A DNA stretch of 64,000 nt from Minisyncoccota bacterium (GTDB lineage: Bacteria > Patescibacteriota > Minisyncoccia > Phycocordibacterales > UBA2100), in contig JALHPE010000001.1 in NCBI GenBank assembly GCA_022842645.1, positions 7,711 to 71,710 on the forward strand, read 5' to 3'. Positions 1 through 64,000 of the stretch are shown here, one piece after another. The translations under genes were made by a program, and so were the position numbers. The notes beneath the pieces were generated by a model. It searched no databases, was not told where the DNA came from, and saw only the letters and a list, made by a program, of their open reading frames with translations. Numbering within the stretch: position 1 is the first letter of the stretch; each line of letters starts with the position of its first letter.

Positions 1-2
1 GC

Positions 3-389
3 GCGGTTACCGGAAGCACAATCCCGCCAACGAAACTTAATACGGTCATCGTACATCAACTCAAGACGATGTTTGGCCTCATACACGCACACCTAAAAAC
101 ACTGAAACGCGACCGTCTTCTTCCTGCGGGAATTGTGCTCACCGGCGGTGGCGCTTCTCTTGGAGCAGCAGTGGATGTTGCCCGCTCGACACTGAAGCTC
201 CCTGCTCAAATTGGACTACCCGCCATGTCCGCGCGCGTATCTCCCCTTGACGCCGCATGGGCCTCAGCGCTTGGCCTGTGTCGATGGGGATATGCCGAGG
301 CGCGCATGAGCACGCAACGCCCGCTTGGCGACCTTTCGCGCGCCATGATGGACGGTATCCGATCGCTGTTCCGTTCGTTCCTTCCATAA
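3..389 (+). CDS. ftsA: Cell division protein FtsA, C-terminal fragment (gene starts upstream of the window)
   Basis: Frame is open from the window edge. The C-terminal motif GIVLTGGGASLGA is typical of the actin-like FtsA C-domain. It lies immediately upstream of ftsZ, the conserved ftsA-ftsZ order. Confidence 0.65.
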   Translation, partial: AVTGSTIPPTKLNTVIVHQLKTMFGLIHAHLKTLKRDRLLPAGIVLTGGGASLGAAVDVARSTLKLPAQIGLPAMSARVSPLDAAWASALGLCRWGYAEARMSTQRPLGDLSRAMMDGIRSLFRSFLP

Positions 390-464
390 CTCACAAAGCG
401 CGAATCGGGAATGCGTTCCCGTCAAGATAGGCACGCGTGCGAGTCATGCTACTATGCCTTCAAC

Positions 465-1691
465 ATGGCAAAGCAAGTACGACCAGATGTGGAATCCTTT
501 GCGCGAATTCGTGTCGTTGGCGTTGGCGGCTCTGGTGGTAACACCATTAACCACATGGTCTCGTCGCATGTGATTGGCGTCGACTTTCTCGCAGTCAACA
601 CTGACGCACAGGATCTCGCAAAATCAAAAGCAAAACGCAAGATTCATATTGGTAGAAACCTTACACGCGGCCTCGGAACCGGCATGGATCCCGATTTGGG
701 AAAGCAAGCAGCTGAAGAGACACGCGAAGAGATCCAGGAAGCACTAAAAGGTTCTGACATGGTGTTTGTTACCTGCGGTATGGGCGGCGGCACTGGAACC
801 GGCGCAGCACCCGCTGTCGCAAAAATTGCACGTGAGCTTGGAGCCCTTACTGTCGGTGTTGTAACAAAGCCTTTTAGTTTTGAAGGCGCTCAACGCGGAC
901 GTCTTGCAGAGCAAGGTATTATGGAGCTCCGCAAATCAGTCGATGCAATCATCATCATTCCCAACGACAAACTCCTCTCCGTTGTCGCAAAAGAAACGGG
1001 CATTAAAAATGCGTTTGCGATGTGCGACGATATCCTGAAACAAGCTGTTGAGGGTATTTCAGATCTCATCACGACGACCGGTATCATCAACGTCGACTTT
1101 GCTGATGTACGTTCAATCATGCACAACGCTGGTTCCGCACTCATGGGTATCGGTATGGCAATCGGTGAGAAACGCGCAGAAACAGCCGCGCGTCTTGCCA
1201 TCAACTCCCCACTTCTTGAAGTGTCCATCAACGGCGCAAAGGGTGTACTCTTTTCTGTCGCAGGTGGTGATGATCTCTCTATGCTCGAAGTGCAAGAAGC
1301 GGCAAATGCGATTACTGAAGCTATTGACCCCGAGGCAAAGGTTATTTTTGGCGCCGTAACAGACGAAACTCTCAAGAAAGGACAAATCAAAGTTACTGTT
1401 ATCGCAACAGGATTCCCAGAAAATGTTGGCGGGCGTGTAGCATATCCGGCACAACCAATGCCTGCACGACTCGCAAAACGTGAGCCCGAAATGCCTCCAG
1501 TAAGAAAAATGGAGCAACCGACCCAAGCTCCTGCATCGACACCCATGCCAGCTCCTCAGATAATAAAAGAATCGACACCCCCCGTGAAAGATCAACAGAA
1601 ACCCCGCGAACTCGCGCCCCAACAAAAGCAGGATGTGAATGAAGAAGATGATATCTGGGGAGGCTTTCCTTCATTTCTTCGCAGGAAATAG
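465..1691 (+). CDS. ftsZ: Cell division GTPase FtsZ
   Basis: Tubulin/FtsZ signatures [14 protein letters not shown] and [10 protein letters not shown], and a C-terminal Pro/Gln-rich tail. The ORF track begins at 411; the ATG at 465 (MAKQVRPD...) gives a canonical N-terminus. Confidence 0.95.
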
Positions 1692-1771
1692 TCTGTAGAC
1701 TATAGTTTGTAGTCTGTAGTAAAATATAGAGACTTTTTGTTTACTACAAACTACAGTCTACACACTAAAAA
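1691..1771. repeat. Heptad-array palindromic element, copy 1: (NNNGTAG)x4, 25-nt spacer, (CTACNNN)x4, ending 3 nt before the trxB ATG
   Basis: Read directly: gtctgtag actatag tttgtag tctgtag, then a spacer, then ctacaaa ctacagt ctacaca ctaaaaa. The same architecture and long exact matches occur at 62150-62240 and 23488-23524. Confidence 0.6.
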
Positions 1772-1773
1772 CT

Positions 1774-2700
1774 ATGTATGATCTCGCAATTGTTGGTGGT
1801 GGCCCAGCTGGAATATCGGCGGCCGTCTACGCTGCGCGCAAGCGCCTTAAAACAGTGTTGATTACTGATGACTGGGGCGGGCAAAGCACGGTCTCCCCCG
1901 AAATTCAAAATTGGATCGGGGATCCTTCTATCTCTGGTGCTGATCTTGCAAAGAAACTTCGCGGACACGTCGAGAGTTATAAAGGCGAGTGGCTGGAAAT
2001 CGTCTCGCCCCACCGCGCACAAAGTGTTAAGGAAGTTGAAGGAGGTGTCGAAATTTCGTGCACCGATGGCTCAACGCACACTGCTCGCACACTCCTTGTC
2101 GCAAGCGGCTCAAATCGCCGTAAACTTGAGATCCCAGGTGCCAAAGAGTTTGATAACAAAGGCGTCACCTACTGCGCTTCATGTGATGGCCCTCTCTTTG
2201 CTGATATGGATGTTGCGGTAGTGGGAGGCGGAAACGCGGCATTTGAAACCGCTATGCAGCTCCTCGCATATTGCAAAAGTGTCTCGCTCTTTAATCGTTC
2301 CGATGTATTCCGCGCTGACGAGCTCACTGTCGAGAAGGTTTTGAAGCATCCAAAGATGAAAACGTTCACCAACACACAACTGGTTGCGATTGAGGGGGAA
2401 AAGTTCGTCTCTGGCCTGCGCTATAAAGACGCGAACAGTGCAGAGCAGGTACTCCCTGTTGCTGGCATCTTCGTAGAGATTGGACTCGTCCCTAACACTG
2501 CGTGGCTTGGGAGTATCGTAAAAATGAACGAATACAATCAAGTCATTGCCGACCCGTACACCCAGCGCACTTCACACTCTCGTCTCTGGGCAGCGGGAGA
2601 TTGTACCGACGGCAGATATCATCAAAACAACATCGCCGCCGGTGATGCTGTCAAAGCACTCGAAGACATTTACGCTTTTGTGCACAAAGAAAAGAATTAG
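1774..2700 (+). CDS. trxB: Thioredoxin-disulfide reductase
   Basis: FAD motif GGGPAG, redox-active CASCDG, NADPH motif GGGNAA. The 308-aa length fits low-molecular-weight TrxR. Confidence 0.85.
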   Translation: MYDLAIVGGGPAGISAAVYAARKRLKTVLITDDWGGQSTVSPEIQNWIGDPSISGADLAKKLRGHVESYKGEWLEIVSPHRAQSVKEVEGGVEISCTDGSTHTARTLLVASGSNRRKLEIPGAKEFDNKGVTYCASCDGPLFADMDVAVVGGGNAAFETAMQLLAYCKSVSLFNRSDVFRADELTVEKVLKHPKMKTFTNTQLVAIEGEKFVSGLRYKDANSAEQVLPVAGIFVEIGLVPNTAWLGSIVKMNEYNQVIADPYTQRTSHSRLWAAGDCTDGRYHQNNIAAGDAVKALEDIYAFVHKEKN

Positions 2701-2721
2701 ATTCTCCTGCTGAGATATGAG

Positions 2722-2756
2722 AAAAAAGACCCGGCTCTAAGGCCGGGTCTTTCGTT
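2722..2756. terminator. Bidirectional rho-independent terminator between trxB and the convergent channel gene
   Basis: GC hairpin agacccggc-tctaa-ggccgggtct, flanked by A-run and T-run. Confidence 0.6.
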
Positions 2757-3513
2757 ATCGTGAACTCATCAACTTTGTAAGTTCATCGATTTTATCTTCG
2801 AGACTTCGTAACCGTTCACTCGTTGTGTCTTCTTGCATGGCGTTCGCGGCAATACCTACGATCACACTCAGAAGGAGGAAGACTGTGGTCGCAATAAAGA
2901 ACACGAACAGAAGCCATGACCACGGATACACTTCCATGACAGGTCGAGCGACGTCAGACCATGCGTCAAGCGTCATAATCTGAAAGAACGTAAAGAGCGA
3001 TATGAAGAGGTTGCCGAACTTCTCAGGAAACGCTTGGCCAAACATCTGGGATGCCATCACTGCTGCAACATAGTGCAGTAAGACGAGTACGCCAAGTACA
3101 GCTGCGAATCCTCCTATGGCACGCCCAATGCCCGTAACCACATTGCGAAGTGCCGGTACAACAGAAACAAGTCGCAGCGCACGAAGAATACGCAGTGTTC
3201 GTAGTGCCGAGGCGTTTTCAACAAACGGCGCCATGGTCAGCGCGACGATGATGAAGTCGAACCAGTTCCAGCCCTGTTTCCAGTGGAAGAACGCTGCGCG
3301 GTGAACATAGATCCTAAGACTTAGTTCACCCACGAAAAAAACAATAAACGCGAGATCTATTGCGCGCAACAGCGTGCCGTGAGTTTGCATGACGCTGGGG
3401 AAAGTTTCTATTCCTAGCACAAGTGCGTTTAAACAAATCACGGTAATAACCGTTCGTTCAAAGCGCGGATCTTCAATTATCGCGGATATACGTGTAGTCA
3501 TGCGAATCTCCAT
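2755..3513 (-). CDS. Single-domain voltage-gated cation channel (NaChBac/NavAb-like)
   Basis: S4 voltage sensor LRTLRILRALRLV with Arg every third residue. Pore/selectivity filter FFQIMTLDAWSDV (TLxxWSx signature). Six predicted TM segments in 252 aa. Confidence 0.8.
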   Translation of the reverse strand: MEIRMTTRISAIIEDPRFERTVITVICLNALVLGIETFPSVMQTHGTLLRAIDLAFIVFFVGELSLRIYVHRAAFFHWKQGWNWFDFIIVALTMAPFVENASALRTLRILRALRLVSVVPALRNVVTGIGRAIGGFAAVLGVLVLLHYVAAVMASQMFGQAFPEKFGNLFISLFTFFQIMTLDAWSDVARPVMEVYPWSWLLFVFFIATTVFLLLSVIVGIAANAMQEDTTSERLRSLEDKIDELTKLMSSR

Positions 3514-3577
3514 TACCTGCTACCCCAATGGATATATCACGCGCGACCCGAATCTACAACGTATGTGATTGTGGGGG

Positions 3578-3604
3578 GTTATTTTGAGGAGAGGGAGAGA
3601 TTCG
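3578..3604. repeat. Direct duplicate of the 3' end of tRNA-Ser(CGA), copy at 3751-3777; inverted partial copy at 3695-3712
   Basis: ttattttgaGGAGAGGGAGAGATTCG here versus ttatttttgcGGAGAGGGAGAGATTCG at the true tRNA 3' end. The intervening 145 nt carry perfect hairpins (aattcttgtg..cacaagaatt and gcccaacacatgtgttgggc). Confidence 0.5.
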
Positions 3605-3759
3605 GTCACAAATAATTCTTGTGCCGACGCACAAGAATTTCCGCGACCCCGACTCGGCGACCCGCGTGCTCGCGGGTACCCCGCCTCCGTCTTTCGAATC
3701 TCCCCCTCTTCCTGCAAAAATATAGTCGCCCAACACATGTGTTGGGCTCGTTATTTTTG

Positions 3760-3844
3760 CGGAGAGGGAGAGATTCGAACTCTCGAGGCCTTGCGACCTG
3801 GCGGTTTTCGAAACCGCTCGTTTCAACCACTCACGCACCTCTCC
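3760..3844 (-). tRNA. tRNA-Ser (anticodon CGA), type II with long variable arm
   Basis: Folded by hand: acceptor GGAGAGG/CCTCTCC, D-stem CGT/ACG, anticodon stem GCGGT/ACCGC with loop TTCGAAA, variable arm AGGTC-GCAA-GGCCT, T-arm GAGAG-TTCGAAT-CTCTC, discriminator G. Confidence 0.85.
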
Positions 3845-4093
3845 GTAGGCACGATACTAACAGAACATAGGCCTTTTGCACACTTCAAGTTGTTTCCGAT
3901 GGTAAATCCATTTTTCCGGGATGAGAAGTAAGCGCCTCTAGAATGGCGCGACGCAACTTCTCTGCCCCGTCTTCAGGACGGGGTAAATGTTCAAAAGATT
4001 CTTTCACCTTTTAAGCATACCACGTCCTTTAATCCGCCCCCTCCCATACCCTCTTCATAAGTGCCAAAAAGTGTTGTAGTATGCGCCGCGTAA

Positions 4094-4165
4094 GGCCTCA
4101 TCGTCTAACGGCTAGGACAGCGCCTTTTCAAGGCGTTAATCGGGGTTCGATTCCCCGTGAGGTCA
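4094..4165 (+). tRNA. tRNA-Glu (anticodon TTC)
   Basis: Acceptor GGCCTCA/TGAGGTC, anticodon stem GCGCC/GGCGT with loop TTTTCAA, T-arm CGGGG-TTCGATT-CCCCG, 72 nt. Confidence 0.85.
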
Positions 4166-5870
4166 AAGACAGAGATTTATCAACCTTGAATTGTTCAGAA
4201 AGCCTGAAAATAGGCTGTAATTTTGGTGTTCCATTAAGGATTTCGTGGTAGGTTGGTGTTTTCTCAAAAAACAACGACATTAAAGCCCTTCGAGACTGTA
4301 AATCATCAGCCTTTTCGAGTATTTCAGCAGGGTGTTCCATTACGCGCTTTGCGTAACGAATAAAGCCCTTGATTCCTTTTTCGTTTACCTCAATCGTGCC
4401 ACGCTTACTCTCCGCATCTTTGATCTGTACGTCGAGCGCTTCAATCTCTCTTTCAAGCATCTTTCTCGTAATGATGCTTTCTGCAACTTCAAACGCTTTT
4501 AGTTTCTGGGCTTGCTCTGCCTTAAGTTCGCTTACACTCCTGCTGATTGCCGATGACATTTCAACAATGTCTTTCTCTTTCGAGCGATATTTGCGTACCA
4601 ACTTCTCTTCAAGTTTCTCCAAAAAACCCTTTTCAAAGCGAAGATTATCAATGTAGTTTTTAACACACTTCTCAAGATCTGCTTTTCTAACTCTGAATCC
4701 AGAGTGTGCTCGCTTTCCGTTTTTCACTCCTCCACAATGATACGCGGGAAAATGCTTACCTGACTTTCCGCGAGGTGCACTACCCAAAAGTTCCGAGGTG
4801 CAGAATGGGCAAGTAATCACTTTCCACGGATAGTCTGGATTGTTACGTAAACGTTTGGTTTTACCCCACGGAGAATAGTTATAAAGTACCTCCACGCTCC
4901 CATCCCCATGCTCCTTAACGAAAACTTTGCCGCGATTTGCTCGATTAAAAAGATCAACCGAAACCAGTCCATTGAATTCTCGTAGTCGTACTGGTTGATG
5001 CTTTGTCCACGACTCACAAACAATGCCTGCATATTCTGTTTGCGTAATACGTCTTTGTAATTGTTTAACAGTAAGTAATTTGCCGCCCTTCTTTCCAACT
5101 ACGGTCGGATGCTCTTTATTACTCCGATCCCAGCGTCGAGTCGTTAAGGTGCGATATCCCATTGCGTTTATGGTTTTAACAATCTCATTGTCATCAACGC
5201 CAGCCGCGCGCATCTCAAATATTTTTACCCAGTAATGTGATCGCTCTGGATCAGTCGCGCGAATCACACGGTCTTTTCCATCATAGAAAAATCGCTTATT
5301 AATCATTCCGTCTGGCGCACGACGAGTTGCCCATCCTTCTCTGGCATAGCGAATTTGTGCACCAATCATTCTCGTTAAAATCTGTCTTACTTCTTGCTCA
5401 CCATTATAGGCTGTTATCATTTCAGCCGATTCACTTGGGTAGTATTCACTCCACTTATATTTAACCCCAAGGTGTTCAAGTGTGTTACGTTCAGGCTGAA
5501 TTATTCCATATACGTCGCACATTTGAACACCTAATTCAGCAAGTTCGCGCTTCATCCTCTCGTAAACCACATAACCTGCCCTTGTTGCACGATCAATACA
5601 TTTGATAATGTATTTTTTAATGGGCTTATCAGTGTGTATTCGACTACGGATGTACATTTTTACTTCCTCAAAATCTTGTCTTTCTTTAGTGGTTCCGGAA
5701 TGCGGTTTCTTGAAAACCTCTGCAACGATCCAACCACTACGTTCGGCAAACTGTCTTCCAAGTTTTTCCTGATCATCCAAACTGTCGCCCTTAAGTTGGG
5801 AGGGGTCGCTTACACGGCAATCAATTACGCAGTATGTAGGTCTTTCAGTCATACTCCTACATTTTAACAA
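4128..5870 (-). CDS. Large serine recombinase (phage-type integrase)
   Basis: N-terminal resolvase catalytic domain (YCVIDCRVSDPSQ...DQ with the catalytic Ser, ...IDRATRAG), Cys-rich zinc-ribbon (CPFCTSELLG...HFPAYHCGG) and a C-terminal coiled-coil. The 3' end overlaps tRNA-Glu. Confidence 0.85.
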   Translation of the reverse strand: MLKCRSMTERPTYCVIDCRVSDPSQLKGDSLDDQEKLGRQFAERSGWIVAEVFKKPHSGTTKERQDFEEVKMYIRSRIHTDKPIKKYIIKCIDRATRAGYVVYERMKRELAELGVQMCDVYGIIQPERNTLEHLGVKYKWSEYYPSESAEMITAYNGEQEVRQILTRMIGAQIRYAREGWATRRAPDGMINKRFFYDGKDRVIRATDPERSHYWVKIFEMRAAGVDDNEIVKTINAMGYRTLTTRRWDRSNKEHPTVVGKKGGKLLTVKQLQRRITQTEYAGIVCESWTKHQPVRLREFNGLVSVDLFNRANRGKVFVKEHGDGSVEVLYNYSPWGKTKRLRNNPDYPWKVITCPFCTSELLGSAPRGKSGKHFPAYHCGGVKNGKRAHSGFRVRKADLEKCVKNYIDNLRFEKGFLEKLEEKLVRKYRSKEKDIVEMSSAISRSVSELKAEQAQKLKAFEVAESIITRKMLEREIEALDVQIKDAESKRGTIEVNEKGIKGFIRYAKRVMEHPAEILEKADDLQSRRALMSLFFEKTPTYHEILNGTPKLQPIFRLSEQFKVDKSLSLTSRGIEPRLTP

Positions 5871-6113
5871 CTTTTCTTCTTGTAGAAACTATATTCTTCT
5901 CACGAATCCACATATCTAACAGCGTATCTGCAAGATGATCTAACAATATATCCACATTAACATTTAAGTTGTTATCTGACGGATTAGATTTTGTAGCGGT
6001 CAACTGTTGGAGGAAGTTATCTTGACCCGAACTCATAAAGTTCAGGTTCGTGTGTTATGACTCGTTGCGCAAACGAATGTACAAGTTTCTAAAATTCAGT
6101 AAAAAATAAAAGT

Positions 6114-6169
6114 CGGCTATATAGCCGGATAATTTTTTTACGTTTTTTATGAAATCGGCTATATAGCCG
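6114..6169. repeat. Two copies of the perfect 14-bp palindrome cggctatatagccg (6114-6127 and 6156-6169), each followed by a T-run
   Basis: Read directly. They lie in the integrase upstream region of the element. Either tandem terminators or operator sites. Confidence 0.5.
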
Positions 6170-6484
6170 ACTTTTAACTTATCCCCAACATATGGACTTA
6201 TTCATGACAACACAAAGCGGAACCTTAACCGTCAAGAGTTGTTGTGTTGAGCGTACGAAGCAAGTAAACTGTCTACGTTCGCCCTCAAAGCGAACATTTC
6301 AAAACAAAGACCTAAACCCTCGCTTCGGCGGTGGCATGGTCTAAAAGTCGGATGGAGCGTAGGAACCCCGTCATGTGGTTGCTTCATCCGCCGTATCGGG
6401 AAACCGGTGCGTTCGCGTAAGCGAAGACCCGTGGCGGGTTTTGTGTTTTCTAAAATTCCGCCTTTACAAGAAAAGTGAACACAT

Positions 6485-6613
6485 ATGGACTACGATGATC
6501 TGACAAACGAAGTGGAAGAACTTAAAGCGCAAATCTATAAACTGCGTAGTGAATTAAACTTCTTTGCCACATGTTTTGGATTTGTAGTGCTTATGATCCT
6601 GATATGGAAATAA
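6485..6613 (+). CDS. Small hypothetical protein (43 aa) with a C-terminal transmembrane helix
   Basis: ATG..TAA ORF (MDYDDLTNEVEELKAQIYKLRSELNFFATCFGFVVLMILIWK) below the ORF-track cutoff and inside the mobile element. No homology support. Confidence 0.25.
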   Translation: MDYDDLTNEVEELKAQIYKLRSELNFFATCFGFVVLMILIWK

Positions 6614-6623
6614 CTAAACTCCT

Positions 6624-6866
6624 ATGCAATATCTAACCCTCACAATACTCGCAGTCGCTTTCTTTGCAGGGCAAGCGTTTTTAACTCTCACTCTCCAACA
6701 AAAAGAAAGTAACGAGGAGTTTGCAAAACACGTTCAAGAAAAGATCTTTGATGATTGTTTCGACTACTACGCGGCAACCTCACGAGAAAGAGGTATTGAT
6801 AAAACCACAATTCAGACATGCGTAGACAAGACGAGCGATTGGATGAAGTCTATAAACAATCTGTAA
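6624..6866 (+). CDS. Hypothetical small secreted protein (80 aa, N-terminal signal-like helix)
   Basis: ORF-track ORF; hydrophobic N-terminus LTLTILAVAFFAGQAF. Confidence 0.4.
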   Translation: MQYLTLTILAVAFFAGQAFLTLTLQQKESNEEFAKHVQEKIFDDCFDYYAATSRERGIDKTTIQTCVDKTSDWMKSINNL

Positions 6867-6889
6867 ATTTATTCCGCGCGGAATGAGAA

Positions 6890-7276
6890 TTAAGCAAACT
6901 CGGCTTTATCCTCCTCGGCAGGTTCCAACATTTTTGACTGCAACATATCAAGCCGCTCCTGTGCGAGAGTGAGTTCAAACCCTCGCGCATTCCTCCCAAA
7001 TTCGTCTGGACAGCGTTTTTCCAAGTATCGCATGGCAAGATGCGGGTCTCGCTCTAAATTGTCTACAACGGTCTTTTTTGCCTTTAAAATGGGGTTCAGT
7101 TTCCACCTCGCTTTTTGCTCCACAAAGTCTGGGGTTGCCGTCTGATAGTTATACAGCGTTTGTGGTGCAATTTTGGCTGAATTACAGGCTTCTTCGTCTG
7201 TTGCCCCTATCTGAAAAGCGTCTTCGAGTTTTTGGAGTACGCGAGGAGTGATTTTTTTGGGTCTGCCGAGTGTCAT
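6890..7276 (-). CDS. Phage-like HTH DNA-binding protein (terminase-small-subunit-like N-terminus)
   Basis: N-terminus MTLGRPKKITPRVLQKLEDAFQIGATDEEAC resembles the GRPxKYTPE HTH of phage TerS/Nu1-like proteins. Acidic C-terminus. Confidence 0.4.
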   Translation of the reverse strand: MTLGRPKKITPRVLQKLEDAFQIGATDEEACNSAKIAPQTLYNYQTATPDFVEQKARWKLNPILKAKKTVVDNLERDPHLAMRYLEKRCPDEFGRNARGFELTLAQERLDMLQSKMLEPAEEDKAEFA

Positions 7277-7311
7277 ATCACTATTTTACCGGAAATAAAC
7301 ACGCTGATACA

Positions 7312-8598
7312 ATGCTGTCCAATCTACCCACCATGTCTGGATTCCTGAAAACACGAGAAGTCTTTGAAGAAACGTATCGCGTTGACGATTTGTTGGATTT
7401 TTCGAGTGAAATCAATCGTCTTGATTCGGTAATTCAGCAAGCACCTTACTCGGCGTTGGTTGGATACGTGGGACGTTTTGGCTCTGGAAAGAGCACGGCT
7501 ATTTACCAATTGCGTAAACAGTATGAGCAAGCAAAAAAATCTAAGTGGTTTGAGTTTGATGCATGGAAATATCCCGAACGTCGTGATCTGTGGGAGGGCT
7601 TTGTACTCGATATCGCAGATCAAATGGGGAGCAGAAAGAGAGTGAAGAAGCAGATTGACGGCGATACGAAAACATCGAAAACAGTTGGTGCGATCTCTGA
7701 AATCGCACAAGGGCTTGCCGCTTTCACTGGTCTTTCCTACCTCGTCAGCAAATTTGCACACCTATTCGATAAACAACCCATTGAGCGCGTTTTTGAGTTG
7801 CAAGAGATCCTTGTTGCGATGTTCGGCGCAGTAAAAGAAAAAGACATTTTCATTGTGGTCGAGGATATAGATCGATCAGGTGATGCGGGGCAATATTTCC
7901 TGGAAACACTGCGGCAATTTATTAAGAATAACCTCGCTGAAAAGCGCATCGTTATTCTCGTGCCTATCGGCTCAGAAATTTACGACAAAGAAGACGATCT
8001 TCACGACTCCTTGCAAAAAGTACTCGATTACCAGGTGCATTTTGAACCTCGGTCGGTGAAATACTCAAAGTTCCTGGATTATTTTGATGAAAGTACGTTT
8101 CCTGCAACTCACACCGTGCAAGCGAACGTGCAGGATAAATCTCTTTGGCGAGAGCATATTGAAGACTGGTTTGCTCTTGCGGCTCGTAATGGTCTAAACA
8201 TACGAAAGATTAAATCCGCTGTTCGTGAAGCAAACGCCGCCTTTATTGATCTCCGAGCAAAAGAATTTAAACCCGATCCTCGAATTGTACTCGCAATCAC
8301 TCTGCTTAATTATGTTTACACAGAAGGAAAGAAACGATGGGTAACGCGACTTGAAACCAAGCATGATATTACGAGTAATTGTCCTATTTATAATTATCTG
8401 CAAGTTGTCGCGCGTAACCAGCGACTGTCAGAATACCCAGGGCACTGGAGACCAGGAGCAACGCATTTTGTTGAGGATCGAGAGTTAATCCTTCCGGCGT
8501 ATGTGACTGATTCTAGAGCGCCGAACGGAGAGCCGACAGGAAGATTTTGGCTCTCGGATTTTTACTTAATTCCCTTTGGTAGAAATACCCAAGGATAG
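7312..8598 (+). CDS. KAP-family P-loop NTPase
   Basis: Walker A GRFGSGKST followed by the KAP-diagnostic FEFDAWKYPERRDLWEGF, and Walker B IVVEDIDR. The ORF track starts at a GTG at 7270, overlapping the upstream gene; the ATG at 7312 is preferred. Confidence 0.75.
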   Translation: MLSNLPTMSGFLKTREVFEETYRVDDLLDFSSEINRLDSVIQQAPYSALVGYVGRFGSGKSTAIYQLRKQYEQAKKSKWFEFDAWKYPERRDLWEGFVLDIADQMGSRKRVKKQIDGDTKTSKTVGAISEIAQGLAAFTGLSYLVSKFAHLFDKQPIERVFELQEILVAMFGAVKEKDIFIVVEDIDRSGDAGQYFLETLRQFIKNNLAEKRIVILVPIGSEIYDKEDDLHDSLQKVLDYQVHFEPRSVKYSKFLDYFDESTFPATHTVQANVQDKSLWREHIEDWFALAARNGLNIRKIKSAVREANAAFIDLRAKEFKPDPRIVLAITLLNYVYTEGKKRWVTRLETKHDITSNCPIYNYLQVVARNQRLSEYPGHWRPGATHFVEDRELILPAYVTDSRAPNGEPTGRFWLSDFYLIPFGRNTQG

Positions 8599-8794
8599 TA
8601 GATAATATAGTTCGATAGATCATTGGGTACATAAAATTCAGTGCTTCTATTGCTCAAATACCTTGTTTTATGTGACAAATTCAGTACCCGATGATCCAAT
8701 ACGTACAAGGCTAAATACCTGATTCCAGTGCAAAACAGTATTTTCTATAGTGTTCCAGTCAAAGTACAATGGGCTCAAATCGAACGAAGTGAGG

Positions 8795-8811
8795 TTTGAC
8801 CTCACGGGGAA
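8795..8811. repeat. Inverted exact 17-nt copy of the tRNA-Glu 3' end, within hairpin gtgaggtttgacctcac
   Basis: tttgacctcacggggaa is the reverse complement of ttccccgtgaggtcaaa at 4151-4167. Candidate distal boundary of the integrated element. Confidence 0.5.
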
Positions 8812-8846
8812 GAAAGGGGTCGGGAAAACATTCTGTTTTCCCGTGG
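8812..8846. repeat. Hairpin motif GAAAGGGGTCGGGAAAAC-N4-GTTTTCCCGTG (second copy at 23754-23786)
   Basis: Near-identical 33-35 nt hairpins at two unrelated loci. Confidence 0.5.
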
Positions 8847-8865
8847 AGGAAGGATTGGGAAAACC

Positions 8866-9645
8866 GTGGGTTTCCCAGAACCCCGTTGTGGTCAAAATTC
8901 ATGCCGATGCCTTAACGCCTGGTACAATGTCTCCATGCGAGAAAAGATACAAGTACCGTCGTCTGCTGAATCCTCCGAAGTCACGGTACCGCTGGCAGAG
9001 GACAAGATTCTTCACCGACTTCACCAATGCACAAACCCCGGCGCAAATTGCTCGCCCGAAGATGAGGAAGAACTACAGAAAGACCTTGAACGCTGTGAGG
9101 TTTTCGAGATGTACAATGCCTATATCGAGAGTCGTGTACCAACCCTCCCTCTCTTGGGGAAGAACATCACTGACTTAATCGAAAGAATCCCCAATAAACT
9201 ACGCAATGACCCAGAAACAATTTCTATTGTTAATTATTTGAAGGGGCGACACGCGTCGATTGGTCACGATCTCCGAGCTTATGTTACGCTTGTTATTAGA
9301 TTTGTAACGCTTGAGCAATCAACTCTGAGATTCAGAGATTATGAAAAATACATCGATCAAATAAAAAAAGTTGACGCTGATCGCCGAAGAATGCACGACA
9401 ACCTCTTAGCTTCCTTGGATATGCTCCGCCAAAAAATGGAAGAGGTGTATGATTTGGGATTGTGCGAGAAGAATGATTTTTATGTTTGGTCGCCAGGTGA
9501 GACACGTGAGATTCCCATAAACGCAGTGCCGGTTTTCGCCTCCACAGCAATTGCGAATCGAGACCTTATTAAAAATTGGGCGCTTGCCGCGGACTTTGCA
9601 GAACATTTTGAGAAACTATCGCAACTGCTGGCAGAAAAAAAATAG
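8866..9645 (+). CDS. Hypothetical protein (259 aa); alternative start at 8935 (MREKIQ...)
   Basis: Long ORF with no recognisable motif; followed by a hairpin terminator. Confidence 0.45.
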   Translation: MGFPEPRCGQNSCRCLNAWYNVSMREKIQVPSSAESSEVTVPLAEDKILHRLHQCTNPGANCSPEDEEELQKDLERCEVFEMYNAYIESRVPTLPLLGKNITDLIERIPNKLRNDPETISIVNYLKGRHASIGHDLRAYVTLVIRFVTLEQSTLRFRDYEKYIDQIKKVDADRRRMHDNLLASLDMLRQKMEEVYDLGLCEKNDFYVWSPGETREIPINAVPVFASTAIANRDLIKNWALAADFAEHFEKLSQLLAEKK

Positions 9646-9668
9646 GCATCCTGTGGTTACAGGACGCC
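9645..9668. terminator. Hairpin ggcatcctgt-ggtt-acaggacgcc between convergent genes
   Basis: Stem-loop directly after the stop of the 8866-9645 ORF, preceded by an A-run. Confidence 0.45.
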
Positions 9669-9955
9669 TACTGATTGGCTCGATTTGCCTCTGCTTTTAC
9701 GACAATACAGTAGCAGAGCTTGAGAGCAAACGCCGCATACGCAAGATCGTCATCAGGTAGTGCCAGCGCACTGCGGTGTGATCGCAAAAGATCATAGAGA
9801 TCCTTGCAACGAACATCCGTCCGAACTATTTCTGCTTGCTCATGAGGGTTGTATCCATGCAAAGCTTCACAAGAAGGCAAAACAAGACTGAGAATGTGCG
9901 TTGCTTCTTGCGGATGCGTTTGTGTAAATTTTTTCCAACGACGGAGCTGGCTCAT
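9668..9955 (-). CDS. Hypothetical protein (95 aa)
   Basis: ORF only. Confidence 0.3.
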   Translation of the reverse strand: MSQLRRWKKFTQTHPQEATHILSLVLPSCEALHGYNPHEQAEIVRTDVRCKDLYDLLRSHRSALALPDDDLAYAAFALKLCYCIVVKAEANRANQ

Positions 9956-9999
9956 GTGCCACCTTCCTTTCCTACTGCACTATAACACAGATGTACAAT

Positions 10000-10620
10000 T
10001 TATGCAAAACTTTTTTCGCTCCCTACTGAAATCACCCCCTCCCGCAACACCTGAATATTTCCCTCACTCACATCCACAATCGTCGAAGGCAATCGCTCCG
10101 GAAGCTCACCCGCATCAATCACAAGGTCGATGAGCTTGGCTCGCGCACCCAGTTGCGCGAGTATTTTCTCCGGAGAGCGGTCTGGTTGCATGCCCGCAAG
10201 ATTGGCGCTCGTCGTCGTATAGGGTCGCCCAAACGCACGCGCCAGCTCGAGACAAAATTGAGTGTCTGGCATGCGGAATCCGAATTCATCCCTTCCCTCG
10301 CACATTGCAATAACCGCATCGGCACGCTTTCGGAGAATGAGCGTGAGCGGCCCCGGCATATACGCACTCGCGAGCGCAAGCGCCATCTCGTTCACTTCCC
10401 CATACTCGGCCGCCATGTGTAAATCGGCGACAATAGCGTGTATAGGCTTTCCCTCTTCTCGTCCCTTAATTTCTCGCACTTTTGCAAGTGCCTCATTCGA
10501 AAGCGCATCTGCACCCAGGCCATACAGAGTGTCTGTGGGATACAAAACAACACCTCCACTACGAAGAGCTGTGACACTCTTCGTGATTGCTTCCGGACTC
10601 TTTATGGAGATGATTTCCAT
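10000..10620 (-). CDS. tsaC: L-threonylcarbamoyladenylate synthase (TsaC/YrdC/Sua5 family)
   Basis: YrdC fold signature LYPTDTLYGLGADA. The 206-aa length fits the single-domain TsaC. Confidence 0.85.
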   Translation of the reverse strand: MEIISIKSPEAITKSVTALRSGGVVLYPTDTLYGLGADALSNEALAKVREIKGREEGKPIHAIVADLHMAAEYGEVNEMALALASAYMPGPLTLILRKRADAVIAMCEGRDEFGFRMPDTQFCLELARAFGRPYTTTSANLAGMQPDRSPEKILAQLGARAKLIDLVIDAGELPERLPSTIVDVSEGNIQVLREGVISVGSEKSFA

Positions 10621-10623
10621 CGG

Positions 10624-10695
10624 TGCGCGCTGAGGGGATCGAACCCCCGACCCTCTTCACGTCAAGAAGATGCTCTACCACTGAGCTAAGCGCGC
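10624..10695 (-). tRNA. tRNA-Val (anticodon GAC)
   Basis: Acceptor GCGCGCT/AGCGCGC, anticodon loop TTGACGT, T-arm GGGGG-TTCGATC-CCCCT, discriminator A. Confidence 0.85.
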
Positions 10696-10725
10696 TTGCG
10701 GCCGAGTATAGCAGAAACCGGTATT

Positions 10726-12498
10726 TTATTCATCCTGCAGGAACCCTCCCGCTTGATGTTGCCAGAGCGTGGCGTAGAGCCCTCTTTTCGCGAGAAGTTC
10801 TTGGTGTGTCCCCTCTTCCGCAATTCGTCCATCATCAAGAGCGATGATGCGATCCATTTTCATGATGGTCGAAAGACGATGCGCGATAACCAGTACCGTC
10901 TTCCCACTCATGAGCTTTGCAAGTGCATCTTGAATTAAAACCTCTGACGCTGAATCCAGGCTCGCCGTTGCCTCATCGAGAATAAGAATCGGGGCGTTTT
11001 TAAGGATTGCACGCGCAATCGCGACGCGCTGACGCTCGCCCCCAGAAAGCTTCACACCACGCTCGCCCACATACGTCTCATACCCATGAGGAAGTGCTGC
11101 GATAAATTCATGACAATGCGCCTTCTTCGCGGCGGCGATTACCTCTTCATCACGTGCATCACGGTTGCCGTAGCGAATATTTTCCATGAGGGTACGATGA
11201 AAAAGAATCGGCTCTTGCGGCACAAAACCTATCGCGCTCCGCAAACTTTCTTGTGTCACCGCCGCAATGCTCTGCCCGTCAATCTCGATACTGCCCGATT
11301 TCACGTCGAAAAGGCGCAGGATGATTTTGGTAATGGTGGATTTCCCAGCACCCGAAGGTCCGACGAATGCTACCTTCTCGCCACCTCGAATCGTCAGATT
11401 AAAATCTGTAAAGATGGCGCGCTCGGAGTGAAAGGTGAAATCAACATTCTTAAATTCGATAAGGCCCTTTGAGACACGAAGCGGTTGGGAACCGGGAATG
11501 TCGCGAATTTCGTGCTCTGTTGCCAAAAGCTCCGACATTTCTGCAGCGTCCGCAAGCGCATCGTAAAATCCGCGAAGCTGAAACGCGATACTGCTCAAAA
11601 GCCCGAACGTCCCTACAAGATAGGTTTGTATGAGGACAAAATCTCCTATAGTAAGCTCGCCCCGTTGCCAAAAAATCACCGCCCCGTAAAGGAGTCCGAC
11701 GTTAATAGAAACCATAAGGAGTCCCTGAACACCCCAAATCGTCGTCATGATAAACCACGCCTTCCATTGCGCGTCACTCCAAGTCTCAACAAGTCGTGAG
11801 AAACGTTTTTCTTCGTGCCTCTCTCCAGAAAATAAGGTGACTGCATTTTGATTACCGATCACATCCGAAAGCCCCCCAACCATCTTGCTGTCGGCCTCGG
11901 AACGAAGGAGACGATAGGGACGATGAAAACGAGACAGTACTATTTGAACGATAATAAAAAGTACCGTCCACAGGGCGAGCACGATACCGAGCGTGCGATT
12001 GTGTGTGAAAAGAATTCCCGCCGCACCGACCACAAACACCGCCGCGGGGAGAAAGGAAGTCATGGCGGTATCAAAAATGGTCTCAAACGCGCCCGCATAT
12101 TTACTGACGCGACGAGTAAGGGTGCCACTAAACTGCGATGCGAAAAATGTATGCGAATGCCGGATAAGATATTCAAATGAAGCGCGATAGAGCTGCGCCA
12201 TGGCACGGTTCTCTATCACCATTTGCGCGAGCGCGCTTATGCGTCCGAAAAGCCACTGGAGGAAATAAATACCAGCAATGATGCTGACAACACCCAGAAT
12301 GTACTCCACGAGCTGAGTACTCCTGTCACTTGATGCGAGCGCATTGAAAATTTCACGCAAATAGAGCGGTGCTATTAATCCGGCAACCTGAAATGCAACT
12401 TGCCCCACGATGACCACAAAAAGCATCCATGGTGAATGAAGTGCCTCACGCACGTATGCTCGCGGAATATATCCGTCACGCCGCCGAGGGGATTGCAT
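10726..12498 (-). CDS. ABC transporter, fused permease/ATP-binding protein (MsbA/exporter type)
   Basis: Six-TM permease domain, Walker A GPSGAGKST, ABC signature LSGGERQRVAIARA, Walker B ILILDEATASLD. The start at 12498 is chosen to avoid overlap with divergent tsaD; the ORF track extends to 12585. Confidence 0.9.
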   Translation of the reverse strand: MQSPRRRDGYIPRAYVREALHSPWMLFVVIVGQVAFQVAGLIAPLYLREIFNALASSDRSTQLVEYILGVVSIIAGIYFLQWLFGRISALAQMVIENRAMAQLYRASFEYLIRHSHTFFASQFSGTLTRRVSKYAGAFETIFDTAMTSFLPAAVFVVGAAGILFTHNRTLGIVLALWTVLFIIVQIVLSRFHRPYRLLRSEADSKMVGGLSDVIGNQNAVTLFSGERHEEKRFSRLVETWSDAQWKAWFIMTTIWGVQGLLMVSINVGLLYGAVIFWQRGELTIGDFVLIQTYLVGTFGLLSSIAFQLRGFYDALADAAEMSELLATEHEIRDIPGSQPLRVSKGLIEFKNVDFTFHSERAIFTDFNLTIRGGEKVAFVGPSGAGKSTITKIILRLFDVKSGSIEIDGQSIAAVTQESLRSAIGFVPQEPILFHRTLMENIRYGNRDARDEEVIAAAKKAHCHEFIAALPHGYETYVGERGVKLSGGERQRVAIARAILKNAPILILDEATASLDSASEVLIQDALAKLMSGKTVLVIAHRLSTIMKMDRIIALDDGRIAEEGTHQELLAKRGLYATLWQHQAGGFLQDE

Positions 12499-12532
12499 TT
12501 GACCAAGAATAGCATGATGGTATACATGGCTG

Positions 12533-13723
12533 ATGCGCATCCTTGCCATAGAAACCAGCTGCGACGAAACGGCTGTCTGCATCATCGAAGCAGAAGGAGA
12601 GGGGTTAGGTGTTAGGTTCCAGGTGTTAGGGAATGCCCTTCTTTCGCAAGCAGTCCACGCACAGTATGGCGGAGTTTTTCCGAGCCTAGCCCGGAGAGAA
12701 CATGAACGGAATCTTGTTCCCCTCTTCCAGAAAGCACTGGAGGAAGCGAAGTTGTTGAAGTCGGCACATAATCAAGGCGACACATCGTTGATAGAGAAGG
12801 TTTTACATCGCGAAAACGATCTGCGCCCGCAACTTGTCGCATTTTTGAAAGAGCATGGAAAACCCGATATTGATTGCATTGCGGTGACGCATGGCCCGGG
12901 GCTTGAACCAGCTCTTTGGGTTGGCGTTAATTTTGCACGCGCGCTTGCACATGCGTGGAATCTACCCGTTGTTCCGGTGAATCATATGGAAGGACATCTC
13001 ATCTTGTCGGCTTTAGCCGGACAAGATGAGAAGTATCAAGTATCAAGTATCAAGTATCAAACAAAACACAAAGTCCAATTTCCACTTCTCGCACTTCTTA
13101 TTTCTGGAGGGCACACGGAACTTGTTCTTGCGCGCGAATGGATGAAATATGAACTTCTGGGACAAACGCGTGACGATGCTGTGGGCGAGGCGTTTGATAA
13201 GGTAGCGCGCCTGCTTGATCTTCCCTACCCTGGCGGACCGGAAATAGATAAACTCGCCAAACGCGCCCGTGATGTGGGACTTACGAAGTCCCACATTGAA
13301 TTGCCGCGACCGATGATTGATACAGATGATTATGATTTCTCTTTCTCCGGGCTCAAAACCGCTGTTCGCCGCCTCGTTGAATCGAAACAACCACTGTCAG
13401 AACAAACGAAGATGGAGATTGCGCGGGAGTTCGAGGAGGCGTGTGCGGATGTGCTTGTGGCAAAGACACTCCGTGCCATTGAGGAGTACAATATCGAATC
13501 GCTGGTCGTTGGCGGCGGCGTTTCGGCAAATGAGTACATTCGCGAGCGCCTTGCGGAGAGTATTAAGAGCTATGGCTTGAGTACGAAACTGCTTATTCCC
13601 CCACGCGAGCTTGCAACCGATAATGCACTTATGATCGCACTCGCAGGCTATTTCCGTGCCCTTAACAAGGAATGCGCTGAACCAGAAACGATTCGAGCGA
13701 ATGGGAATTTGAAGTTGGTATAA
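12533..13723 (+). CDS. tsaD: tRNA N6-adenosine threonylcarbamoyltransferase TsaD (Kae1/Gcp)
   Basis: N-terminus MRILAIETSCDETAVCI, metal-binding HMEGH, and LISGGHTELV. Contains two short in-frame insertions built from simple repeats (see findings). Confidence 0.9.
   Translation: MRILAIETSCDETAVCIIEAEGEGLGVRFQVLGNALLSQAVHAQYGGVFPSLARREHERNLVPLFQKALEEAKLLKSAHNQGDTSLIEKVLHRENDLRPQLVAFLKEHGKPDIDCIAVTHGPGLEPALWVGVNFARALAHAWNLPVVPVNHMEGHLILSALAGQDEKYQVSSIKYQTKHKVQFPLLALLISGGHTELVLAREWMKYELLGQTRDDAVGEAFDKVARLLDLPYPGGPEIDKLAKRARDVGLTKSHIELPRPMIDTDDYDFSFSGLKTAVRRLVESKQPLSEQTKMEIAREFEEACADVLVAKTLRAIEEYNIESLVVGGGVSANEYIRERLAESIKSYGLSTKLLIPPRELATDNALMIALAGYFRALNKECAEPETIRANGNLKLV
12603..12632 (+). repeat. 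GGTGTTAGG-type repeat (ggttaggtgttaggttccaggtgttagg) inside the tsaD N-terminal coding region; related copy at 51461-51490
   Basis: The two loci share a 14-nt exact core taggtgttaggttc. Confidence 0.55.
13031..13058 (+). repeat. Perfect tandem (AAGTATC)x4 inside the tsaD coding sequence
   Basis: Read directly: aagtatcaagtatcaagtatcaagtatc. The 7-nt unit is not a multiple of 3. It encodes KYQVSSIKYQ, an insertion relative to canonical TsaD before the ALLISGGHT motif. Confidence 0.8.
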
Positions 13724-13727
13724 AAAT

Positions 13728-13756
13728 AAACTCGCCTATGGAGGGGCGAGTTTATG
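13728..13756 (+). terminator. Rho-independent terminator after tsaD
   Basis: Hairpin ctcgcctatggaggggcgag followed by TTTAT. Confidence 0.6.
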
Positions 13757-14048
13757 TGCAGTAGAAAACGGGGGTTGTCTCTCTAGACAACAATCCTACG
13801 CTTATGCGACCGTCTTCTTAAGTTTAGTTCCCAATCTACAACCCTGCGCGAACAGGAGATCTATACATGAGGTCCATAAGGGCCTCTCCCGACAACACTC
13901 ATGTATATTGCTCTTTGACGAGCGGATCCAGATTGGATACCCACGAAGAAGCCTCTGCACTTGCTACATTCGTGTCTAGAGCCATAATAAACTATTTTAT
14001 AATTTTGTCAAGTCCTGCCCTTTTTCCAAATCATGCTACGATGGCGAA

Positions 14049-16274
14049 ATGTCAAAAGACGGCTCAAAACCTAGCCACATTCGCAATGACGCGGGTATTC
14101 CCGAGGCGTTTCTTAAACCCTACAACCCCGCCGAAGAGGAGTTGAAGACGCGGGCGCTATGGGATGAAAGTGGCTACGCTAACCCCGACAAAATGATCGC
14201 AGACGGACTTACCGCCCCCGATGCGGAACCGTACTCCATCGTCCTTCCCCCACCGAATGTGACGGGGACGCTCCACATGGGACACGCCGCGATGCTCGCG
14301 ATTGAAGACATCCTCATTCGCTACGCGCGCATGAATGGAAAAAAGACGCTCTGGATTCCTGGCACTGACAGCGCGGCTATTGCCACACAAGCGAAAGTGG
14401 AAACCGATATTTATAAAAAAGAAAAGCAGACGCGGTATGACCTCGGCCGTGAAGAACTCATGAAGCGTATCGATGAGTTTACTGAGGAGAGTAAGGCGAC
14501 CATTATCAATCAAGTGCGGACGATGGGAGCAAGTCTCGACTGGAGCCGCTACGCTTACACGCTCGACGAGACGCGCTACAAGGCGGTGATGGAGGCTTTT
14601 GTGCGCATGTATGATGCAGGGCTCATCTACCGCGGAAATCGCATCGTGAACTGGGATCCAAAATTGCAGACGACCGTTTCGGACGACGAGATCGAATATC
14701 TGGAACAAAAAGATCCCTTTTACTATTTCAAGTATGGCCCGTTTGTCATCGGCACCGTACGCCCAGAAACAAAATTTGGCGATAAGTATGTGGTAATGCA
14801 TCCGAACGACGAGCGGTATGCTGGGTACAAGCACGGACAAACAATTGATCTTGAGTGGATAAATGGACCCATCACGGCAACCGTAATCAAAGACGAAGCT
14901 GCGAACATGGACGTTGGCTCTGGTGTCATGACGATCACCCCAGCCCACTCGGGTGTGGACTTTGAGATTGCACAAAGACATGGGCTGGATATCGAACAAG
15001 TGATCGATGAACGCGGTATCCTCCTCCCCATCGCGGGAGAGTTTGCCGGACAACACATCAAGAAAGCCCGCTCTCTTATCGTGGAAAAGCTCACCGCAAA
15101 AGGACTTGTTGAGAAAATCGATGAGAATTATGTGCACAATGTCGCCACCAATAGCCGTGGCGGCGGCCTGATTGAACCCCAGATAAAAAAGCAGTGGTTT
15201 GTGGCAGTGAATAAAGAATTCACCATCTCCCACTCTGAAATGAGCGGCATCCCTACCGGAACGATGACGACGCTCAAGAAGCTTATGCGCCACGTGGTTG
15301 AGACGCAGCAAGTAAAAATAGCACCCGAGAGATTCGAGAAAATCTACTACCACTGGATAGACAACCTCCGTGACTGGAATATCTCGCGGCAAATATGGTT
15401 TGGACATCGTATTCCTGTGTGGTATCGAAGCGACGAGGTCTATTGCGGCACCGAGGCGCCTGGGGGCGATGGATGGGAGCAGGATCCGGATGTGCTCGAC
15501 ACCTGGTTCTCGTCGGGCATATGGACTATTTCTACGCTCGGCTGGCCGGAAGAAACTGCTGACCTGAAGACTTTCCACCCGACCGCGGTACTCGAGACCG
15601 GCTACGACATTCTCTTTTTCTGGGTAGCACGCATGGTCTTGATGTCGGGCTTCTTGGTGGGACAAGTACCCTTCAAGCAGGTATACCTGCACGGGCTTGT
15701 GCGCGATGGACAGGGGCGCAAGATGTCGAAATCCCTCGGGAATATCATTGACCCACTCGACATGATTTCAAAATACGGGGCGGATGCGACGCGACTCTCC
15801 CTCATCATTGGTGCCGCGCCGGGGATGGATATCAAACTCTCGGAAGATCGTGTACGCGGCTACAAACACTTTGCGAATAAACTCTGGAACATCACACGTT
15901 TCGTGCTTGAAAGCACGCACGATATAGATGTGGATGCGAAACTCTCTGAAACTGACGCGAAACTCGTTACTGAAGCGCACGAATTGGTGAAAAACGCCTC
16001 GAAAAACATTGATGCATTCCGCCTCGACCTTGCAGCTGATGAGATTTACCACTTTGTGTGGGATAGGTTTGCCGCTGAGATCATCGAGGAGTCAAAGCCG
16101 ATACTCAAAGAACCTGGAGAGGCTCGGGCTTCACGACAGCGTATGCTGCATAAGATTCTCATCATTTCTCTTAAAGCACTCCACCCGTTTATGCCTTACG
16201 TCACAGAAGCTGTTTGGCAAAAGCTGCCCCAGAAAGATGCGGAGCTCCTTATGGTTGCAAAGTGGCCTAAGTAG
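14049..16274 (+). CDS. valS: Valine--tRNA ligase (compact form lacking the C-terminal coiled-coil)
   Basis: Class I motifs PPPNVTGTLHMGHA (HIGH) and KMSKSLGN. WNISRQIWFGHRIPVWY matches the ValRS WCISRQ..WGHRIP motif rather than IleRS or LeuRS. Confidence 0.9.
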   Translation: MSKDGSKPSHIRNDAGIPEAFLKPYNPAEEELKTRALWDESGYANPDKMIADGLTAPDAEPYSIVLPPPNVTGTLHMGHAAMLAIEDILIRYARMNGKKTLWIPGTDSAAIATQAKVETDIYKKEKQTRYDLGREELMKRIDEFTEESKATIINQVRTMGASLDWSRYAYTLDETRYKAVMEAFVRMYDAGLIYRGNRIVNWDPKLQTTVSDDEIEYLEQKDPFYYFKYGPFVIGTVRPETKFGDKYVVMHPNDERYAGYKHGQTIDLEWINGPITATVIKDEAANMDVGSGVMTITPAHSGVDFEIAQRHGLDIEQVIDERGILLPIAGEFAGQHIKKARSLIVEKLTAKGLVEKIDENYVHNVATNSRGGGLIEPQIKKQWFVAVNKEFTISHSEMSGIPTGTMTTLKKLMRHVVETQQVKIAPERFEKIYYHWIDNLRDWNISRQIWFGHRIPVWYRSDEVYCGTEAPGGDGWEQDPDVLDTWFSSGIWTISTLGWPEETADLKTFHPTAVLETGYDILFFWVARMVLMSGFLVGQVPFKQVYLHGLVRDGQGRKMSKSLGNIIDPLDMISKYGADATRLSLIIGAAPGMDIKLSEDRVRGYKHFANKLWNITRFVLESTHDIDVDAKLSETDAKLVTEAHELVKNASKNIDAFRLDLAADEIYHFVWDRFAAEIIEESKPILKEPGEARASRQRMLHKILIISLKALHPFMPYVTEAVWQKLPQKDAELLMVAKWPK

Positions 16275-16292
16275 AGCTGGTACAATAAGAGC

Positions 16293-16982
16293 ATGTTCGC
16301 GCTTGAATCCTTCGCGATTGCTATTTTGGGAGGGATTTTCCCTGCACTTGCGTGGCTTTGGTTTTGGCTCAAAGAAGACACTCACCCCGAACCACGCCGC
16401 TTGATCGCACTGGCCTTTATTGGCGGCATGCTCACGGTTCTTCTTGTTGTACCTTTACAAAAATTCGCGGCGGGTATCCTCGTCACACAAACCGCCATGT
16501 TTGCGGCGTGGTCAACCATCGAGGAGTTTGCAAAATATGCCGTTGCGTGGCTTCTCGTCCTCCATCGCCGCGAGAACGACGAGCCGATAGACGCGGTTAT
16601 TTACATGGTTGCCTTGGCCCTTGGCTTCGCAGGGCTCGAAAACGCACTCTTCCTCCTCTCGCCCCTTGCCGGGGAGACTCTTGTGCAGACTGTGATTACA
16701 GGGAACCTTCGCTTCATTGGCGCAACGCTTTTGCATGTGTTCTCATCGGCAGTTGTAGGACTCTTTCTTGCGTATGCATTTTACAAATCCGTACTGGTAC
16801 GAGAACTCTACACAGCGGCAGGGGTTATCCTCGCCTCCCTTTTGCACATCGCCTTCAACTTACTTATACTCAACACGGCAGAGGAGCATCTGTTGCGTAC
16901 TTTTGCCGGAGTGTGGGTTGGCGTTATTATCGTTCTCTTTGCACTCGAATTCGTGAAGCGAATTAAGCCACGAATGCGTTAG
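16293..16982 (+). CDS. PrsW-family intramembrane metalloprotease (putative)
   Basis: Polytopic membrane protein with an EExxK motif (IEEFAKY) and a HxxxN motif (LLHIAFNLL). Confidence 0.6.
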   Translation: MFALESFAIAILGGIFPALAWLWFWLKEDTHPEPRRLIALAFIGGMLTVLLVVPLQKFAAGILVTQTAMFAAWSTIEEFAKYAVAWLLVLHRRENDEPIDAVIYMVALALGFAGLENALFLLSPLAGETLVQTVITGNLRFIGATLLHVFSSAVVGLFLAYAFYKSVLVRELYTAAGVILASLLHIAFNLLILNTAEEHLLRTFAGVWVGVIIVLFALEFVKRIKPRMR

Positions 16983-17001
16983 TTACTTAATTATCTTTTC
17001 C

Positions 17002-17508
17002 ATGAGCAAACAATCGTTCTTTTCTCGCCTCACTGGCTCCGACGACAACTACGACGACTTTCTTGATGATCCACGCGCAAATCGTGTTTCTTTCTCGCCG
17101 CAACAAGGCTCAGAGCGCCACGCGAGTATTCCCGTGCAGACATCCACACCAAGCCGTTCCGCCTCTACTCCTCAACCAGAAGGCGAACTTGCAGTGGATG
17201 TGTACCAAACACCTGATCATATCGTGATAAAAGCGTTGATTGCTGGGGTTCAGCCGCAAACTATCGACATTTCCCTCACCCGCGAGATGCTCACCATTTC
17301 CGGCGTACGCACAGATGAGCGCGAAGTAGAAGAAGATAATTACTTCCAACGAGAACTTTATTGGGGATCATTTTCTCGCACCATTCTTCTGCCGGAAGAG
17401 GTGGATGTGGATGCGGCCGAAGCCTCAGAAAAACATGGCATTCTCATGATTCGTCTCCCAAAAATCAACAAACGACGCGAAACGAAGCTGAAAGTGCGAG
17501 CACGTTAG
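17002..17508 (+). CDS. Small heat-shock protein, Hsp20/alpha-crystallin family, with a disordered Ser/Pro-rich N-terminus
   Basis: Alpha-crystallin domain pattern (AVDVYQTPDHIVIKALIAGV...ISLTREMLTISG...FQRELYWGSFSRTILLPEEVD). Confidence 0.8.
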   Translation: MSKQSFFSRLTGSDDNYDDFLDDPRANRVSFSPQQGSERHASIPVQTSTPSRSASTPQPEGELAVDVYQTPDHIVIKALIAGVQPQTIDISLTREMLTISGVRTDEREVEEDNYFQRELYWGSFSRTILLPEEVDVDAAEASEKHGILMIRLPKINKRRETKLKVRAR

Positions 17509-17578
17509 TTTGCATATACGCTCCACTCCTGTACTCTTCTTTCTAGGCGGATGATCCGCATAAAGGGAGGAAAAGCTA

Positions 17579-18151
17579 ATGGTTCGATACATACCGACCG
17601 CTCTTACATTGGCGCGATTCCCATTAGGGATCGCGTTTGCGTACTGTTATTTTTATGACTTAACTTACGCAGCGCTTGTGTTCGCAAGCTTAGGGTGCAT
17701 CACCGATTATCTCGACGGATACTTGGCTCGACGGTGGAATGTGTGCACAAAGTTCGGCAAGATCATGGACGCCTATGGCGATAAGTGGATGTGTTGGATC
17801 ATGACGATCGTCGCGTTCGATATCGTGGGCCCGCACGTTACGCTTATTGCTTTAACGATCATTATTCTTGCCTATGACCTGGGGTTAAGCTTCCTCAGAT
17901 ACATTCTCGGCCATCGGCATATTACAGTCTCGTGGTACGCCAAGTGGAAAACAACGCTTCTTATGCTTGGGCTTCTGATCATTTACGTCGATTGGACACT
18001 CGGATACCCAGGACAAGGACTCATGACACTTGGTGCACTTTGGTTCGTCTTGCCTAGTGCCGCGGTAGTCGCCCTTCTTTCAATCGGTCGATATTTGCGA
18101 GAATATCAGCTCGAGTGGCTAATTCCCTATCCCGTGAGGCTGATCTTTTGA
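17579..18151 (+). CDS. CDP-alcohol phosphatidyltransferase (PgsA-like)
   Basis: CAPT signature D-G-x2-A-R-x8-G-x3-D-x3-D, seen as DYLDGYLARRWNVCTKFGKIMDAYGDK. Confidence 0.75.
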   Translation: MVRYIPTALTLARFPLGIAFAYCYFYDLTYAALVFASLGCITDYLDGYLARRWNVCTKFGKIMDAYGDKWMCWIMTIVAFDIVGPHVTLIALTIIILAYDLGLSFLRYILGHRHITVSWYAKWKTTLLMLGLLIIYVDWTLGYPGQGLMTLGALWFVLPSAAVVALLSIGRYLREYQLEWLIPYPVRLIF

Positions 18152-18226
18152 ATACGAACACCCGACTCCCCCAGGAGCCGGGTGTTCTCTTAAAATAAAA
18201 GAGGTACTATGCTATAGTTTTCGGAC

Positions 18227-18299
18227 GCTTGGGTAGCTCAGTTGGTAGAGCATTCCCCTGAAGAGGGAAGGGTCACCGGTTCGACCCCGGTCCCAAGCA
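18227..18299 (+). tRNA. tRNA-Phe (anticodon GAA)
   Basis: Acceptor GCTTGGG/CCCAAGC, D-loop AGCTCAGTTGGTAGAGC, anticodon loop CTGAAGA, T-arm CCGGTTCGACCCCGG. Confidence 0.9.
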
Positions 18300-18313
18300 C
18301 TTGAGTGTAAGTA

Positions 18314-18349
18314 AACAAAGCGACCCCCTTGAGGGGTCGCTTTGTTTTT
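18314..18349. terminator. Bidirectional rho-independent terminator
   Basis: aaagcgacccc-ctt-gaggggtcgcttt, flanked by A-run and T-run. Confidence 0.7.
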
Positions 18350-18366
18350 CAACGACGGCGAAATAT

Positions 18367-18678
18367 TTATTGCCCTCCGAAATACTGCGGGAATTGGGTG
18401 CGGATCTTGTCGAACGCTGCCTGCATGTTGCTGAATTGTTCCTGAGTCGCTGAGCCAGTGCCCTGTATCTGCTGCATAGCAGCCATGGTGCTCTGCATAA
18501 CAGGAGCTACATACTGCATGTAGAGCCAGAGTGGAATGATGATTAAGGCAATCCACACTGCAAAACGCACAATGCCCCCAATAAAGGCGTTGCGGCGCAT
18601 GGCGTGCAACATACGATTATTCTCACGTGTGAGACGGAGTATGTCGTCGAGTTTGTCGGCGTCGTATTCAATACCCAT
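18367..18678 (-). CDS. Hypothetical membrane protein (103 aa)
   Basis: One central TM helix and a Gln/Met-rich C-terminus. No motif. Confidence 0.4.
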   Translation of the reverse strand: MGIEYDADKLDDILRLTRENNRMLHAMRRNAFIGGIVRFAVWIALIIIPLWLYMQYVAPVMQSTMAAMQQIQGTGSATQEQFSNMQAAFDKIRTQFPQYFGGQ

Positions 18679-18681
18679 GGA

Positions 18682-18906
18682 CTACATGTGCCCAGTAGTG
18701 TCGCACGTCGCACAACCCTTACAATCAAGCTTGATTGGCGTCGCAAGCACCCCGAGAACCAGTGCGTTCCAGAGGAAAAAGAGTGGATCAAAGCGACCAA
18801 TCGGTGCCTGCATAAGAACACTAATCCACGCAAGGATAAACGCGAGAGCCGAGAGAACCCACAAACCCTTCCACAACCAACATTTCATAAGGTGTTTATT
18901 CATCAT
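18682..18906 (-). CDS. Small two-TM membrane protein (DUF378-like) with a C-terminal CxxCxxC cluster
   Basis: The hydrophobic pattern resembles DUF378, but this is low-confidence. Confidence 0.35.
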   Translation of the reverse strand: MMNKHLMKCWLWKGLWVLSALAFILAWISVLMQAPIGRFDPLFFLWNALVLGVLATPIKLDCKGCATCDTTGHM

Positions 18907-18958
18907 AGAAAAACGAGTTATTTCGTAAGTAGACTCATAATACAGTGTTCCTCGTCAC

Positions 18959-19975
18959 TCAAGGAGTCCTATCCACAGGGGCCTCAAGCCCCAAACGCTC
19001 AAAGATAAGTCCCCTCTTTTCTTCGGCAAGACGAGGGCGAGCATATTCTTCTATTACTACCGGATAGTACGCGGTTGAGAGTACCGCGTCTTTGCCAAAT
19101 ATCACCTCGAGCATGAGTCCCGTTCGAGTCTCCTCAGACCACATCTGGTCGAACACGAAATTACCGAGACTGTAGAAGATCGGCTTTCCCTGGTATATTT
19201 CCGCGCTTTGTACAACATGCGGGTGGTGGCCTATGACAATATCAGCACCCGCGTCGATTGCTGCGCGCGCGAATGCAATCTGCATTTCGTTTGGCTCAAG
19301 TTCGTATTCGTTCCCTGAATGCATGGATACAATCACGATGTCGGCGAATGTGTTTGCGCCCGCTACAGCCGCCTTCATGCGCTCTAAGCGCATGAAGGCG
19401 GCGCCAGGACGCCCCTCCCCCGCTTCGCGCCCCGAGAAACGCTGATCAGTGTACGCAAGAAACGCAAACTGAATACCGTTTGCATTCACAAACATCGGCT
19501 GCCCTGCCTCGGTATCATCTTTGCCAGCGCCGACGTGCATAATTCCCTCCGCATCGAGCGCTGAAAGCGTGTCCAGTAAACCCTTTTCACCAAAATCAAA
19601 CGTATGGTTATTTGCGAGCGAAAGCACGTCAAAACCAGCGTCTTTCAAAGCCCGTGGCGCATGCGCGTCGGCACGAAAGCGCATTTCAAAAGCCTCGACA
19701 GGGTCTCCCTCGGTAATCGTCGTCTCAAGATTCCCAAATGCGATGTCTGCGCGCCGAATAATGTCTGTCGTGCTTCCAAACGGAAAATCCGCTCCATGTT
19801 GGAGCATTTTCTTAGCAACGGTTCTCGAGAGCATGATGTCACCCACAAATACAATACTCACCTGCGGCGGAGGTGTGGGTCGCGCATACTCAAGAATTCG
19901 CTCTGGTACACCAGGGATAGTGAGGGGTGCGACCGCAAGAAGAGCGCCGACAAAAAATATGCGGAATGTACGCAT
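18959..19975 (-). CDS. CapA/PGA_cap family metallophosphatase-like protein (poly-gamma-glutamate capsule synthesis family), with signal peptide
   Basis: VSMHSGNEYELEP and IDAGADIVIGHHPHVVQ motifs. Confidence 0.8.
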   Translation of the reverse strand: MRTFRIFFVGALLAVAPLTIPGVPERILEYARPTPPPQVSIVFVGDIMLSRTVAKKMLQHGADFPFGSTTDIIRRADIAFGNLETTITEGDPVEAFEMRFRADAHAPRALKDAGFDVLSLANNHTFDFGEKGLLDTLSALDAEGIMHVGAGKDDTEAGQPMFVNANGIQFAFLAYTDQRFSGREAGEGRPGAAFMRLERMKAAVAGANTFADIVIVSMHSGNEYELEPNEMQIAFARAAIDAGADIVIGHHPHVVQSAEIYQGKPIFYSLGNFVFDQMWSEETRTGLMLEVIFGKDAVLSTAYYPVVIEEYARPRLAEEKRGLIFERLGLEAPVDRTP

Positions 19976-20070
19976 GTGCCCTCGTCCGGAATCGGACCGA
20001 AATCGTACCCTTAGGACGGGTCTGCACTATCCATTGTGCTACGAGGGCAGGCGCCCCCACTTTAGCATGA

Positions 20071-20310
20071 CTAGAGCTCGAGAAGGGTGCGAAGTTCTGG
20101 TTCGTCAAAGCCAACCACAAGATTGTCGCCCACAGTAATTACTGGCACGCCCATTTGTCCTGATTTCTCAATCATGACACGGCGCTGCTCGAGATCGGCA
20201 GCAACATCGTGCTCGGTGTATTCGACATTATTCGCCTTGAAAAACTCCTTCGCCATGCCACAGAAGTGGCAAGTTGGGGTCGAGTAAATGGTGACGGGTG
20301 CTGTTGTCAT
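20071..20310 (-). CDS. Glutaredoxin-like protein (NrdH/Grx family)
   Basis: Thioredoxin-fold protein of 79 aa with CHFC active site (TIYSTPTCHFCGMAKEF). Confidence 0.8.
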   Translation of the reverse strand: MTTAPVTIYSTPTCHFCGMAKEFFKANNVEYTEHDVAADLEQRRVMIEKSGQMGVPVITVGDNLVVGFDEPELRTLLEL

Positions 20311-20371
20311 ATCGCCATGCGCTTAGATATAAGGACATGCATTGTATCACACTCTTTATATGCGATATAAA

Positions 20372-20398
20372 AAGACGCGAGCTTAGGCTCGCGTCTTG
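20372..20398. terminator. Rho-independent terminator
   Basis: aaagacgcgagc-ttag-gctcgcgtctt. Confidence 0.6.
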
Positions 20399-20404
20399 GG
20401 CTTT

Positions 20405-20938
20405 CTAGTTCAGGAGCATCGGCTCATCATTGAGTCCAGGCTCCTCCCATGATAAGGCAGTCTGTGGAGCGAACGTGACGCTCGCCAGGATCTTTATATA
20501 GTTATCCAGAAAGATTTGAGAATCCCTCGGAATTCGGTGGATCGAATCCACAAGTGCAATGAGCCAATCAAGAGGATCGATCCTACAAGGCTTTTTCCCT
20601 GGAAAGAACCCGACGTATAAAGACGCGTCGGTATCTCCAAAGTATGCCCAGACGCCGTCCATGATCGACTGTTGGATACCCATGGCTTTTTTGATCCTGG
20701 CCACGTGACCAGAGGGATCATGGATCGAACTACTCCCGATTTCTTGAACAAACACTCCTTCCCTTCGAGACTGCTCAATATGATTTACCAATTGAACCAA
20801 CCCATGTAAGCCTCGCTGCATAAATGCACGGCGAAGTCGATAGATTTTCTTTTTTTGTTTCACTAGATCCTCCTTACCTTGTCTGTAAGGCACAGTACAA
20901 AAACAAAACATATCTGTAAAGACAGCTGTTTTTCTCAC
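20405..20938 (-). CDS. Hypothetical protein (177 aa, GTG start)
   Basis: ORF only; basic N-terminus. Confidence 0.4.
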   Translation of the reverse strand: MRKTAVFTDMFCFCTVPYRQGKEDLVKQKKKIYRLRRAFMQRGLHGLVQLVNHIEQSRREGVFVQEIGSSSIHDPSGHVARIKKAMGIQQSIMDGVWAYFGDTDASLYVGFFPGKKPCRIDPLDWLIALVDSIHRIPRDSQIFLDNYIKILASVTFAPQTALSWEEPGLNDEPMLLN

Positions 20939-20944
20939 CGTTTG

Positions 20945-21015
20945 TGCGGGATAGGAGAATCGAACTCCTATCTACTGCTTGGGAAGCAGTCGTTCTGCCA
21001 CTAAACTAATCCCGC
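20945..21015 (-). tRNA. tRNA-Gly (anticodon CCC)
   Basis: Acceptor GCGGGAT/ATCCCGC, anticodon stem ACTGC/GCAGT with loop TTCCCAA, T-arm GGAGTTCGATTCTCC. Confidence 0.85.
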
Positions 21016-21061
21016 CTTTTCGAACACAAGCGATTTTACCTAAAAATCCAGCCTGAAGCGA

Positions 21062-21181
21062 GACGAAAGTGGGGCGCAAAATGCTTCACGAGGGACCCCG
21101 CAGCTGGCGAGGATCTGCCTGTTTTTCAGCAGGAAAAACAGGTCTGCCCGAGGGAAGCATTTTGCGCCCCACTTTCGCGAG
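21062..21181. repeat. Nested inverted repeat: 24-nt arms cgaaagtggggcgcaaaatgcttc and gaagcattttgcgccccactttcg enclosing the palindrome cctgtttttc-agc-aggaaaaacagg
   Basis: Read directly. About 120 nt, adjacent to tRNA-Gly. MITE-like or a structured RNA. Confidence 0.5.
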
Positions 21182-21372
21182 CGCCCCCTGTCACACATAA
21201 ATTGCTGCTGCAATTTTGCGCGATCCTTACAGGATCAGTACACTCTGAGGATTTTCTTTTCGCGAGCACGCTCAAAAAAACCTCTCAGAGTCTTGCGAGG
21301 CTCCAGGTGTTCGCCTCTCACCCGCCTCGCAGCCAAGCTGCTCCGGCCTTGCAACGGGGCCCCACCCCCGTC

Positions 21373-21759
21373 TCACCACCAAAACCACCCCCTAACCCGC
21401 TCCAAATTCGTCGGGGCTGGAGGAGGTTCTGAAGACGGTGGTTCGACGATAACAACCACCCCTTCGTGATCTTTTCCGAGATCAAAACGCTCACGCAAGA
21501 CCTGCTCCATACCTCTCTCGGTCGAAAGAGATGAAATATCGCTGTGAAGCTCGGCCTCTCGGATCCGAAGGTCCCGCAATTCCGCCTCTGCCTCTTCCCG
21601 CAAAGCGCGCGATTCTCGCTCTTTTTGATAGACCCCCCAGACACCCTGTAGAACAACCACCAGAAGTGCACAAAATATGAGTATGAAGAGTCGGCGCCAC
21701 ATGAGGCGCACAGGATCGCGCTTGTGCCGGACGAATGCCATGTGGTACGATTCTAACAC
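21373..21759 (-). CDS. Septum formation initiator (FtsB/DivIC-like), GTG start
   Basis: N-terminal TM helix, coiled-coil (REEAEAELRDLRIREAEL), and a C-terminal motif RERFDLGKDHEGVVVI resembling the FtsB ARxxLG..GE.V motif. Confidence 0.55.
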   Translation of the reverse strand: MLESYHMAFVRHKRDPVRLMWRRLFILIFCALLVVVLQGVWGVYQKERESRALREEAEAELRDLRIREAELHSDISSLSTERGMEQVLRERFDLGKDHEGVVVIVEPPSSEPPPAPTNLERVRGWFWW

Positions 21760-21779
21760 TTTAGAAACGCCTCAAACCT

Positions 21780-21905
21780 ATGAACTTCCTCTTCCACCAC
21801 AAAACAAAAAAGGTCCTCAACTTTGTCTGGGGTATCGTTGCCGTCCTCATCATCGTAAGCATGGTGCTCTTCTTTGCGCCAGGGCTCGTGGAGTTGTTTA
21901 TCTAA
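21780..21905 (+). CDS. Small hypothetical membrane protein (41 aa)
   Basis: ATG..TAA ORF MNFLFHHKTKKVLNFVWGIVAVLIIVSMVLFFAPGLVELFI with one clear TM helix; below the ORF-track cutoff. Confidence 0.25.
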   Translation: MNFLFHHKTKKVLNFVWGIVAVLIIVSMVLFFAPGLVELFI

Positions 21906-21916
21906 GCGACCAAGGT

Positions 21917-23713
21917 TTACTCATCTCCTCCGCGCACCACCTTCAGAAACACCTCGTGAGGGATATCAACCTTCCCGCGTGCAAGCATTTTCTTCTTGCC
22001 TTTCTTTTGCTTTTCAAGAAGCTTCATTTTACGTGTGATGTCGCCGCCGTAGAGGTACCCGGTTACGTCTTTGCGCATCGCTGACTTCCTGCGCGATGCG
22101 ACGATCTTTCCATCGCATTTTGCTTGAATTTTGAGCTCGAAGAGCTGTTTCGGAAGAAGCTTTTCGAGCCGCTCAACAAGCGCTTCGGCTTCGTGGCCAA
22201 CGCGTCGTTTTGAGACGATGCGCGCAAATGCAGGCACGAGCTCGTCGGCAACAAGAATGTCCAGTCGAACCACATCCGCACTCCTCAGTCCCAGCAACTC
22301 ATATGAGAGCGATGCAAAGCCTGAAGAGACGCTTTTTAGGCGATCAAAGAAGCCTCGCATAAGCTCGCGCAGCGGCATCTCAGCTGCGAGCTTTACCTTG
22401 CCGTCGGGAAGTGTTTCTGTCTCCCCCACTACCGCTTCATGATCGAATAGAATCTGCGAAATACCGCCGAGATAACTCGGGGGTGTAATGATATCAATTG
22501 CCGCCCATGGCTCGCGCACTGATTTAAGCGTGCCGTCATCAGGAAAACGTGCAGGATTATAAATTTCCTCCACACGCCCGTCTTGGAGTGTAATCTCGTA
22601 CACAGTTGTGGGACTTGTGACCACAAGCGGTAAATCAAATTCGCGCTTCAACCGCTCGATAACAATCTCGAGATGAAGCATCCCGAGAAATCCACACCGA
22701 AATCCTTTCCCCATGACACCAGAGGACTCTTCTTCGTACGAAAGTGAAGAATCGGAGAGGCGCAGACGCTCAAGCGCCTGGCGGAGCTGTACTAAATCGT
22801 CTTGCGACTCTGGGTACACAGACGCCCAAATAACAGGCGCTGGAGCCCTGTAACCGCCGAGCGGAGCGCCACTCATGCGCGCAGAGAGCACTGTGTCGCC
22901 CACAGAGGCAATACCCGGCTTTTTAATGCCAGTCACGATGTAGCCGATTTCCCCTTCCCTAAGCTCATCGCGCGGGGTTTCGTCGGGCGTGAGGACTCCC
23001 ACTTCAAGTGCCGTAAACGAGGCGTTTGCTGCTGCAAGCTTGAGTGAATCTCCCTTTGAAACGCGCCCGCCAAAGAGTCGACAATAAATGATGACGCCGC
23101 GATGGTCGGAATATGAAAAGTCATAAACGAGTGCCTGCATTTTCTCTCCCGAGCTTCGGGGCGGAGGAATACGCTCAACAACCGCGTTCAAGAGTTCTGT
23201 AACACCAACACCTGTCTTACCTGAAGTAAGAATCACGTCGCGCTCGTCACATCCAAGCAGCATAGTGAGTTCTGTCTTCACGTCATCAACACGTGCGTGT
23301 GGTGCGTCTATTTTATTTACTACGGGGATGATCACCCTCTTCAATTCGCGCGCCGTCGAGAGAACCGAAAGTGTCTGCGCCTCAACCCCCTGTGTGGCGT
23401 CCACGAGGAGCACAACCCCTTCAACGGCCGAGAGTGCACGTGAGACTTCGTAGGCAAAATCAACGTGGCCGGGAGTATCGATCAGATTTAGTGTGTAGTT
23501 TGTAGACTGTAGTTTGTAGTTCATCCGGACGGGAGCCATTTTAATGGTGATGCCACGCTCGCGCTCGAGATCCATACGATCCAAGACCTGTTCTTTCATG
23601 GCTCGCTTTTCGATCGTGCCGGTGAGCTCGAGCATGCGATCGGCCAGGGTGGATTTCCCGTGGTCAATGTGCGCGATTATCGAAAAGTTTCTAATGTGTG
23701 AAGACATATTCAT
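21917..23713 (-). CDS. lepA: Elongation factor 4 (LepA); likely true start at the second ATG (23707)
   Basis: IRNFSIIAHIDHGKST G1 motif, DTPGHVDF, and the LepA-specific C-terminal domain ending KKGKKKML..; 598 aa. Confidence 0.95.
   Translation of the reverse strand: MNMSSHIRNFSIIAHIDHGKSTLADRMLELTGTIEKRAMKEQVLDRMDLERERGITIKMAPVRMNYKLQSTNYTLNLIDTPGHVDFAYEVSRALSAVEGVVLLVDATQGVEAQTLSVLSTARELKRVIIPVVNKIDAPHARVDDVKTELTMLLGCDERDVILTSGKTGVGVTELLNAVVERIPPPRSSGEKMQALVYDFSYSDHRGVIIYCRLFGGRVSKGDSLKLAAANASFTALEVGVLTPDETPRDELREGEIGYIVTGIKKPGIASVGDTVLSARMSGAPLGGYRAPAPVIWASVYPESQDDLVQLRQALERLRLSDSSLSYEEESSGVMGKGFRCGFLGMLHLEIVIERLKREFDLPLVVTSPTTVYEITLQDGRVEEIYNPARFPDDGTLKSVREPWAAIDIITPPSYLGGISQILFDHEAVVGETETLPDGKVKLAAEMPLRELMRGFFDRLKSVSSGFASLSYELLGLRSADVVRLDILVADELVPAFARIVSKRRVGHEAEALVERLEKLLPKQLFELKIQAKCDGKIVASRRKSAMRKDVTGYLYGGDITRKMKLLEKQKKGKKKMLARGKVDIPHEVFLKVVRGGDE
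23488..23524 (-). repeat. Half-copy of the heptad-array element inside the lepA coding sequence (encodes MNYKLQSTNYTLN)
   Basis: In the lepA sense strand, ctacaaa ctacagt ctacaaa ctacaca ctaaat. Its first 19 nt match the right arm of copy 1 (1744-1762) exactly. In plus orientation, 24 nt (agtgtgtagtttgtagactgtagt) match the left arm of copy 3 (62156-62179) exactly. Confidence 0.6.
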
Positions 23714-23719
23714 CGAAGA

Positions 23720-23905
23720 CTAAAATGAGAGAATTTGAGGGCGCACATTGTAGGAAAGGGGTCGGGAAAACTCTAGTTTTCCCGTGTCGGAGAGCAGGTC
23801 GGCGAGCGAAGCGATGCCGACCGTTGAGAACCGAGGGTTCTCAAGGAGCGACCCAGACGCGACAATGGGTGCGATTATGGAGAAATTACGGATGTGAGAC
23901 GACAT
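23720..23905 (-). pseudogene. Degenerate, synonymously recoded duplicate of the lepA 5' end (61-aa ORF, MSSHIRNFSIIAP...)
   Basis: The first 12 codons encode the same residues as lepA (MSSHIRNFSIIA) but differ at 8 wobble positions. Homology is then lost. Confidence 0.5.
23754..23786. repeat. Second copy of hairpin motif GAAAGGGGTCGGGAAAAC-N3-GTTTTCCCGTG
   Basis: Compare 8812-8846. Confidence 0.5.
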
Positions 23906-23916
23906 GCCGTCTTATC

Positions 23917-25632
23917 CTACGTTGATTGCTCCCCCGAAGCAATCGGTTCCACATCACGCCAGATACGACGTCGAAGCGCGAGTGCATTCTCGGCGTATTC
24001 CCTGCTTCCAAGAAAATGGTAGGCGAGCGCAGCAGCAGCAACACCCACACCGCCCGCGAGAAGCGCCTTAAAGAGCACCGAGGCAAGAGTCGAGAGCAGT
24101 GTGATGTCTCCTATCACTTGCAGTGTTGCGTATGCAGCACATCCGGCTACAAACGCAGCAGTGAGCGCATGCCAAAATGAACGTTTAATCTGAGAAACGA
24201 ATCCGCCAAAATGCCATTCAATTGAAACCACGAGTAGAAAGGCGCCCATAATGGAAGCCACTGAAAACGCAAACGCGAGTACCACAACGTCGGTTCCCAC
24301 TAGGTTATCAATGCGCAGCAGTGCTTCAAGAAAGCTTGCGACGTCTGCATTTTGCACACTGCGTAGATACGTGTGCGCAAGAATAAGAGTGGTGAGGGCT
24401 GTCACGCCAGATATGGCAAGTGGAATAAGCGTTCTCCCCGCTGCATACCATGCACGAATGAGAAGAAGAGAAACACCTTGGCTGGCGAGAGAAAGCGAGA
24501 AGAGTGCGAGTGCTGCAGCGGTAAGGCGCGTGTCGGTCCAATCAAACGCGCCCGAACCAAGCGCAGCGCGTACAATATGCGCGCGAAGCACGATGACGAG
24601 CGCGAGCGCAGGGAGCGACCAGAAAAACATTTGACGAACGGCGAGCGCCGCATGCGCCAAAAACGCGTGTGTTGCACCGCGCGCATGCGCCTCGGCAAGG
24701 AGTGGGAATGCGGCTGTTGCATAGCTTGCGCCAATCACAGAAAGCGGAACTCCCTGCAGATTGTAGGCAAACATAAATACCGCGATTGAGCCCGCGGGGA
24801 GTGCCGCAGCAAGCGAGAGAAGGCCAAAGAACGCAAACTGACCAAAGGAGAGCGCCAGTGCGCGTGGAAGTGAAATGCGAACAGTAGCCAAAAAGCTGCG
24901 CCATTCAGGAAGTGATGCCATCTCTCTACCAAGACCTTCGCGCAAGAGTGGTGGCAATTGAATACCTAAATGAAGTACTGCACCAATCACAACGCCATAG
25001 GCAAGTCCCATAAGTCCCTGCGATGGAACTAACACTAACGCACCGTAAATGATGCCGAGATTATAGACAATCGGCGAGAGTGCATAGAGTGCGTATCGAT
25101 GTCTAAATTGTGTGAGGCCCGCAGCAATATTTGAAAAGCCCAGAAGCACCGCTTGTATCAGGAGTATACGTGTGAGGAGCACCAACTCTTCCTGTGCATA
25201 GGAAAGCGCGGGGAAAAATGTTGCAAGAATTGAGGGAGCAAACACTGCAGCACCACCCGCAACAAGTGCAACCAATGCACCAAAACACACAATGAGGCCG
25301 TCTATGTACCGCCGTTGCGCCGCCTCATCACGACGTGCAAGTTCTGGTATGAGCACGTACGCAGAAACCAGCGCCCCTACGCCGATAAACACGAGATCCG
25401 GTACGCGGAACGCTGCGTAATAGACGTCGAGCTCGGCTCCTGCGCCAAAGAGATGTGCGAGCACACGGTCACGCACGAGCGCGAGGAGCGACGAGGCGAG
25501 AGATGAAAGTGCGAGAATATACGCGGCCGCCTGAAGCCCGCGCACCTCAAGAGAAAGATAGGACAAAGCCCATCCCGCTCCGCTGTAAGTCTTTTCAAGC
25601 GTCGTGCGCCCGCTTTTAAGAAAACGAATCAT
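23917..25632 (-). CDS. murJ: Lipid II flippase MurJ (MviN)
   Basis: Polytopic membrane protein of 571 aa. N-terminal motif LVRDRVLAHLFGAGAELDVYYAAFRVP matches the MurJ RD..A..FG.G...DAF..AFRIP signature. Confidence 0.85.
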   Translation of the reverse strand: MIRFLKSGRTTLEKTYSGAGWALSYLSLEVRGLQAAAYILALSSLASSLLALVRDRVLAHLFGAGAELDVYYAAFRVPDLVFIGVGALVSAYVLIPELARRDEAAQRRYIDGLIVCFGALVALVAGGAAVFAPSILATFFPALSYAQEELVLLTRILLIQAVLLGFSNIAAGLTQFRHRYALYALSPIVYNLGIIYGALVLVPSQGLMGLAYGVVIGAVLHLGIQLPPLLREGLGREMASLPEWRSFLATVRISLPRALALSFGQFAFFGLLSLAAALPAGSIAVFMFAYNLQGVPLSVIGASYATAAFPLLAEAHARGATHAFLAHAALAVRQMFFWSLPALALVIVLRAHIVRAALGSGAFDWTDTRLTAAALALFSLSLASQGVSLLLIRAWYAAGRTLIPLAISGVTALTTLILAHTYLRSVQNADVASFLEALLRIDNLVGTDVVVLAFAFSVASIMGAFLLVVSIEWHFGGFVSQIKRSFWHALTAAFVAGCAAYATLQVIGDITLLSTLASVLFKALLAGGVGVAAAALAYHFLGSREYAENALALRRRIWRDVEPIASGEQST

Positions 25633-25644
25633 AGAAACACGATT

Positions 25645-28041
25645 CTAACGTGCTCCTTCGATTCCAAGAAAAGGATCCTTCCCACCACGCACATTCTCAA
25701 TGAGTTGTGGAATCCATGTTTCTGATGTATTAAGCTGCGCAACACGTCCCAAGACGATAAGCGCATCATTGGTGCGACCAACCTGATTATAGGAAAGCCC
25801 CAGGATGAAGAGTGCATTGGCATAATCTGGTGCAAGAGTCCCTGCACGTTCAAGCGCTTGTGCCGCCTCAGCATATGCGCCACCAGCGTAGAGTATGTAC
25901 CCCAAGTTAAACCAGCCAAGCGGATCTTCTTGTACGAGCTGTACCGCCTGCGCCGCCGCCGTGACAGCAGCGTCGCCATTCCCTGCCGACGCCTCAACTT
26001 GAGAGAGTAAATAATATGCGATTGCGAGATCGGGTTTGAGAGCGATTGCCTCCTGGAGATATGTCCTGGCACGCTCTACATTTCCCGTCGCAATAGCAAT
26101 CTGTGCCAAGCGCACTTTCGGCACCGGATTCGTCGGCTGCACCTCAAACGCACGCTCGTACGAAGAGACAGCACTTTCAAGCGCCCCATCGACATTTGCT
26201 CCTGCAAACTCTCCGTATATCTGCGCGAGCGTCAGCCAGTTTTGGTAGTTGTTTTCAAGCTCAACGGCGGTCAAACCATGCCCGATGGTGCGCTCGAGTG
26301 TTGCCTGCAGCGTTGCACGAGCCGCCTCATCGTTTGCTCCACTTTGTGCAAGCGCCGCAAGCTGCACCACGCCAAGCTCGGCAGCAGCACGGTGTGCGCG
26401 GTCATTTTTAGGTGAGATTGTGAGCGCCGTTTGAATGAAAGAGCCCGCGCGCGCAAGATCGCTGGTGTCGCGGTACGTGAATGCTGCGCGATTTACGAGC
26501 GCGTTGGAAGCCACCTCGCGCACAGCTGTTCCGGCTGAAAAGACAACGCCGACACAAAGAATGAGCATGAGTACTGCACAAAGAACTTCGGGCACCTTCG
26601 CAATACCAATACGGAATGAGCGTGGCGATGCGTCGCCAGCCGCACACACAGCAAGAAGAGCTAGAAAGAGGAATGTGACCCCTGTAAGCGCGACACCTGG
26701 GGTGTAGATCATGTGGTACCCAACAAGATAGATGGTGCCTACGAGCGCAATACCAAAGAGCGCCCTGCCGCGCACAAGCGGCCGCACTTCCCGAGTGAAG
26801 CGCACAAAGAAAAAGAGAATCGCAATAATGATGCTCGCCCACGCAATGAGACCAAGTGCGCCGACCGCAAAAATAGAGGTAGGAATGATGCCGACACCAG
26901 TATTGAAATCGGAATTCCAGAATGGTGTGAGATTGACTTCTTGAGGCTTGTAGAGGCCCCACTCGCGGATGAATGAGTTGGGACCCGCGCCAAACACAAG
27001 ATCGCGCGGTGCGCCGAGAGACTGCCTTGCAACGTCAAACGTCCCCTGCCATGACGGACGCACTTCCACCTCGTTAATTTGAATGCGCGATGGCAAGCGT
27101 TCCGCAAACTGTACATTAAAGAATCCGAGAGCGATAAAAAGGATGGCACCTACTGCCCACGGCGCGCCACGCTTTACACTTTCAAGAAGCGATACACCAT
27201 CCACTTTAAGTGCACTCCGTACGACGCCAAGAAAACCAAGGAGCAAAAGTGCGCCCGCCCCCCAGAACACGTCTTTAAAGTGAATAATGAGCACGATAAA
27301 AAGCGCGGAGAGACCAAGCGGAATAAGCACGAGTCTCTGAGCGCCCTGCATGAGCCCACCAACAAAGAGTGCTCCCGAAAGAAAAAGCGCGAGGCCGGCG
27401 AGAATGCCAAGGTCATGCCACGATCCAAAAAGGTTCGCCGTCGGCGTTTGGAGCACACCGAACGAGAACACCGAGGGAACGATGACGTAGAGTACTTGAA
27501 AGACGAGGAGAACGGTGAGTCCGTAGGCAAAGGCTCGAACAGCACGGGTAATCGTCGGACGATGGTCGGTGAGGATGAGTGTTGCGAGTACGAAAATTGC
27601 ATACCAAAGTATGACGGCCACTAATGTATCCTGCTCAACACCCGCGCCCACGATCGACGACATACTCCAGCCTGAAGCGGCGGAGGAAACAAGATAGGCA
27701 AGGGGCAAGAGCCCCAAGAGCGGAATAAGTATTGTACGAGACACACGCACTTCTCCCTCAGCAAATCGTGCGACCGTCCAGAAAAATGCGGTGAGGATAA
27801 CAAACACACTCGCAAGAAGCACCTTCCCCTGCCCTACACCAGCCCACGCGACGGGGATGAAAAGAACGGGAAGTAGTGCAAAGAGTGCTATGAGCAAGAA
27901 ACGAGAGACGGTGTCACCCCAGTGTGTAAAACCCCGTTCATGCTGTGATGCTCGTTCTTCAGTGCGCGGAACATGCTCGGTTTTTTCTGGTGCTGATATG
28001 TGCTCTGACATAGTCGAGATGTGCAGGGGTTTTTGATCCAT
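25645..28041 (-). CDS. O-antigen-ligase/Wzy-like polytopic membrane protein with C-terminal TPR repeats
   Basis: About 12 TM helices in the N-terminal 450 aa. The C-terminal roughly 300 aa show TPR-like A/L/Y/G periodicity. Confidence 0.7.
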   Translation of the reverse strand: MDQKPLHISTMSEHISAPEKTEHVPRTEERASQHERGFTHWGDTVSRFLLIALFALLPVLFIPVAWAGVGQGKVLLASVFVILTAFFWTVARFAEGEVRVSRTILIPLLGLLPLAYLVSSAASGWSMSSIVGAGVEQDTLVAVILWYAIFVLATLILTDHRPTITRAVRAFAYGLTVLLVFQVLYVIVPSVFSFGVLQTPTANLFGSWHDLGILAGLALFLSGALFVGGLMQGAQRLVLIPLGLSALFIVLIIHFKDVFWGAGALLLLGFLGVVRSALKVDGVSLLESVKRGAPWAVGAILFIALGFFNVQFAERLPSRIQINEVEVRPSWQGTFDVARQSLGAPRDLVFGAGPNSFIREWGLYKPQEVNLTPFWNSDFNTGVGIIPTSIFAVGALGLIAWASIIIAILFFFVRFTREVRPLVRGRALFGIALVGTIYLVGYHMIYTPGVALTGVTFLFLALLAVCAAGDASPRSFRIGIAKVPEVLCAVLMLILCVGVVFSAGTAVREVASNALVNRAAFTYRDTSDLARAGSFIQTALTISPKNDRAHRAAAELGVVQLAALAQSGANDEAARATLQATLERTIGHGLTAVELENNYQNWLTLAQIYGEFAGANVDGALESAVSSYERAFEVQPTNPVPKVRLAQIAIATGNVERARTYLQEAIALKPDLAIAYYLLSQVEASAGNGDAAVTAAAQAVQLVQEDPLGWFNLGYILYAGGAYAEAAQALERAGTLAPDYANALFILGLSYNQVGRTNDALIVLGRVAQLNTSETWIPQLIENVRGGKDPFLGIEGAR

Positions 28042-28065
28042 CTCGCTATAGTACCACCGAGACGT

Positions 28066-28098
28066 CGAAAATCCCCACCTGTTGGGTGGGGATTTTCA
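28066..28098 (-). terminator. Rho-independent terminator of the RNase P RNA gene
   Basis: In the RNA sense, AAAAUCCCCACC-CAACA-GGUGGGGAUUUUCG. Confidence 0.6.
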
Positions 28099-28432
28099 TG
28101 TCTACACCGTTAAGCCGGATTCTGTCGAGGGCAGTCATGTATCTGGGATGATTGTTGCCAACCACCTCAAGCGGTTCTCCGTTCAGTTTTTAGGCTGGAC
28201 GACACGACCTTGCACGCAGGTAGGAATTTTGCCGTTGCACCTCTCACGTTTCCATGAGAGCTACTCCTTGCGGAGCCTCTCACCTCTCGGCTCGAGCGTC
28301 TCTGTTCGCATCCCTTGGATTCCGCCAGCTGGCGGACCAGGCGGGCGTTACCCGCTACCATTTGAACTTAATCACGCGTGTCCGGACTTTCCTCTAGGAC
28401 TTTCGTCCCAGCGACTGCCTAGTGCAGATTTG
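28098..28432 (-). ncRNA. rnpB: RNase P RNA (bacterial type A)
   Basis: Reverse complement contains the universally conserved AGGAAAGTCCGGAC (P4 5' strand) and GGTAACGCC. The 3' segment ACAGAATCCGGCTTAACGGTG matches the conserved ACAGAAcCCGGCTTA P4 3' strand. The 5' CAGGCAGTCGC resembles E. coli CAGACAGTCGC. Length about 335 nt. Confidence 0.85.
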
Positions 28433-28465
28433 CATTATCCCACACCTGAATTTTTTAGCAAATCA

Positions 28466-28747
28466 CTAGTTTCCAGTACCCTCCACAGGTTTGGCTTGGA
28501 TAGGACTCACCATCGGCTCGTTGGGAAGGCGTCCATCAATCACAATGTTGTTTTTCTTTTCTATTTCTTCCACCTGAGCTGCAAGACCACGAGAGAGCTT
28601 CTTTGTAAGATCAAGCGGAAGCGTGAAGGCGTGTTTCTTCTCGCCAGACGTAAACACAATTTGCAGAAGCCCGTTCAAGATGCGCGCATGAAATCCTTCA
28701 ATAAAAATCTTGTCCCCTCCCTTCCCGAAATCGTATTGTGGTTCCAT
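28466..28747 (-). CDS. Hypothetical protein (93 aa)
   Basis: ORF only. Confidence 0.35.
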   Translation of the reverse strand: MEPQYDFGKGGDKIFIEGFHARILNGLLQIVFTSGEKKHAFTLPLDLTKKLSRGLAAQVEEIEKKNNIVIDGRLPNEPMVSPIQAKPVEGTGN

Positions 28748-28975
28748 ACCTCTATTCTACTCCCTCTCAGGCCTGAGCCAAGAACTGGTTCATTTGGCGC
28801 CATTTGAGCCAGTTGCCAACCAACCCCTCACCAAGGAGCATGGAGGGGTGACGACATGGTTTTGAGGGTCTTCGCAGGCGCGACGGCGCCGAGACTGAGC
28901 GCTGGGCGAGCACGCCCAGATAGCGACCCGAAAAGCCATGTCGGCAATCCGACTTGCTCTGCCCCTCCCCCTCTT

Positions 28976-29953
28976 CTAATGCTTGCCCGAATCCACCTCG
29001 TAGTTCGTATTCTGCGCCTCGAAGAAGTTCACGAGTTCGAAGACGTCGGTTGAGGTTGTCATCCACTTTGCCGGGTTCGTCACATTGTAGTGCTTAGGAA
29101 GTCCAAGCTCTTCCAAGCGACGATCTGCAACATATTGCACATATTGATTTACGTAGTCGGCATTGAGTCCGAGGATACCGTGTGGGAAGAGATCTTTGTT
29201 GTAGGCAGTTTCGAGATTCACGCCCTCAACGATAATACCTGCAATCTCCTGCGCGAAATCCGCGCTCACGAGCTCTGCATTTTCCTCAAGAATGTTGTGA
29301 ATGAGGTTGATGCCAAACTTCAGGTGGAGGGATTCGTCGCGAATGACCCAGTTGATCATGGAACCGAGGTTACGAAGCTGATTACGCTGACGGAATGAGA
29401 GCGCGACCATGAAGCCCGAGTAGAACCAGATGCCTTCCATCACGATGTTCGTCGCAACGAGGTTTCTAATGAAGTCCTTCTTCCCTTCTGGCGTCTCGAT
29501 ATCGAGCGAATCCTCCATCATGCGCTTCATGTACTTGTTGATGTATGCCTCTTTTGCAAGCATTGAAGGCGTCTGGAGATGAATCGCAAAAACTTCATCG
29601 CGGTTGAATGGAAACGTCTGCAAGACATACTCAAACGCGACGCAGTGATTTGCCTCCTCCCACATTTGCTTTGCGAGATAGAGATGGCACTCGGCAGATT
29701 TGAGATAGGGATAGACCCCAAGTGCGATCGAGCGATTTACGATGAGTTCCGCCGGGTTGAAGAACGCCATCAGGAACTTCACCGCATGACGCTCGTCATC
29801 GGTCATTTTCTGCCAGTCATCAAGATCTTCTTTCAGAGCGATTTCGTGCGGGAACCATGTGTTACGCACGGCCTGGTTGTAGAGATCATACGCCCATTGA
29901 TACTTAATGGGGTGCAAATTCATGTCATCCGGCGTTGCTTTTCCTACGAGCAT
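28976..29953 (-). CDS. nrdB: Ribonucleotide reductase class I beta subunit (ferritin-like diiron/tyrosyl radical)
   Basis: Ferritin-like helices with conserved Glu/His ligand pairs (EANHCVAFEY, ...EGIWFYSGF), 325 aa, directly downstream of nrdA. Confidence 0.9.
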   Translation of the reverse strand: MLVGKATPDDMNLHPIKYQWAYDLYNQAVRNTWFPHEIALKEDLDDWQKMTDDERHAVKFLMAFFNPAELIVNRSIALGVYPYLKSAECHLYLAKQMWEEANHCVAFEYVLQTFPFNRDEVFAIHLQTPSMLAKEAYINKYMKRMMEDSLDIETPEGKKDFIRNLVATNIVMEGIWFYSGFMVALSFRQRNQLRNLGSMINWVIRDESLHLKFGINLIHNILEENAELVSADFAQEIAGIIVEGVNLETAYNKDLFPHGILGLNADYVNQYVQYVADRRLEELGLPKHYNVTNPAKWMTTSTDVFELVNFFEAQNTNYEVDSGKH

Positions 29954-30013
29954 AGAGTTATGTGAAGTTTAATTTAGATAAGTTCTACTTTCTGGATTTT
30001 TAATTTCCGCAGA

Positions 30014-32827
30014 CTACTGACAGGCATCGCACTGTGCGCGCTCTGCCGGATCAACGGGACACACGAACGCCTTTTTTGCCTGCACTGGTGCTTGCGCGAG
30101 CGCGGGAGCGGGAGTCGCAGGTTCTGAAACCGAAGCTTCTCCAACTGTGGCAAAACCCATGCGCGATACTTCTTCTGTGGGAGCCACCGCAAGAGCAGTA
30201 ACAGCTCCTACCGCAAGAGCAGTTGGGGCGGATGAAGGGCTCGATGCCGTAACTGGGAGTACTTCTTGCATGGCGGGTGTTATAGGAAGTGCGCCTTGGT
30301 CCGCCACAGCAGCAAAGCCTCGTGTTGCAGGTTGTGGCACCTCCGTCGAAACCGCTTCAGCCTTCACTGGAACCATTTCTGGCACCTGCACAGGACTCAT
30401 CTGGATAGGCGAAGCAACGGGCTCCTCGTTGGCAAAGACTGGCTGTGCGACCACGTTCGCGAAGCCGCGCTTGCCGGTTATTGCCATCTTATTCACAGAG
30501 GTTGTTGATTGCTCCGCAGTATGGCGTGGCTTCATGTGGAGGTAGTAAGTGGTCTTCAGTCCCTGCTTCCACGCTGCCATGTAGACGTTTTTCATTTCGT
30601 TCATGTCACGGCTTTCAAGATACATGTTGCGTGAGAGTGCCTGATCCACCCACTTCTGCGCACGTGCAGCAACCTCGATGAATGCGTAGGGCGAAGTGCT
30701 AAACGAGGTTTTGTAGATCTGCTTCAGATACGACGGAATTTCAGGAATACTAGAGATATCGCCCTGCTGTTCCACAATCTTTTCTTTCACCTCGTCCCAG
30801 ATCCCCATGTTCTTAAGATCTTTTACGAGGTTGTGGTTGATATCCATGTATTTACCGGAGATTTTGTTTCGTGAGAAGACCTGGGCGAAACGTGGGTCGA
30901 TGCCTGGCGTCGTGCCTGCAACAAGACCAATGTTTGCGTTCGGCGCAACAGCCATAAGCGTCGCGTTGCGCATGCCGCCCTTCACTTTTTCACGAAGGGC
31001 ATCCCAATTGAGCTGTTTATTCCTTGACTCACGCTTCATACCGGTCGAGATGCCACGATCTTCTTCGAGCGCTGCGATGGAATCCACGGGCACCATACCC
31101 TTTGACCAACGCGAACCTTCGAAGTGCTTGTAGACGCCGCGCTCGCGTGCAAGATTGGCACTCTCATCAATTGCCATGTAGCTCACGAATTCGAATACGC
31201 GATCAGAAAAATCTGCCGCATGTCCGCTCTCATACGCCATGCCAAGTTGTTCTAGGGCATCTGCAAAGCCCATGACACCCAGTCCAATCGCGCGATTCTC
31301 CTGATCCCCTTTGACTGCTTCTGGAATAGGGAGTGTGTTTATGTCGATGAGGTTGTCGAGCTGACGAATGGCAAGGCGCACACTCTCTTCAAGCTTGTGC
31401 CAGTTGAGCTGACGGCCCTCGATGTGCCCTGCGAGGTTGAGTGAGGCAAGGTTACAGACCGCAACACTGTCTTTGCTCTGCGGAAGACAGATCTCCGTGC
31501 AAAGGTTCGACATGTGAATGGTGCCGGTGTTGTTGTTGAGGGCACGGAGGTTGATTGGATCTTTCCACGTGAGCCATGGATGCGATGTGGATTGAAGTGC
31601 AGTGAGAATCTGGTGCCACTGCTCGGTTGCCGGCACTTTCTTCCACATGCGGAGCTCGCCTCGCTTTGCCATTTCTATATATTCGGCATAGCGCTTTGCA
31701 AATTCTTTGCCGTAGAGCTCATTCAGATCCGGCGTTTCCTTGGGATCAAACATGTACCAATCTTCCTGCTGCTCCACTCGACGCATAAAATCGTCGGAGA
31801 GGTAGACGGCGGTGTTTGCCGTGCGCATGCGAAGGTAGTCATCGCCTGCATTGTGCTTCCAGTCGATATATTCGGGAAAATCATAATGCCAGTTTTCCAT
31901 GTAGAAGCAGAGTGCTCCTTTCTTCTTGCCGCCACGCTGAACAGCGCGGATTGCAGTGTCCATAATCTTTGCGAACGGCGTGGGACCAGAAGAGACTGTG
32001 TTTGATGATTTGAGAGGAGAACCCGCGGCACGAAGCTTGGTGACAGAAACACCGATGCCACCCGATGCTTTTGATAGCTTCAAGACATCTGCCACCGATT
32101 TTGCGATGTGGTCCATGTCATCATGTACTTCAAGGAGGAAGCAGTTGGAGAGTGCGGGGCGCGGTGTGCCTGCCGCAAGATTTGTGGAGCCACCTGCGAC
32201 GTACAGGTGCTGCGACATGCGGTCGTAGAACTTCTGCGCCATTTCTGTTGGATTAGCCTCGTTGTACGCAAGACCCATCGCGATACGCATGAAGAAATAC
32301 TGTGGCGTCTCGGCAGGCTTCTGCTTCGTATTCTTCAAGGCATAGCGATCGAGAAGTGATGAGAGTCCAGCGTAGGTGAAGATCTCGTCGCGCTCGATCA
32401 TGAGAGATGCGGCAAGTGCCTCGAGGTCGTATTTTTCCGCCATGCGGGTATCGAGGAGGCCGCTCGCGATACCTTCGCGCACGTATTCGGCGAACCGCGT
32501 GCGGTACTTTGCCGCAAGTTCAGTCGGGTTGTCGTTATATTCGCCTATCACGCGACGATATACTGTCTTCAAAAGAAGACGCACAGCCACTTTGTCGTAC
32601 TCAATGTCTTCTTTAATGTTTTGCACCGCGGCGTTGATGGTCGCAATATCCATCTCTTCCGTGGTGATTCCGTCGTAGAGCGTGAGCTGCGTCTCGCTCG
32701 CGATCTGGGTCACCATCGAGATGGGGTCAGTGAGCCCTTGGCACGCTCGTTCAATCGAACGATTAATTTTGTCCGCGTTGAACTGTTCGCGCGCACCGTC
32801 GCGCTTCGTAATGGTCAGATTCACCAT
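30014..32827 (-). CDS. nrdA: Ribonucleotide reductase class I alpha subunit with an unusual roughly 190-aa low-complexity C-terminal extension
   Basis: N-terminal ATP-cone (VTKRDGAREQFNADKINRSI), catalytic core NLCTEICLPQ, and terminal redox Cys pair (CPVDPAERAQCDACQ). Confidence 0.9.
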   Translation of the reverse strand: MVNLTITKRDGAREQFNADKINRSIERACQGLTDPISMVTQIASETQLTLYDGITTEEMDIATINAAVQNIKEDIEYDKVAVRLLLKTVYRRVIGEYNDNPTELAAKYRTRFAEYVREGIASGLLDTRMAEKYDLEALAASLMIERDEIFTYAGLSSLLDRYALKNTKQKPAETPQYFFMRIAMGLAYNEANPTEMAQKFYDRMSQHLYVAGGSTNLAAGTPRPALSNCFLLEVHDDMDHIAKSVADVLKLSKASGGIGVSVTKLRAAGSPLKSSNTVSSGPTPFAKIMDTAIRAVQRGGKKKGALCFYMENWHYDFPEYIDWKHNAGDDYLRMRTANTAVYLSDDFMRRVEQQEDWYMFDPKETPDLNELYGKEFAKRYAEYIEMAKRGELRMWKKVPATEQWHQILTALQSTSHPWLTWKDPINLRALNNNTGTIHMSNLCTEICLPQSKDSVAVCNLASLNLAGHIEGRQLNWHKLEESVRLAIRQLDNLIDINTLPIPEAVKGDQENRAIGLGVMGFADALEQLGMAYESGHAADFSDRVFEFVSYMAIDESANLARERGVYKHFEGSRWSKGMVPVDSIAALEEDRGISTGMKRESRNKQLNWDALREKVKGGMRNATLMAVAPNANIGLVAGTTPGIDPRFAQVFSRNKISGKYMDINHNLVKDLKNMGIWDEVKEKIVEQQGDISSIPEIPSYLKQIYKTSFSTSPYAFIEVAARAQKWVDQALSRNMYLESRDMNEMKNVYMAAWKQGLKTTYYLHMKPRHTAEQSTTSVNKMAITGKRGFANVVAQPVFANEEPVASPIQMSPVQVPEMVPVKAEAVSTEVPQPATRGFAAVADQGALPITPAMQEVLPVTASSPSSAPTALAVGAVTALAVAPTEEVSRMGFATVGEASVSEPATPAPALAQAPVQAKKAFVCPVDPAERAQCDACQ

Positions 32828-33040
32828 AATTTTTTCCTATAAAAGTTAATAAATTCCCCGATTACTAACTACTTCCTCTCCTCTTCGCGCCATACGCCAG
32901 GGGGCAGAAAACACGCTCGTCGCGCTTGAAGCGACAAGTTTTCTACATCCCGGGCGTACGCACGCTCAGTTGACTTAAAGTAACACACGCCCTCTTTGTA
33001 GGGACTTTTTCCACAGCTGTGGATAACCCGATTTATGGCT

Positions 33041-33496
33041 TTATAGAGAGAGATTTTGAGGGAGGGTTGCGCGATCACCAATTTTAATGCGATGTGTGTC
33101 GGAAAATCCAGCGGGAACTTCGAGCACGAATCTCGCGGGTTTCGGAGGGGCAAAAGAGGTTGGGTAACTCTCGGGAGAGGCAGATTTTTCTATATGCACT
33201 ACTTCTCCCTCTTTAGAAAACCAAAGAATGTCGATCGAAATCAACATATCCTTCATCCAAAACGTATGAATGCCCTCTTCCTCAAAGACAAAGAGCATAC
33301 CTTCGTTTGATCCGAGCGATGAGACGCCACTCAAGCCCTGCGTTCGTGCGGCTGGTGAATCTGCAAGCATGACGCGCACGTCTACCCCACCAATACGGAC
33401 GACGCCGGAAGGGGTTATAACCCCTTCCGGCGTCGAAAACCACACACTGAAAGCAAGAATCGCAAAAAAACCAAGAGTAATACTCGCCCACTTCAT
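33041..33496 (-). CDS. DUF192 (COG1430) family protein with signal peptide
   Basis: Matches the DUF192 signature: GLSGV..GMLFVF...FWMKDMLISIDILWF...ARFVLEVPAGF. The start at 33496 (MKWASI) overlaps the upstream stop as TAATG. Confidence 0.75.
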   Translation of the reverse strand: MKWASITLGFFAILAFSVWFSTPEGVITPSGVVRIGGVDVRVMLADSPAARTQGLSGVSSLGSNEGMLFVFEEEGIHTFWMKDMLISIDILWFSKEGEVVHIEKSASPESYPTSFAPPKPARFVLEVPAGFSDTHRIKIGDRATLPQNLSL

Positions 33497-33906
33497 TAGG
33501 CAAAGAGTACCAGAATGAGGGCCATTACGATAAACGAAACGAGCCAGTATCCAGCGGTGATAAAGAAGTATTTCATTGGCTTCATCTCCCAGAGAACCGA
33601 GCCTAGAAGCACTGGTGCCGTAAAGCCGACCCACGACCAGATACCAAGCTCAATCGCGCCAATCCAGTCATAGACACCCCATGCAATCCCGAAATGCGCC
33701 ATGACCCATGCCGCAACGACAGCTGCGAGAAATGCGAGAAATGCCATCATCGGCATTTTTTTCTTCCCTTCTTCCATTTTGCTCATATCGAGCCCTGCGG
33801 CTTTAGCCCAAGAATCACCGAATACTTTCGGGTGATACCATGCCATTCCAAGAATGACATTTGCAATACCGGCTAGGAGAATAGGAACGAGTGTGACTTC
33901 AAACAT
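33496..33906 (-). CDS. DUF1761-like small membrane protein
   Basis: Four TM helices; N-terminal pattern ILGMAWYHPKVFGDSWAKAAGL is typical of DUF1761. Confidence 0.5.
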   Translation of the reverse strand: MFEVTLVPILLAGIANVILGMAWYHPKVFGDSWAKAAGLDMSKMEEGKKKMPMMAFLAFLAAVVAAWVMAHFGIAWGVYDWIGAIELGIWSWVGFTAPVLLGSVLWEMKPMKYFFITAGYWLVSFIVMALILVLFA

Positions 33907-34015
33907 AGTAAAAAGTAGCTAGGTGTATAAATCCCCGTTCCTCTATCGTAGCTCCCCGCGCCCCGCGCGCCAGTGGGGGCTGTGTGCAACTTCTCTCTTA
34001 CTAGCATATGAGTTG

Positions 34016-34100
34016 CGGAGGCGGTGAGATTCGAACTCACGGTACCTTGCGGCACGCCGACTTTCCAAGTCGGTGGAATAAACCACTATCCGACGCCTCC
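34016..34100 (-). tRNA. tRNA-Ser (anticodon GGA), type II
   Basis: Acceptor GGAGGCG/CGCCTCC, D-stem GGA/TCC, anticodon stem CCGAC/GTCGG with loop TTGGAAA, long variable arm, T-arm GTGAGTTCGAATCTCAC, discriminator G. Confidence 0.85.
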
Positions 34101-34138
34101 TTTTACCACAAACTACAAAGATAGCCGAAATACAGCAC

Positions 34139-34843
34139 CTAGACAACCGAAGCTTTAAATCGTCTGTCAGGCACCTTCGCTTCTTTCCACGATTCGTATA
34201 GGCCGGAAATTCTGGGATTCGATGTTCCAAAGACACGCAAATACGATTCCACTGCACGCGCACTACAAAGATAGATTCTGGTGTTTTGCGCGATTATGTG
34301 GGGTTCGATATCATTTTGACGAAAGACGTCTGCTACTTGTCGGATAAGTTCTCCTGATTCGCTAGTAAAGCAAAGTCCGATGTTTTGGTACTTGTTGCCA
34401 AGAGTCGTGTGTCGATGAATATACAAACAACCATCAGTATCCATTAAGCCACGAACGCATGTAGTTCTGTATGAAAAATTTGCAAGAACCCATGATGGAA
34501 TTCGAAGACCTTTTTCAAGTTTATTCCCACTCGACAATCCTTGGGAAATTAAAAAATCTACAACTGTCGTACTATTTAGGACAAGGACGAGCGCATTAGT
34601 ATGTTGCCGCTTGCGTGAGGTGGGACGAATACCGAAAAGATGATCACATAAATCAGAAATATACTCAGCATACTGTGCGTCTTTTTCGGCATTCATTGTG
34701 ATACTCAATTGCCAGGGATTTCCAATACCTCCATCCCCGAGCATAATGCCAAAAAACTCGGCAAGCTTAGATGACTTCTCAGGCAATCGTACAATTTTTC
34801 TGTGACTTTTTGCCGGGTAGCGTAATGTAGCTACTGAACTCAT
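34139..34843 (-). CDS. LAGLIDADG homing endonuclease (double-motif, free-standing)
   Basis: Two LAGLIDADG motifs, LAEFFGIMLGDGGI and VRGLMDTDGCLYI, about 100 aa apart; 234 aa. Confidence 0.8.
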   Translation of the reverse strand: MSSVATLRYPAKSHRKIVRLPEKSSKLAEFFGIMLGDGGIGNPWQLSITMNAEKDAQYAEYISDLCDHLFGIRPTSRKRQHTNALVLVLNSTTVVDFLISQGLSSGNKLEKGLRIPSWVLANFSYRTTCVRGLMDTDGCLYIHRHTTLGNKYQNIGLCFTSESGELIRQVADVFRQNDIEPHIIAQNTRIYLCSARAVESYLRVFGTSNPRISGLYESWKEAKVPDRRFKASVV

Positions 34844-34952
34844 AACACCATTGTAACAAGTGTTTTCGAGCTTACATTTTTTGATTTTTTATCCAGACAT
34901 GTGATATATATCAGTTAGCAGCATCCGAGCTCAAAAGAAAGGAAGTGGACCG

Positions 34953-35147
34953 ATGTCGAAAGAGTGTTTTTGGTTTGTGGCGAGTGCCTGTCTTGTGCTC
35001 ATCCTTCTACCAGGATGTTCGACTGAGGTTAGGCGGCAAAGTGATAAGGAAGAGGTGAAACCACCTCCTCCCCCAGCCCACCGGCCAACGCCTGTACTGG
35101 CACAACCGCCGTCATGTCCTGACGAACGGCGCGCATACTGCGCATGA
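34953..35147 (+). CDS. Small putative lipoprotein (64 aa) with a Pro-rich tail
   Basis: Signal peptide ending in a lipobox-like LLPGC. Confidence 0.35.
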   Translation: MSKECFWFVASACLVLILLPGCSTEVRRQSDKEEVKPPPPPAHRPTPVLAQPPSCPDERRAYCA

Positions 35148-35153
35148 AGTTCT

Positions 35154-35184
35154 TAACAGCCGCATACTCTGCGGCTGTTTTTAT
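35154..35184. terminator. Bidirectional rho-independent terminator
   Basis: acagccgcat-actc-tgcggctgt followed by TTTTAT. Confidence 0.65.
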
Positions 35185-36074
35185 ACCTGCATCTGCGACA
35201 GTGCACTGATACGCTCTTCTACAGGCGGATGTGTTGCAAAAAGCTTTGCAACAAACCGCCCCATGTCGTGCGCACCAAAAGGATTTGAAATGAAGAGATG
35301 CGCTGTTGCGTGATTGGCGCGCTCCATCGGCGCTTCGTGGGAGGAAATCTTTACGAGCGCAGAGGCGAGCGCATCTGGATAGCGCGTAAGGAGCGCGCCC
35401 GAGGCATCGGCGAGGAACTCTCGGCGGCGCGATATGGCGAGTTGAATGAGTTGCGCGGCAATCGGCGCAAGAAGAATGCCAATAAATCCAACAGCCATGA
35501 GAATGATATTTGCTCGCGCATCCCTGTCCCCCGCACCATAAAACGACGCGCGGAGAAAGAAGTCGGCGAGCATTGCAACAAAACCAGCAAGCACGACGGC
35601 AACCGTCATCACGAGAATGTCGCGGTTCCCGATGTGTGCGAGCTCGTGCGCTACCACGCCCTCAAGCTCGCTTCTGTCGAGTCGCTCTAAGAGACCTGTT
35701 GTCACCGCAACGACCGAGTGCTTCGGGTTTCTCCCTGTTGCAAAGGCGTTCGGTGCCGGATCATTCACGATGAAGACGCGCGGCTTGGGAAGCCCTGCAG
35801 TAATCGCAAGATTTTCGACAATGCGATGGAGTTCGCGGTAGGTGTTCGGATCCGCCTCGACTGCTCCCGTGGAAGACAGCGCCACTTTATCCGAAAACCA
35901 ATAGGCCGAGATATTCATGAAAAGCGAGAATGCGACCGCAACCCACAAAATCCCCGGCTGTTGTAAATACCACGCCGTCACATACCCAATAGCTACAACA
36001 AAGACGAGAAACCCGCCCATAAGGAGCCAGGTGCGACGGATGTTTGCTGCCTGATGCGTGTATAAACTAGCCAT
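35181..36074 (-). CDS. htpX: Zinc metalloprotease HtpX (M48 family)
   Basis: HEXXH seen as VVAHELAHIGNRD, four TM segments, 297 aa. Confidence 0.9.
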   Translation of the reverse strand: MASLYTHQAANIRRTWLLMGGFLVFVVAIGYVTAWYLQQPGILWVAVAFSLFMNISAYWFSDKVALSSTGAVEADPNTYRELHRIVENLAITAGLPKPRVFIVNDPAPNAFATGRNPKHSVVAVTTGLLERLDRSELEGVVAHELAHIGNRDILVMTVAVVLAGFVAMLADFFLRASFYGAGDRDARANIILMAVGFIGILLAPIAAQLIQLAISRRREFLADASGALLTRYPDALASALVKISSHEAPMERANHATAHLFISNPFGAHDMGRFVAKLFATHPPVEERISALSQMQV

Positions 36075-36115
36075 ATCTGTTAGCCTATCTTCAAAAAAAC
36101 CAAAATCAAGTGTAT

Positions 36116-36676
36116 TTAGAACTTCACTGGAACCGGCTGACGCGCGGCCTCCTCACTTTCCGCAAGCGCAAAGAATTCGCTCGGCTTGAAGCCAAATGCG
36201 GAACCGATGATGTTTGAGGGAACTTGTTCGAGCGCGTTTTTCAATTCCTGCACGACGGAATTATAAAAGCGGCGTGCGGCTTGGATTTTATTCTCCGTGT
36301 CGGAGAGCTCACGCTGAAGCTCGAGGAAGTTGGTATTTGCCTTCAAGTCTGGGTAGCTCTCTGCGACAGCAAAGAGTGATTTAAGAGCACCCGTAAGCAT
36401 GTTTTCCGCGGCGGCATGTTCTTCCACGGTGCCCGCATTCATCGCCTGTGTGCGCATCTCCGTCACTTTCGCGAGCGTCTCTTTTTCGTGCGTCGCATAA
36501 CCTTTCACCGTTTCAATAATGTTCGGGATGAGGTCGTAGCGGCGTTTGAGTTGCACATCAATATCAGCCCATGCTTCCTGCACACGATTAGTAAGCGCAA
36601 CGAGGCGGTTGTAGCCCAGAATCGCCCAGAGGACGACGGCTGCAACAACACCGAGAATTATGTATAGGATTGTCAT
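36116..36676 (-). CDS. lemA: LemA family protein
   Basis: N-terminal TM helix plus the conserved LemA region (YNRLVALTNRVQEAWADIDVQLKRRYDLIPNIIETVKGYATHEKETL). The htpX-lemA pairing is common. Confidence 0.85.
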   Translation of the reverse strand: MTILYIILGVVAAVVLWAILGYNRLVALTNRVQEAWADIDVQLKRRYDLIPNIIETVKGYATHEKETLAKVTEMRTQAMNAGTVEEHAAAENMLTGALKSLFAVAESYPDLKANTNFLELQRELSDTENKIQAARRFYNSVVQELKNALEQVPSNIIGSAFGFKPSEFFALAESEEAARQPVPVKF

Positions 36677-36701
36677 GTCTCCATTTTATCACACGACTAT
36701 C

Positions 36702-39700
36702 TTATCTCAACCCGCCCGGAGGAACCGCGCACCCGGCAGGATTTGGTTCGGCTTCGCAGAGGCATTGGATGAACGAATTGATTGGTTGTTCTGGCTCGCA
36801 GGTGCGCACGTCCTCTGGCGTAGGGTTTCCACTTTGCCCGCTGGACCCGCCCCCTCCTCCATTTCCACTGCCCGAACCGCTTCCGCCTGTGCCTACGGGC
36901 GTGCTCTGACTTCGCGCGATTTCTTCCGGCGTGAATATACGCTCCGGATCAGAATCGTCGCCACGCACACGCACCAGTGTCTCATGCAGAAGTTTATCGG
37001 TTGTATTCTTCGTGTTGCACACCAAGCCAAAACGAGTCGATTCGGTGATTGTTGGCGAACTGATAGATCCGTTCTGAGGGCCACGATGGAAGACTTTGAA
37101 GTCTGCGCTTATAACAGCGCACGTTGAGCTTCCGACATCGGTCCCGACACTCGACCACGAAAGCGTTGTTGTGGATCCAGAAGTTATGAACGAGGGATTA
37201 GCAACAATTGCACCCACGATAACCACCGGCTGCGGAGTGGATTGCGGCTCAGTCGGTGGTCGAGGAGGCTCTTCCTCCCCTCCTCCACCAAAATCAAAGA
37301 ACGCAAATAAGCCCTGGAGGAGTCCTTGCAAAACACTCATCCCACCGCGAGAGAATCCGCCCGAGCCACTGCCAGAAGAAGGAGGACTGCCGGGCACATC
37401 TCCAGAAGCAGAATCTTCAGGGGTGGAATCCCCCGGCGCACGACCATTTGTTTTTCCACTAGAACCAGAATCTGCATTGGCGCCAGGAGCACCACCTTGT
37501 CCGCCACGATCGCCGTTTGCACCCCCATCTGCAACAGATCCTACGCCGCCTCCGTCTCCTCCTGTTGCATCTTGTTGTGCCTTCTCTTCTTCTCCACTTT
37601 CACCTGGCGTAGCGGGTGCAACTCCTTGTGGCTCACCACTTTGCGATTCAGAGGGGGGCGCATCTCCAGGAGGCGTAGAAGTAAGAACACCACTATTCTG
37701 ATTTTGAATGGTCGTGTCGGGAGTAGATGGCGCTTCTGACGTAGCAGGAGTTTCTAAAGGCTCTTCTCCCCCAGGCATAATCGCATACACCCCCGCGCCA
37801 CCTAATAACATACTGACCGCCGACAAACATGAACGGAAGCCTGTACACATATCCCACGCTCTGCGTGCAACAGACGTTTGATTAGAGGGTGTATTTTGGG
37901 GCGATGCCGTGTTTACCCCTGCTCCCGAGCCGCGTGCTTGCGCCTCAGCCGTAGCCCCCCTTGCGTAATCATCAAGCGCACCTCGTGCAAGCGCGAGCAC
38001 TTGTGGATCATCTAGCTTGGCACCGTTTGCAAGTGCCCCATCAACGTCATCGAGCTTGCGTGCAGCATTGTCATACAACCCGGAAGCTGAAGTACCCTTC
38101 GTTATTACAGCCTTTTCGATCGCTACATCGCGAAGGAATTTAATCTCTGCAATCTGTGCTTCGCGCGCAGCTTGTGCGCGCGACCACTCATCAAGGCGTT
38201 TTATAAAATCATCGTTAATTGGAGCCACATCCCTACTAACTGGAGCTACAGCCTCAGGAACCACAGCGGCTGGAGGAGTGTCTGGAATGGGCGGTGGGGT
38301 TGGGGTGGTATCGCGCGGAATCGGAGGCGGCGTTTGCGGGAGCGGAGGTGGAACCGCATCAACAATCGGCGCACGTGGAAGATTTGCATTAGGCAGTGGT
38401 GACGGCGTTGTGGCTGGTACGTCTGGAAGTGCATCTCGAGCCAGGGCACCTGTGGGTAAAACGTCTCTTGTAAACCACCCACGTAACGATTGAGCTGCGT
38501 CTCCGATCGATGATCGAAGAGATGTCAAAGAGAAACCTTCCGAAACAGGCACAAGCGCATCCGCTCGATCCGGTACAAATGCACCAGCTTCTCCTAACGA
38601 ACCTTTTATTTCTTTTTCCTTTTGCCCCGGACGGAACGTGAATGGCGAAGGGGGAATGGACGGTGGAGTAGTCACTTGTGTATTTGGCGGTGGCGCAATG
38701 TCTGCAGCTACGACAGGCGCAGCAGATGGCGGGCGTGGCGTATCGCGGACAAGAGCAACAAAACTCGGTGACTCCGGAAGAGTTGGTGCAGGTGTGCCAG
38801 GCGAGCGTGGAGTTGTGGGCACAGGCACTGCCGGTGCCTCAGCCACAGCAGGAGTGTTGTCGGCAACAGTAATTACAGAAGGAGTTGGTATATCCTCCAC
38901 ATCAACTGCTCGAACAACTACATCAAAAGAACTATTCGCGATCACGGTTGGAGCAGAGATAGTATCAAAAATCGCGAGGGCAGTTACAACTTCTCCATGA
39001 GATAACGATTGGACGGTCGGGATATCTACAGCGGAGACTGTACGAACTTCCGGAATAGTAGAAACTTTTGCTAATAATGTATTTATTTCGATGACCGCAT
39101 TCTCAACTTTTGCTCCCTGAGAAGCGATTCTTGCTTTGAATTGAGCTTGGTTCGCGGCTTTGCTAAAAATATTACGTGCATAAAAGTTATCAACCTCCTG
39201 AGCCAAACTGCTCACATTTGTGCGCGCTATTTTCGCCTGCTCCAATAATCCTTCTCGAACATCACTGGGCACGAGAGGATTTTTGGCGACATTCTCTGCT
39301 GCGTCCGCTAATCTACCGACACCTGAACGCAAAGAGGGAGATGTGTTTTTTAATATCTCAAGGCCATCTAAACCTCCGATTTGCCTTGCTCGCAATAGTT
39401 CTTCCTGCATTACCTTTAAACGTCTAATACTCGGGGGTATAGCAACTTGTGCTTTTGCCAAATCTGCTTCTGCGGCAGCCACTAATTCTTTTCGAGGATT
39501 CGGTGCTATTGGCGGGTTTGTCTCAGAAACCAACATTGAAGTAGGAGAAGGGGGCGGGAGACTCTCTTCTGCTGCTCGGCGTGCACGTGCGGCAATCTCT
39601 GACAAATCGGCCAAAACAGTCGCTTGATCGGGGGAGGAACCGATGCCGGCGCGCCACACTTCGTCCATGGCAGCAAGTTGTTTACGCAAAATTTCCGTCT

Positions 39701-42700
39701 CCCCAAGTGGTAAACTTTCTCGACGAAGATCTGCAACGAGGTTCTCACGTAATACCTTCGTAGCTTGTTCTTCAGCACGACGTGCAATCTCATTCGGATC
39801 GCCTTGTATTCTACTGCGCCCGATCCCCTCTTGGTACTGCCGATTTGCAATCTCAATCGCACGCCGATTTGCTTCGACGGAGACATTTTGATTCGCAACC
39901 TCTCGAGTGGCTTCGGGACTTGGCGGTTGGTTTCCTCGAACAAAATTCCTCACGTTATTCATAAGACCTTCGATACGATTTCCTGCTGCAATGACACCCT
40001 CCGTCACACCGTATAGAATCGCATTCTGTATACCCGCACCCGAAGTCTCATTACCCACCGAATTCATAGCAGGGGTATCCCCGCTTTGAGGAACATTTGC
40101 AACAACTGTCGGGCCATCCAGAGCTTGAGGAGCATCCGCAACTACAGGTCTCGCAGCTGGTGTTGGTTCGTTTATCAATTTTGGTTCTGTGGATATCTGC
40201 GCCACATACGTCTCTGTCCTTGAAAAATCCGGACTTATAGGGCGTGTTGCGGCGATGATGGGATTATCTTGATTAACAATTGGCGTTGCCCTAACATCCA
40301 GCGGCGAAGGAACATCTGAATAGACTTGAGCAATTTGCGCTTCTACTGCTGCTTCCCTTCCTAACGCGGCCTTCATCAGACCTCCTAACCCACGATCGCC
40401 AATAGGGATTTCTGACACAACGCTCTGATCCGGCCTAAGGATAAAGGGTGATCTGCCACCATCAAGATCCTGCGCTATACGGGGAGCATCCGGAGAGACT
40501 GCGGATTCGGGCACCTGGGCAATCTGCGTACGTGGCAACTTCGCCACGGCATCGATATCTGCCTGAATAACAACATCTGCTGCCGTCATCTCTGCAATCG
40601 TAGGCTCGGTTCCCAGATCAGGGCGGCCTGCTATATTTTTTGCAAGGGCACTTTGGTATCGCTTGTATGCTTTTGTGTCTTCAAACCCAGCCTGTTTCAG
40701 TGCCGAAGCGATTGAGCGATTATATGCAAGAGAAGTTGCTACATCCGGATTCGGAGTAATTGGGTCAAGCGTGCGAGCACCGATTATCATTTTTGCCGCC
40801 TCACGTTCGCGCTGGGCAAGTTGTATTTTCGCTAGATCTTCGCTGGCTCTCGCTGGCAGACCTCCCGCCGGTGCACCCAAAGACGCTTCACGGAAGTTTG
40901 CAAACCCCGCGAGCACGTCCGCCTCACCAGTCTGGTGATTTACAATACGGATATTCGGATTCCATGCGCGAGCGGCATCAGCCATAATGAGACTGCCCAG
41001 TACCTGCCCACCATCAGGCAAATCCCCTTTTTGCATGACGGTCTCCACACCGATACCCCGGTGACCAAACTGGCGAGCATGGGCGTAGTATTCATCAAAA
41101 GGAGTGAGTATGCCTATATCCACCACTTTCTCACCGGCAATATTTGTCTGGGTTCTTCCTAGGTACGCTGACACATACACGCCTGAGCCTCTTCCGTTGT
41201 TTGCATTTGACTCAAGGATTTTGAACATATCGTATGTATTTGCACGTGTCTCGTGAAATACCAATAAGTCTCTCTGTGCAGGAGTACGGACCCTACCAAC
41301 GTTCTCACGATTAGCCCAAACGTCGTTCATATACCACAATCGAACTGTGTATGTCTCTCCATTAAATGGAATTTTTTTAACCGCAACTGAAACATCTACC
41401 TCACCTTTTCGCGCCGTCCTGACTTTCAGTGTTTGCATGGTTGCATCCGGCAATATAGGCAAACTTGATGGATTAATAGTTGCCCCCGTGCTGCACATTT
41501 TTGCGTCAGTGCAGACAGCGGTTGCAACCGCATCGTTACTCGCAGGGACAGGTGCTGTTGTATTTGTGGGCTCTGAAGTTGGGTTACTGGGAGGAACTTC
41601 GCCGTCTCCTGAGCGCACAACCGGGTTCGCGACCTCCGGAGGAGTATTTACTGCTCCCTGATTCGCATTCGGCACCTCAGCAATTGCAGTAGGCCTTGAT
41701 GTTTGAGCGTACCACTGAGCCGCTGGTTCTGAGCCGAATACTTTTGCAAGACCGTCACGTAACGCCTCATTTGTAATGGGATCCTCGATTCCATATCTTG
41801 CCAGTGCTGGATATTCTGCTTTAAAGATTCCCTTCGTTAGAGCCGCCCGAGCAGCAAGATCGTTGCGCGCAATGGGTGTAGTAAGTGTAAGTCCCCCTGT
41901 TTCTGCATGGCGCAAACGAGACAAATCATCAAAGGAACCGTTGATCACATCAGTACCAACCCACAACTTAACCACATCGTTATAAGTTTTTGCATTTACG
42001 TACGCTGGTTGGTAATCCAATTTTGCTGAAACCATAGCCGCAGCGTCTGCGTGAGAGGCAAAACATGCGTATGGAGCGTTGCAAGATATGATATTTATTT
42101 TCTCGGGCACAACCTTTGTTAAGTCAGGCTTGCCATTGACAATTGGGACATCGTTGAAAAGCTCTGGTTTGATTTTCTGTACTTCGCGCACACCTTCCCA
42201 TTTCATTCCCCCGAGATTGTTTAATTCTTTAGCAGCGGCAACATGCCTCGAACGAACGTCGACATTTCTCCATTGAGTTTGATTTCCTAAAAAACTTACC
42301 CTACTGGTATCACTACCATCGCGACCAAAAGAAAGAGTGACGGGGCTTTTCTCCCCCGTAACCACACTAGCTGACACAGAGTCTCCTGCTTGCGCAAGAC
42401 CAATCGAAGAACCTTCCGGCATAAAAAGAGAAAATGGAGGGAGCGCGGCGGGATTCGGAGTGGCTGCAAGTCCAACGATGACAGCCGCTTGCTTTAATAC
42501 ACGACCAACTGGCGTCTCGCCTATTCGAGACAAGACTGTAGGGGCGGATGGTATCAAACGATCGACTCCTGCTCCGCCTACAAGAGAATCTATCCCACTT
42601 CCCCCACTTGGAACATTTGATGGGGCATTTGAAGCGCGCATAACTGGGGGAGGTTGGATATTGCGAAGCGGAATACTCTCCACGTTATTGATTCCAGACA

Positions 42701-45700
42701 CACTTGGCACCTCGACAGCACGCCCCCTTGAAGGGATTGCCGCAGGAATCGCATCGGACACGGGCGTAATCGGCGGCTCATATAATACAAGTGCTCTACT
42801 TGGCGGAAGCGGTGCGTCTGGGCGAATACCGCTGAGTGCAGCTCTTACTTCTTGCGCATCAGGTCGCAGATCAAGCTCAGGATGGTATACACGATCCGCA
42901 AAACGTTGCGCAGCAACTGTCTCAAACTCTGAAGCGGTACCCGACCATCTTCCAGCAGTAATTTCATGGTTGAGTCCGCTAGTGACGGAGCGACCCATGC
43001 GATCCGCAAGAACCGCAGCATCAGTACTTAAACCTGCAGTTGGAGGACGAAATACCCCTGAAGCAATGGCGTAATCGTCGCGCGCAACGTCGAGAGCGAA
43101 ATTACCCAAACCCCTTCCTATGGCTCCCGCTTGTTTAAAAGTGACAATACCAAGAGGTCCGACGTATTGTGTCGAATCAACAATAAAAGCTCCAAGTGCA
43201 GAACGGGGGCTGCGCGCGAGTCCAGCGATTTGCACATCCGTGACCGGAGTAACTCCAAATATAGACGAGACGTTAGAAGCCCCATCCCACAGACTTTTCA
43301 TGACACCTCCACCAAAAAGTTTCGGGTAATTCCCCTCACGCCACGCATTTTGTACAACTTCGCCCCAATAATCTGAACGCTCCTGCAGCCACTGAGGAGG
43401 AGCTTCAGTACCTGTAATGGTATTAATTCTTTGTTGCAGAGAAGCATCGGTGACTTTGCCCTGAAGGATTTGATCAATCCGAGCGTTTGTGAGGGTCAGA
43501 TTACCCTGCGGATCGTACCATCCAGGACCTTCTGTGCCGGCGATGCCTTCCAACGTGAATGGAGTAAGCGCTGATTCAAGCATGACTCTTCCCAAACTCA
43601 TGTCCCCACGCTGATACGCATCAATCATTTCAGAGAAACTCAAATTGCTCTGGAGAGCATCTTGTTTCTGCTGAATGAGTTGCGGTAGTATTTCTCGCAT
43701 TGCAAGTTCCTCGCGCGTCATGGTCGCCGGGTCACGCTTCATAAACGCTACATAATCCGACGCACGCGGGTCGTTCGTTAGAAATCCTAGAGTATTACGG
43801 CTCGTATTAATATCGCCCTCAACGTCTGAAAGTTGTGCTCCTAGCGAAGCAATCTCCTGACGTCTATCGTAAAGAAGTCCTGTATCTCTAGGAGAAATCG
43901 CGACATCATTCAGGGCATCTATTTCAGAGCGCAACTGAAGTGCGCGCAGATTTGCTTTATCAAGCGCGCTCTGAGCGCGATACCGCTCGTCTAAGACACT
44001 TTGCACGGGATCGCTGATGCGCTCCTGATATTCCCGATTAACTTCCGCAAAACGAGCACGAGCTGCTTCAAGGTTATTTACAGCCTCAAATCGCTCTTTC
44101 TGCAACGTATCAAGTGGCGCTGCAACAGAGCTAAAGTTCGCCAGGGCTTCTTGTTGTACCCGTGCTGACGCATTTGCTTCCGCAATCGCAACGCTCCGCT
44201 CTTGGAATAATGCACCCCTCTTTGCATCAACCGATGAAAACGTCTTCGTCAAACGATCATTATCGGTATTGAATGCTTCGCGAAGTCCGTTATGTTCATT
44301 CGCTAGACTTTGATACCGTTGAAAATCTGCTTGGCTTAATTTTTTTCCATTTGCCTCCGCTTTTGCGTCCAGTGCGGAGAGCTCTGTGCGTATGGCATCC
44401 ATCCGCGCGATTCGCGCCTCTTGTTCGGGATACGTACGAACCCGCGCGATCACATCCTCCGTTTTGCTGGTCATTGCCCCCACTGTGTTTGTCTCGACTG
44501 TTGTTTTAAACGTGCGTTCCGCCATGACGCATCCGTTTGTTTGCGCACACAATGACTCTTCTGCGGCATTCTGCGCTGCAATCGCTGTATTTTTCTCCTG
44601 AATCGCGGCCTGACTACGAGCTTCTGCCTGCGCGGCATCTCGCACAACCGCCTCGCGCGCCGCCCTCATTCTTAAAACCTCCTCTTCACTCCGCCCCCCT
44701 GAAATAGATCCGTTTTGCGAAAGATTTAATTGCGTATTCTCACTATTTTTTAGAACGTCTTGCAAACGCCTCTCCGCCTGAACGACATCTTGCGCCGCTT
44801 CGATGCGATCGCGCTCGATGCGTAAGAACGTTTTGTCTGTTTCGCCAGTTTGAGTGCCTTTTTCTCCTGCAAATGTATCAATACCAACTCGAGATCCTTC
44901 GGACACCCCGGTGCTATACCCTGGCAAACCCTGTTTTCTAAATGCATCGTCGCTAGGTCCGCTTGGGGAGTTCTTAAGACCCGCCTGTTCATTAGCCGCG
45001 ATTGTGGGGTTGATCTGGTTTAGGGGATCCTGCACACCACTCGGTCCCCCGGCGTTCTGCGCAAGATACCGAAGACTCTCCTGTCGACTCGCTTCTCTCT
45101 CTACTCCGTCCAGCGCCGCAATCGCTTGGGCACGATCAGATAACTGAAGCCCCAGCGAGTCACCAAGTTTTGTAAACCATGCACGATTGTCTGGTTGTTC
45201 TTCCACCGCCGCCTTGAGCGCAAGCGCCTCGCCTGAGGATATGAGTTCCCCTCGCGCCTGTTTTTCGAGTACATATTCAGCAACTCCCTTCTGAAATTGC
45301 TCCGGCGTCACACCTTCGAATTGTTTTATAACATCTTCTATTGAAGCAAGGGAATCTAGGTTCGATTCTTCTGGGCGACTTCCCATGCTGTCGAGAATTG
45401 CTTTGCTTGTTACCAACTCCCCACTATTCACATCAACTATTTCCGCTTCTCCGAATGGGCTCTCTGTAAATTCGGTTGTGTTTAATGTGGGGTCAACGGA
45501 ACCGGTGGCTAATGTTTTCAACCCGGCCCACGCCTCTGCCGCAGTTGCTTTCGCGGTTTGCCACATTCCATTCAAGCCATCCGCAAGAGTTGAAACTGTT
45601 GACGGCCGAGATGTCGGAAGAGCAAAAGGATCAGGAGATCCTGTATTGCTGAAAGTTCCTGTCGGGCGAACAAGATCACCCAACCCCTGATAAAACGAAC

Positions 45701-46565
45701 TTCCACCGTTTGCAGCGGAGACTGAGTCTACGTACTGCTGGTATGGTGATGGACTGAAAGTCCCTGAATTATTAGCAGTGGGTAATTCAGATAAGTCGAA
45801 AGTATTTCTGCCACTCCCTTGCAGATATTCGTATAATTGCGAAGGATTGATACGCCCCTGATCGATGAGTTTTTGATAATTTGCGACGTCCCCCAAACTA
45901 CCAGTGGTATTTATTGGGGGTCGTACCGTGCCTGCCTGTACTGCATTATTAAAATTAATGTTTTGGTCTATAAGCGCCTGTTCGTAACTTGAGAGATTAG
46001 GATTTAGTGCCCTATTCATACTCTCATTCAACTGCATTTGACTTTCGTTGGGACCGAATAACTGATCCCAATAATCACCTAATTTCCCTCCTAGGGACTG
46101 CGAATCTGCAGAAACACCACTTGGAGTTCCGGGCTGACCTTGCACAATATTTTTTCCCCCAGACATCGCTTCTATTGCTTTTTGCTGCAAATCTTGGCAG
46201 GTTGTAGCTCCTGAAGGAACGGTGCAGGACTTTTCTTCGACGCCTCCACGAATACCTTGCTTCCAACATGTTTGCACACCACCGCTTAAGCCAGTAAGGT
46301 TTGCTTTGTCACACTCGATGGCCTTGGCAGCGCTTGCATCTTTATTTGTGTTAGAAGAAACAGAATTTTCTTTTTCTCCAGCTGAGACATTGTTTTGTTG
46401 TTGCGCGGGACACTTTTCAGGACACACATTTACAATAGCTCCATTCAACGCGCAATTAATCTTGCGAGCATTACCAGCACATTGTTCCTGCGCGAAAGAA
46501 GGACTAGGGATTAACAAAAGGACAGAGGAACAAATAGCAAAAAACGTGACGTGTGCACGATTCAT
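36702..46565 (-). CDS. Giant secreted/cell-surface protein (3287 aa)
   Basis: Signal peptide, Cys-rich N-terminal region, long coiled-coil stretches, Pro- and Gly-rich linkers, and a C-terminal module shared with the 869-aa protein (GGM..FF amphipathic segment, Ig-like TTTLSWSSVG domain, terminal VRTCEPEQPINSFIQCLCEAEPNPAGC). The many antisense ORFs within it are low-complexity artefacts. Confidence 0.8.
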   Translation of the reverse strand: MNRAHVTFFAICSSVLLLIPSPSFAQEQCAGNARKINCALNGAIVNVCPEKCPAQQQNNVSAGEKENSVSSNTNKDASAAKAIECDKANLTGLSGGVQTCWKQGIRGGVEEKSCTVPSGATTCQDLQQKAIEAMSGGKNIVQGQPGTPSGVSADSQSLGGKLGDYWDQLFGPNESQMQLNESMNRALNPNLSSYEQALIDQNINFNNAVQAGTVRPPINTTGSLGDVANYQKLIDQGRINPSQLYEYLQGSGRNTFDLSELPTANNSGTFSPSPYQQYVDSVSAANGGSSFYQGLGDLVRPTGTFSNTGSPDPFALPTSRPSTVSTLADGLNGMWQTAKATAAEAWAGLKTLATGSVDPTLNTTEFTESPFGEAEIVDVNSGELVTSKAILDSMGSRPEESNLDSLASIEDVIKQFEGVTPEQFQKGVAEYVLEKQARGELISSGEALALKAAVEEQPDNRAWFTKLGDSLGLQLSDRAQAIAALDGVEREASRQESLRYLAQNAGGPSGVQDPLNQINPTIAANEQAGLKNSPSGPSDDAFRKQGLPGYSTGVSEGSRVGIDTFAGEKGTQTGETDKTFLRIERDRIEAAQDVVQAERRLQDVLKNSENTQLNLSQNGSISGGRSEEEVLRMRAAREAVVRDAAQAEARSQAAIQEKNTAIAAQNAAEESLCAQTNGCVMAERTFKTTVETNTVGAMTSKTEDVIARVRTYPEQEARIARMDAIRTELSALDAKAEANGKKLSQADFQRYQSLANEHNGLREAFNTDNDRLTKTFSSVDAKRGALFQERSVAIAEANASARVQQEALANFSSVAAPLDTLQKERFEAVNNLEAARARFAEVNREYQERISDPVQSVLDERYRAQSALDKANLRALQLRSEIDALNDVAISPRDTGLLYDRRQEIASLGAQLSDVEGDINTSRNTLGFLTNDPRASDYVAFMKRDPATMTREELAMREILPQLIQQKQDALQSNLSFSEMIDAYQRGDMSLGRVMLESALTPFTLEGIAGTEGPGWYDPQGNLTLTNARIDQILQGKVTDASLQQRINTITGTEAPPQWLQERSDYWGEVVQNAWREGNYPKLFGGGVMKSLWDGASNVSSIFGVTPVTDVQIAGLARSPRSALGAFIVDSTQYVGPLGIVTFKQAGAIGRGLGNFALDVARDDYAIASGVFRPPTAGLSTDAAVLADRMGRSVTSGLNHEITAGRWSGTASEFETVAAQRFADRVYHPELDLRPDAQEVRAALSGIRPDAPLPPSRALVLYEPPITPVSDAIPAAIPSRGRAVEVPSVSGINNVESIPLRNIQPPPVMRASNAPSNVPSGGSGIDSLVGGAGVDRLIPSAPTVLSRIGETPVGRVLKQAAVIVGLAATPNPAALPPFSLFMPEGSSIGLAQAGDSVSASVVTGEKSPVTLSFGRDGSDTSRVSFLGNQTQWRNVDVRSRHVAAAKELNNLGGMKWEGVREVQKIKPELFNDVPIVNGKPDLTKVVPEKINIISCNAPYACFASHADAAAMVSAKLDYQPAYVNAKTYNDVVKLWVGTDVINGSFDDLSRLRHAETGGLTLTTPIARNDLAARAALTKGIFKAEYPALARYGIEDPITNEALRDGLAKVFGSEPAAQWYAQTSRPTAIAEVPNANQGAVNTPPEVANPVVRSGDGEVPPSNPTSEPTNTTAPVPASNDAVATAVCTDAKMCSTGATINPSSLPILPDATMQTLKVRTARKGEVDVSVAVKKIPFNGETYTVRLWYMNDVWANRENVGRVRTPAQRDLLVFHETRANTYDMFKILESNANNGRGSGVYVSAYLGRTQTNIAGEKVVDIGILTPFDEYYAHARQFGHRGIGVETVMQKGDLPDGGQVLGSLIMADAARAWNPNIRIVNHQTGEADVLAGFANFREASLGAPAGGLPARASEDLAKIQLAQREREAAKMIIGARTLDPITPNPDVATSLAYNRSIASALKQAGFEDTKAYKRYQSALAKNIAGRPDLGTEPTIAEMTAADVVIQADIDAVAKLPRTQIAQVPESAVSPDAPRIAQDLDGGRSPFILRPDQSVVSEIPIGDRGLGGLMKAALGREAAVEAQIAQVYSDVPSPLDVRATPIVNQDNPIIAATRPISPDFSRTETYVAQISTEPKLINEPTPAARPVVADAPQALDGPTVVANVPQSGDTPAMNSVGNETSGAGIQNAILYGVTEGVIAAGNRIEGLMNNVRNFVRGNQPPSPEATREVANQNVSVEANRRAIEIANRQYQEGIGRSRIQGDPNEIARRAEEQATKVLRENLVADLRRESLPLGETEILRKQLAAMDEVWRAGIGSSPDQATVLADLSEIAARARRAAEESLPPPSPTSMLVSETNPPIAPNPRKELVAAAEADLAKAQVAIPPSIRRLKVMQEELLRARQIGGLDGLEILKNTSPSLRSGVGRLADAAENVAKNPLVPSDVREGLLEQAKIARTNVSSLAQEVDNFYARNIFSKAANQAQFKARIASQGAKVENAVIEINTLLAKVSTIPEVRTVSAVDIPTVQSLSHGEVVTALAIFDTISAPTVIANSSFDVVVRAVDVEDIPTPSVITVADNTPAVAEAPAVPVPTTPRSPGTPAPTLPESPSFVALVRDTPRPPSAAPVVAADIAPPPNTQVTTPPSIPPSPFTFRPGQKEKEIKGSLGEAGAFVPDRADALVPVSEGFSLTSLRSSIGDAAQSLRGWFTRDVLPTGALARDALPDVPATTPSPLPNANLPRAPIVDAVPPPLPQTPPPIPRDTTPTPPPIPDTPPAAVVPEAVAPVSRDVAPINDDFIKRLDEWSRAQAAREAQIAEIKFLRDVAIEKAVITKGTSASGLYDNAARKLDDVDGALANGAKLDDPQVLALARGALDDYARGATAEAQARGSGAGVNTASPQNTPSNQTSVARRAWDMCTGFRSCLSAVSMLLGGAGVYAIMPGGEEPLETPATSEAPSTPDTTIQNQNSGVLTSTPPGDAPPSESQSGEPQGVAPATPGESGEEEKAQQDATGGDGGGVGSVADGGANGDRGGQGGAPGANADSGSSGKTNGRAPGDSTPEDSASGDVPGSPPSSGSGSGGFSRGGMSVLQGLLQGLFAFFDFGGGGEEEPPRPPTEPQSTPQPVVIVGAIVANPSFITSGSTTTLSWSSVGTDVGSSTCAVISADFKVFHRGPQNGSISSPTITESTRFGLVCNTKNTTDKLLHETLVRVRGDDSDPERIFTPEEIARSQSTPVGTGGSGSGSGNGGGGGSSGQSGNPTPEDVRTCEPEQPINSFIQCLCEAEPNPAGCAVPPGGLR

Positions 46566-46636
46566 TACGAGTAATTATACGTATATAAAAGTAACAAAAA
46601 TGGGATTTCCCCATTCATACAAAAAAGTGACCCGAA

Positions 46637-47044
46637 TTACTCCGGGTCACTTGATGACGTGGTCGTGGCTCGCGCCTCTTGGATGCGCATGTCCGCCAAA
46701 AGCCCTCTTACGAGATAGCTCGGCATCATATCGCTCAAGTCGCGTACGTATGCGACCGTGTATTTTCCTTCCGGAAACACACCGGCAACATGGCGCACAT
46801 CAGGCACACATTGCCGAAGCCCAATAACGAGCTCTTCTTTGGGGGTTTGTACTCCCGAGAAGTACTTGGCCAGTATTTCAGCCGAAAACCGATCTGAGCA
46901 GAAATAGCCTTCCACTTGACCAGACTCGACTGTGCCAACTACCGGAATATCGGGATCTTTGAGATCAACCGTGACCTCTTCCCATCCGAGAGCTGCGCTT
47001 CCGAAGATGCCAACGAACACGAACGTCAAGACTGTACTTTTCAT
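46637..47044 (-). CDS. Small secreted protein (135 aa) between the two large surface-protein genes
   Basis: Signal peptide MKSTVLTFVFVGIFGSAALG; two Cys. Confidence 0.45.
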   Translation of the reverse strand: MKSTVLTFVFVGIFGSAALGWEEVTVDLKDPDIPVVGTVESGQVEGYFCSDRFSAEILAKYFSGVQTPKEELVIGLRQCVPDVRHVAGVFPEGKYTVAYVRDLSDMMPSYLVRGLLADMRIQEARATTTSSSDPE

Positions 47045-47134
47045 GACAAAAGCGTCCTTCGGCGCTACTACAGTTTTGATCTGGATTGTTTATACACGAA
47101 AAAAGTAAATAAGTCAAGTTTCTGCTGGGGACAG

Positions 47135-49744
47135 CTACATCCCCCTTGGAGAAACAGAACATCCCGCGGGGTTGGGTTCGGCCTCACAAAGACATGCAAT
47201 GAATGCGTCGATCGATTGTTCGGGATCACAGGTGCGGACGTCTATGGGAGCTACTGATGATTCGCCGCTGGCACTTGTTCCACCTGTTCCAGAAGAAGAG
47301 ACTGCGCTCGAAGCGCGGCCGGAATTAGAGAAGAGGGGCGGCGTGGTGGAAGCACTGCCCTCCACGCGCACCAACACTTCGTTAATGAATTTGTCTTCCC
47401 CACGCTCGATGTCACAAATAACCGCGAAACGTGTTGTCTCGGAAATGAGTGGTGATTGCACTTTTCCATTTGCGCCGCGCGCAATCACGCGCGAGAGCGC
47501 ATCGACAACTGCGCAAGACTGCGCACCCACACTCGACCACGAAAGCTGCGTGGTTTTGCCCGAAGCGATTTCAATCGGATTTGCAGTAATCGTCGCAACA
47601 GGTGTCGTACGCGGCTCAACTTTCGCAGGAGATGGATTTGCTGAATTCGCACCCGGAGGAGTGAAGAATGAAGCCAGGGCTTTTATAAGCGTGCCCATTA
47701 TTTGCATTCCTCCCTGTATAAATCCTGAGTTTGATTGCTGTGCACTCGCCCGAGGCTCTGGTGGAGTTTCTGATGCGGGTGGTGTCTCACTTTGCGCCGG
47801 AGGCTTCGGGGGGGAATTCGCCTTCGCCTCCTCAGTTTCTGGCGCAGAAGGCAGCGAGTCTTGAGGTTCCGACACAGAAGGAGGTGGTGTTGGCACTGGA
47901 GGTGGTGGTGTGGGTGCGGTTGGAATTGAAGGAGGTGGTGGAGGAACCTCGGCAACTTGGGTTGGAATCTCTACCCGAGACGCGCCAGGAAAGTTGAAAC
48001 GCTCCTGAATATTCCCAAAAACTTCTCTCACGTTCTGTGCGATTGCTGAAAGGCCTGAAAGCAGCCCTTCTCCGGGTGTGACTACCTCAGGAACTTCTTG
48101 TGGTGGTGTCTCTGATTCAAATCCAAGTGCCGAGCGTATTCGTTCTGCAACTAACCCACTGAGCGTGCCCGGGCCTGTGCCGAAGACGCTAATTGCATTT
48201 GCTTCGTCAAACTCAAATTCCGGCTCCGCGGCTTCAAGTTCACCTGCGTTTGCGCGGAGTCTCACGAGTCCTTCCGCCTCGCTGAGTACGCGCTGCTCAG
48301 AGCGCGCATCTTGCAGCGCGCGATACTCGTTTGATTTTATGAAATCGGGAAGCCAAGGAGTCCTGTCAATCCATTCTCGAAACGGGAGCGCGCGTGTTTC
48401 GTATGCAAGATCGAGCGCATACTCTGCTCGCGCAACATCCTCCTCAAGAATACGTCGCGCTGTCGCAACTTCCGGATCATCTGCACCGATGCGCCCACCA
48501 ACAAGTCCACTGAACGCCCCCTCAACTGCAATCGTACGTGCACGCTCGAAGCTTTTCGCAACAGGAAGTCCCTGCTCAAGACCTTCTGCAAAACGATTTG
48601 GAAGAACAGTACCTTCATCCCACCACAAAGGATACTGGGGGAGTTTCGGTGATACATCAGAAACAGTGCCTGTATCTATTTCTGCGGTTACGATATCAAC
48701 TGAAGGAAGTATCTCTTCTTCGGGAGGTGACTTAGGTGGCGTAAAAGGGTTTACATCATATGGCGGACGAATGGGGTTGCCTATGTCGTTGGGCGGATTA
48801 TCTGTCACCGGCTGCGCAGGACCGCCGCTCAGAGACGGAGCTTTTGGTGGAGGCGTTTGTGGATTGTTACTCGCAACAACCGGCCCGGGACGAGGAACGC
48901 TAGTATTCCCTCCGTTTCCTCCGGAAAATCCTGGCGCAGAGTTTATGCCAAAGAGGTTACCAAAAAAATCTATGACGCTCGGGAGAAGTCCTGAAAATAC
49001 ACTCCCCACCACGGGAGAAACAATAGTGCTAGAGATACCAGAAGCTCCAAATGTCGTGAGATGTTCAAATGGATTTCCACCACTAAATACCCCACCTTCG
49101 CCAAAGGTGCTTGCGGGGCGCTTGGGTTCGAGCACTGACGGTTTTCCCGTGGGAACTTGAGGCTTGGTTTGTGTCGGTGACGGAGCTTGTGGAGTCACCA
49201 CCTCAACTTCTGGTAGCACTACACTACCATCCGGATTGACCGCGGCACCACCGGTTGGATCAACAGATCCGCCCGGGAGAGGTTCCCCACTTGGAGGTTC
49301 AAACGCATCGAGCGGATCACTTCCAGAAGGCAATGTGCCACCCGAACCACCCGATGAACCTGAACTTCCCGAGCTACCCGCGCCACCACTCGGAGGATTG
49401 GTGGTGCCGCTGTCGGGCACGTCAGGAGCCCCGGTCAGAGGCTTTCCGTCGCAGCCTATTTTTGCCAAACACTTCGACGCGTCACATTTCGAAATTACCA
49501 CCGGGTTTGCTATCCCATCACATTCAAGTCCAAGTGCTTCGTTGTCGCCGACTGGTGTGCGCATGCATTCTGCGCCTTGCGGCAATGCATCTGGATGATT
49601 AGGCTCGGTAACACCCAGACCACAACGAATATCAGCATACTGAATCGAGCCCTTCAATTGAGCGTGCGTAATGAACGGCGCCGTTACAGAAGAAGCAACC
49701 CCGAACACTATGGTAAACACTAAACGAACGGTCATCCCTACCAT
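47135..49744 (-). CDS. Secreted Pro/Gly-rich surface protein (869 aa) sharing the C-terminal Ig-like plus CLCEAEPNPAGC module with the giant protein
   Basis: Signal peptide, Cys-rich N-terminal region, PPPP linkers; the C-terminal roughly 230 aa align to the giant protein C-terminus. Confidence 0.7.
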   Translation of the reverse strand: MVGMTVRLVFTIVFGVASSVTAPFITHAQLKGSIQYADIRCGLGVTEPNHPDALPQGAECMRTPVGDNEALGLECDGIANPVVISKCDASKCLAKIGCDGKPLTGAPDVPDSGTTNPPSGGAGSSGSSGSSGGSGGTLPSGSDPLDAFEPPSGEPLPGGSVDPTGGAAVNPDGSVVLPEVEVVTPQAPSPTQTKPQVPTGKPSVLEPKRPASTFGEGGVFSGGNPFEHLTTFGASGISSTIVSPVVGSVFSGLLPSVIDFFGNLFGINSAPGFSGGNGGNTSVPRPGPVVASNNPQTPPPKAPSLSGGPAQPVTDNPPNDIGNPIRPPYDVNPFTPPKSPPEEEILPSVDIVTAEIDTGTVSDVSPKLPQYPLWWDEGTVLPNRFAEGLEQGLPVAKSFERARTIAVEGAFSGLVGGRIGADDPEVATARRILEEDVARAEYALDLAYETRALPFREWIDRTPWLPDFIKSNEYRALQDARSEQRVLSEAEGLVRLRANAGELEAAEPEFEFDEANAISVFGTGPGTLSGLVAERIRSALGFESETPPQEVPEVVTPGEGLLSGLSAIAQNVREVFGNIQERFNFPGASRVEIPTQVAEVPPPPPSIPTAPTPPPPVPTPPPSVSEPQDSLPSAPETEEAKANSPPKPPAQSETPPASETPPEPRASAQQSNSGFIQGGMQIMGTLIKALASFFTPPGANSANPSPAKVEPRTTPVATITANPIEIASGKTTQLSWSSVGAQSCAVVDALSRVIARGANGKVQSPLISETTRFAVICDIERGEDKFINEVLVRVEGSASTTPPLFSNSGRASSAVSSSGTGGTSASGESSVAPIDVRTCDPEQSIDAFIACLCEAEPNPAGCSVSPRGM

Positions 49745-49756
49745 TATACGAAGCGC

Positions 49757-49785
49757 GGCCGCCCTTCGGGCGGCCGCGCACGCAT
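49757..49785. terminator. Perfect GC hairpin gcgcggccgccc-ttcg-ggcggccgcgc between the surface-protein operon start and the groEL end
   Basis: Read directly; the U-tract is weak. Confidence 0.5.
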
Positions 49786-49806
49786 TTCTGTTGAGAAGTC
49801 TTGGGG

Positions 49807-51459
49807 TTACATGTCGTCCATACCCATACCACCTCCCATAGCAGGAGCATCCTTCTTCTCTTCTGGCTCATCTGCAATCGCGGCTTCAGTGGTAAGAAGC
49901 ACAGCGGCGGCAGATGCAGCGTTTGCCACACCGGAGCGCGTCACCTTCACCGGATCGATAATACCAGCTTCGAAAAGATCGATGATAGACACTTCCTCAC
50001 TCTCGCTTGCGGCATCAAAACCAAATGCGCCACCTTTCTTTATGACTTCTTGTAGGAGGACAGCGCCGTCTTCTCTGCCACAATTCTTTGCGATCTGGAG
50101 AAATGGCGCGGAAAGTGCCGCAACAAGAATACGATACCCGATGGTGTATTCATCGTGCGCCTTTGCATCAATTTTTTTACTCAGCTTATCTCCCACTTTT
50201 GCAAGTGCTGCACCACCACCAGGAACCACACCCTCTGCAATCGCGGCTTTTGTTGCATTCACCGCATCTTCGATCTTATCTTTGAGGTATTTCATTTCAG
50301 TTTCTGTCGCGGCACCAACACGAATCACCGCAACGCCGCCAGAAAGTTTTGCAACACGCTCATCAAGCTTCTCGCGATCAAACTTTGAATCTGTGTTTTC
50401 TGCTTGCTTTCTGAGCTGTGACACGCGCGATTCGATGTCGCTCTTCTTGCCCTTGCCACCGACGATAACCGTTGAGTCCTTCGTTGCAACAACACGCTGC
50501 GCTTTGCCGAGCATGCTCACCTCTGCGTTTTCGAGTTTGATACCGAGATCTTCTGAGACCGTCTGTGCACCGACGGTAATCGCAATGTCTTGGAGCATAT
50601 CCTTCTTGCGATCGCCATAACCCGGGGCTTTGACCGCAAGCACATTGAATGCGCCACGAAGTTTGTTCACCACAAATGTTGCAAGTGCTTCACCGTCGAC
50701 ATCATCAGCAATGATGACAAGGTCTTTCTTGCCGCTTTGTGCAAGTTTCTCAAGGAGTGGGAGAATTTCCTTAATGGTTGAAATCTTTCTGTCGGTGATC
50801 AAGACGGGCACATCCTTTGCCACGGCCTCCATGCGCTCTGCATTCGTAATCATGTAGGGCGAGACATAGCCCTTGTCGAATTCGAGACCTTCAACGTAAT
50901 CGGTTTCGATACCAATTGATTGCGATTCTTCCACCGTTACCACGCCGTCTTTACCAACCTTCTCAACAACATCCGCAATCTTCTCGCCAAGTTCTTTGTT
51001 TTCTGCAGAAATAGAGGCGACGTATTGAATGTCTTTCTTCCCCTTCACCTCACGCGCCATTTTCTTAAGTTCTGTAACCGCATCCTTCGCTGCCGCTTCA
51101 ATACCGCGACGAATCATCATGGCATTCGCGCCCATTGCTGTGCGCTTCAAGCCTTCATGCACAAGCGCTTGTGTGAGGACAACGGCTGTTGTTGTGCCAT
51201 CCCCCGCTTTGTCATTCGTCTTCGTGGCAACTTCCTTCACGATACCAGCGCCCATGTTCTCAAATTTGTCTTTAAGTGTGATTTCTTTTGCGATGGAAAC
51301 GCCATCGTTCGTGATGGTCGGTCCTCCCCAGGAGCGATCGATTGCAACGTTCCTGCCGCGAGGCCCAAGCGTGACGCGCACAGCACCCGCAACAATGTCC
51401 ACCCCTCGCTTAAGGGCGCCACGTACTTCAGAGTCGAAAATAACTATTTTTGCCGACAT
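49807..51459 (-). CDS. groL: Chaperonin GroEL (Cpn60)
   Basis: AAVEEGIVPGGG-type motifs and the GGM-repeat C-terminus (GGGMGMDDM); 550 aa. Confidence 0.95.
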   Translation of the reverse strand: MSAKIVIFDSEVRGALKRGVDIVAGAVRVTLGPRGRNVAIDRSWGGPTITNDGVSIAKEITLKDKFENMGAGIVKEVATKTNDKAGDGTTTAVVLTQALVHEGLKRTAMGANAMMIRRGIEAAAKDAVTELKKMAREVKGKKDIQYVASISAENKELGEKIADVVEKVGKDGVVTVEESQSIGIETDYVEGLEFDKGYVSPYMITNAERMEAVAKDVPVLITDRKISTIKEILPLLEKLAQSGKKDLVIIADDVDGEALATFVVNKLRGAFNVLAVKAPGYGDRKKDMLQDIAITVGAQTVSEDLGIKLENAEVSMLGKAQRVVATKDSTVIVGGKGKKSDIESRVSQLRKQAENTDSKFDREKLDERVAKLSGGVAVIRVGAATETEMKYLKDKIEDAVNATKAAIAEGVVPGGGAALAKVGDKLSKKIDAKAHDEYTIGYRILVAALSAPFLQIAKNCGREDGAVLLQEVIKKGGAFGFDAASESEEVSIIDLFEAGIIDPVKVTRSGVANAASAAAVLLTTEAAIADEPEEKKDAPAMGGGMGMDDM

Positions 51460-51460
51460 A

Positions 51461-51490
51461 AGGTTTTAGGTTCTAGGTGTTAGGTTCTAG
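51461..51490. repeat. GGTGTTAGG-type repeat (aggttttaggttctaggtgttaggttctag) in the groES-groEL spacer
   Basis: Shares a 14-nt exact core with 12603-12632. Confidence 0.55.
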
Positions 51491-51493
51491 TAA

Positions 51494-51817
51494 CTACTGT
51501 ATGATCGCGAGAATGTCAGACTCGTGAATGAGGAAATATTCAGTGTCGTCTCCTTCGAATTTCACCTCATTGTCCCAGCCGGAATTGAAGTAGACCTTCA
51601 TTCCCTTCTTAACAGTCATGGGGATAAGCTCGTTATCGTCACCGTGTTTGCCGGGGCCGACAGCGATCACCACTCCGCGCTTGGATTTCTCCTTCTGCGC
51701 CGTGTCGGGAATGTAGATGCCTCCGGGAGATTTCGTTTCCTCCTTGTCTTCGCGCTTAACGAGCACACGATCGTGAAGCGGCTGAACCGATACTTTTGTA
51801 CCTGTGTTGTTACCCAT
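51494..51817 (-). CDS. groS: Co-chaperonin GroES (Cpn10)
   Basis: LHDRVLVKR...GGIYIPDTA mobile-loop region; about 100 aa; upstream of groEL. Confidence 0.9.
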   Translation of the reverse strand: MGNNTGTKVSVQPLHDRVLVKREDKEETKSPGGIYIPDTAQKEKSKRGVVIAVGPGKHGDDNELIPMTVKKGMKVYFNSGWDNEVKFEGDDTEYFLIHESDILAIIQ

Positions 51818-51948
51818 ACAAAAAGAGATTAGTGATTAAAGCGGTCGCATTATATGTGAGCGAGGGGGCGTTCGCAAGAAAAAGTACCCCTTACACAGGG
51901 GGTAGGAGGCGCTTTGACTTACCCTCCCTCTTTTGCTATCCTCTCGCT

Positions 51949-52179
51949 ATGGAACTCTCGGGTTTACTGCCGTACGTGCAGATAGCCCTCTCGGTCCTCC
52001 TCATAGTTGCGATACTCTTGCAACGCACGGGAGCGTCACTCGGAGGTGCATTCGGAGCTGATAACTTCAGCACCGGTTTTCACACGCGCCGTGGCTTTGA
52101 AAAAGTTCTCTTCAATTCTACGATCGTGCTTGGTATACTGTTTGCACTCTCCGCGCTCGCGCACCTCTTTATCGGTTAA
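51949..52179 (+). CDS. secG: Preprotein translocase subunit SecG (putative)
   Basis: 76 aa with two TM helices separated by a Gly-rich loop (ILLQRTGASLGGAFGADNFSTGFHTRRG), matching the SecG LLQ.GKGA..G.AFG pattern. Confidence 0.6.
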   Translation: MELSGLLPYVQIALSVLLIVAILLQRTGASLGGAFGADNFSTGFHTRRGFEKVLFNSTIVLGILFALSALAHLFIG

Positions 52180-52229
52180 TACTGGCCAGACGGCCTTCGC
52201 GCGAGACGGGTTACCTCGTCTTATACTCC

Positions 52230-53930
52230 ATGTTCGGCTCGATTCCACTTGTTCGTCGTTTGTACGACACACTCCGCACCTTCTCACCATTTGAGAGGCT
52301 ACTTCTCTATGTCTTATCTCTCGCGCTCGCACTCTCTGCGGGCTGGATGCTCATTTCCCTCAGCGCTGTATTTTCAACGCAAATCCCTGCGCGTGGCGGC
52401 TCATTTGTAGAAGGTGCTGTTGGCACCGCACGCTTTGCGAACCCGCTTCTTGCCTCCTCTCAAGCAGATCACGACCTTACCGCACTCGTGTACTCAGGAC
52501 TCACACGACAAGAAGGAGGCACCTTTGTGCCCGACCTTGCCGAACGTGTGAGCGTCTCTGAAGACGGCACTGAATACACGTTTACACTTCGTGATGCAAC
52601 ATTTCATGATGGAGAGCCGGTGACCGCGGAGGATGTTGCGTTCACTGTTGCACTTGCGCAAGACCCCGCAACAAAAAGCACTCGTCGCGCGAACTGGGAA
52701 GGGGTTGAAGTACACGTCGATGATCCGCGAACCGTGCGCTTCACACTACCGAACGCGTACGCACCTTTCATTGGAAACACAACGCTCGGCATTCTTCCAA
52801 AACACTTGTGGAAAGATGTTTCGGCAGACGAGTTTTCCTTCACCTCTTTGAACACAGTCCCCGTGGGGAGTGGCCCTTTCAAAATAAAGGATGTCTCGCT
52901 CGACCCTGTCGGTGCGCCAACAGAATATGTGCTCGAATCGTTTGCAGATTTTACACTCGGCGAACCGCATCTGCGCCGAATTACCTACCGCTTCTACCCA
53001 GATGATGACGCACTCTTCGAAGCGTTTCTTGCGGGAGATATTGATAGTTTTCTATCACTTTCGCCAAAAACACTCTCTAATGAAATTACACAAAATGCAC
53101 GTCTAGTAGAACTGCCACTCACGAGAGTGTTCGCCGTGTTCTTTAACCAAAATCATGCATCTTTCTTAGCAAATACCGCAGCTCGTCAAGCGCTCGCAGC
53201 GAGCGTTGAAAGAAGCGCGCTCATTGATCGAGTACTGGGAGGCTTTGGAGAGCCTCTTACAGGTCCAATACCATCCGACATATTATCGCTCGCCGCGACT
53301 ACAACCGAAACCTCTGCAGCGTCGAAAATTCTTGAAGATGGTGGGTGGTCGCTTGAGACAGCAAGCACCAGTGAGGCGCGGCCTTTGTGGAAACGGAAGG
53401 ACGCCACACTCTCCTTTTCGCTTGCGACCGCAGACACCCCCGAACTAGTTGAAACAGCGCAACTGATTGCAGAACAGTGGCGCGCACTCGGTATTGATGT
53501 GAGACTCGAAACATATCCACTATCCGATTTCAATCAAACAGTACTCCGCCCACGCGCGTATGATGCAATTCTTTTTGGAAAGGTGCTCACGCGCCCACTC
53601 GACCTGTTTGCCTTCTGGCATTCATCGCAGCGCAACGACCCTGGACTCAATCTCGCGCTCTACGCAAACACATCTGCCGATAAACTTCTGGCCGAGGCGC
53701 GTTCCGAAAACGACACGGATGCGCGACGCGAACTTTATAGAACATTCACAACACTCGTTGCAGAAGATGCGCCCGCTGTGTTTCTCTACACGCCAAGCGC
53801 ACTCTATGTTGCACCAGCACACATCACAGGCCCTGCAAAAATGACCGTCACCTTCCCTGCCGAACGATTCCTTGCCGCTCACACGTGGTATCGCGATATC
53901 GAATATGTGTGGCAAATTTTCACCAAGTAA
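52230..53930 (+). CDS. ABC transporter substrate-binding protein, family 5 (peptide/nickel, OppA-like)
   Basis: N-terminal TM/signal anchor, SBP_bac_5 pattern (LVYSGLTRQEGGTFVPDLAERVSVSEDGTEYTFTLRDATFHDGEPVTAEDV), 566 aa. Confidence 0.8.
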   Translation: MFGSIPLVRRLYDTLRTFSPFERLLLYVLSLALALSAGWMLISLSAVFSTQIPARGGSFVEGAVGTARFANPLLASSQADHDLTALVYSGLTRQEGGTFVPDLAERVSVSEDGTEYTFTLRDATFHDGEPVTAEDVAFTVALAQDPATKSTRRANWEGVEVHVDDPRTVRFTLPNAYAPFIGNTTLGILPKHLWKDVSADEFSFTSLNTVPVGSGPFKIKDVSLDPVGAPTEYVLESFADFTLGEPHLRRITYRFYPDDDALFEAFLAGDIDSFLSLSPKTLSNEITQNARLVELPLTRVFAVFFNQNHASFLANTAARQALAASVERSALIDRVLGGFGEPLTGPIPSDILSLAATTTETSAASKILEDGGWSLETASTSEARPLWKRKDATLSFSLATADTPELVETAQLIAEQWRALGIDVRLETYPLSDFNQTVLRPRAYDAILFGKVLTRPLDLFAFWHSSQRNDPGLNLALYANTSADKLLAEARSENDTDARRELYRTFTTLVAEDAPAVFLYTPSALYVAPAHITGPAKMTVTFPAERFLAAHTWYRDIEYVWQIFTK

Positions 53931-53949
53931 CCACTTTATTAATTATTAA

Positions 53950-55830
53950 TTGTTAATCACAGAAAGATCTATGTTCAGTCCTACAGAACCCACCCGAGGA
54001 GGTGGAGCACCAAGGAGAGGGCCACACCCACTCGGGCCTCGAGGTCCGCGACCCGGCGGAATGCGACACTCACGTCCACGACCACCACGTCGAGGCTCCG
54101 TGCGTGTTGAGCACTCATCTCCCGCGCCGCGCCGCGAAAATGCAAAAGTCCCACCAATTAGCACCGACACTGTGCGCATCATTCCACTTGGCGGTGTGGA
54201 AGAAATTGGCCGCAACATGACAGCCGTTGAAGTTGGTGATGATATTTATGTCCTCGATTGTGGCTTCCAGTTTAAGGAAGACGACACGCCGGGCATTGAT
54301 TACATCCTTCCAAACACTGGCTACTTGGAGCAGAACCGCCACAAAGTGCGCGGCATGCTCATCTCTCACGGTCACCTAGACCACATCGGTGGCATTCCCT
54401 ACATCCTCGACAGGATTGGTAATCCAATGATCTACACCCGCCGCCTCACGGGCATGATGATCAAAAAGCGTCAAGAAGAATTTGTGGGGAGTAGCCCAAT
54501 TCAAATTCGCGAAGTTGAAAAAGGTGAGACCATAAAACTTGGCAATCACACGGTGCGCTTTTTTGGCGTGACTCACACCGTGCCGGATTCCATGGGTATT
54601 ATTATCGAGACTCCATGGGGCGATGTCGTTTTCACTGGCGACATTAAGCTCAACCATACGGATGGTACGCCATCCGAGGAAGAACAGCGTGAGTTCGCTA
54701 TCTTCAAAGACCGCAACGTCTTAGCACTTCTCATGGACTCCACGAACGTCTGGCAGCCAGGCTTCTCGATTCCGGAGGTAAATGTCTACACCACTCTCCA
54801 GCGCATCATTACGGAAACGAATGGCCGCCTCATTATCGCGATGTTCGCCTCGCACCTTGAACGCCTCATCCGTGTCATGCAGTTTGCGGAAGAAAATGCG
54901 AAGAAGGTGGTGATCGACGGCCGCTCAATGCGCACCAACATCGAAATTGCGCGCGAACTTGGTCTCATCAAATACAAGGATGACACAGTCATCCAGGTAG
55001 AAGACATCGATCGCTTCCCTCCTGAGAAAGTGGTAATTCTTGCAACGGGTGCACAGGGTGACGAATTCGCCTCTCTTGCCCGTATCGGCAACAAATCACA
55101 CAAATATTTGCGCCTCAAACCGACTGACACCATTGTGCTCTCGTCGTCGGTCATTCCGGGAAACGAACGTGCGGTGCAAAAGCTGAAAGACAACCTCTCG
55201 CGTCAAGGCGCACGCATCATCACCTACCACGCGTCCGATGTGCACGCTTCGGGACACGGCAACCGTGAAGAAGCAGTATGGATTCACAAACAAGTGCGTC
55301 CAAAATTCTTCGTGCCCGTGCACGGCTATCACTATATGCTCCGCGTGCATGGCGACGTTGCTGAAGAGCTCGGCATGCCACGCGCGAACATTATCATTCC
55401 TGATAACAGCGCAGTGGTTGAGATTGTGAATGGCGAAAAAATTGGTGTGCATCCAGTCAAAGCTCCCAACGAACTCCGTGTTGTTGAGGGACACACCGTT
55501 TCTGAACTCTCTGATGTCTTAATGCGCGACCGCAAGGCACTCGGACAGGAGGGATTCTGTGTTGTCGTGGCAACGGTTGATCGTCGTACTGGAAAACTCC
55601 ACAAATCTCCCGATATTATTTCTCGCGGATTTGTGTACCTCCGAGACAACAAAGACCTCATGGATCAAACGCGACTGATTGTGCGCAAGAGCGTTGAGAC
55701 TGCAATGCGCAATCCTCGTGCAGCAGACCTTGATAGTGCACGCGATGACCTCGCGGAAGATGTTGCTCGTTTCCTCCTTCTCAAAACACAGAAGCGACCG
55801 ATTGTAATTCCCGTGATCGTAAGTATCTAA
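53950..55830 (+). CDS. rnj: Ribonuclease J (metallo-beta-lactamase / beta-CASP) with a basic Arg/Pro-rich N-terminal extension
   Basis: HxHxDH motif MLISHGHLDHIGG, beta-CASP and C-terminal domains, 626 aa. Confidence 0.9.
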   Translation: MLITERSMFSPTEPTRGGGAPRRGPHPLGPRGPRPGGMRHSRPRPPRRGSVRVEHSSPAPRRENAKVPPISTDTVRIIPLGGVEEIGRNMTAVEVGDDIYVLDCGFQFKEDDTPGIDYILPNTGYLEQNRHKVRGMLISHGHLDHIGGIPYILDRIGNPMIYTRRLTGMMIKKRQEEFVGSSPIQIREVEKGETIKLGNHTVRFFGVTHTVPDSMGIIIETPWGDVVFTGDIKLNHTDGTPSEEEQREFAIFKDRNVLALLMDSTNVWQPGFSIPEVNVYTTLQRIITETNGRLIIAMFASHLERLIRVMQFAEENAKKVVIDGRSMRTNIEIARELGLIKYKDDTVIQVEDIDRFPPEKVVILATGAQGDEFASLARIGNKSHKYLRLKPTDTIVLSSSVIPGNERAVQKLKDNLSRQGARIITYHASDVHASGHGNREEAVWIHKQVRPKFFVPVHGYHYMLRVHGDVAEELGMPRANIIIPDNSAVVEIVNGEKIGVHPVKAPNELRVVEGHTVSELSDVLMRDRKALGQEGFCVVVATVDRRTGKLHKSPDIISRGFVYLRDNKDLMDQTRLIVRKSVETAMRNPRAADLDSARDDLAEDVARFLLLKTQKRPIVIPVIVSI

Positions 55831-55836
55831 AAAGAG

Positions 55837-55863
55837 AAAGCCCGGAAAAAATCCCGGGCTTTC
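55837..55863 (+). terminator. Rho-independent terminator after rnj
   Basis: aaagcccgg-aaaaaat-cccgggcttt. Confidence 0.7.
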
Positions 55864-55878
55864 GAGTATGAGGCGACG

Positions 55879-56340
55879 CTAGTGGATAGTGTGCTCATCA
55901 GAAAAACCGATGGCACGCACGACAAGCGTCATCATGCATGCGATAAGCATGACAATCCAAAGCGCGCCTAAGGCCGTCGTGAACCCATGCTCGATGAAAA
56001 AAAGTAGCATCGAGAATGCACACGATGCCGACAGTGCACGACGTTCCCATTCAGACATAGGATCAAGGAAACGCCAGATGAGCGCAAGAGTGGTGCCGAA
56101 CAACATGACGGTTACCGGCACCATCAAACCGAAAGCAAGATGCAGATATGCACACACGATCTGCAAGCTCCCGAATACAATTGCGCGCCTAAAGAACTGA
56201 CTGGTTGCCCAAACAAAACGCATGGAGAGGACCTGATTCAACACAATATGCGCCGTATCAGAGCCTTGAATGCGAAGAACGCCCAGCTTTCCAAGCATAG
56301 TACCTCCAGATGGGGATGATCCCCGTGGGCGACTATACAA
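55879..56340 (-). CDS. Hypothetical membrane protein (153 aa or less)
   Basis: Three or four TM helices; no motif. Confidence 0.4.
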   Translation of the reverse strand: MYSRPRGSSPSGGTMLGKLGVLRIQGSDTAHIVLNQVLSMRFVWATSQFFRRAIVFGSLQIVCAYLHLAFGLMVPVTVMLFGTTLALIWRFLDPMSEWERRALSASCAFSMLLFFIEHGFTTALGALWIVMLIACMMTLVVRAIGFSDEHTIH

Positions 56341-56349
56341 TGAAAATAT

Positions 56350-57141
56350 CTATTCTGCAATACACCACGAATTTTTAGTCCTAGCAATCATTCCCTCTCG
56401 TTCGAGGGCGACCAACGCGGGTACACAACGCTCATCACCAAGAAGGGGTTGTAATGATTGGCGCTCTGTCAGAGCCCGTAGAATAGCACCTCGCATTTCC
56501 CGGGTAGAGCCAGAAAAAGATTTTTGACGCACATGATGACGACTTCGGCGAGAAGGATTCGGGTGTTGTTTTTTGATATGAGCACCGTAATCCATTAACG
56601 CCGCATACCACTCCCGAGGATTGCGCGTGCGCATCACACACGTTCTGAGAATGGGTATTAGTTTCGTATCAGGAACCGACCGCGAGCGCGGAAAGAAATG
56701 ATGAATAAGTGCAGCGCGAATATTAGTTTCAATAAAAACGTCTGATTCGTTGAAGGCGAACGCGCGTATTGCACCCGCAGTGTAAGAGCCAACACCAGGG
56801 AGAGATTCGAGTGCAGTGCGATCCTTGGGGAGCGCTCCACCGTATTGCGTCACTATCGCTTTTGCACATTCGTGGAGCATTTTCGCACGCCGATTATAGC
56901 CAAGCCCACTCCATTCTCTGAGCACACGCGAAAGTGGTGCTTGTGCCAGTGAGTGTGCAGTAGGAAACATACGCATCCACCGTTCAAAATATGGAACGAC
57001 ACGATCAACTTGTGTTTGTTGTAGCATGATTTCAGACACGAGAATGGCGTAAGAGTCGCGAGTCTTACGCCAAGGCAGCGTGTGGCGTCCGTACTTTCGG
57101 TAGTGCATCAAAACAACTCGACGAAATGTAGTGCTTGTCAT
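56350..57141 (-). CDS. HhH-GPD base-excision DNA glycosylase (MutY/Nth-like, no NUDIX domain)
   Basis: N-terminus YRKYGRHTLPWRKTRDSYAILVSEIMLQQTQVDRVVPYFERW matches the MutY/endonuclease III HhH-GPD N-terminal region. Confidence 0.65.
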   Translation of the reverse strand: MTSTTFRRVVLMHYRKYGRHTLPWRKTRDSYAILVSEIMLQQTQVDRVVPYFERWMRMFPTAHSLAQAPLSRVLREWSGLGYNRRAKMLHECAKAIVTQYGGALPKDRTALESLPGVGSYTAGAIRAFAFNESDVFIETNIRAALIHHFFPRSRSVPDTKLIPILRTCVMRTRNPREWYAALMDYGAHIKKQHPNPSRRSRHHVRQKSFSGSTREMRGAILRALTERQSLQPLLGDERCVPALVALEREGMIARTKNSWCIAE

Positions 57142-57842
57142 GGCAATACCTTTTGCACCTCTTCAAACCAGAGCGCATACCCTTCTCCCGATGGGTGGAG
57201 CATATCGGCAGAATAGTAGTGCTTTGGATCTTTCGTGAACAAATCCTCTTCACGTGACTTGTAGAGATTGACATACGTTGTGCCGGTCTCTCCTGCAATA
57301 CGCGCAAACTCTGCATGGTAACGAAGGGTGGCGCGATGATAATACGGATTCAGGAACCAAGGGAAAAATCGTGTGCGTCCCACGTCCCCTGCGGTCAAAA
57401 ATATAACGTGAGGAGAGAGTTTTTTTGCCTCGCTCAAATATGCGGAGAGCTCTCTCGCCGCATCCCCTGCCTGGCGAAAGCGGATAATGTCGTTCGCACC
57501 AATGTGGATGAGTATGAACGCATATTCACTTCGCTTTACCTCAGCAAGTTGTGCAGGAAGATCCGCAATACGCGCACCAGAAACAGCATGATTCTCAATA
57601 GCGTTTTGTGGATAGAGTGACCCAAGTCGACCAGCAATACTCTCCTCAAGTTTTTCTGCCCCCACACCAACCCCTAGAGAGTCACCAAGTATCAGAATGA
57701 CGGGATGCCCCGTGGGACGTTCGAAAGGTAGTGCTATACGCACCAATGATTCGCTAGTTATGCGAAGTGATTGAAAGCGCGCATATGCATACCCAAGGTA
57801 TGAAAATGACGCCGCAAGAGCGACAAGCATGAGTATCTTCAT
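57138..57842 (-). CDS. SGNH/GDSL hydrolase family protein with signal peptide
   Basis: GDSL block ILILGDSLGVGVGA and a C-terminal DxxH region. Confidence 0.7.
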   Translation of the reverse strand: MKILMLVALAASFSYLGYAYARFQSLRITSESLVRIALPFERPTGHPVILILGDSLGVGVGAEKLEESIAGRLGSLYPQNAIENHAVSGARIADLPAQLAEVKRSEYAFILIHIGANDIIRFRQAGDAARELSAYLSEAKKLSPHVIFLTAGDVGRTRFFPWFLNPYYHRATLRYHAEFARIAGETGTTYVNLYKSREEDLFTKDPKHYYSADMLHPSGEGYALWFEEVQKVLP

Positions 57843-58531
57843 ACTTCGTACACCACATCCTTACGTTCCACTATCACCTTCCACCCTTCGCGCTGCGCAT
57901 GGCGATACAGCTTCATGTTTGGATTGAAACAAATAGGGGTTTCGACAAGTTCAAGAAATGGTATGTCGCTTTCAGTATCTCCTACACCGATTGAGCCCTC
58001 GAGCGTCAATCCCTCTTTCTCAACTGCGCGGTGCACGATTGCAGCTTTATTGAAAATAAGATGCTCATCAACAATCTTTCCCGTAAAGGCTCCTTCGCCG
58101 CCTGTTTCGTAGATCGTGCCGTACACCTTATCGAACCCGAGGTGTGGACAAAATTTGTCGAGAATGGTTTTTGGAGAGTGCGAGACGGCAAGAAGAAAAA
58201 AGTCGTCCTGCTTTAGTTGTTTGAGCAGATCGCGTGTATAGCGATACACGCGCTTCGAGTGCTCTTCGACGACATGCTCTGCTGCATCGGCAAGAACCTG
58301 ATATTTGACTCCTTTCAAGTGTCGCAAAAACGCTTGCACAACTGCGTGAATGTATGCCTCGTAACCACCCTCGCGATTGAGCCACCGCTCGTGCTCAAAC
58401 TCAAACTCGTCGCGCGCCTCTTCTGGAAACGCTCCAACAAAGATAAGACGATCAACGATTTCTATTAAAAGCGACGAGCGGAAAATGGTGCCATCGACGT
58501 CAAAAATAGCTACTTTCTTGTTTTCGGACAT
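57839..58531 (-). CDS. HAD-superfamily hydrolase (HAD-IB/phosphoserine-phosphatase-like)
   Basis: Motif I VAIFDVDGTI and later HAD motifs (GVGDTESD). Confidence 0.75.
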   Translation of the reverse strand: MSENKKVAIFDVDGTIFRSSLLIEIVDRLIFVGAFPEEARDEFEFEHERWLNREGGYEAYIHAVVQAFLRHLKGVKYQVLADAAEHVVEEHSKRVYRYTRDLLKQLKQDDFFLLAVSHSPKTILDKFCPHLGFDKVYGTIYETGGEGAFTGKIVDEHLIFNKAAIVHRAVEKEGLTLEGSIGVGDTESDIPFLELVETPICFNPNMKLYRHAQREGWKVIVERKDVVYEV

Positions 58532-58609
58532 GCACCCATACTACATGATGGGGACTTGGCTAAGAAGCGGATATGAGTATAGTGGTGCAAGCCCCGGCGA
58601 ATCGGGGAC

Positions 58610-58888
58610 ATGACGGTAAAGGAGATGGATATGTCGAAAACAAGCGATGCCATTTCGGCTTCTGTGCTCTCGCATCTCAAATCAGTTACCAAGGAATGCC
58701 AGTTTCGTGAATGGCTCCAGGTAATCCTCCAAGAAGACATCTCTAAATACCAAGATGAAATTACGATGGCGATTCAAGCGGCAGTGGAACGGCTTGGATT
58801 GAAACATTCCTGCGATGAAAACCTCGTCGAGCAGGCGCTTGAAAAACTGCAGGAATCGTCTCTTGTGAGAGAACCTGCCCATCTATAA
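58610..58888 (+). CDS. Hypothetical protein (92 aa)
   Basis: ORF only. Confidence 0.3.
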   Translation: MTVKEMDMSKTSDAISASVLSHLKSVTKECQFREWLQVILQEDISKYQDEITMAIQAAVERLGLKHSCDENLVEQALEKLQESSLVREPAHL

Positions 58889-58889
58889 T

Positions 58890-59558
58890 TCACGCTTGTG
58901 GCCATCTGCTTCCTGCAGGTGGCCACAGTTTTGTAAGTGCATGAGCAGAGCAGTCGTGTTTTCGCGCCTTACACACATACCGCCCGTAGAGCACGAGCCC
59001 GTTGTTTACATATTTCCAATCTTTTTTCGGAATAAGAGATTCAAGGTCGTGAGAAATCTTTTTAAGGTCGGTGTGGTTAGTTAAATCAAACTTGCGTGCA
59101 AAACGCTTCACGTGTGTGTCGGTTGGTATCCCCTCCCAAGTCTCATACAGTTCTCCGAGGATAACGTGTGCTGTTTTATAACCGACGCCCGGGAGTTTCT
59201 GGAGCTCCTGTGCCGTCCGTGGGACTTTGCCACGAAATCCGCCGGGCGGCGGAGCTGCGACGATTTTTGCGGCCAGGCGTATATGCCGCGCTTTGTTGCG
59301 GAAAAACGGAATCGTTGAAAGTTCTTTTTCAAATTGACGAGGGTCTGCATCTGCGAAATTTTTTGCAGTCTTATATTTTCTAAACAATGTTACAGTCACT
59401 TTATTTACCGCCTTATCGGTACACTGTGCAGAGAGTACAACCGCAACAAGAAATTGAAACGGTGTTTTGTAGTAGAGTTCGGTTTTGGGTGCTGGGTAAG
59501 TCTTTTTTAAAAAGCGTACAAGCGCACGTGCGCGCATCTCACGAACTGACACTCGCAT
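58890..59558 (-). CDS. nth: Endonuclease III (Nth), HhH-GPD family
   Basis: HhH motif LQKLPGVGYKTAHVILGEL and a C-terminal Cys cluster. Confidence 0.8.
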   Translation of the reverse strand: MRVSVREMRARALVRFLKKTYPAPKTELYYKTPFQFLVAVVLSAQCTDKAVNKVTVTLFRKYKTAKNFADADPRQFEKELSTIPFFRNKARHIRLAAKIVAAPPPGGFRGKVPRTAQELQKLPGVGYKTAHVILGELYETWEGIPTDTHVKRFARKFDLTNHTDLKKISHDLESLIPKKDWKYVNNGLVLYGRYVCKARKHDCSAHALTKLWPPAGSRWPQA

Positions 59559-59563
59559 ATCGT

Positions 59564-59941
59564 TTAGGCAGTGACATTACCCCCGGAACTTTCCTCCCAA
59601 CGCTTTTTTAGAATGGGTTCCAAATCGCGAATCTTTTTTTCGATATCTTGAGGCAAGGTATCGGTTTTATTGAGGATGTGCTCTGCAATATCCACCAAGC
59701 GCAGTGCATCCCTTCGTATCAGAGGGGCGTTCAGTTTGTCTGCGACCAGAAGAAGATTAATAGAATTGTATACCTCATAAAAATCTTTGGATGTGATATT
59801 TGCATTTTCTTCTGCTTGCCGCATCGCCACCAGCTCATCCAACACCGCCGGCGCAACAATTTCTTCTATACGCCTGAGAGACTCCGCCCGCTTGCTTTTC
59901 CTTCGCTCAGCACCAAGATCTACAATCTTACCTTCTTCCAT
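59564..59941 (-). CDS. Hypothetical protein (125 aa)
   Basis: ORF only. Confidence 0.35.
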   Translation of the reverse strand: MEEGKIVDLGAERRKSKRAESLRRIEEIVAPAVLDELVAMRQAEENANITSKDFYEVYNSINLLLVADKLNAPLIRRDALRLVDIAEHILNKTDTLPQDIEKKIRDLEPILKKRWEESSGGNVTA

Positions 59942-59947
59942 ATGTTA

Positions 59948-60412
59948 TTAGCGAATGATAATAGGAATAGAAACTGACGCGGCGTTTTCAGGAAGCCCGG
60001 ACGCATTATCGTTTTTCAAAACTAACGTAGCAGGGCCAACATATCCTGGTATTGATACCGTGAATGCGAATGGTACGAACTCTGGTGTCATCCACTCCCC
60101 CTCTGCGGTTACAGGACCTTCTGCGATCAAGGCACCATTTACATCGAGTACTTCGTATGGAAAGTTTGCTTCAAAGTACCACCCGCCACGCGCCTCACCC
60201 TGCACACTGAAGACTGAAGACACAACCGCGCCCGGAAGCGGTGTGTCAACACGAATCCGATTGGTGTCTGCATTCTCGTAAACCGCTTGCGCTCGAGGAG
60301 TACTGTCTTGCTCTTCAATCGGCGTCGGCTCAGGCATTACAAAACCACCCATATACCATACGCCCGCCCCAAAGGAGACGATTGCGATGAGGAGCATGAC
60401 GATATATTTCAT
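59948..60412 (-). CDS. Gmad2-like immunoglobulin-like domain protein with signal anchor (putative)
   Basis: W.FEANFPYEVLD.NGALIAEGPVTAEGEWMT.EFVPF pattern typical of Gmad2 Ig-like domains; start at MKYIVML. Confidence 0.45.
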   Translation of the reverse strand: MKYIVMLLIAIVSFGAGVWYMGGFVMPEPTPIEEQDSTPRAQAVYENADTNRIRVDTPLPGAVVSSVFSVQGEARGGWYFEANFPYEVLDVNGALIAEGPVTAEGEWMTPEFVPFAFTVSIPGYVGPATLVLKNDNASGLPENAASVSIPIIIR

Positions 60413-60840
60413 GCCCCTAGTGTACCTCGTATACGTCGCTCGACAACGGCCGCAAGAAACACCGAAAGCGGGAGAAGTAATGTCATTTGTATAAGCGGCG
60501 AGACGGGAAGTCCCCAAATAAGGGGCATGGCGTCCGTATATTCCCAGCGCCCGAGCGCCATCGCTTTATATTCAACAAAAAGGGCAATCCAGAGCCCGAT
60601 GAGTGCAAGGCCTATTATTTCTCGAGGTTCGACCTTGAAAAACCAGGTGAGGGACCCCTTAAAGAGAGCAACGAGCCCAACAGCACCAAACGTATAGACA
60701 ACATCACCGATTGTCGCAAACACAAAGACCGGTAACACTCCCTCCATCGCCTCATATCCTGTATAGAGAACTATGTGGGAGCGCTCCCAAATGACGTGCA
60801 GCACGAACGCGGTGAGAACAAGTAGTGCGTACAAGCGCAT
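60409..60840 (-). CDS. Hypothetical polytopic membrane protein (143 aa)
   Basis: Four TM helices; no motif. Confidence 0.4.
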   Translation of the reverse strand: MRLYALLVLTAFVLHVIWERSHIVLYTGYEAMEGVLPVFVFATIGDVVYTFGAVGLVALFKGSLTWFFKVEPREIIGLALIGLWIALFVEYKAMALGRWEYTDAMPLIWGLPVSPLIQMTLLLPLSVFLAAVVERRIRGTLGA

Positions 60841-60842
60841 AG

Positions 60843-61814
60843 CTAGAGCTTTGCAAGAACTTTGGCAAGCTTCTGCGGACTATGACGAATAAAGGAGCGT
60901 TGCAACACGTCTCCCTTTGCTTTCTTGGCAACACCATCAGCAAGCACATCGACTCCGATGTACTTTCGTGGATGTGCAAATGCGTTTTTATCAAAGCGAA
61001 CAGGCGTGCCTTCATCAGCGTATTTTTTGATAAGCGTAGCCGATGGCATTTTCGTGTTGTAAACAACGGTGTCAAAAACACCTTCTTTCCCGATTGTTGC
61101 CTCAAGAGCTCGAACATAATCGGCGACCGTAAAGTCGTCGGTGTGGCCGTGTCTATTCATAAGATTAGCGACATATACTTTTCGCGCTTTCGATTTTACA
61201 AACGCTTCGCTAAACCCTTGTACAAGGAAGTTGGGTATGAGCGACGTATACAAATCCCCTGGGCCTACAATGATGACATCTGCTTCTTTGAGAGCCGCGA
61301 GTGCCTTGGGGTGTATCTTTGCTTTCGGTTTGAGTGACATCTTCTTTACGCCAAACTTCGAAACCAACTGATACTCACCGAGAGCGTCTTCACCGGTGAT
61401 AACTTTTCCGTTTTTAAGTTCAGTTACAAGCTCCGCAGTGTCTAATGTCACAGGAATAACTTTCCCTTTGATGTTGAGAATGGTGCCAACAATCTCAAGT
61501 GCCTTATCAATAGATCCACTAATCTTCTCGAGCGTTGAAATGAAAATATTTCCAAAGTTGTGTCCCTCAAGACCACCGTTTTGATAGCGGTGACTGAAGA
61601 GTTTGCGCATTAAGGTTCCGCTCTCGCCGAGTGCGATGAGAGACTGGCGAAGATCCCCAGGAGGAAGCACCCCGAGTTCGTCGCGCAGGCGCCCGGTCGA
61701 GCCGCCGTCATCAAACATAGTTACGATCGCTGAGAGCTCAACGGGATAGCGCTTCAAGCCCAAAAGGACGGGAAATCGCCCCGTGCCACCCCCTATAGTG
61801 ACCACCTTTTTCAT
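60843..61814 (-). CDS. YvcK/CofD-like gluconeogenesis-factor family protein (UPF0052)
   Basis: N-terminus VVTIGGGTGRFPVLLGL...MFDDGGSTGRLRDELGVLPPGDLRQ is diagnostic of the YvcK/CofD family. Confidence 0.85.
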   Translation of the reverse strand: MKKVVTIGGGTGRFPVLLGLKRYPVELSAIVTMFDDGGSTGRLRDELGVLPPGDLRQSLIALGESGTLMRKLFSHRYQNGGLEGHNFGNIFISTLEKISGSIDKALEIVGTILNIKGKVIPVTLDTAELVTELKNGKVITGEDALGEYQLVSKFGVKKMSLKPKAKIHPKALAALKEADVIIVGPGDLYTSLIPNFLVQGFSEAFVKSKARKVYVANLMNRHGHTDDFTVADYVRALEATIGKEGVFDTVVYNTKMPSATLIKKYADEGTPVRFDKNAFAHPRKYIGVDVLADGVAKKAKGDVLQRSFIRHSPQKLAKVLAKL

Positions 61815-62014
61815 CCCGTTAGAAGTCGGGCGCGAACGAAAGACCGTCGCTCCAGACTTGGCTATGAATAATGAAATTTACGTGCATATGATATGTCTGT
61901 CTCCCGTCTGTCCACGACTTCTAACGGGATTCATCCGGCCACTATACCTGTGCATAACGCTCTGCGCCACCCTTGCATCAAATACGTTAGTTGCTATGCT
62001 CTCTATACACCCCC

Positions 62015-62120
62015 AATACATCAAGAGTGCGGTGAAGGTTCTGGCCTTTCGATCCGCCCCCAACCCCTCTTCCGAGGACGGTGGGAAACCAGTCCTTCGG
62101 GCAGATGCACTATTTAGATG
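62015..62120 (+). promoter_or_regulatory. SAM-I (S-box) riboswitch-like leader of metK
   Basis: CATC-AAGAG-TGCGGTGAAGG-CTGGCC...CCCCCAACC...GGTGGGAAACC...GCAGATG resembles the S-box consensus (AAGAG, GGnGGAGGGA, CTGGCCC, GCAACC, GGTGCnAAnnCC, P1 closing GATG). Followed by a terminator hairpin. Canonical position upstream of metK. Confidence 0.5.
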
Positions 62121-62146
62121 TCTCCCGTATGGGAGCTTTTTATTTA
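62121..62146 (+). terminator. Expression-platform terminator (tctcccgtatgggag plus TTTTTATTT)
   Basis: Hairpin plus U-run directly after the riboswitch-like element. Confidence 0.5.
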
Positions 62147-62149
62147 CCA

Positions 62150-62240
62150 GTCTGTAGTGTGTAGTTTGTAGACTGTAGTCGAGAAATTCCTCGCAACGCA
62201 CATACTACAAACTACAATCTACTTTCTACAAACTATTCAT
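62150..62240. repeat. Heptad-array palindromic element, copy 3 (gtctgtag tgtgtag tttgtag actgtag, 25-nt spacer, ctacaaa ctacaat ctacttt ctacaaa ctattcat) ending at the metK ATG
   Basis: Read directly; 24-nt exact match to the lepA copy. Confidence 0.6.
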
Positions 62241-63293
62241 ATGTTGCATTTACTGAACACCTATACAACTGAAAGCGTTACCAGTGGCCACCCTGACAAA
62301 GTGTGCGACCAGATTTCTGATGCAATTCTTGACGCATGCCTCGCGCAGGATCCAAAATCGCGTGTTGCGGTCGAGACGTTTGGCTCGCACGGAACTCTCA
62401 TGATTGGCGGCGAAGTCACCACGAACGCGAAGGTTGATATGAAGAAAATTGCAAACGAGGTATACAAATCCATCGGCTATACGCAGAAGTTAAAGATTCT
62501 TAACACCGTTGCGCGACAATCAAACGATATAGCACAAGGGGTGGACACCGGAGGCGCAGGTGACCAAGGCATCATGTATGGCTACGCAACCGACGAAACG
62601 AAAGAAATGCTCCCCCTCGGAGTTGTGCTTGCGCACGGACTTGCGCGCCGTCTCGAAAAACTTCGTCGTGACAAAACGCTTCCCTGGGCGCGCCCTGATG
62701 GGAAGACACAAGTGACTATCAAAAACGGAAAAGTGATAAACGCACTCTGCTCAACCCAGCACGCAAAAAACATTTCTCAAGAAGATATTCGCAAAGACCT
62801 CGTCAAACATCTCTTCAAGCCGATTCTGGGCAATTTGAAAGACATTGAAATCTTAGTCAATCCGACTGGAAAATTCGAGGTGGGAGGCTTTGAGGCGGAC
62901 GCTGGGCTTACGGGGAGAAAGATTATGGTTGATACGTATGGCGGACTCATGCCGCACGGTGGGGGCGCCTTCTCTGGAAAAGACGCGACAAAGGTAGATC
63001 GTTCAGCAGCCTACATGTGCCGCTTTGTTGCAAAAAACCTAGTCGCCAATGGCTACGGAAAGAAGGTATTAGTGACAGTCGCCTATGCAATTGGTCGCGT
63101 TGAACCGGTGATGGTGGAAGCGTTCAATGAGAAAGGAAAAGATCTTTCTAAGATCGTACAGAAGCACTTTGACTTCCGCCCACGCGCGATCATTGAACGC
63201 CTCGAACTTCGAAAGCCAGTATTCCGCGAAACCGCTGCCTATGGTCACTTTGGTGTCACAGGACGCTCGTGGGAGAAAATTGAGAAGATATAA
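62241..63293 (+). CDS. metK: S-adenosylmethionine synthase (short form)
   Basis: GHPDKVCDQISDAILDA N-terminal motif, GGGAFSGKD P-loop-like motif, DRSAAY; 350 aa. Confidence 0.9.
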   Translation: MLHLLNTYTTESVTSGHPDKVCDQISDAILDACLAQDPKSRVAVETFGSHGTLMIGGEVTTNAKVDMKKIANEVYKSIGYTQKLKILNTVARQSNDIAQGVDTGGAGDQGIMYGYATDETKEMLPLGVVLAHGLARRLEKLRRDKTLPWARPDGKTQVTIKNGKVINALCSTQHAKNISQEDIRKDLVKHLFKPILGNLKDIEILVNPTGKFEVGGFEADAGLTGRKIMVDTYGGLMPHGGGAFSGKDATKVDRSAAYMCRFVAKNLVANGYGKKVLVTVAYAIGRVEPVMVEAFNEKGKDLSKIVQKHFDFRPRAIIERLELRKPVFRETAAYGHFGVTGRSWEKIEKI

Positions 63294-63313
63294 TCCTCTA
63301 AAACCGAGGATGA

Positions 63314-63340
63314 AAAAGACTCCCTATTGGGAGTCTTTTT
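63314..63340. terminator. Bidirectional rho-independent terminator after metK
   Basis: aaaagactccc-tatt-gggagtcttttt. Confidence 0.7.
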
Positions 63341-63704
63341 CATGGGATATCCCTTCTTTACTTGGTAGAAACGCAAGAGCGAGTGTTGCTGCGGTGAGAC
63401 CAAGATCGCGGACACCGATTGCGGTCGCGCCGATCTCTACGGTGATTACGAGAAGGTGGAGCGCGAGCGTGAGCGCGACCCAGCGCGTCCAGATATTGAG
63501 CGCAAGAAGCGCGCCGGCAATTACTTCAAATAAACCGTTCGCGAGCACAATAAATGCGGGAGGAATATTGAGGAAATTGACCGCCCACTCAGGAACCCAC
63601 GAGACCCAATTGAGTCCATCAAAAAGCTGAGAGAATCCAAACCACAGAAACACTACTGCAAGTCCGTATCGAAGAATGGCAAGACCGAGGCGTTCGTGTG
63701 TCAT
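63324..63704 (-). CDS. DoxX-like small membrane protein (putative)
   Basis: Four TM helices; LRYGLAVVFLWFGFSQL resembles the DoxX N-terminus. Confidence 0.4.
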   Translation of the reverse strand: MTHERLGLAILRYGLAVVFLWFGFSQLFDGLNWVSWVPEWAVNFLNIPPAFIVLANGLFEVIAGALLALNIWTRWVALTLALHLLVITVEIGATAIGVRDLGLTAATLALAFLPSKEGISHEKDSQ

Positions 63705-63707
63705 ACA

Positions 63708-64000
63708 CTATTGCGCAAGAGCACCAATTTTAAAACCAAAGAGCATCTTTTCTTTGGCAGAATCGCCACCGTGCTGTCGATTGAATTTCAGACTACCATC
63801 TGTGCCACAGATCTGGAGAATTGCCTGTTCTCCACCGGGGTGCTTCGGAATCCATGAAGTGAGGTCATAGACGTTTCCATTTACTATAGACCAACAACTC
63901 GCACGCGTGCCATGCTGCGCCACGAGGGCGGCAGTCATGCCCGAGGGCGCAGGAGGAGGGTTTGCGGCAGTTTCTGAGCCGGCATTGGTATCGTCGCTTT
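63708..64000 (-). CDS. Cytochrome b5-like heme-binding domain protein (N-terminus beyond the window edge)
   Basis: HPGG heme-ligand motif (IPKHPGGEQAILQICGTDGS). The frame is open to the window end. Confidence 0.5.
   Translation of the reverse strand, partial: SDDTNAGSETAANPPPAPSGMTAALVAQHGTRASCWSIVNGNVYDLTSWIPKHPGGEQAILQICGTDGSLKFNRQHGGDSAKEKMLFGFKIGALAQ

Follow-up and report, generated by a model that had tools for sequence, protein, structure and literature searches.

The window analysed here, a stretch of 64,000 nucleotides, carries on its reverse strand a gene for a free-standing, monomeric two-domain LAGLIDADG homing endonuclease (34139–34843; open reading frame list, Pfam, AlphaFold2 model) and, downstream on the same strand, its partner tRNA-Ser(GGA) gene (34015–34100 by ARAGORN; 34016–34100 with 53.6 bits by Rfam). 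The reading frame starts with ATG and encodes 234 aa. Its stop codon ends at 34139 and the 5' end of the tRNA lies at 34100, so the gap measures exactly 38 nt (34101–34138). A sequence-only reading had described a free-standing double-motif LAGLIDADG gene 38 nt from tRNA-Ser(GGA), and this is borne out by the open reading frame, Pfam, the predicted structure and ARAGORN/Rfam. On the reverse strand the spacer holds a -10-like TATCTT (34118–34123), 18–23 nt before tRNA +1. Empty sites, i.e. related loci without the endonuclease gene, have TATAAY boxes 12–20 nt before tRNA +1, and the similarly placed TATCTT may be regarded as a candidate promoter element of the tRNA. A putative extended -10 promoter of the endonuclease gene, TGTTACAAT (34850–34858, reverse strand), ends 6 nt before the ATG and would give a near-leaderless mRNA; most relatives have a matching TGnTATAAT 7–12 nt ahead of the start codon. 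A consensus promoter scan did not flag this box because it demands a -35 box. Farther upstream follow a lineage-specific ORF for a 64-aa lipoprotein-like product (34953–35147, forward strand) with an accompanying hairpin (35155–35179), and the gene for HtpX (peptidase M48; 35181–36074, reverse strand). Comparison with relatives identifies HtpX as the ancestral upstream neighbour of tRNA-Ser(GGA) and as the flank outside the element, and the lipoprotein-like ORF sits where relatives have a 5' fragment of the tRNA. With 42.6% GC overall and 36% at third codon positions, against 58–59% at third positions in the neighbouring genes, the endonuclease ORF and its promoter region form a low-GC island (about 34100–34950). 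The insert of about 0.75–0.85 kb contains a single LAGLIDADG ORF. An integrase-borne tRNA island was considered and rejected on this content and on the duplicated piece found in relatives, which is the 5' end of the tRNA.

The window protein matches Pfam LAGLIDADG_3 (E=2.6e-5, 24.8 bits, cut-off 22.5 bits) and has both motifs of a double-motif enzyme, LAEFFGIMLGDGGIG (residues 27–41, 34721–34765) with the predicted catalytic Asp37 at 34733–34735, and CVRGLMDTDGCL (residues 129–140, 34424–34459) with the predicted catalytic Asp137 at 34433–34435, all on the reverse strand; both aspartates are kept family-wide. Its AlphaFold2 model (pLDDT 91.2) shows a helix and four strands in two repeats, the tandem alpha-beta-beta-alpha-beta-beta-alpha saddle of two-domain LAGLIDADG enzymes. 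The top PDB matches are I-Tsp061I (TM 0.67/0.76), the endonuclease domain of the TliVMA intein, I-AniI and I-DmoI; Foldseek gave E=2.5e-12 for I-Tsp061I (2dch) and also matched I-AniI, I-DmoI, I-OnuI and PI-SceI. With I-Tsp061I, I-DmoI and intein LAGLIDADG domains (2dch, 2vs7, 7qsu) the protein shares the monomeric two-domain fold and one LAGLIDADG helix per domain. Those proteins, however, are only 15–20% identical in sequence, are encoded in archaeal rRNA introns or inteins, and differ from the window protein in its N-terminal KSHRK motif (34796–34810, reverse strand), which is invariant in the short, GGA-paired subfamily (alignment A1) and possibly makes an extra contact to nucleic acid. 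An intein-associated endonuclease was rejected: Pfam finds no Hint domain, the 234-aa frame begins with a start codon of its own, 6 nt behind the promoter-like box, and intein-containing proteins are matched by the family only over their endonuclease part. NCBIfam has no dedicated model for the family and returned weak matches to intein-containing proteins only. WhiA, which has two LAGLIDADG-like domains as well, has no catalytic acidic residues and carries an HTH at its C terminus. The tRNA-Ser family, in contrast, keeps both aspartates, and its short form has no HTH. A WhiA-type domesticated regulator was rejected on the retained aspartates, on the lack of a C-terminal HTH in Pfam and on the absence of the gene from most close relatives; Pfam LAGLIDADG_WhiA stayed under its cut-off (E=0.0028), and one homologue carries the JGI label WhiA.

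The same reading had drawn attention to a 13-mer, ACTACAAAGATAG, as direct repeats flanking the element and as a link to a heptad-repeat family. The exact repeats are present, at 34112–34124 in the ORF–tRNA spacer and at 34262–34274, both on the reverse strand; as flanks they do not hold up, the second copy being codons I190–S194 (IYLCS) of the ORF with no separate function indicated. The repeat exceeds chance only weakly: the window has five direct repeats of 13 nt or longer within 200 nt, against a mean of 0.32 in Markov simulations, 20% of which give at least one. Relatives lack the 13-mer repeat, and in most of them no spacer separates ORF and tRNA. A role as element border or target-site duplication was rejected, given that what lies between the copies is the ordinary 3' end of the ORF and that the repeat is unconserved. 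The heptad CTACAAA is in excess in the window (17 observed, 6.1 expected) because of tandem arrays at 1690–1764, 23492–23519 and 62151–62232; the endonuclease locus has a single heptad per 13-mer copy and no array, and the proposed functional link between endonuclease and heptad family was dropped.

The family to which the endonuclease belongs is present in at least 543 GTDB species and comprises 450 clusters (50% identity, E≤1e-30), and the remark that free-standing LAGLIDADG genes are rare in bacteria does not apply to it. In the literature searched we found no earlier description of the family and no paper tying LAGLIDADG genes to tRNA-Ser. Genome loci were examined for the best 80 of the at least 543, a choice that favours intact copies. 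A tRNA-Ser gene directly follows the ORF on the same strand in all 81 informative loci, i.e. those among L001–L086 that extend past the ORF (hosts: Patescibacteria, Omnitrophota, Nitrospira), while the genes upstream of the ORF vary; the closeness of ORF and tRNA is therefore not accidental, and the tRNA association noted earlier from the window stands. Protein clades follow the tRNA anticodon: the window copy belongs to a short subfamily (about 225 aa) that is always paired with tRNA-Ser(GGA), and a long subfamily goes with GCT or TGA. Asp37 is D in 82/82 members from genome loci and 119/120 of alignment A1, Asp137 in 81/82 and 120/120. The active-site lysine K108 is invariant, Q45 is Q in 78/82, and S13, H14, R15 and K16 are invariant in A1 and variable in the long subfamily. 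Unsaturated pairs give dN/dS of 0.10–0.25. This purifying selection and the near-universal intactness of the sampled copies would also be compatible with a host function. The ORF often stops within the tRNA at few fixed positions (+14/15 or +23/24), and W-R codons (T|GG AGx) that are the opening bases of the tRNA mark the ancestral ORF/tRNA junction in relatives. In the window the W219 codon (34187–34189) is followed by 15 lineage-specific residues, so that a C-terminal tail (34140–34189, reverse strand; residues 224–234 with pLDDT below 60) runs past this junction, which lies 88 nt from the present tRNA. A decayed tRNA in this tail was considered and rejected: a local alignment scored 20 vs 18.6, with 16/60 shuffles as good or better, and a global alignment of the 88 nt did not surpass those of shuffles or of random 88-mers from the genome.

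Many relatives without the endonuclease gene have HtpX followed directly by tRNA-Ser(GGA). Among 80 loci picked by HtpX similarity alone, 57 have tRNA-Ser(GGA) nearby, and only four of these 57 contain an intact ORF and one (L147) a shortened remnant; in at least nine loci HtpX is followed by the tRNA after just 13–58 nt. Endonuclease-bearing loci are interspersed among empty loci in the HtpX tree, and endonuclease divergence correlates weakly with that of HtpX (Mantel r=0.31). Judged by this comparison of loci, with a fixed address, sporadic presence, one remnant and foreign base composition, the endonuclease gene is mobile and does not belong to the core genes. The window's own population showed no polymorphism, as all contigs with identical HtpX also carry the ORF, and in the larger HtpX–tRNA gaps of relatives no other endonuclease matches the family profile; membrane, GGDEF and other host proteins occupy these gaps instead. 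A phage vector was considered and set aside: only one contig of the viral collection has a 40% relative, also followed by tRNA-Ser(GGA), and the other matches are distant LAGLIDADG proteins without a tRNA.

At least 11 independent loci (L003 group, L015, L018, L019, L022, L025, L035, L038, L039, L040, L141) have significant 5' fragments of tRNA-Ser(GGA) 40–60 nt upstream of the start codon, with an identity to empty-site tRNAs of up to 28/28. The fragments begin at tRNA position 1 and end at 20–31; all except that of L038 end at 22–31, around the junction of D arm and anticodon stem, and all carry the D arm of variant A except L038 (20 nt, start of a variant-B tRNA). A search with the 15-nt D-arm core (up to 3 mismatches) gave extra matches upstream of the ORF in L009, L010, L013 and L017, and no unexplained match with up to 2 mismatches in 884 kb. 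An inverted copy of the D arm stands beside the promoter. The intact downstream tRNA of fragment loci has a different D arm and mostly a different acceptor stem, and in most loci 1–3 of the 7 acceptor positions of the fragment cannot pair with the 3' strand of the downstream tRNA. The common variant A (gene sequence GGAGGCGTCGCATAGTGGTCTAGTGCGCACGCTTGGAAAG...) has the D arm GCATAGTGGTCTAGTGC. The window tRNA is variant A' (GGATAGTGGTTTATTCC), in which the stem pair C11-G24 has become G11-C24, a compensated swap, alongside two to three more changes; here, too, the linked functional tRNA differs from the displaced or naive allele. Within the variant-A-dominated host clade, which was picked after the tree was seen, a non-A tRNA (variant B or A') occurs in 9/10 endonuclease-bearing loci vs 4/27 of those lacking the gene (Fisher p=5e-5). 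A recognisable fragment is kept in about one third of short-subfamily loci and in no long-subfamily (GCT/TGA) locus, so a replacement mechanism may not extend to all of the family. In the window no displaced fragment is seen: the 420 nt upstream of the ORF aligned to the variant-A fragment with a local score of 7 (shuffle mean 7.6), and no target-like site was found anywhere in the window. Among single loci, L039 has a significant decayed variant-B tRNA beneath the ORF end (L042 is borderline), the ORF of L151 stands ahead of a variant-A tRNA of the apparently sensitive type, and L039 and the L003 group combine a variant-A stump with a near-A full tRNA, which takes extra steps to explain.

We consider it probable, with some reserve, that this free-standing LAGLIDADG gene with a fixed address 5' of tRNA-Ser spreads by a form of homing in which the target tRNA is cleaved and replaced, and that the window copy is an older, rearranged example. 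In this model the enzyme would cut the variant-A allele of tRNA-Ser(GGA) near the junction of D arm and anticodon stem (about position 24–31), and break repair would copy the element from a donor that consists of the 5' piece of the cut tRNA as left homology arm, a small hairpin, the extended -10 promoter, the ORF and a full tRNA-Ser(GGA) with a different D arm. The recipient would keep the 5' stump of its old tRNA and gain both the endonuclease gene and a working, presumably resistant tRNA, without any need for splicing. As the ORF usually ends within the new tRNA, the two would be inherited as one unit. In some lineages the endonuclease gene would later be lost or decay, as in the usual homing cycle. 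In the window, ORF, predicted active site and putative promoter appear intact, the stump would have given way to the lipoprotein gene, and the tRNA is of variant A', which, like variant B, we infer to be resistant to the enzyme. As a tentative extension, possible rather than probable in our view, the element may be a natural cleave-and-rescue system that destroys the resident, presumably single-copy essential tRNA-Ser allele and supplies its own uncleavable copy, with tRNA sequences serving as homology arms. The cassette could then cross between distant genomes (Patescibacteria, Omnitrophota, Nitrospira, possibly archaea) and drive the turnover of D arms, including compensated escape alleles like that of the window.

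Homing into the leader or promoter just upstream of tRNA-Ser would neither destroy nor replace the tRNA, and the fragments and differing D arms would then have arisen incidentally, through imprecise repair or in the normal course of tRNA evolution. RNase P takes off the 5' leaders of tRNAs, and insertion into a leader would for this reason be harmless. The tight ORF–tRNA adjacency without displaced fragments in the long subfamily, the unchanged variant-A tRNA behind the ORF of L151 and the window without a fragment all fit such an account. However, the upstream flanks differ between hosts and the tRNA is the only constant sequence, so a 20-bp site in the unconserved flank could not be maintained across phyla. 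Moreover, the fragments end in one region of the tRNA (about 22–31) and, but for L038, are all of variant A, and nine of the ten linked tRNAs in the host clade are non-A. We therefore regard leader homing as unlikely, if worth taking seriously.

Less likely still, and improbable on the whole, is domestication, in which the LAGLIDADG protein would serve the host in connection with tRNA-Ser, for instance as a regulator or maturation factor expressed together with the tRNA, and its gene would be inherited vertically and repeatedly lost. Purifying selection, the intactness of nearly all sampled copies and an arrangement kept over several phyla would agree with it, as would the earlier recruitment of LAGLIDADG domains in WhiA and maturases, both among the structural matches of the model (ranks 5 and 21, WhiA being rank 21), and the weak, sub-threshold N-terminal HTH matches of some long forms. 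WhiA and pure maturases typically lose the catalytic acidic residues, whereas here 81–82 of 82 copies retain both aspartates and the lysine of the active site. Most close relatives, furthermore, have the same tRNA locus without the gene, a truncated remnant exists (L147), the ORF has a base composition foreign to its host and is adjoined by the stumps of disrupted tRNA genes, and co-divergence with the host marker HtpX is weak.

Bacterial group I tRNA introns are located in the anticodon loop. A group I (or other) tRNA intron that lost its ribozyme core and left its ORF beside the tRNA, one of two possibilities the sequence-only reading had raised, would account for the adjacency, the archaeal intron-encoded enzyme as nearest solved structure and the 5' fragments upstream of the ORF in relatives, yet it is highly improbable, because a covariance-model search of 32800–36200 (Rfam, E≤10) returned the tRNA and otherwise matches at chance level, none of them a group I or II intron, ten related loci gave tRNA and tmRNA only at the gathering threshold, the downstream tRNA is complete by itself, the fragments stop at about position 24–31 outside the anticodon loop, and in most loci their acceptor strand mismatches the downstream 3' strand at 1–3 of 7 positions. 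That reading's other statement, that no intron or intein host gene is evident, agrees with Rfam, Pfam and the model.

Among the closest precedents for cleavage and replacement are fungal mitochondrial mORFs that carry a replacement of the disrupted gene end, as in Glomus atp6, atp9, cox2 and nad3 (PMC3630166) and in the Allomyces atp6 mORF as summarised there from Paquin et al. 1994. Common to both systems, under our model, is an endonuclease ORF that enters a gene with neither intron nor intein and brings a foreign copy of the displaced segment, while the native segment, which differs from it in sequence, remains adjacent as a fragment. The fungal hosts are mitochondrial and the invaded genes protein-coding, the C-terminal end is displaced and the ORF is possibly in phase with the host gene; in the bacteria studied here, mainly Patescibacteria, a tRNA gene loses its 5' end, the replacement is apparently a whole tRNA and the ORF runs into it. 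Intronless homing has reportedly been described for SegF by Belle et al. in 2002. T4 SegB is a free-standing endonuclease in a phage tRNA gene cluster that homes without an intron (PMC2330249). SegB and SegF likewise adjoin a locus that is cut in genomes without the gene, and repair co-converts the endonuclease gene and an adjacent resistant allele, both of which we infer for the tRNA-Ser family; SegB also lies in a tRNA gene region. Unlike the chromosomal LAGLIDADG genes of the tRNA-Ser family, which are tied to a single tRNA identity (Ser), they are phage GIY-YIG enzymes that act in co-infection, with no displaced stump and no ORF/tRNA overlap. In CPR bacteria, LAGLIDADG endonucleases are known from rRNA insertion sequences and introns, often group I, within 16S and 23S rRNA genes, in a report that nowhere mentions tRNA (PMC11270868). 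Superfamily, host phylum and the targeting of a conserved RNA gene are shared; those enzymes are encoded inside rRNA genes, whereas the tRNA-Ser family is free-standing with no intron by Rfam.

By the common view, homing endonuclease genes can enter essential conserved genes without killing the host only with the help of a self-splicing intron or an intein. The family suggests a third route in bacteria, namely to invade a tRNA gene while supplying a spare of it. If true, this would account for a widespread, unannotated Patescibacteria gene in hundreds of species, would show that a selfish element can shape tRNA evolution via D-arm variants and compensated escape alleles, and would add monomeric meganucleases of compact size (about 225 aa) whose natural target can be defined. 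It would also be the natural counterpart of engineered cleave-and-rescue drives such as ClvR ('Cleave and Rescue'), reportedly built by Oberhofer, Ivy and Hay in 2019. In ClvR, and by our reading of the loci here, the resident copy of an essential gene is destroyed by a nuclease whose element holds a recoded, uncleavable rescue; ClvR, however, is an engineered system that works with Cas9 in animals and is not inserted by homing where it cuts, whereas the present element occupies its putative cut site and its tRNA is assumed to be essential. Apart from this, contigs tend to break at the endonuclease–tRNA locus, and the tRNA stumps can mislead tRNA annotation.

The endonuclease gene (34139-34843, minus strand) encodes a protein of 234 aa with two LAGLIDADG motifs, FFGIMLGDGGI and VRGLMDTDGCL, which passes the Pfam cut-off for LAGLIDADG_3. 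Its AlphaFold2 model is a two-domain protein (pLDDT 91) whose closest solved structures are monomeric homing endonucleases such as I-Tsp061I (TM 0.67/0.76), with further matches to the endonuclease domain of the TliVMA intein, I-AniI and I-DmoI. On the same strand, ARAGORN places tRNA-Ser(GGA) at 34015-34100 (Rfam 53.6 bits), and the stop codon lies exactly 38 nt from its 5' end, the distance given in the sequence-only reading. The gene is free-standing, as that reading had described it, because Rfam detects no intron around it even at E<=10, it has its own start codon and it contains no Hint domain. NCBIfam holds no model for the family, and in the literature searched, LAGLIDADG genes were nowhere described as linked to tRNA-Ser.

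Homologues number in the hundreds (219-256 aa, 52-62% identity) and, where named, belong to Patescibacteria; among GTDB species, each scanned through one genome, at least 543 have a relative. Our genome loci are the best 80 of these at least 543 relatives, a sample that favours intact copies. Flanking tRNAs were searched in 86 loci by ARAGORN and tblastn. A tRNA-Ser lies directly 3' of the ORF on the same strand in all 81 loci that reach past the ORF, and in the remaining 5 the contig stops at the ORF end. Since the upstream genes vary between loci, the tRNA is the sole constant partner. The short subfamily (46-62% identity), which includes the window copy, is always followed by tRNA-Ser(GGA); its hosts are labelled Paceibacteria, Kaiser-, Taylor-, Vogel-, Falkow-, Uhr-, Woese-, Curtiss- and Peribacteria, the taxon labels of MAGs being unreliable. 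Members of the long subfamily (33-42% identity, 258-262 or 325-390 aa) mostly adjoin tRNA-Ser(GCT), at times TGA or GGA, and also occur in Omnitrophota, Nitrospira (including chromosome CP058931.1), a Planctomycetia MAG and a Woesearchaeota MAG; in two of the three tested, a region near the N-terminus resembled an HTH weakly, below the threshold. When 1.84 billion cluster representatives were searched with a profile, 450 clusters matched at E<=1e-30, the majority of the long form. Protein clades follow the tRNA anticodon in a neighbour-joining tree, the only tree method used throughout. Two single loci may be mentioned here. In L086 (2750-3745) a long-form gene has a complete tRNA-Ser(GCT) on one side; for the tRNA on its other side ARAGORN gives Ser(ACT), an unusual anticodon, so that this second tRNA may be a mutated copy. 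The sole good match in a viral collection, L170 (IMG/VR UViG_3300025715_000112, 423-1146; 40% identity), is likewise followed by tRNA-Ser(GGA) and is either a cassette-carrying phage or a misclassified bacterial contig.

The junction between ORF and tRNA is precise across the short-form loci: in most of them the stop codon falls at +14/15 or +23/24 within the tRNA, and the conserved C-terminal W-R codons are the first tRNA bases (T|GG AGx). In relatives, the codons of S-V-Y-x-K-W, 7-12 nt before tRNA +1 (e.g. L010, 3640-3655), read TGnTAYAAn, resembling an extended -10 box. Judged by position, the box would set the transcription start at the 5' end of the mature tRNA or slightly before it, and this dual coding may keep tRNA expression independent of the ORF.

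LemA and HtpX lie upstream in many relatives, as in the window, and we therefore gathered 80 metagenome loci on HtpX similarity alone (58-77% identity). tRNA-Ser(GGA) is at most 3.5 kb away in 57 of them, and just 4 of these 57 carry an intact ORF (L127, L141, L151 and the long-form L165); L147 retains a 5'-truncated remnant still reading into the tRNA. In at least nine HtpX-selected loci the tRNA follows HtpX after 13-58 nt only, and these empty sites include the window's closest HtpX relatives (e.g. L090, L091 and L094). ORF-bearing loci are dispersed among empty ones on the HtpX tree, with the window sister to the empty L090; every contig sharing the window's exact HtpX has the ORF. Divergence of ORF and HtpX is weakly correlated (Mantel r=0.31, p=0.02). 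The window ORF, with 42.6% GC and a GC3 of 36% against 58-59% for HtpX, LemA and the ribonucleotide reductase gene, sits in a low-GC island at about 34100-34950. Purifying selection acts on the protein (dN/dS 0.10-0.25 for unsaturated pairs), and the genome-locus copies keep the catalytic residues D37 (82/82), D137 (81/82) and K108 (82/82). Patchy occurrence, a remnant, foreign base composition and retained catalytic residues are what an active homing endonuclease gene in a cycle of gain, decay and loss should look like, and they argue that the gene is mobile rather than core.

Upstream of the start codon, many short-form loci contain the 5' part of a tRNA-Ser(GGA) gene (typically GGAGGCGTCGCATAGTGGTCTAGTGC). 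Such stumps are significant by blastn-short in 11 independent loci, with identities of 24/24, 27/27 and 28/28 to empty-site tRNAs of other genomes. Searching with the 15-nt D-arm core (<=3 mismatches) gave upstream matches also in L009, L010, L013 and L017; at <=2 mismatches, 884 kb held no unexplained match. The stumps begin at tRNA position 1 and end at position 20-31. Their acceptor strand usually does not match the 3' end of the tRNA downstream well enough to pair, and that tRNA is therefore a different gene copy and not half of a split gene; under the Rfam tRNA model, full tRNAs downstream of stump-bearing ORFs reach 47-54 bits. Each stump is followed by an A/T-rich stretch and an inverted D-arm segment. 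Together the parts make up a hairpin, for which L010/L022, L030 and L039 show compensatory variants. An extended -10 box, TGnTATAAT, follows 7-12 nt before the start codon.

Within this hairpin, the D-arm part of the stump (TGGTCTAGTG) pairs with a promoter-abutting inverted copy (CACTAGACCA), conserved about 20-75 nt before the start codon. It is seen in L003 (3942-3990), L007, L009, L012, L017, L019, L022, L030, L048 and L141, and the window shows a weak likeness to the right arm only (34863-34876). The hairpin might be an insulator against the orphaned tRNA promoter or an operator-like copy of a half-site. Stumps also occur beside no endonuclease gene: in L087 (1958-2145), the locus closest to the window in HtpX, and in L098 (2470-2649), a variant-A stump (1-29/32) precedes a full tRNA-Ser(GGA). 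The 66-74 nt between the two contain a hairpin of their own, with TTTTGTTSAA as arms; the arrangement may be what a lost element left behind, or an independent small insertion. Four metagenome contigs (L100, L138, L156 and L162) end inside a variant-A tRNA-Ser(GGA), just past the D arm; these may be assembly breaks at mixed filled and empty alleles, or chance.

By D-arm sequence, three classes of tRNA-Ser(GGA) gene can be distinguished. Class A (TC-GCATAGYGGTCTAGTGC) is found in 31 of 54 loci without the ORF and in 1 of 55 ORF-linked loci (L151). Class A' (TC-GGATAGYGGTTTATTCC), with a compensated swap of C11-G24 to G11-C24, occurs in 4 loci without the ORF (L089, L099, L124 and L131) and in 5 with it, including the window. 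Class B (TG-...GAGYGG...) accounts for 16 loci without the ORF and most ORF-linked ones. All stumps are variant A except that of L038 (20 nt), which matches its own variant-B tRNA. In a variant-A-dominated host clade, chosen after the tree was seen, the tRNA is non-A in 9/10 loci with the ORF vs 4/27 without (Fisher p=5e-5). We propose that the enzyme cuts variant A near the junction of D arm and anticodon stem, and that the element brings its own tRNA-Ser(GGA), of the A' or B type, that would be spared from cutting. The kept stump would act as the left of two homology arms and the tRNA's conserved 3' part as the right one, which would account for the movement of the cassette between genomes whose flanks are unrelated. 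Roughly one short-subfamily locus in three underlies this replacement model; L151 is one clear exception, and L039 and the L003 group need additional steps.

Homing into the tRNA leader, with no replacement of the tRNA, would fit the long subfamily and L151 but leaves both the uniform end-point of the stumps and the change of tRNA allele unexplained, and we consider it rather unlikely. Still less probable is a domesticated host protein; purifying selection would agree with it, whereas the retained catalytic residues, the patchy distribution with a truncated remnant, the foreign base composition and the stumps speak against it. The degenerate tRNA intron suggested in the sequence-only reading can practically be dismissed, as Rfam covariance models found no intron in the window (E<=10) or in 10 related loci (gathering score), the downstream tRNAs are complete and the stump geometry is contrary.

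In the window, ORF and active site are intact, as is a promoter-like TGTTACAAT (34850-34858), and no upstream stump is present. In its place lies a 64-aa lipoprotein-like ORF (34953-35147, plus strand) that encodes a signal peptide and the lipobox-like LLPGC. After it comes a 10-bp hairpin (35155-35179); both are wedged between HtpX and the endonuclease gene in the window lineage only. Protein alignment places the ancestral ORF/tRNA junction at the W219 codon (34187-34189), past which 15 poorly modelled residues and the 38-nt spacer leave 88 nt to the tRNA. A decayed tRNA is detectable at the corresponding place in L039, and shorter leftovers are found in L006 and L026. Alignments of the window's 88 nt to tRNA gave no support for such an origin. 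Given the missing stump, the 88-nt gap and the A' tRNA, the window copy looks like an older, rearranged insertion beside an escape-type tRNA allele. A 3287-aa ORF directly upstream of LemA/HtpX (36702-46565, minus strand; no Pfam match recorded) is also present in L167.

By analogy, the nearest precedent in principle is offered by the fungal mitochondrial 'mORF' elements, in which an endonuclease ORF inserted in atp6, atp9, cox2 or nad3 brings along a foreign version of the C-terminal segment that it displaces, the native one staying as a fragment (PMC3630166). T4 Seg enzymes home without introns, and SegB acts in a tRNA cluster (PMC2330249); the likeness would be that a naive allele is cut and a resistant neighbour co-converted. 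LAGLIDADG genes of CPR bacteria are known in rRNA insertions, in a report that does not mention tRNA (PMC11270868).

The 13-mer ACTACAAAGATAG, taken earlier as a direct repeat flanking the element, does occur twice in the window, but one copy consists of ORF codons (IYLCS) and does not mark a flank. Four more such direct repeats are present in the window, and at least one arises in 20% of simulated sequences. The spacer copy includes a -10-like TATCTT, 18-23 nt before the tRNA, which may be part of the tRNA promoter because its position resembles that of the TATAAY boxes at empty sites; no functional link to the ORF copy was found. Nor did the supposed connection to the CTACAAA heptads hold. 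Three inverted arrays, at 1690-1764, 23492-23519 and 62151-62232, explain their enrichment; in each, 3-4 tandem heptads are arranged as (NNTGTAG)n opposite (CTACANN)n. Such arrays are absent from the endonuclease locus and from the relatives' loci, and are as far as visible unrelated to it. Elsewhere in the window, tRNA-Ser(CGA) (3759-3844, minus strand) has its final ~17 nt (GAATCTCTCCCTCTCC...) repeated 173 nt downstream (copies at 3588-3604 and 3761-3777), which looks like the mark of a small element that went into the 3' end of this tRNA; no recombinase gene is evident in the vicinity.

Follow-up and report, generated by a model that had tools for sequence, protein, structure and literature searches.

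A surface-protein locus between groES-groEL and lemA-htpX in a Saccharibacteria-like bacterium, with a giant protein that may act on cell walls

Genes, flanks and transcription signals

We analyzed a window of 64,000 nucleotides from a Minisyncoccota bacterium (GCA_022842645.1, JALHPE010000001.1:7711-71710), in which the initial annotation had described five consecutive minus-strand genes. All five ORFs lie exactly where it had placed them, and its view of a same-strand secreted-protein locus in a small-genome bacterium (Patescibacteria/Saccharibacteria) is supported. Read along the minus strand, these are the gene for a secreted protein of 869 aa (47135..49744), that for a secreted-looking protein of 135 aa with 2 Cys (46637..47044), the ORF of a giant secreted protein of 3287 aa (36702..46565; 346 kDa, pI 4.9), lemA (36116..36676), encoding a 186-aa LemA family protein with one N-terminal transmembrane (TM) segment, and htpX (35181..36074), encoding a 297-aa HtpX-type M48 membrane metalloprotease and forming the conserved right flank of the locus. 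Directly upstream of the 869-aa gene, also on the minus strand, lie groEL (49807-51459; Pfam Cpn60, 1.2e-66) and groES (51494-51817; Pfam Cpn10, 2e-30), a conserved left flank that had been overlooked. Other neighbors in the window are RNR, MurJ, LepA and RNase J. The 9.9-kb giant ORF is byte-identical on 11 contigs of separate assemblies and thus is not a frameshift artifact.

The giant, 869-aa and 135-aa proteins had been called unexplained by standard annotation, and this holds. All three begin with a hydrophobic, signal-like segment by hydropathy and have an even number of Cys after it (22, 12 and 2); no conserved TM anchor was found in the island proteins. Sortase anchoring was considered and rejected, there being no LPXTG-like motif near the C-terminus of the giant or of the 869-aa protein, which end instead in a Cys tail, NPAGC.VPPGGLR. 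Association with a mobile element, phage or type IV secretion system (T4SS) was rejected as well, with no transfer, phage or integration genes neighboring the locus and no PHROGs matches.

Two strong hairpins, one inside the five-gene run and one on its groEL side, make it probable that the genes are not transcribed as a single unit. Scanning and folding revealed a terminator-like hairpin with a U-tract between the 135-aa gene and the giant (46625..46652, minus strand). It has a stem of 11-12 bp and overlaps the 135-aa stop codon; a folded stretch of 66 nt gave -25.8 kcal/mol (z -3.45). The other, a 12-bp GC hairpin (49753..49779, minus strand), separates groEL from the 869-aa gene, and here a folded stretch of 61 nt gave -35 kcal/mol (z -4.78). 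A TATAAT sequence is found 8 nt before the ATG of the giant (46574-46579), which is preceded by no Shine-Dalgarno sequence, and another lies at 49743-49748, 7 nt before the second ATG of the 869-aa gene; gene callers begin this protein at that second ATG (49735), giving 866 aa. The scan also found a promoter-like site just upstream of lemA.

The giant protein and its shared C-terminal module

The architecture given for the giant in the initial annotation was largely borne out. Hydropathy and a reading of the sequence agree on a signal-peptide-like N-terminus (residues 1-25, 46491..46565, ending SFA/QEQ), and this is followed by a Cys-rich domain (residues 26-135, 46161..46490, 8 Cys); nine Cys fall within residues 12-123, eight of them after the signal segment. 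The conserved head reaches as far as residue ~490-550; it shares 45% identity with the giant of relative L005, 36% (510 aa aligned) with that of L016 and 30% (625 aa aligned) with that of L018. Beyond it, composition tiles mark a Pro-poor, Ala/Glu/Arg/Gln-rich, coiled-coil-like helical region (residues ~549-1000, 43566..44921). More than 1 kb of coiled coil had been claimed, and a crude heptad script finds Pro-free heptad-like stretches over about residues 549-932, or ~1.2 kb; the long Pro/Gly linkers are seen as Pro- and Gly-rich tiles. A further helical segment (residues 2326-2461, 39183..39590) is conserved in a 1807-aa protein of L008 (BLASTP, 30% identity, E 8e-10). The central 1101 residues have only five matches among 1.84 billion representative proteins, and the giant has no sequence-level match in Pfam, NCBIfam, PHROGs or PDB.

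The last ~210 residues are common to the giant and the 869-aa protein (44% identity, E 2e-41), a paralogy that the initial annotation had not recorded. In the giant, this module occupies residues 3070-3287 (36705..37358) and, in the 869-aa protein, 47138-47725. In the giant, an amphipathic Gly/Leu helix (~3076-3092) comes first, and a Pro-rich linker joins it to a beta-rich domain (~3115-3203), presumed to be Ig-like; a Gly/Ser linker then leads to a tail with 4 Cys, DVRTCEPEQ..CLCEAEPNPAGC. Homologs were found in 11 database proteins plus 18 loci, and the alignment has 25 invariant columns, every tail Cys among them. There is no match to the module in PDB or Pfam, and it is previously undescribed. 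Many differences in its tail fall at third codon positions, which, in our reading, suggests that the tail may have been kept by purifying selection and not by recent gene conversion.

The rest of the 869-aa protein, which is 12.9% Pro overall, includes an N-terminal 6-Cys domain ending GCDGKPL.G. A full-length ortholog of 965 aa is present in the Saccharibacteria MAG L009 (34%/29% identity). The 135-aa protein has no match in Pfam, NCBIfam or PHROGs, and a search of 5.8 billion proteins returned only itself; with one 53%-identical homolog in the equivalent position in L016, it appears to be lineage restricted.

The giant was said to lack any recognizable catalytic motif. While this is true for sequence libraries, fold prediction gives two peptidoglycan-hydrolase-like domains, so that a giant devoid of enzyme domains is not supported. 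The AF2 models of the two domains were built from very shallow alignments, of 5 and 3 sequences, and have a pLDDT of ~75. Domain X (residues ~1440-1630, 41676..42248) is predicted to be all helical and similar to the lysozyme alpha-lobe, with a fold like that of the Enc34 endolysin; one clear PDB match was obtained for the model, and its matches among viral models were all nonsignificant. Invariant E, W and Y residues are seen in the alignment (A5). We consider domain X a candidate glycosidase acting on peptidoglycan. The second domain (residues ~1730-1900, 40866..41378) is predicted to have the characteristic alpha/beta fold of Amidase_2/PGRP (PF01510), and the PDB matches of the model include 4knk (Staphylococcus aureus Atl) and 2xz8 (PGRP-LF). 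By sequence, this domain is divergent: the Amidase_2 profile gave no Pfam match for the whole giant (E<=0.01) or for tiles (E<=5), a PDB profile search with the domain found no match, and hhalign of its family against the canonical Amidase_2 domains of related giants gave a nonsignificant probability of 2%. In the family alignment, H1771, E1772, Y1801, H1829, E1841, D1848, H1877 and E1881 are invariant.

The PGRP fold is also found in noncatalytic binding proteins. One can therefore envision that both hydrolase-like folds are catalytically dead and serve to recognize peptidoglycan, the giant being an attachment fiber that only binds. The presence of the pure binder PGRP-LF among the matches is consistent with this, as are the lack of any sequence match to active families and the third zinc ligand, which is not canonical: the usual Asp/Cys ~8-10 residues past the second His is not evident in the giant, and E1881 as its replacement would be a guess. 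Giant proteins of CPR predators have, moreover, been proposed as attachment factors (PMC8080830). However, the two His (H1771 and H1877), Y1801 and the Glu of the GIGVE motif (E1841) are invariant in five sequences, including distant subfamily members and small stand-alone proteins, and in related giants canonical Amidase_2, M15 and RlpA-like domains score above the Pfam thresholds. We thus think a purely binding giant quite improbable. The initial annotation had held that tiles matching well-known adhesin or enzyme families would make this a known system; with two hydrolase-like folds, the giant shifts towards a known kind of protein and becomes a candidate for breaching the host bacterium's wall, and not simply an adhesin.

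A fixed frame with exchanged contents

Relatives among the Saccharibacteria/Patescibacteria show the same arrangement of groES-groEL, one or more module-bearing proteins and lemA-htpX, at GroEL identities as low as 82% (L030), with groES-groEL in the equivalent position in L009, L016, L018 and L030. Beyond htpX, synteny is lost while the frame itself is kept, and the island proteins are fast evolving inside it. Thus, L009 is 94% identical to the window in GroEL, 92% in HtpX and 89% in LemA, compared with 34% for the 869-aa ortholog. Among the giants, the ends are conserved and the middles exchanged, with Amidase_2, RlpA-like, M15 peptidase, Zeta-toxin, CAP or Zn-peptidase domains shared mosaic-wise between relatives. 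By Pfam, the L005 giant has Amidase_2 (1.7e-12) and DPBB_1 (5e-12), the P0012 giant has Amidase_2 (1.4e-14), Peptidase_M15_3 and Zeta_toxin, and the L016 and L013 giants have CAP and Zn_peptidase; two others (L010 and L014) have no Pfam enzyme match.

This variability bears on whether the enzymes might be directed at the producer itself. Giant hydrolases could remodel their own wall during growth, budding or daughter separation, or make room for pili or secretion machines, with the spacers and terminal modules positioning the giant in its own envelope. Yet housekeeping autolysins are normally conserved, whereas here the contrast is between GroEL at 94% identity and island proteins at 34% or absent altogether; enzyme cargo differs among close relatives, one of which (L009) lacks any giant in the interval from groEL to lemA-htpX, and a Zeta-toxin domain seems ill suited to self-remodeling. 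A self-directed autolysin or envelope scaffold therefore strikes us as unlikely.

At the right border of the frame, LemA matches PF04011 (2.8e-59) over profile positions 1-149 of 149, with its TM segment at residues 1-29; HtpX, which is intact, matches PF01435 (Peptidase_M48, 5.7e-36) and has four hydrophobic segments and an HExxH motif, HELAH, at residue 143. In relatives, LemA is 67-92% and HtpX 63-92% identical. Here lemA starts 25 nt past the stop codon of the giant, with a GGAG Shine-Dalgarno sequence. The linkage of htpX and lemA, whose absence in relatives had been set beforehand as grounds for refutation, is kept in every relative with enough flanking sequence.

To the initial annotation, this adjacency suggested a dedicated module for maintaining or processing envelope proteins. 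On such a model, LemA and HtpX would be specific to the giant, freeing Sec translocons that it has jammed or cutting it into fragments for release, and groESL would belong to one stress-linked unit. At least 10 loci (L006, L007, L008, L009, L010, L012, L013, L014, L021 and L030), with GroEL at 82-94% identity, have a module-bearing gene directly before lemA(-htpX), usually with 5-31 nt between stop and start and no terminator; the tight spacing and conserved adjacency make functional coupling possible. Nevertheless, lemA and htpX also adjoin in Streptococcus pneumoniae (SPD_1138/1139), which has no such giant (PMC8546594), and in L009 the pair follows the 965-aa protein. L031, L008, L013 and L014 have a gap of 0.6-2.7 kb or further genes in between. 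In the window, a promoter-like site precedes lemA, and no CIRCE element was found. Dedication of the pair to the giant is, in our estimate, doubtful.

A proposed role and comparison with known systems

With modest confidence, we lean towards a hypervariable locus for secreted, surface-associated, multienzyme wall-degrading proteins, whose probable target is the host wall. We envision a surface-protein island of a Saccharibacteria-like Patescibacterium, ultra-small and dependent on a host, set between groES-groEL and lemA-htpX and exporting by the Sec route two paralogs, the 869-aa protein and the giant, with one C-terminal module in common. The giant would be a long acidic protein in which the Cys-rich head and the helical and Pro-rich spacers accompany a central cassette, a lysozyme-like (Enc34-type, GH73-related) domain followed by the divergent Amidase_2 domain. 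In peptidoglycan, such a cassette would cleave the glycan as well as the stem-peptide link, combining the two activities of a bifunctional autolysin. We infer that the module may hold the protein on the producer surface, or otherwise sort it, while the spacers could carry the enzymes outwards. Their target would be the wall of a host bacterium where the two cells touch, and the purpose feeding or attachment. A promoter of its own may drive the giant along with lemA-htpX, and LemA and HtpX might cope with the export load of a 346-kDa protein.

More speculatively, and we consider this rather improbable, groESL and lemA-htpX may frame a dedicated Saccharibacteria diversification site, in which fixed head and tail handles serve export and anchoring and wall-degrading and toxin cargo is swapped by recombination. 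If so, the locus would decide which host walls the epibiont can open, as a bacterial counterpart of phage tail-fiber or lysin cassettes, and these proteins of 90-700 kDa would depend on cotranscribed LemA/HtpX for their export or processing. A limited literature search found no paper describing this giant family with its own head and tail modules and its groESL ... lemA-htpX address.

Polymorphic toxin systems (Rhs, CDI and LXG) likewise keep some parts constant while their enzymatic cargo is exchanged, and they have sequence remnants nearby. A weapon against competitors, with the 135-aa protein as immunity or inhibitor partner, would account for the conserved ends, for Zeta_toxin and peptidases among the exchanged cargo and for a small lineage-specific gene beside the giant, equally placed in L016. 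However, the giants are constant at both ends and variable in the center, the C-terminus being the most conserved part. The small gene is upstream, has a signal-like N-terminus and is replaced in L005 by an unrelated 88-aa ORF; the giant is followed by lemA instead of an immunity gene, and no genes of a known toxin export system occur in the window. We rejected membership in this class and find a toxin role very unlikely.

The locus of secreted wall-degrading proteins that we favor can also be compared with the modular endolysins and bifunctional autolysins of monoderm bacteria and of the phages that infect them, such as S. aureus Atl, in which Amidase_2 is paired with a GH73 glucosaminidase. 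Like these, the giant joins an Amidase_2 fold and a lysozyme/GH73-related glycosidase-like domain to noncatalytic targeting modules in one secreted polypeptide. It is, however, about ten times larger, has the domains in reverse order and unrecognizable by sequence, has no Pfam match to known wall-binding repeats, and adds spacers of >1000 residues, a conserved Cys-rich head and tail and content that is hypervariable among relatives. Domain X is 13% identical to the catalytic domain of the phage Enc34 endolysin (PHA02564 family, lysozyme-like and GH73/GH23-related, PDB 7q47), a 26-kDa phage protein with a C-terminal TM domain and catalytic Glu131/Trp79/Tyr95 (PMC8943055); domain X, in contrast, forms part of a bacterial giant.

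Very large secreted or membrane proteins of small-genome, host-dependent bacteria are also known from CPR predators and epibionts (Vampirococcus lugosii, PMC8080830) and predatory Omnitrophota (bioRxiv 10.1101/2023.11.21.568195), with attachment or wall degradation as their suggested role. Those giants were described through interaction domains (WD40, TPR, PKD and glycosyl transferases), while the present family has head and tail modules of its own, a fixed address and exchangeable peptidoglycan-hydrolase cargo. Finally, the LemA-HtpX pair matches its families at full length and Pfam threshold and is adjacent as in S. pneumoniae; unlike elsewhere, it forms here the constant right border of a variable island, usually within ~30 nt of the last island gene.

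Genes and transcription signals of the locus

The ORF list gives exactly the five consecutive minus-strand genes of the initial annotation: the 869-aa ORF (47135-49744), a 135-aa ORF (46637-47044), the 3287-aa giant (36702-46565), lemA (36116-36676; Pfam LemA, 2.8e-59) and htpX (35181-36074; Pfam Peptidase_M48, 5.7e-36). A Pfam search places groEL (49807-51459) directly upstream of the 869-aa gene and groES (51494-51817) beyond it, both on the same strand. The 9.9-kb ORF is intact, and a frameshift artifact is excluded because an identical 3287-aa product, with the same neighbors, is found on 11 contigs from separate assemblies.

All three uncharacterized proteins begin with a hydrophobic signal-like segment, consistent with the earlier view that they are secreted. 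Past this segment, the Cys count is even each time (22, 12, and 2 in the giant, 869-aa, and 135-aa proteins). The giant is acidic and has a mass of 346 kDa; its N terminus is indeed Cys rich, with 9 Cys in residues 12 to 123, 8 of them past the signal segment, and several of its tiles contain 13 to 26% Pro or 32% Gly, as expected from the reported Pro/Gly linkers. The more than 1 kb of coiled coil once proposed finds a counterpart in proline-free heptad-like stretches at residues ~549 to 932, as picked up by a crude script and not by a true coiled-coil predictor. Internal Cys residues of the giant all fall in C-x5-C pairs (673/679, 1495/1501, 1685/1691, and 2907/2913; CAQTNGC, CNAPYAC, CTDAKMC, and CTGFRSC), which may form small disulfide loops. 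Residues 2912 to 2930 were considered as a conserved membrane anchor and rejected, given marginal hydropathy and the lack of this segment in most relatives.

Sequence signals point to three transcription units: groESL, the 869-aa and 135-aa genes, and the giant with lemA and htpX. At the first junction, a 12-bp GC hairpin follows groEL (61-nt stretch, -35 kcal/mol, z -4.78), and the start that gene callers chose for the 869-aa gene, its second ATG, comes 7 nt after a TATAAT at 49743-49748. A second hairpin (stem of 11 to 12 bp) with a U-tract overlaps the stop codon of the 135-aa ORF (66-nt stretch, -25.8 kcal/mol, z -3.45), with a TATAAT at 46574-46579, 8 nt before the ATG of the giant. Neither the 869-aa gene nor the giant, each with a perfect TATAAT, has a Shine-Dalgarno sequence, while lemA has GGAG, a pattern suggesting that the first two transcripts may be leaderless. 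Only 25 nt separate the stop codon of the giant from the lemA ATG; no terminator is predicted at this junction, and a promoter-like site overlaps the end of the giant. No CIRCE heat-shock operator is found within the window.

The remaining window is core chromosome, encoding FtsZ, thioredoxin reductase, tRNAs, Sua5, TsaD, an aminoacyl-tRNA synthetase, LepA, MurJ, ribonucleotide reductase, RNase J, and MetK, and given this housekeeping context, a mobile-element or T4SS origin of the locus was rejected. Elsewhere, the stretch at 3759-10000 looks like an integrated element: its GC is low (0.43 to 0.45, versus ~0.51 elsewhere), and it carries a 580-aa serine-recombinase-like ORF (4128-5870, minus strand) whose end overlaps tRNA-Glu (4094-4165), beside tRNA-Ser (3759-3844), as well as a KAP-family NTPase ORF (7270-8598) and an unannotated 259-aa ORF. 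Just downstream of htpX, beside a tRNA-Ser (34015-34100), is a free-standing LAGLIDADG-like ORF (34139-34843; weak Pfam match, 2.6e-05), and a 54% identical homolog occupies the same place after htpX in a relative (L021, 3122-3343). AT skew is strongly positive (0.22 to 0.26) at 24001-28000, where the genes for MurJ (23917-25632) and, at 25645-28041, for a 798-aa protein whose C-terminal region is TPR lie. The DUF1761 ORF (33496-33906) is listed with a 139-nt overlap onto the DUF192 ORF (33041-33634), which has a GTG start; the true DUF192 start is probably further downstream, since the Pfam match begins at residue 86.

A shared C-terminal module and predicted enzyme domains

The initial annotation overlooked a paralogous relationship: over ~210 residues at the C terminus, the giant shares 44% identity with the 869-aa protein (E 2e-41). 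This module starts with a Gly/Leu-rich amphipathic helix, GGMSVLQGLLQGLFAFF, and a Pro-rich linker, continues with a beta-rich, presumed Ig-like domain (ANP..I..G.TT.LSWSS...C.V), and ends with a Gly/Ser linker and a 4-Cys tail, DVRTC(D/E)PEQ.I..FI.CLCEAEPNP.GC. A profile search with the module returned 11 proteins from other metagenomes; the homologs form two subfamilies, giant-type and 869-type, and 25 alignment columns are invariant, all of the tail Cys among them. We read the conservation of the tail as probable selection on the protein. A recent gene conversion between the tails in the window was considered and set aside as less probable, given numerous third-position codon differences in their DNA.

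Downstream of 869-type genes, the Cys-tail motif is also found alone at five loci, as short open frames (L014, 6241-6438; L019, 6049-6156; L024, 578-769; L025, 3073-3264) or, in the same position, as a tblastn match (L016, ~11173-11271). These look like debris of recombination or duplication. The module as a separate gene in relatives was a candidate we discarded: the frame is open up to the contig edge, and contigs break in the Gly-rich repeat.

The initial annotation saw no catalytic motif in the giant. This holds at the level of sequence libraries, since Pfam, NCBIfam, PHROGs, and PDB searches were all empty; it does not hold for fold comparison, which points to candidate glycosidase and amidase domains. 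Sequence or profile searches of the same libraries were negative for the 869-aa and 135-aa proteins, the C-terminal module, domain X (residues ~1440 to 1630, with a predicted Enc34-endolysin-like fold), and the divergent amidase family (residues ~1730 to 1900, with a predicted Amidase_2/PGRP fold). Tile 1400-1900 had no word-sharing homolog, and an exhaustive HMMER search of residues 1000 to 2100 against 1.84 billion representative proteins gave five matches only: the giants P0012 (3245 aa) and P0013 (4066 aa) and the small P0014, P0015, and P0016, aligned to residues 1757 to 1947. One C-x5-C pair sits within domain X and is kept in P0012.

The center of the giant thus resembles a cassette that pairs a glycosidase with an amidase, as judged from models built on shallow alignments, with the third zinc ligand of the predicted amidase not at a clear position. 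By hhalign, the divergent family had no significant similarity to canonical Amidase_2 domains, and it matches no canonical Amidase_2 profile. For domain X, Foldseek against viral models gave only nonsignificant hits, the best being a phage "tail-fiber/lysozyme protein" and virion proteins. The Enc34 domain itself is an all-helical peptidoglycan hydrolase resembling the lysozyme alpha lobe, related according to its authors to GH73/GH23 and considered a probable beta-N-acetylglucosaminidase (PMC8943055). A giant that only binds, with no cutting activity, would fit the silence of the sequence libraries; it seems to us quite unlikely. The predicted pair of activities is that of bifunctional autolysins, and a giant directed at the producer's own wall, although we doubt it, is an alternative to be taken seriously.

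The divergent amidase subfamily also occurs as small stand-alone proteins of 227 to 350 aa (P0014, P0015, P0016; L029, 1982-2845). They are rich in Arg, Ala, and Pro, which suggests high-GC organisms as their source; one of the genes adjoins a Transposase_20 gene, and the gene context of P0016 was uninformative.

An old frame with variable content

Two species-representative genomes came up in scans with the module: L008, a MAG titled "Patescibacteria group bacterium", and L009, one titled "uncultured Candidatus Saccharibacteria bacterium". Another 16 loci came from a metagenome scan. The htpX-lemA linkage proposed from the window recurs in relatives, with a module gene followed by lemA(-htpX) in L006, L007, L008, L010, L012, L013, L014, and L021. 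In L009, lemA-htpX follow an 869-type gene, with the giant absent. The adjacency is thus real and conserved, and on this check the initial annotation stands; adjacency is no proof of function, and S. pneumoniae too has lemA next to htpX (PMC8546594).

L009 is closely related (GroEL 94%, HtpX 92%, LemA 89% identical). Its groEL-lemA interval lacks both the giant and the 135-aa gene and holds one gene only, whose 965-aa product is orthologous to the 869-aa protein (34% identical in the C-terminal part, 29% in the N-terminal part). A 162-kb contig, Ga0155055_116 (L016 plus L013), carries groES-groEL (89% identical), an 869-type gene, a 135-aa homolog (53%), a giant head, a giant tail, and lemA-htpX. 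Head and tail lie ~20.9 kb apart, and the frames at L016 12978-20609 and L013 2-10666 are both open to their edges; this giant may be a single ORF of ~7000 aa across the 2.65-kb gap (110072-112724) that separates them. The P0012 locus (GCA_041643055.1; GroEL 82%, LemA 67%, HtpX 63% identical to those of the window) encodes SBP_bac_5, GroES, GroEL, a 242-aa ORF and a 131-aa ORF on the opposite strand, a 795-aa protein (signal, Cys-rich head, Pro-rich body, helix and Ig-like tail), a 377-aa ORF, the 3245-aa giant, and, after a 31-nt gap, LemA, a 97-aa ORF, and HtpX. The P0013 giant is followed by two small genes, a SulP transporter, and then LemA. With GroEL 82 to 94% identical and content differing across loci, the frame is therefore old and its inside very variable.

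The giants themselves have conserved ends and a swapped middle. The giant of the window shares its first ~500 residues with the L016 and L018 giants (36% and 30%), its first ~135 with the L005 giant (45%), and its tail module with all relatives; its central ~2500 residues match piecewise, and only the distant P0012 and P0013. Pfam cargo comprises Amidase_2 (1.7e-12) and a DPBB_1/RlpA-like lytic transglycosylase (5e-12) in the L005 giant, which also has a HEAGH motif; Amidase_2 (1.4e-14), Peptidase_M15_3, and Zeta_toxin in P0012; and CAP and Zn_peptidase family PF04228, with a HEIGH motif, in L016/L013. The L010 and L014 giants have no recognizable Pfam cargo, and a 3D/MltA-like stretch read by eye in a 1807-aa protein of L008 has no Pfam support.

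We think it moderately likely that the locus is a hypervariable island encoding secreted multidomain proteins, which are probably kept at the surface; the giant among them would carry peptidoglycan-cutting enzymes on long spacers. The host wall is our favored target, because the producers resemble Saccharibacteria, a group in which the cultivated representatives live as obligate epibionts (PMC10633639, PMC11623550), because the island diverges far faster than its neighbors, and because cargo changes between relatives. A toxin aimed at competitors could also present changing cargo; we regard that role as very improbable.

Within the secreted P0012 giant (L030), residues 2608 to 2699 form a P-loop kinase domain of the Zeta_toxin family (34.7 bits against a cutoff of 22.3). 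Characterized zeta toxins have a cytoplasmic substrate, and the domain raises the question of whether cargo enters the cytoplasm of the target cell.

Significance and known systems

To our knowledge, little is understood of the means by which ultra-small epibiotic Patescibacteria open or remodel the host bacterium's wall; the main host-interaction factors we know to have been described so far are pili and the type IV secretion system. The locus offers a testable candidate, a secreted multienzyme giant at a fixed chromosomal address, recognizable by its conserved C-terminal module, and cargo differences among close relatives could track host range. It would also contribute a very divergent Amidase_2 subfamily and give the Enc34 endolysin fold a relative in bacteria. 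More generally, unannotated CPR giants can hide ordinary enzymology, visible only by fold-level comparison.

A limited literature search found no description of the giant family. Its modules at head and tail, the constant position it occupies from groESL to lemA-htpX, its mosaic cargo, and the divergent Amidase_2 subfamily all appear to be undescribed. The predicted enzymology resembles that of Atl-type autolysins and modular endolysins, and the life-style context is like that of the giant surface proteins of Vampirococcus (PMC8080830) and the giant genes of predatory Omnitrophota (bioRxiv 10.1101/2023.11.21.568195).

What the first reader, a model, noticed from the sequence alone, without database searches (positions are those of the whole stretch)
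36702..37400. Novel shared C-terminal module with a terminal 4-Cys motif (VRTCxPEQxIxxFIxCLCEAEPNPAGC) on two paralogous secreted proteins
The last roughly 230 residues of the 3287-aa and 869-aa proteins align in four parts. There is an amphipathic GGMxx..LxxLxxFF segment, a Pro-rich linker, an Ig-like domain (I.ANP..I.SG.TT.LSWSSVG...C.V...TRF...C...E.LVRV.G), and a Ser/Gly linker followed by an extreme C-terminal C-x11-C-x-C-x8-C motif with invariant CLCEAEPNPAGC. The nucleotide sequences (36700-36850 versus 47140-47290) are also visibly similar, roughly 70%. A conserved C-terminal domain on otherwise unrelated giant surface proteins is the hallmark of a sorting or anchoring signal, as with LPXTG, PEP-CTERM or the T9SS CTD. 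This motif does not correspond to any of those.
Basis: seen in the sequence. Interest (0 to 1): 0.75.

Follow-up and report, generated by a model that had tools for sequence, protein, structure and literature searches.

The report
Shared cysteine-stapled C-terminal module, Saccharibacteria
Two secreted proteins of an ultrasmall (Saccharibacteria-like) bacterium, one of them a 3287-residue giant, end in the same previously undescribed module, whose last 35 residues are almost invariant while the rest of the giant changes beyond recognition between related genomes. It is probably a docking or retention handle rather than a classical cleaved sorting signal.

Summary
ORF A (36702-46565, 3287 aa) and ORF B (47135-49744, 869 aa), both on the minus strand, share only their last ~217 residues (BLASTP 1e-42 to 3e-52). 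The order is amphipathic helix, Pro-rich linker, Ig-like sandwich (AF2 pLDDT >90), Gly/Ser linker, then C-x11-C-x-C-x8-C.

Pfam, NCBIfam and PDB sequence searches match nothing. An exhaustive HMM search finds 257 cluster representatives. Of the 157 proteins inspected, 70 end in C-x-P-x(7-10)-C-[LVI], always with 2 or 4 Cys. About 15 more end in helix plus Ig-like domain without a tail.

The closest genomes are Saccharibacteria/Patescibacteria MAGs. Each carries two such genes, usually in the order GroES-GroEL-B-(small ORF)-A-LemA-M48.

The tail is 81-83% identical within and between paralogs, against 48-68% for the Ig-like domain. The giants' bodies are mostly unalignable.

No hydrophobic segment or basic cluster follows the motif, so it is not an LPXTG/PEP-CTERM-type signal. 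No dedicated enzyme was found. LemA-M48 adjacency looks like inherited gene order.

Best reading (about 0.4): an extracytoplasmic, disulfide-stapled docking/retention module recognised by one conserved partner. The mechanism is inferred, not shown.

The parts
36702..46565 (-). ORF A: 3287-aa secreted giant protein that carries the module
   Evidence: ORF list and translation. N-terminal signal-peptide-like segment, residues 6-24, KD 1.81. No Pfam, NCBIfam or PDB match.
46491..46565 (-). A: predicted Sec signal peptide (MNRAHVTFFAICSSVLLLIPSPSFA|QE)
   Evidence: Hydropathy peak. The cleavage site was read from the sequence and is an inference; no SignalP was available.
37776..37859 (-). A: optional upstream element, W-x3-C-x5-C followed by an ~18-residue uncharged hydrophobic segment (residues 2903-2930), then an acidic Gly/Ser/Pro-rich spacer
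   Evidence: KD 1.64, hydrophobic moment 0.06. The same element occurs in several other giants but not in all, and not in B.
37290..37346 (-). A module part 1: Gly-flanked amphipathic helix GGMSVLQGLLQGLFAFFDF
   Evidence: AF2 helix at module residues 8-20 with low pLDDT of 51-57. Hydrophobic moment 0.35, mean hydrophobicity 0.56. Conserved in distant family members.
37227..37289 (-). A module part 2: Gly/Glu/Pro-rich linker
   Evidence: Alignment. pLDDT below 50. 25-40% identity among homologues.
36960..37226 (-). A module part 3: Ig-like beta-sandwich with a conserved Cys pair (A 3149 and 3183)
36819..36959 (-). A module part 4: short post-Ig helix and Gly/Ser low-complexity tether
   Evidence: AF2 helix at 144-151, then pLDDT below 50. 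18-40% identity among homologues.
36705..36818 (-). A module part 5: terminal knob PEDVRTCEPEQPINSFIQCLCEAEPNPAGCAVPPGGLR (C-x11-C-x-C-x8-C)
   Evidence: Cys positions. 81-83% identity within and between paralogs. AF2 helix at 193-203 carrying the C-x-C, pLDDT 60-75.
47135..49744 (-). ORF B: 869-aa secreted protein that carries the paralogous module. The public gene call starts at 49735 (866 aa).
   Evidence: P0022 is 100% identical. Found on 14 public contigs with the same neighbours.
47138..47248 (-). B: terminal knob PIDVRTCDPEQSIDAFIACLCEAEPNPAGCSVSPRGM
47357..47599 (-). B: Ig-like domain
   Evidence: Alignment to A.
47663..47713 (-). B: amphipathic helix GGMQIMGTLIKALASFF
46637..47044 (-). 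orf135: small predicted secreted protein between B and A. Same gene in the same position in L011 (53% identity); other genomes have an unrelated small ORF with a hydrophobic N-terminus, or inserted toxin-antitoxin-like ORFs.
   Evidence: No Pfam or NCBIfam match.
46625..46652 (-). Terminator-like hairpin (12-bp stem plus T run) at the end of orf135. It suggests that B-orf135 and A are separate transcription units.
   Evidence: Consensus scan only.
35181..36676 (-). LemA (36116-36676) and M48 peptidase (35181-36074) immediately downstream of A. This is conserved synteny, and a functional link is not shown.
   Evidence: Pfam. Synteny across loci. Promoter-like site at 36683-36710. Adjacency is broken in L001 and L019.

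Best explanation
The shared C-terminus is an extracytoplasmic docking/retention module. After Sec export, both proteins keep a constant C-terminal handle made of a Gly-flanked amphipathic helix, a disulfide-containing Ig-like domain, and a small terminal knob on a flexible Gly/Ser tether. In the knob a short helix carrying C-x-C is probably stapled on both sides by two disulfides: C1-C2 across 11 residues, and C3-C4.

The knob, possibly together with the helix and Ig-like domain, is recognised non-covalently by one conserved component of the producer's own envelope. That holds the fast-evolving, probably host-facing bodies of the giant and of its ~900-aa companion at the cell surface.

Shown here: the anatomy, the even Cys counts, the conservation gradient, the family distribution and the synteny. 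Inferred: export, the disulfide pairing, the existence of a partner, and retention as the purpose.
For: 1. Secretion. Both proteins, and nearly all full-length relatives, begin with a signal-peptide-like hydrophobic segment. Cys occur in pairs throughout A, including C-x5-C loops at 673/679, 1495/1501, 1685/1691 and 2907/2913.

2. Disulfides rather than a metal site. All 70 tails found have 4 Cys (48 tails) or 2 Cys (22 tails), never 1 or 3. The C-x(9-12)-C pair is always present, and the C-x-C...C extension is gained or lost as a pair. The two Ig-domain Cys are invariant or nearly invariant.

3. A recognition element. Mean pairwise identity of the tail is 83% among A-types, 81% among B-types and 82% between A- and B-types. 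The Ig-like domain gives 68/57/48%, and the linkers 18-40%. The tails of the A and B proteins of the same genome are almost identical in four genomes, although the modules as a whole cluster by paralog type, so the duplication is old. Third codon positions are not conserved.

4. A constant handle on variable bodies. With the last 350 residues removed, the giant bodies cover each other by 0-21% in most pairs. In the closest genome (GroEL 94% identical) the giant matches A essentially only in its last ~330 residues.

5. Layout. Low-complexity Gly/Ser/Pro/acidic spacers lie before the helix and before the knob, as expected for a tether.

6. The helix plus Ig-like unit at the C-terminus recurs in about 85 of the 157 proteins inspected (70 with a tail, about 15 without), so the module is a family-defining unit.
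Against: - No partner has been identified, and no experiment or structure bears on binding.
- Only two carriers per genome were seen, so a retention system would serve very few clients.
- The AF2 confidence is modest for the knob (pLDDT 60-75) and low for the helix (51-57). Model coordinates could not be inspected, so the disulfide pairing is inferred from Cys co-occurrence only.
- The conserved N-terminal ~500 residues of some giants could equally be the anchoring end.
- The hydrophobic segment at A 2912-2930 is unexplained. If it is a real stop-transfer helix, the module would lie in the cytoplasm, which contradicts this model.
- A related lineage at the same locus (L008, LemA 77% identical) has a very different tail, WCDPNMPIDAFTQCLCNLEPNTCRPWKQ. 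This requires a co-changed partner or a replacement.
Confidence: 0.4

Rival explanations
1. It is a true C-terminal sorting signal of a new, non-tripartite type. A dedicated enzyme recognises the knob, cleaves it off, and/or ligates the protein covalently to wall or lipid. Candidates are the downstream M48 peptidase with LemA, or the PrsW-type protease at 16293-16982.
For: - The near-invariant short motif lies at the extreme C-terminus behind a flexible linker and is identical in both paralogs.
- LemA and M48 lie directly downstream of a module-bearing gene in the window and in L002-L004, L008-L010, L014, L016 and L018.
- Cys-containing sorting signals processed by membrane proteases are known (Haft 2023).
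Against: - There is no transmembrane helix and no basic cluster after the motif.
- NCBIfam sorting-signal models and Pfam give no hit.
- Only two substrates per genome were seen.
- LemA and M48 are 74-92% identical housekeeping-like genes embedded in a wider conserved gene order, GroES/EL ... DUF1761, DUF192.
- The CAYSUJ01 giant has moved to another contig and is followed by L25, patatin and FtsH. The one distant locus, L019, has a pilin-like neighbour instead.
- LemA has its own promoter-like site.
- The family members without a tail still keep the helix and Ig-like domain.
Confidence: 0.13
2. It is an assembly or multimerisation module. The tails and Ig-like domains of A, B or several copies bind each other, non-covalently or by disulfide exchange, to build a fibre or a heteromeric surface complex. 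This would resemble the C-terminal cystine-knot dimerisation of mucins and von Willebrand factor.
For: - A and B are encoded side by side in a conserved locus and carry the same tail.
- These are giant secreted proteins with long low-complexity spacers and a Cys-rich C-terminus.
- Ig-like domains often mediate homophilic contacts. This rests on general knowledge.
Against: - The Cys number is always even, with a conserved local spacing, which fits closed intramolecular pairs.
- In other tail lineages (type 2, WCDPN...; the 2-Cys types) only giants and short, apparently partial products were seen, with no ~900-aa companion class.
- Nothing here tests interaction.
Confidence: 0.17
3. The module is the distal, ligand- or host-binding end of the proteins, for example binding a host-cell glycan or wall polymer, and the anchor is elsewhere, such as the N-terminal Cys-rich region or the hydrophobic element at A 2903-2930.
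For: - In several giant adhesins the C-terminal region carries the ligand-binding domains. This rests on general knowledge.
- The N-terminal ~500 residues are conserved among a subset of giants.
- A hydrophobic element upstream of the module exists in many giants.
Against: - Host-facing parts of episymbiont surface proteins are expected to diverge, yet the tail is the most conserved part and the bodies the least.
- The hydrophobic element is absent from B and from several giants.
Confidence: 0.15
4. There is no special function. It is an ordinary duplicated structural Ig-like domain plus a fortuitously conserved terminus, inherited from a local duplication.
For: - The Ig-like unit also occurs as a tandem repeat in many unrelated proteins.
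- The two carriers are neighbours.
Against: - Tail identity of 81-83% is maintained across orthologs and paralogs while third codon positions have randomised.
- The module is always strictly C-terminal and always in the same part order.
- It is retained on unalignable bodies.
Confidence: 0.07

Closest known systems
LPXTG / PEP-CTERM / PGF-CTERM / MYXO-CTERM-type C-terminal sorting signals (sortase, exosortase, archaeosortase, myxosortase substrates)
   Same: A short, strongly conserved motif at the C-terminus of Sec-exported surface proteins with unrelated bodies, preceded by low-complexity spacer regions. MYXO-, JDVT-, Synerg- and CGP-CTERM also have invariant Cys (Haft 2023).
   Different: Those signals are tripartite: motif, transmembrane helix, Arg/Lys cluster. 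Here nothing hydrophobic or basic follows the motif. The unit is ~200 residues and includes a folded Ig-like domain. There are two carriers per genome instead of many. No cognate enzyme was found.
Type IX secretion C-terminal domain (Por_Secre_tail, CTD)
   Same: An Ig-like beta-sandwich at the C-terminus of large secreted proteins with diverse bodies. The tail-less relatives end exactly with the sandwich.
Dockerin-cohesin docking of cellulosomal proteins
   Same: A small, conserved C-terminal module on otherwise unrelated secreted proteins that plugs non-covalently into a partner on the cell surface. This is the working model proposed here.
   Different: A dockerin is a duplicated Ca-binding loop-helix motif without Cys. 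There is no Pfam Dockerin hit, and no cohesin-like partner has been identified.
C-terminal cystine-knot (CTCK) domain of mucins and von Willebrand factor
   Same: Giant secreted proteins with long low-complexity stretches that end in a Cys-rich C-terminal domain.
   Different: CTCK has about 10 Cys in ~90 residues and forms intermolecular disulfides. Here there are 2 or 4 Cys in ~30 residues with an even count, which suggests closed pairs. No sequence match.
Generic bacterial Ig-like repeat domains (Big/PKD/FN3-like)
   Same: The central domain is an Ig-like sandwich and is homologous to units that occur as tandem repeats in many proteins.
   Different: No named Pfam family matches it, either here or in the tandem-repeat relatives. 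In this family it is fixed at the C-terminus between a conserved helix and the knob.

Membership tests
LPXTG cell-wall sorting signal (sortase substrates) | LPXTG-like pentapeptide near the C-terminus | tested here: not met
   The last 60 residues of A and B were read directly and contain no LPxTG-like motif. NCBIfam and Pfam give no hit.
LPXTG / PEP-CTERM / MYXO-CTERM-type tripartite sorting signals | Hydrophobic transmembrane segment after the signature motif | tested here: not met
   Only 3-19 residues follow the last Cys. The maximum 15-residue KD in the last 45 residues has a median of 0.53 and a maximum of 1.5 over 70 tails. The definition is from Haft 2023.
LPXTG / PEP-CTERM / MYXO-CTERM-type tripartite sorting signals | Arg/Lys-rich cluster at the extreme C-terminus | tested here: not met
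   The termini are ...CAVPPGGLR and ...CSVSPRGM, with at most one basic residue.
LPXTG / PEP-CTERM / MYXO-CTERM-type tripartite sorting signals | Cognate sorting enzyme (sortase, exosortase, CPBP-type protease) co-occurring in the genome | tested here: inconclusive
   None is in the 64-kb window or next to the related loci. Whole genomes could not be profiled.
Type IX secretion CTD | Match to the Por_Secre_tail / TIGR04183-type models | tested here: not met
   No Pfam or NCBIfam hit for A, B, or any of the 12 aligned modules at E<=1.
Type IX secretion CTD | Host organism has an outer membrane and T9SS machinery | not tested
   The nearest genomes are Saccharibacteria/Patescibacteria MAGs. That these lack T9SS rests on general knowledge only.
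Dockerin | Duplicated Ca-binding loop-helix repeat (Pfam Dockerin_1) | tested here: not met
   No Pfam hit. The sequence has no such repeat.
Ig-like beta-sandwich fold | Seven-stranded two-sheet sandwich | tested here: met
Zinc-binding Cys4 knuckle/ribbon | Four metal-ligand Cys, usually as two CxxC-type pairs, all required | tested here: not met
   The spacing is C-x11-C-x-C-x8(6)-C. 22 of 70 tails keep only two Cys, and Cys are lost in pairs. Metal binding itself cannot be tested here.
C-terminal cystine knot (CTCK) | About 10 conserved Cys in ~90 residues with a knot topology | tested here: not met
   Only 2 or 4 Cys in ~30 residues. No Pfam hit.

The most novel reading that the evidence does not exclude
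The disulfide-stapled terminal knob is a new class of C-terminal surface-attachment signal used by ultrasmall episymbiotic bacteria (Saccharibacteria/Patescibacteria). It has no transmembrane segment, and it comes in lineage-specific versions: type 1 CLCEAEPNPxGC..PPGG, type 2 CLCxLEPxGCxPW, and 2-Cys forms. A dedicated and still unknown receptor or enzyme would read it and fix hypervariable giant host-interaction proteins to the cell. That would give a handle to find, pull down and localise the proteins that mediate the epibiotic lifestyle.
Probability: 0.15. Interest if true: 0.8.

Novelty: new variant of a known kind. Interest (0 to 1): 0.55.

Why it matters
Patescibacteria make up a large share of uncultivated bacterial diversity and live attached to other microbes. 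How their giant surface proteins are displayed is not known. This module gives three things:
- A sequence signature that picks those proteins out of metagenomes even though their bodies are unalignable.
- A defined ~35-residue peptide that should have a conserved binding partner or processing enzyme, which could be found by phylogenetic profiling, pull-down or complex prediction.
- A natural contrast between type-1, type-2 and 2-Cys tails for testing co-variation with candidate partners.

If it proves to be only a structural terminus, it is still an unannotated domain family worth a Pfam/NCBIfam entry.

Tried and rejected
- Word-index homology searches. Three were run, with A1, A3 and A4. They returned only short products of 353 aa or less, several of them fragments, and never the giants. 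The second and third gave 1 and 2 hits and were effectively wasted. The exhaustive HMM search gave the real picture.
- Many hits of ~200 aa start at the Met inside the helix. This looked like a possible stand-alone gene, but it is a gene-calling effect on short contigs: in L004 a 41-aa partial call abuts the 'start'.
- A possible peptidoglycan-amidase-like region in A. By eye, about 1695-1945 shows HE...Y...HA...GIGxE...H, and it is shared with P0042 and P0087. This is not supported. Pfam on nine segments of A gave nothing there. A PDB profile search gave nothing. The AF2 model has pLDDT 38 and is unusable, so no fold search was run on it.
- LemA/M48 as a cognate processing system was considered and judged unsupported. 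The adjacency is part of a wider synteny and is broken in L001 and L019.
- orf135 as a universal partner or chaperone. A homologue was detected only in L011; other genomes have unrelated small ORFs or toxin-antitoxin-like inserts at that position.
- Phage origin. There are no relatives in IMG/VR.
- Literature. No description of this module was found. The cultivated Southlakia epibionticum has a different gene order around GroEL and LemA.
- The A 2912-2930 segment as a stop-transfer anchor. Considered unlikely because basic residues precede it and acidic residues follow it, and because it is absent from B and several giants. It has not been excluded.
Full report
**1. What is at the coordinates**

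The minus strand carries two long ORFs: A (36702..46565, 3287 aa) and B (47135..49744, 869 aa).
- Their C-terminal parts align with 40% identity over 262 columns, E = 3e-52.
- Full-length A against B gives a single HSP, A 3070-3286 against B 674-869, 43.8% identity, E = 1e-42.
- tblastn finds no third copy in the 64 kb.

- A Gly-flanked amphipathic helix, GGMSVLQGLLQGLFAFFDF in A and GGMQIMGTLIKALASFF in B. The hydrophobic moment is 0.35-0.41.
- A Pro-rich linker.
- An Ig-like domain.
- A Gly/Ser linker followed by the motif C-x11-C-x-C-x8-C, with Cys at A 3256/3268/3270/3279 and B 839/851/853/862.

Read in codon register, the tails are 72% identical at the nucleotide level. Only 12 of 32 third positions match, so the constraint is on the protein and there has been no recent gene conversion.

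**2. Structure**

AlphaFold2 was run on a 12-sequence alignment.
- Residues 48-131 of the module form a confident seven-stranded sandwich (pLDDT 90-97).
- The N-terminal helix (8-20) has low confidence.
- Both linkers are disordered.
- A helix at 193-203 carries the C-x-C, with pLDDT 60-75.

**3. Not a described family**

- Pfam gives no hit at E<=0.01 and NCBIfam none at E<=1 for A, B or orf135.
- The isolated A module had one chance-level NCBIfam match: CbiG, E 0.18, 11.9 bits against a cut-off of 261.
- None of the 12 aligned modules matches any Pfam family consistently at E<=1.
- Nine separate segments of A give nothing credible.
- PDB sequence searches are empty.
- Tandem-repeat proteins that contain the same Ig-like unit also lack a named Pfam family for it.
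- No paper found describes it.

**4. Distribution**

The exhaustive profile search over 1.84 billion cluster representatives found 257 proteins at E<=1e-3, 68 at <=1e-10 and 29 at <=1e-30. I inspected the 157 proteins in hand.
- 70 end in C-x-P-x(7-10)-C-[LVI] within the last 60 residues. Of these, 48 have four Cys (spacing 11/1/8 or 11/1/6) and 22 have two Cys (spacing 9-12). None has an odd number.
- About 15 more end exactly with helix, linker and Ig-like domain and have no tail.
- The rest are tandem Ig-like repeat proteins that match only the sandwich.

Carriers fall into two size classes: giants of about 1.8-7 kaa and proteins of about 800-1000 aa. Nearly all full-length ones start with a signal-peptide-like hydrophobic segment.

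The species-genome scan hit an uncultured Candidatus Saccharibacteria MAG (two loci, L001 and L003) and a Patescibacteria MAG (L002). IMG/VR has no relative. The window's own B protein is on 14 public contigs with identical neighbours.

**5. Genomic context**

In the window the order is GroES, GroEL, B, orf135, A, LemA, M48 peptidase, a LAGLIDADG-like ORF, DUF1761, DUF192, then ribonucleotide reductase.
- The same order recurs in metagenome contigs L009-L016. On the 162-kb contig Ga0155055_116 both B and A are present.
- In other genomes the B-A interval holds inserted ORFs that look like toxin-antitoxin modules, judged by eye from their translations only.
- orf135 is a small protein with a signal-peptide-like N-terminus. 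It has a detectable homologue only in L011.
- A terminator-like hairpin follows orf135, and a promoter-like site precedes LemA. Both are consensus matches only.

LemA and M48 are 74-92% identical across these loci, so they behave like housekeeping genes within conserved synteny.
- In MAG CAYSUJ01 the giant sits on another contig, followed by L25, patatin and FtsH, while B abuts LemA.
- In the single distant (2-Cys) locus available, the neighbour is a pilin-like N_methyl gene.
- The cultivated Southlakia epibionticum has a different order around GroEL and LemA.
- No sortase, CPBP protease or Dsb gene lies in the window.

I therefore see no evidence for a dedicated processing enzyme, though whole genomes could not be profiled.

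**6. Conservation pattern**

This is the most informative result. The comparison uses nine A-type and five B-type modules.

| Segment | A vs A | B vs B | A vs B |
|---|---|---|---|
| Tail | 83% | 81% | 82% |
| Ig-like domain | 68% | 57% | 48% |
| Helix | 54% | 38% | 37% |
| Linkers | 18-40% across the three comparisons | | |

- In four genomes the A and B tails are almost the same, for example CDPDQPIDSFIRCLCEVEPNPAGCTIPPGGLPI against CDPEQPIDSFIRCLCEAEPNPAGCTIPPGGI. Whole modules still cluster by paralog type, so the duplication is old and there is no concerted evolution.
- The bodies behave in the opposite way. After removing the last 350 residues, the giants cover each other by 0-21% in most pairs.
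- The giant of the closest genome (GroEL 94% identical) matches A only in the last ~330 residues plus one 59-residue patch.
- A lineage with LemA 77% identical (L008) carries at the same locus a module only 28-30% identical, with a different 'type-2' tail, WCDPNMPIDAFTQCLCNLEPNTCRPWKQ.

**7. Interpretation**

- Signal peptides, paired Cys throughout, a conserved Cys pair in the sandwich, and tails that only ever have 2 or 4 Cys all point to an extracytoplasmic, disulfide-bonded module rather than a Cys4 metal site. This is inference.
- A short terminal peptide held to one consensus in both paralogs, sitting on a flexible tether behind hypervariable bodies, is what a recognition element for a single conserved partner looks like.
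- It lacks the motif, transmembrane helix and basic-cluster layout that defines LPXTG, PEP-CTERM and MYXO-CTERM-type signals (Haft 2023). It also marks only two proteins per genome.
- I therefore favour a non-covalent docking/retention handle (confidence about 0.4).
- The rivals are a cleaved or ligated sorting signal (0.13), an assembly or multimerisation module (0.17), a distal ligand-binding end (0.15), and no special function (0.07).

**8. Unexplained**

- Many giants, including A, have W-x3-C-x5-C followed by an uncharged ~15-18-residue hydrophobic stretch about 150 residues upstream of the helix (A 2903-2930). Basic residues precede it and acidic residues follow it. It is absent from B and from several giants. 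If it spans the membrane, the topology proposed above fails.
- B contains a second FF-type motif, SGLLPSVIDFFGNLFG, at 251-266.
- A region of A (about 1695-1945) is shared with two distant giants and looked amidase-like by eye. It could not be confirmed.

**9. Verdict**

This is a real, unannotated, family-defining C-terminal module of Saccharibacteria/Patescibacteria-type secreted proteins. The specific equation with sortase-type sorting signals is not supported. I rate it a new variant of a known kind, namely C-terminal surface-display or docking modules, of moderate interest. The mechanism is open and directly testable.

Noticed in passing
window 36702-46565 compared with L001, L010/L011, L012, P0011-P0032: The giant proteins that share the type-1 module have mosaic, mostly unalignable bodies (0-21% mutual coverage in most pairs), even between genomes whose GroEL is 94% identical. 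Some share only the N-terminal ~500 residues. This looks like a hypervariable surface-protein locus.
   Followed up: partly
window 37776-37859 (A residues 2903-2930): W-x3-C-x5-C followed by an uncharged hydrophobic ~18-mer, with basic residues before it and acidic residues after it. It recurs about 300-385 residues from the C-terminus in many giants, but not in all and not in B. It could be a membrane-interacting loop or a transmembrane segment; this is unresolved.
   Followed up: partly
A residues 673/679, 1495/1501, 1685/1691, 2907/2913 (window about 44529-44549, 42063-42083, 41493-41513, 37827-37847): Apart from the N-terminal cluster and the module, every Cys in the giant occurs as a C-x5-C pair. 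These may be small disulfide loops punctuating the protein.
   Followed up: no
window about 40731-41483 (A residues 1695-1945): This segment is shared at 28-32% identity with two distant giants (P0042, P0087). It has invariant HE, Y, HA, IG-x-E and H positions that resemble an amidase-type zinc hydrolase by eye. Pfam, a PDB profile search and AF2 (pLDDT 38) gave no support.
   Followed up: yes
L008 1280-1903 (metagenome contig Ga0207952_1001707): At the same locus, upstream of a LemA 77% identical to the window's, the giant ends in a different 'type-2' tail (WCDPNMPIDAFTQCLCNLEPNTCRPWKQ), and its module is only 28-30% identical. This is either very fast divergence or replacement of the handle.
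   Followed up: partly
L011 10434-12300; L012 10600-14900; L015 5976-10000: In other genomes the interval between the B-type and A-type genes holds short ORFs whose translations look like toxin-antitoxin genes (nucleotidyltransferase/HEPN, RelE/ParE-like, PIN- and MazF-like). This was judged by eye and not scanned. The spot seems to attract small mobile modules.
   Followed up: no
window 46625-46652 and 36683-36710 (minus strand): A strong terminator-like hairpin (12-bp stem plus T run) lies right after orf135, and a promoter-like site with an extended -10 overlaps the stop codon of A, upstream of LemA. If real, B-orf135, A, and LemA-M48 are three separate transcription units.
   Followed up: no
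window about 4000-10000: A low-GC stretch (0.43-0.45 against about 0.51) holds a serine-recombinase-like ORF (4128-5870) and a KAP-family P-loop NTPase (7270-8598). It is probably a small integrated element.
   Followed up: no
window 34139-34843 (minus strand); L018 3086-3343: A free-standing LAGLIDADG-like ORF lies between the M48 peptidase and DUF1761. A 54%-identical copy is at the same position in another metagenome contig.
   Followed up: no
window 48947-48994 (B residues 251-266): B contains a second hydrophobic FF-type motif, SGLLPSVIDFFGNLFG, which resembles the module's amphipathic helix. It lies inside a moderately hydrophobic stretch (KD 1.71) that is conserved in some B-type orthologs.
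   Followed up: no
L019 1121-2018: In the only locus recovered for the 2-Cys tail group, the module gene is convergent with a DUF5673-like ORF and a type IV pilin-like (N_methyl) gene.
   Followed up: no
L012 7418-10498 and 14966-20392: In MAG JBBTXY01 the B-type and A-type proteins also share an N-terminal motif just after the signal peptide (Q-x-C-A-D-W-W-K-K). Some lineages therefore share both ends.
   Followed up: no
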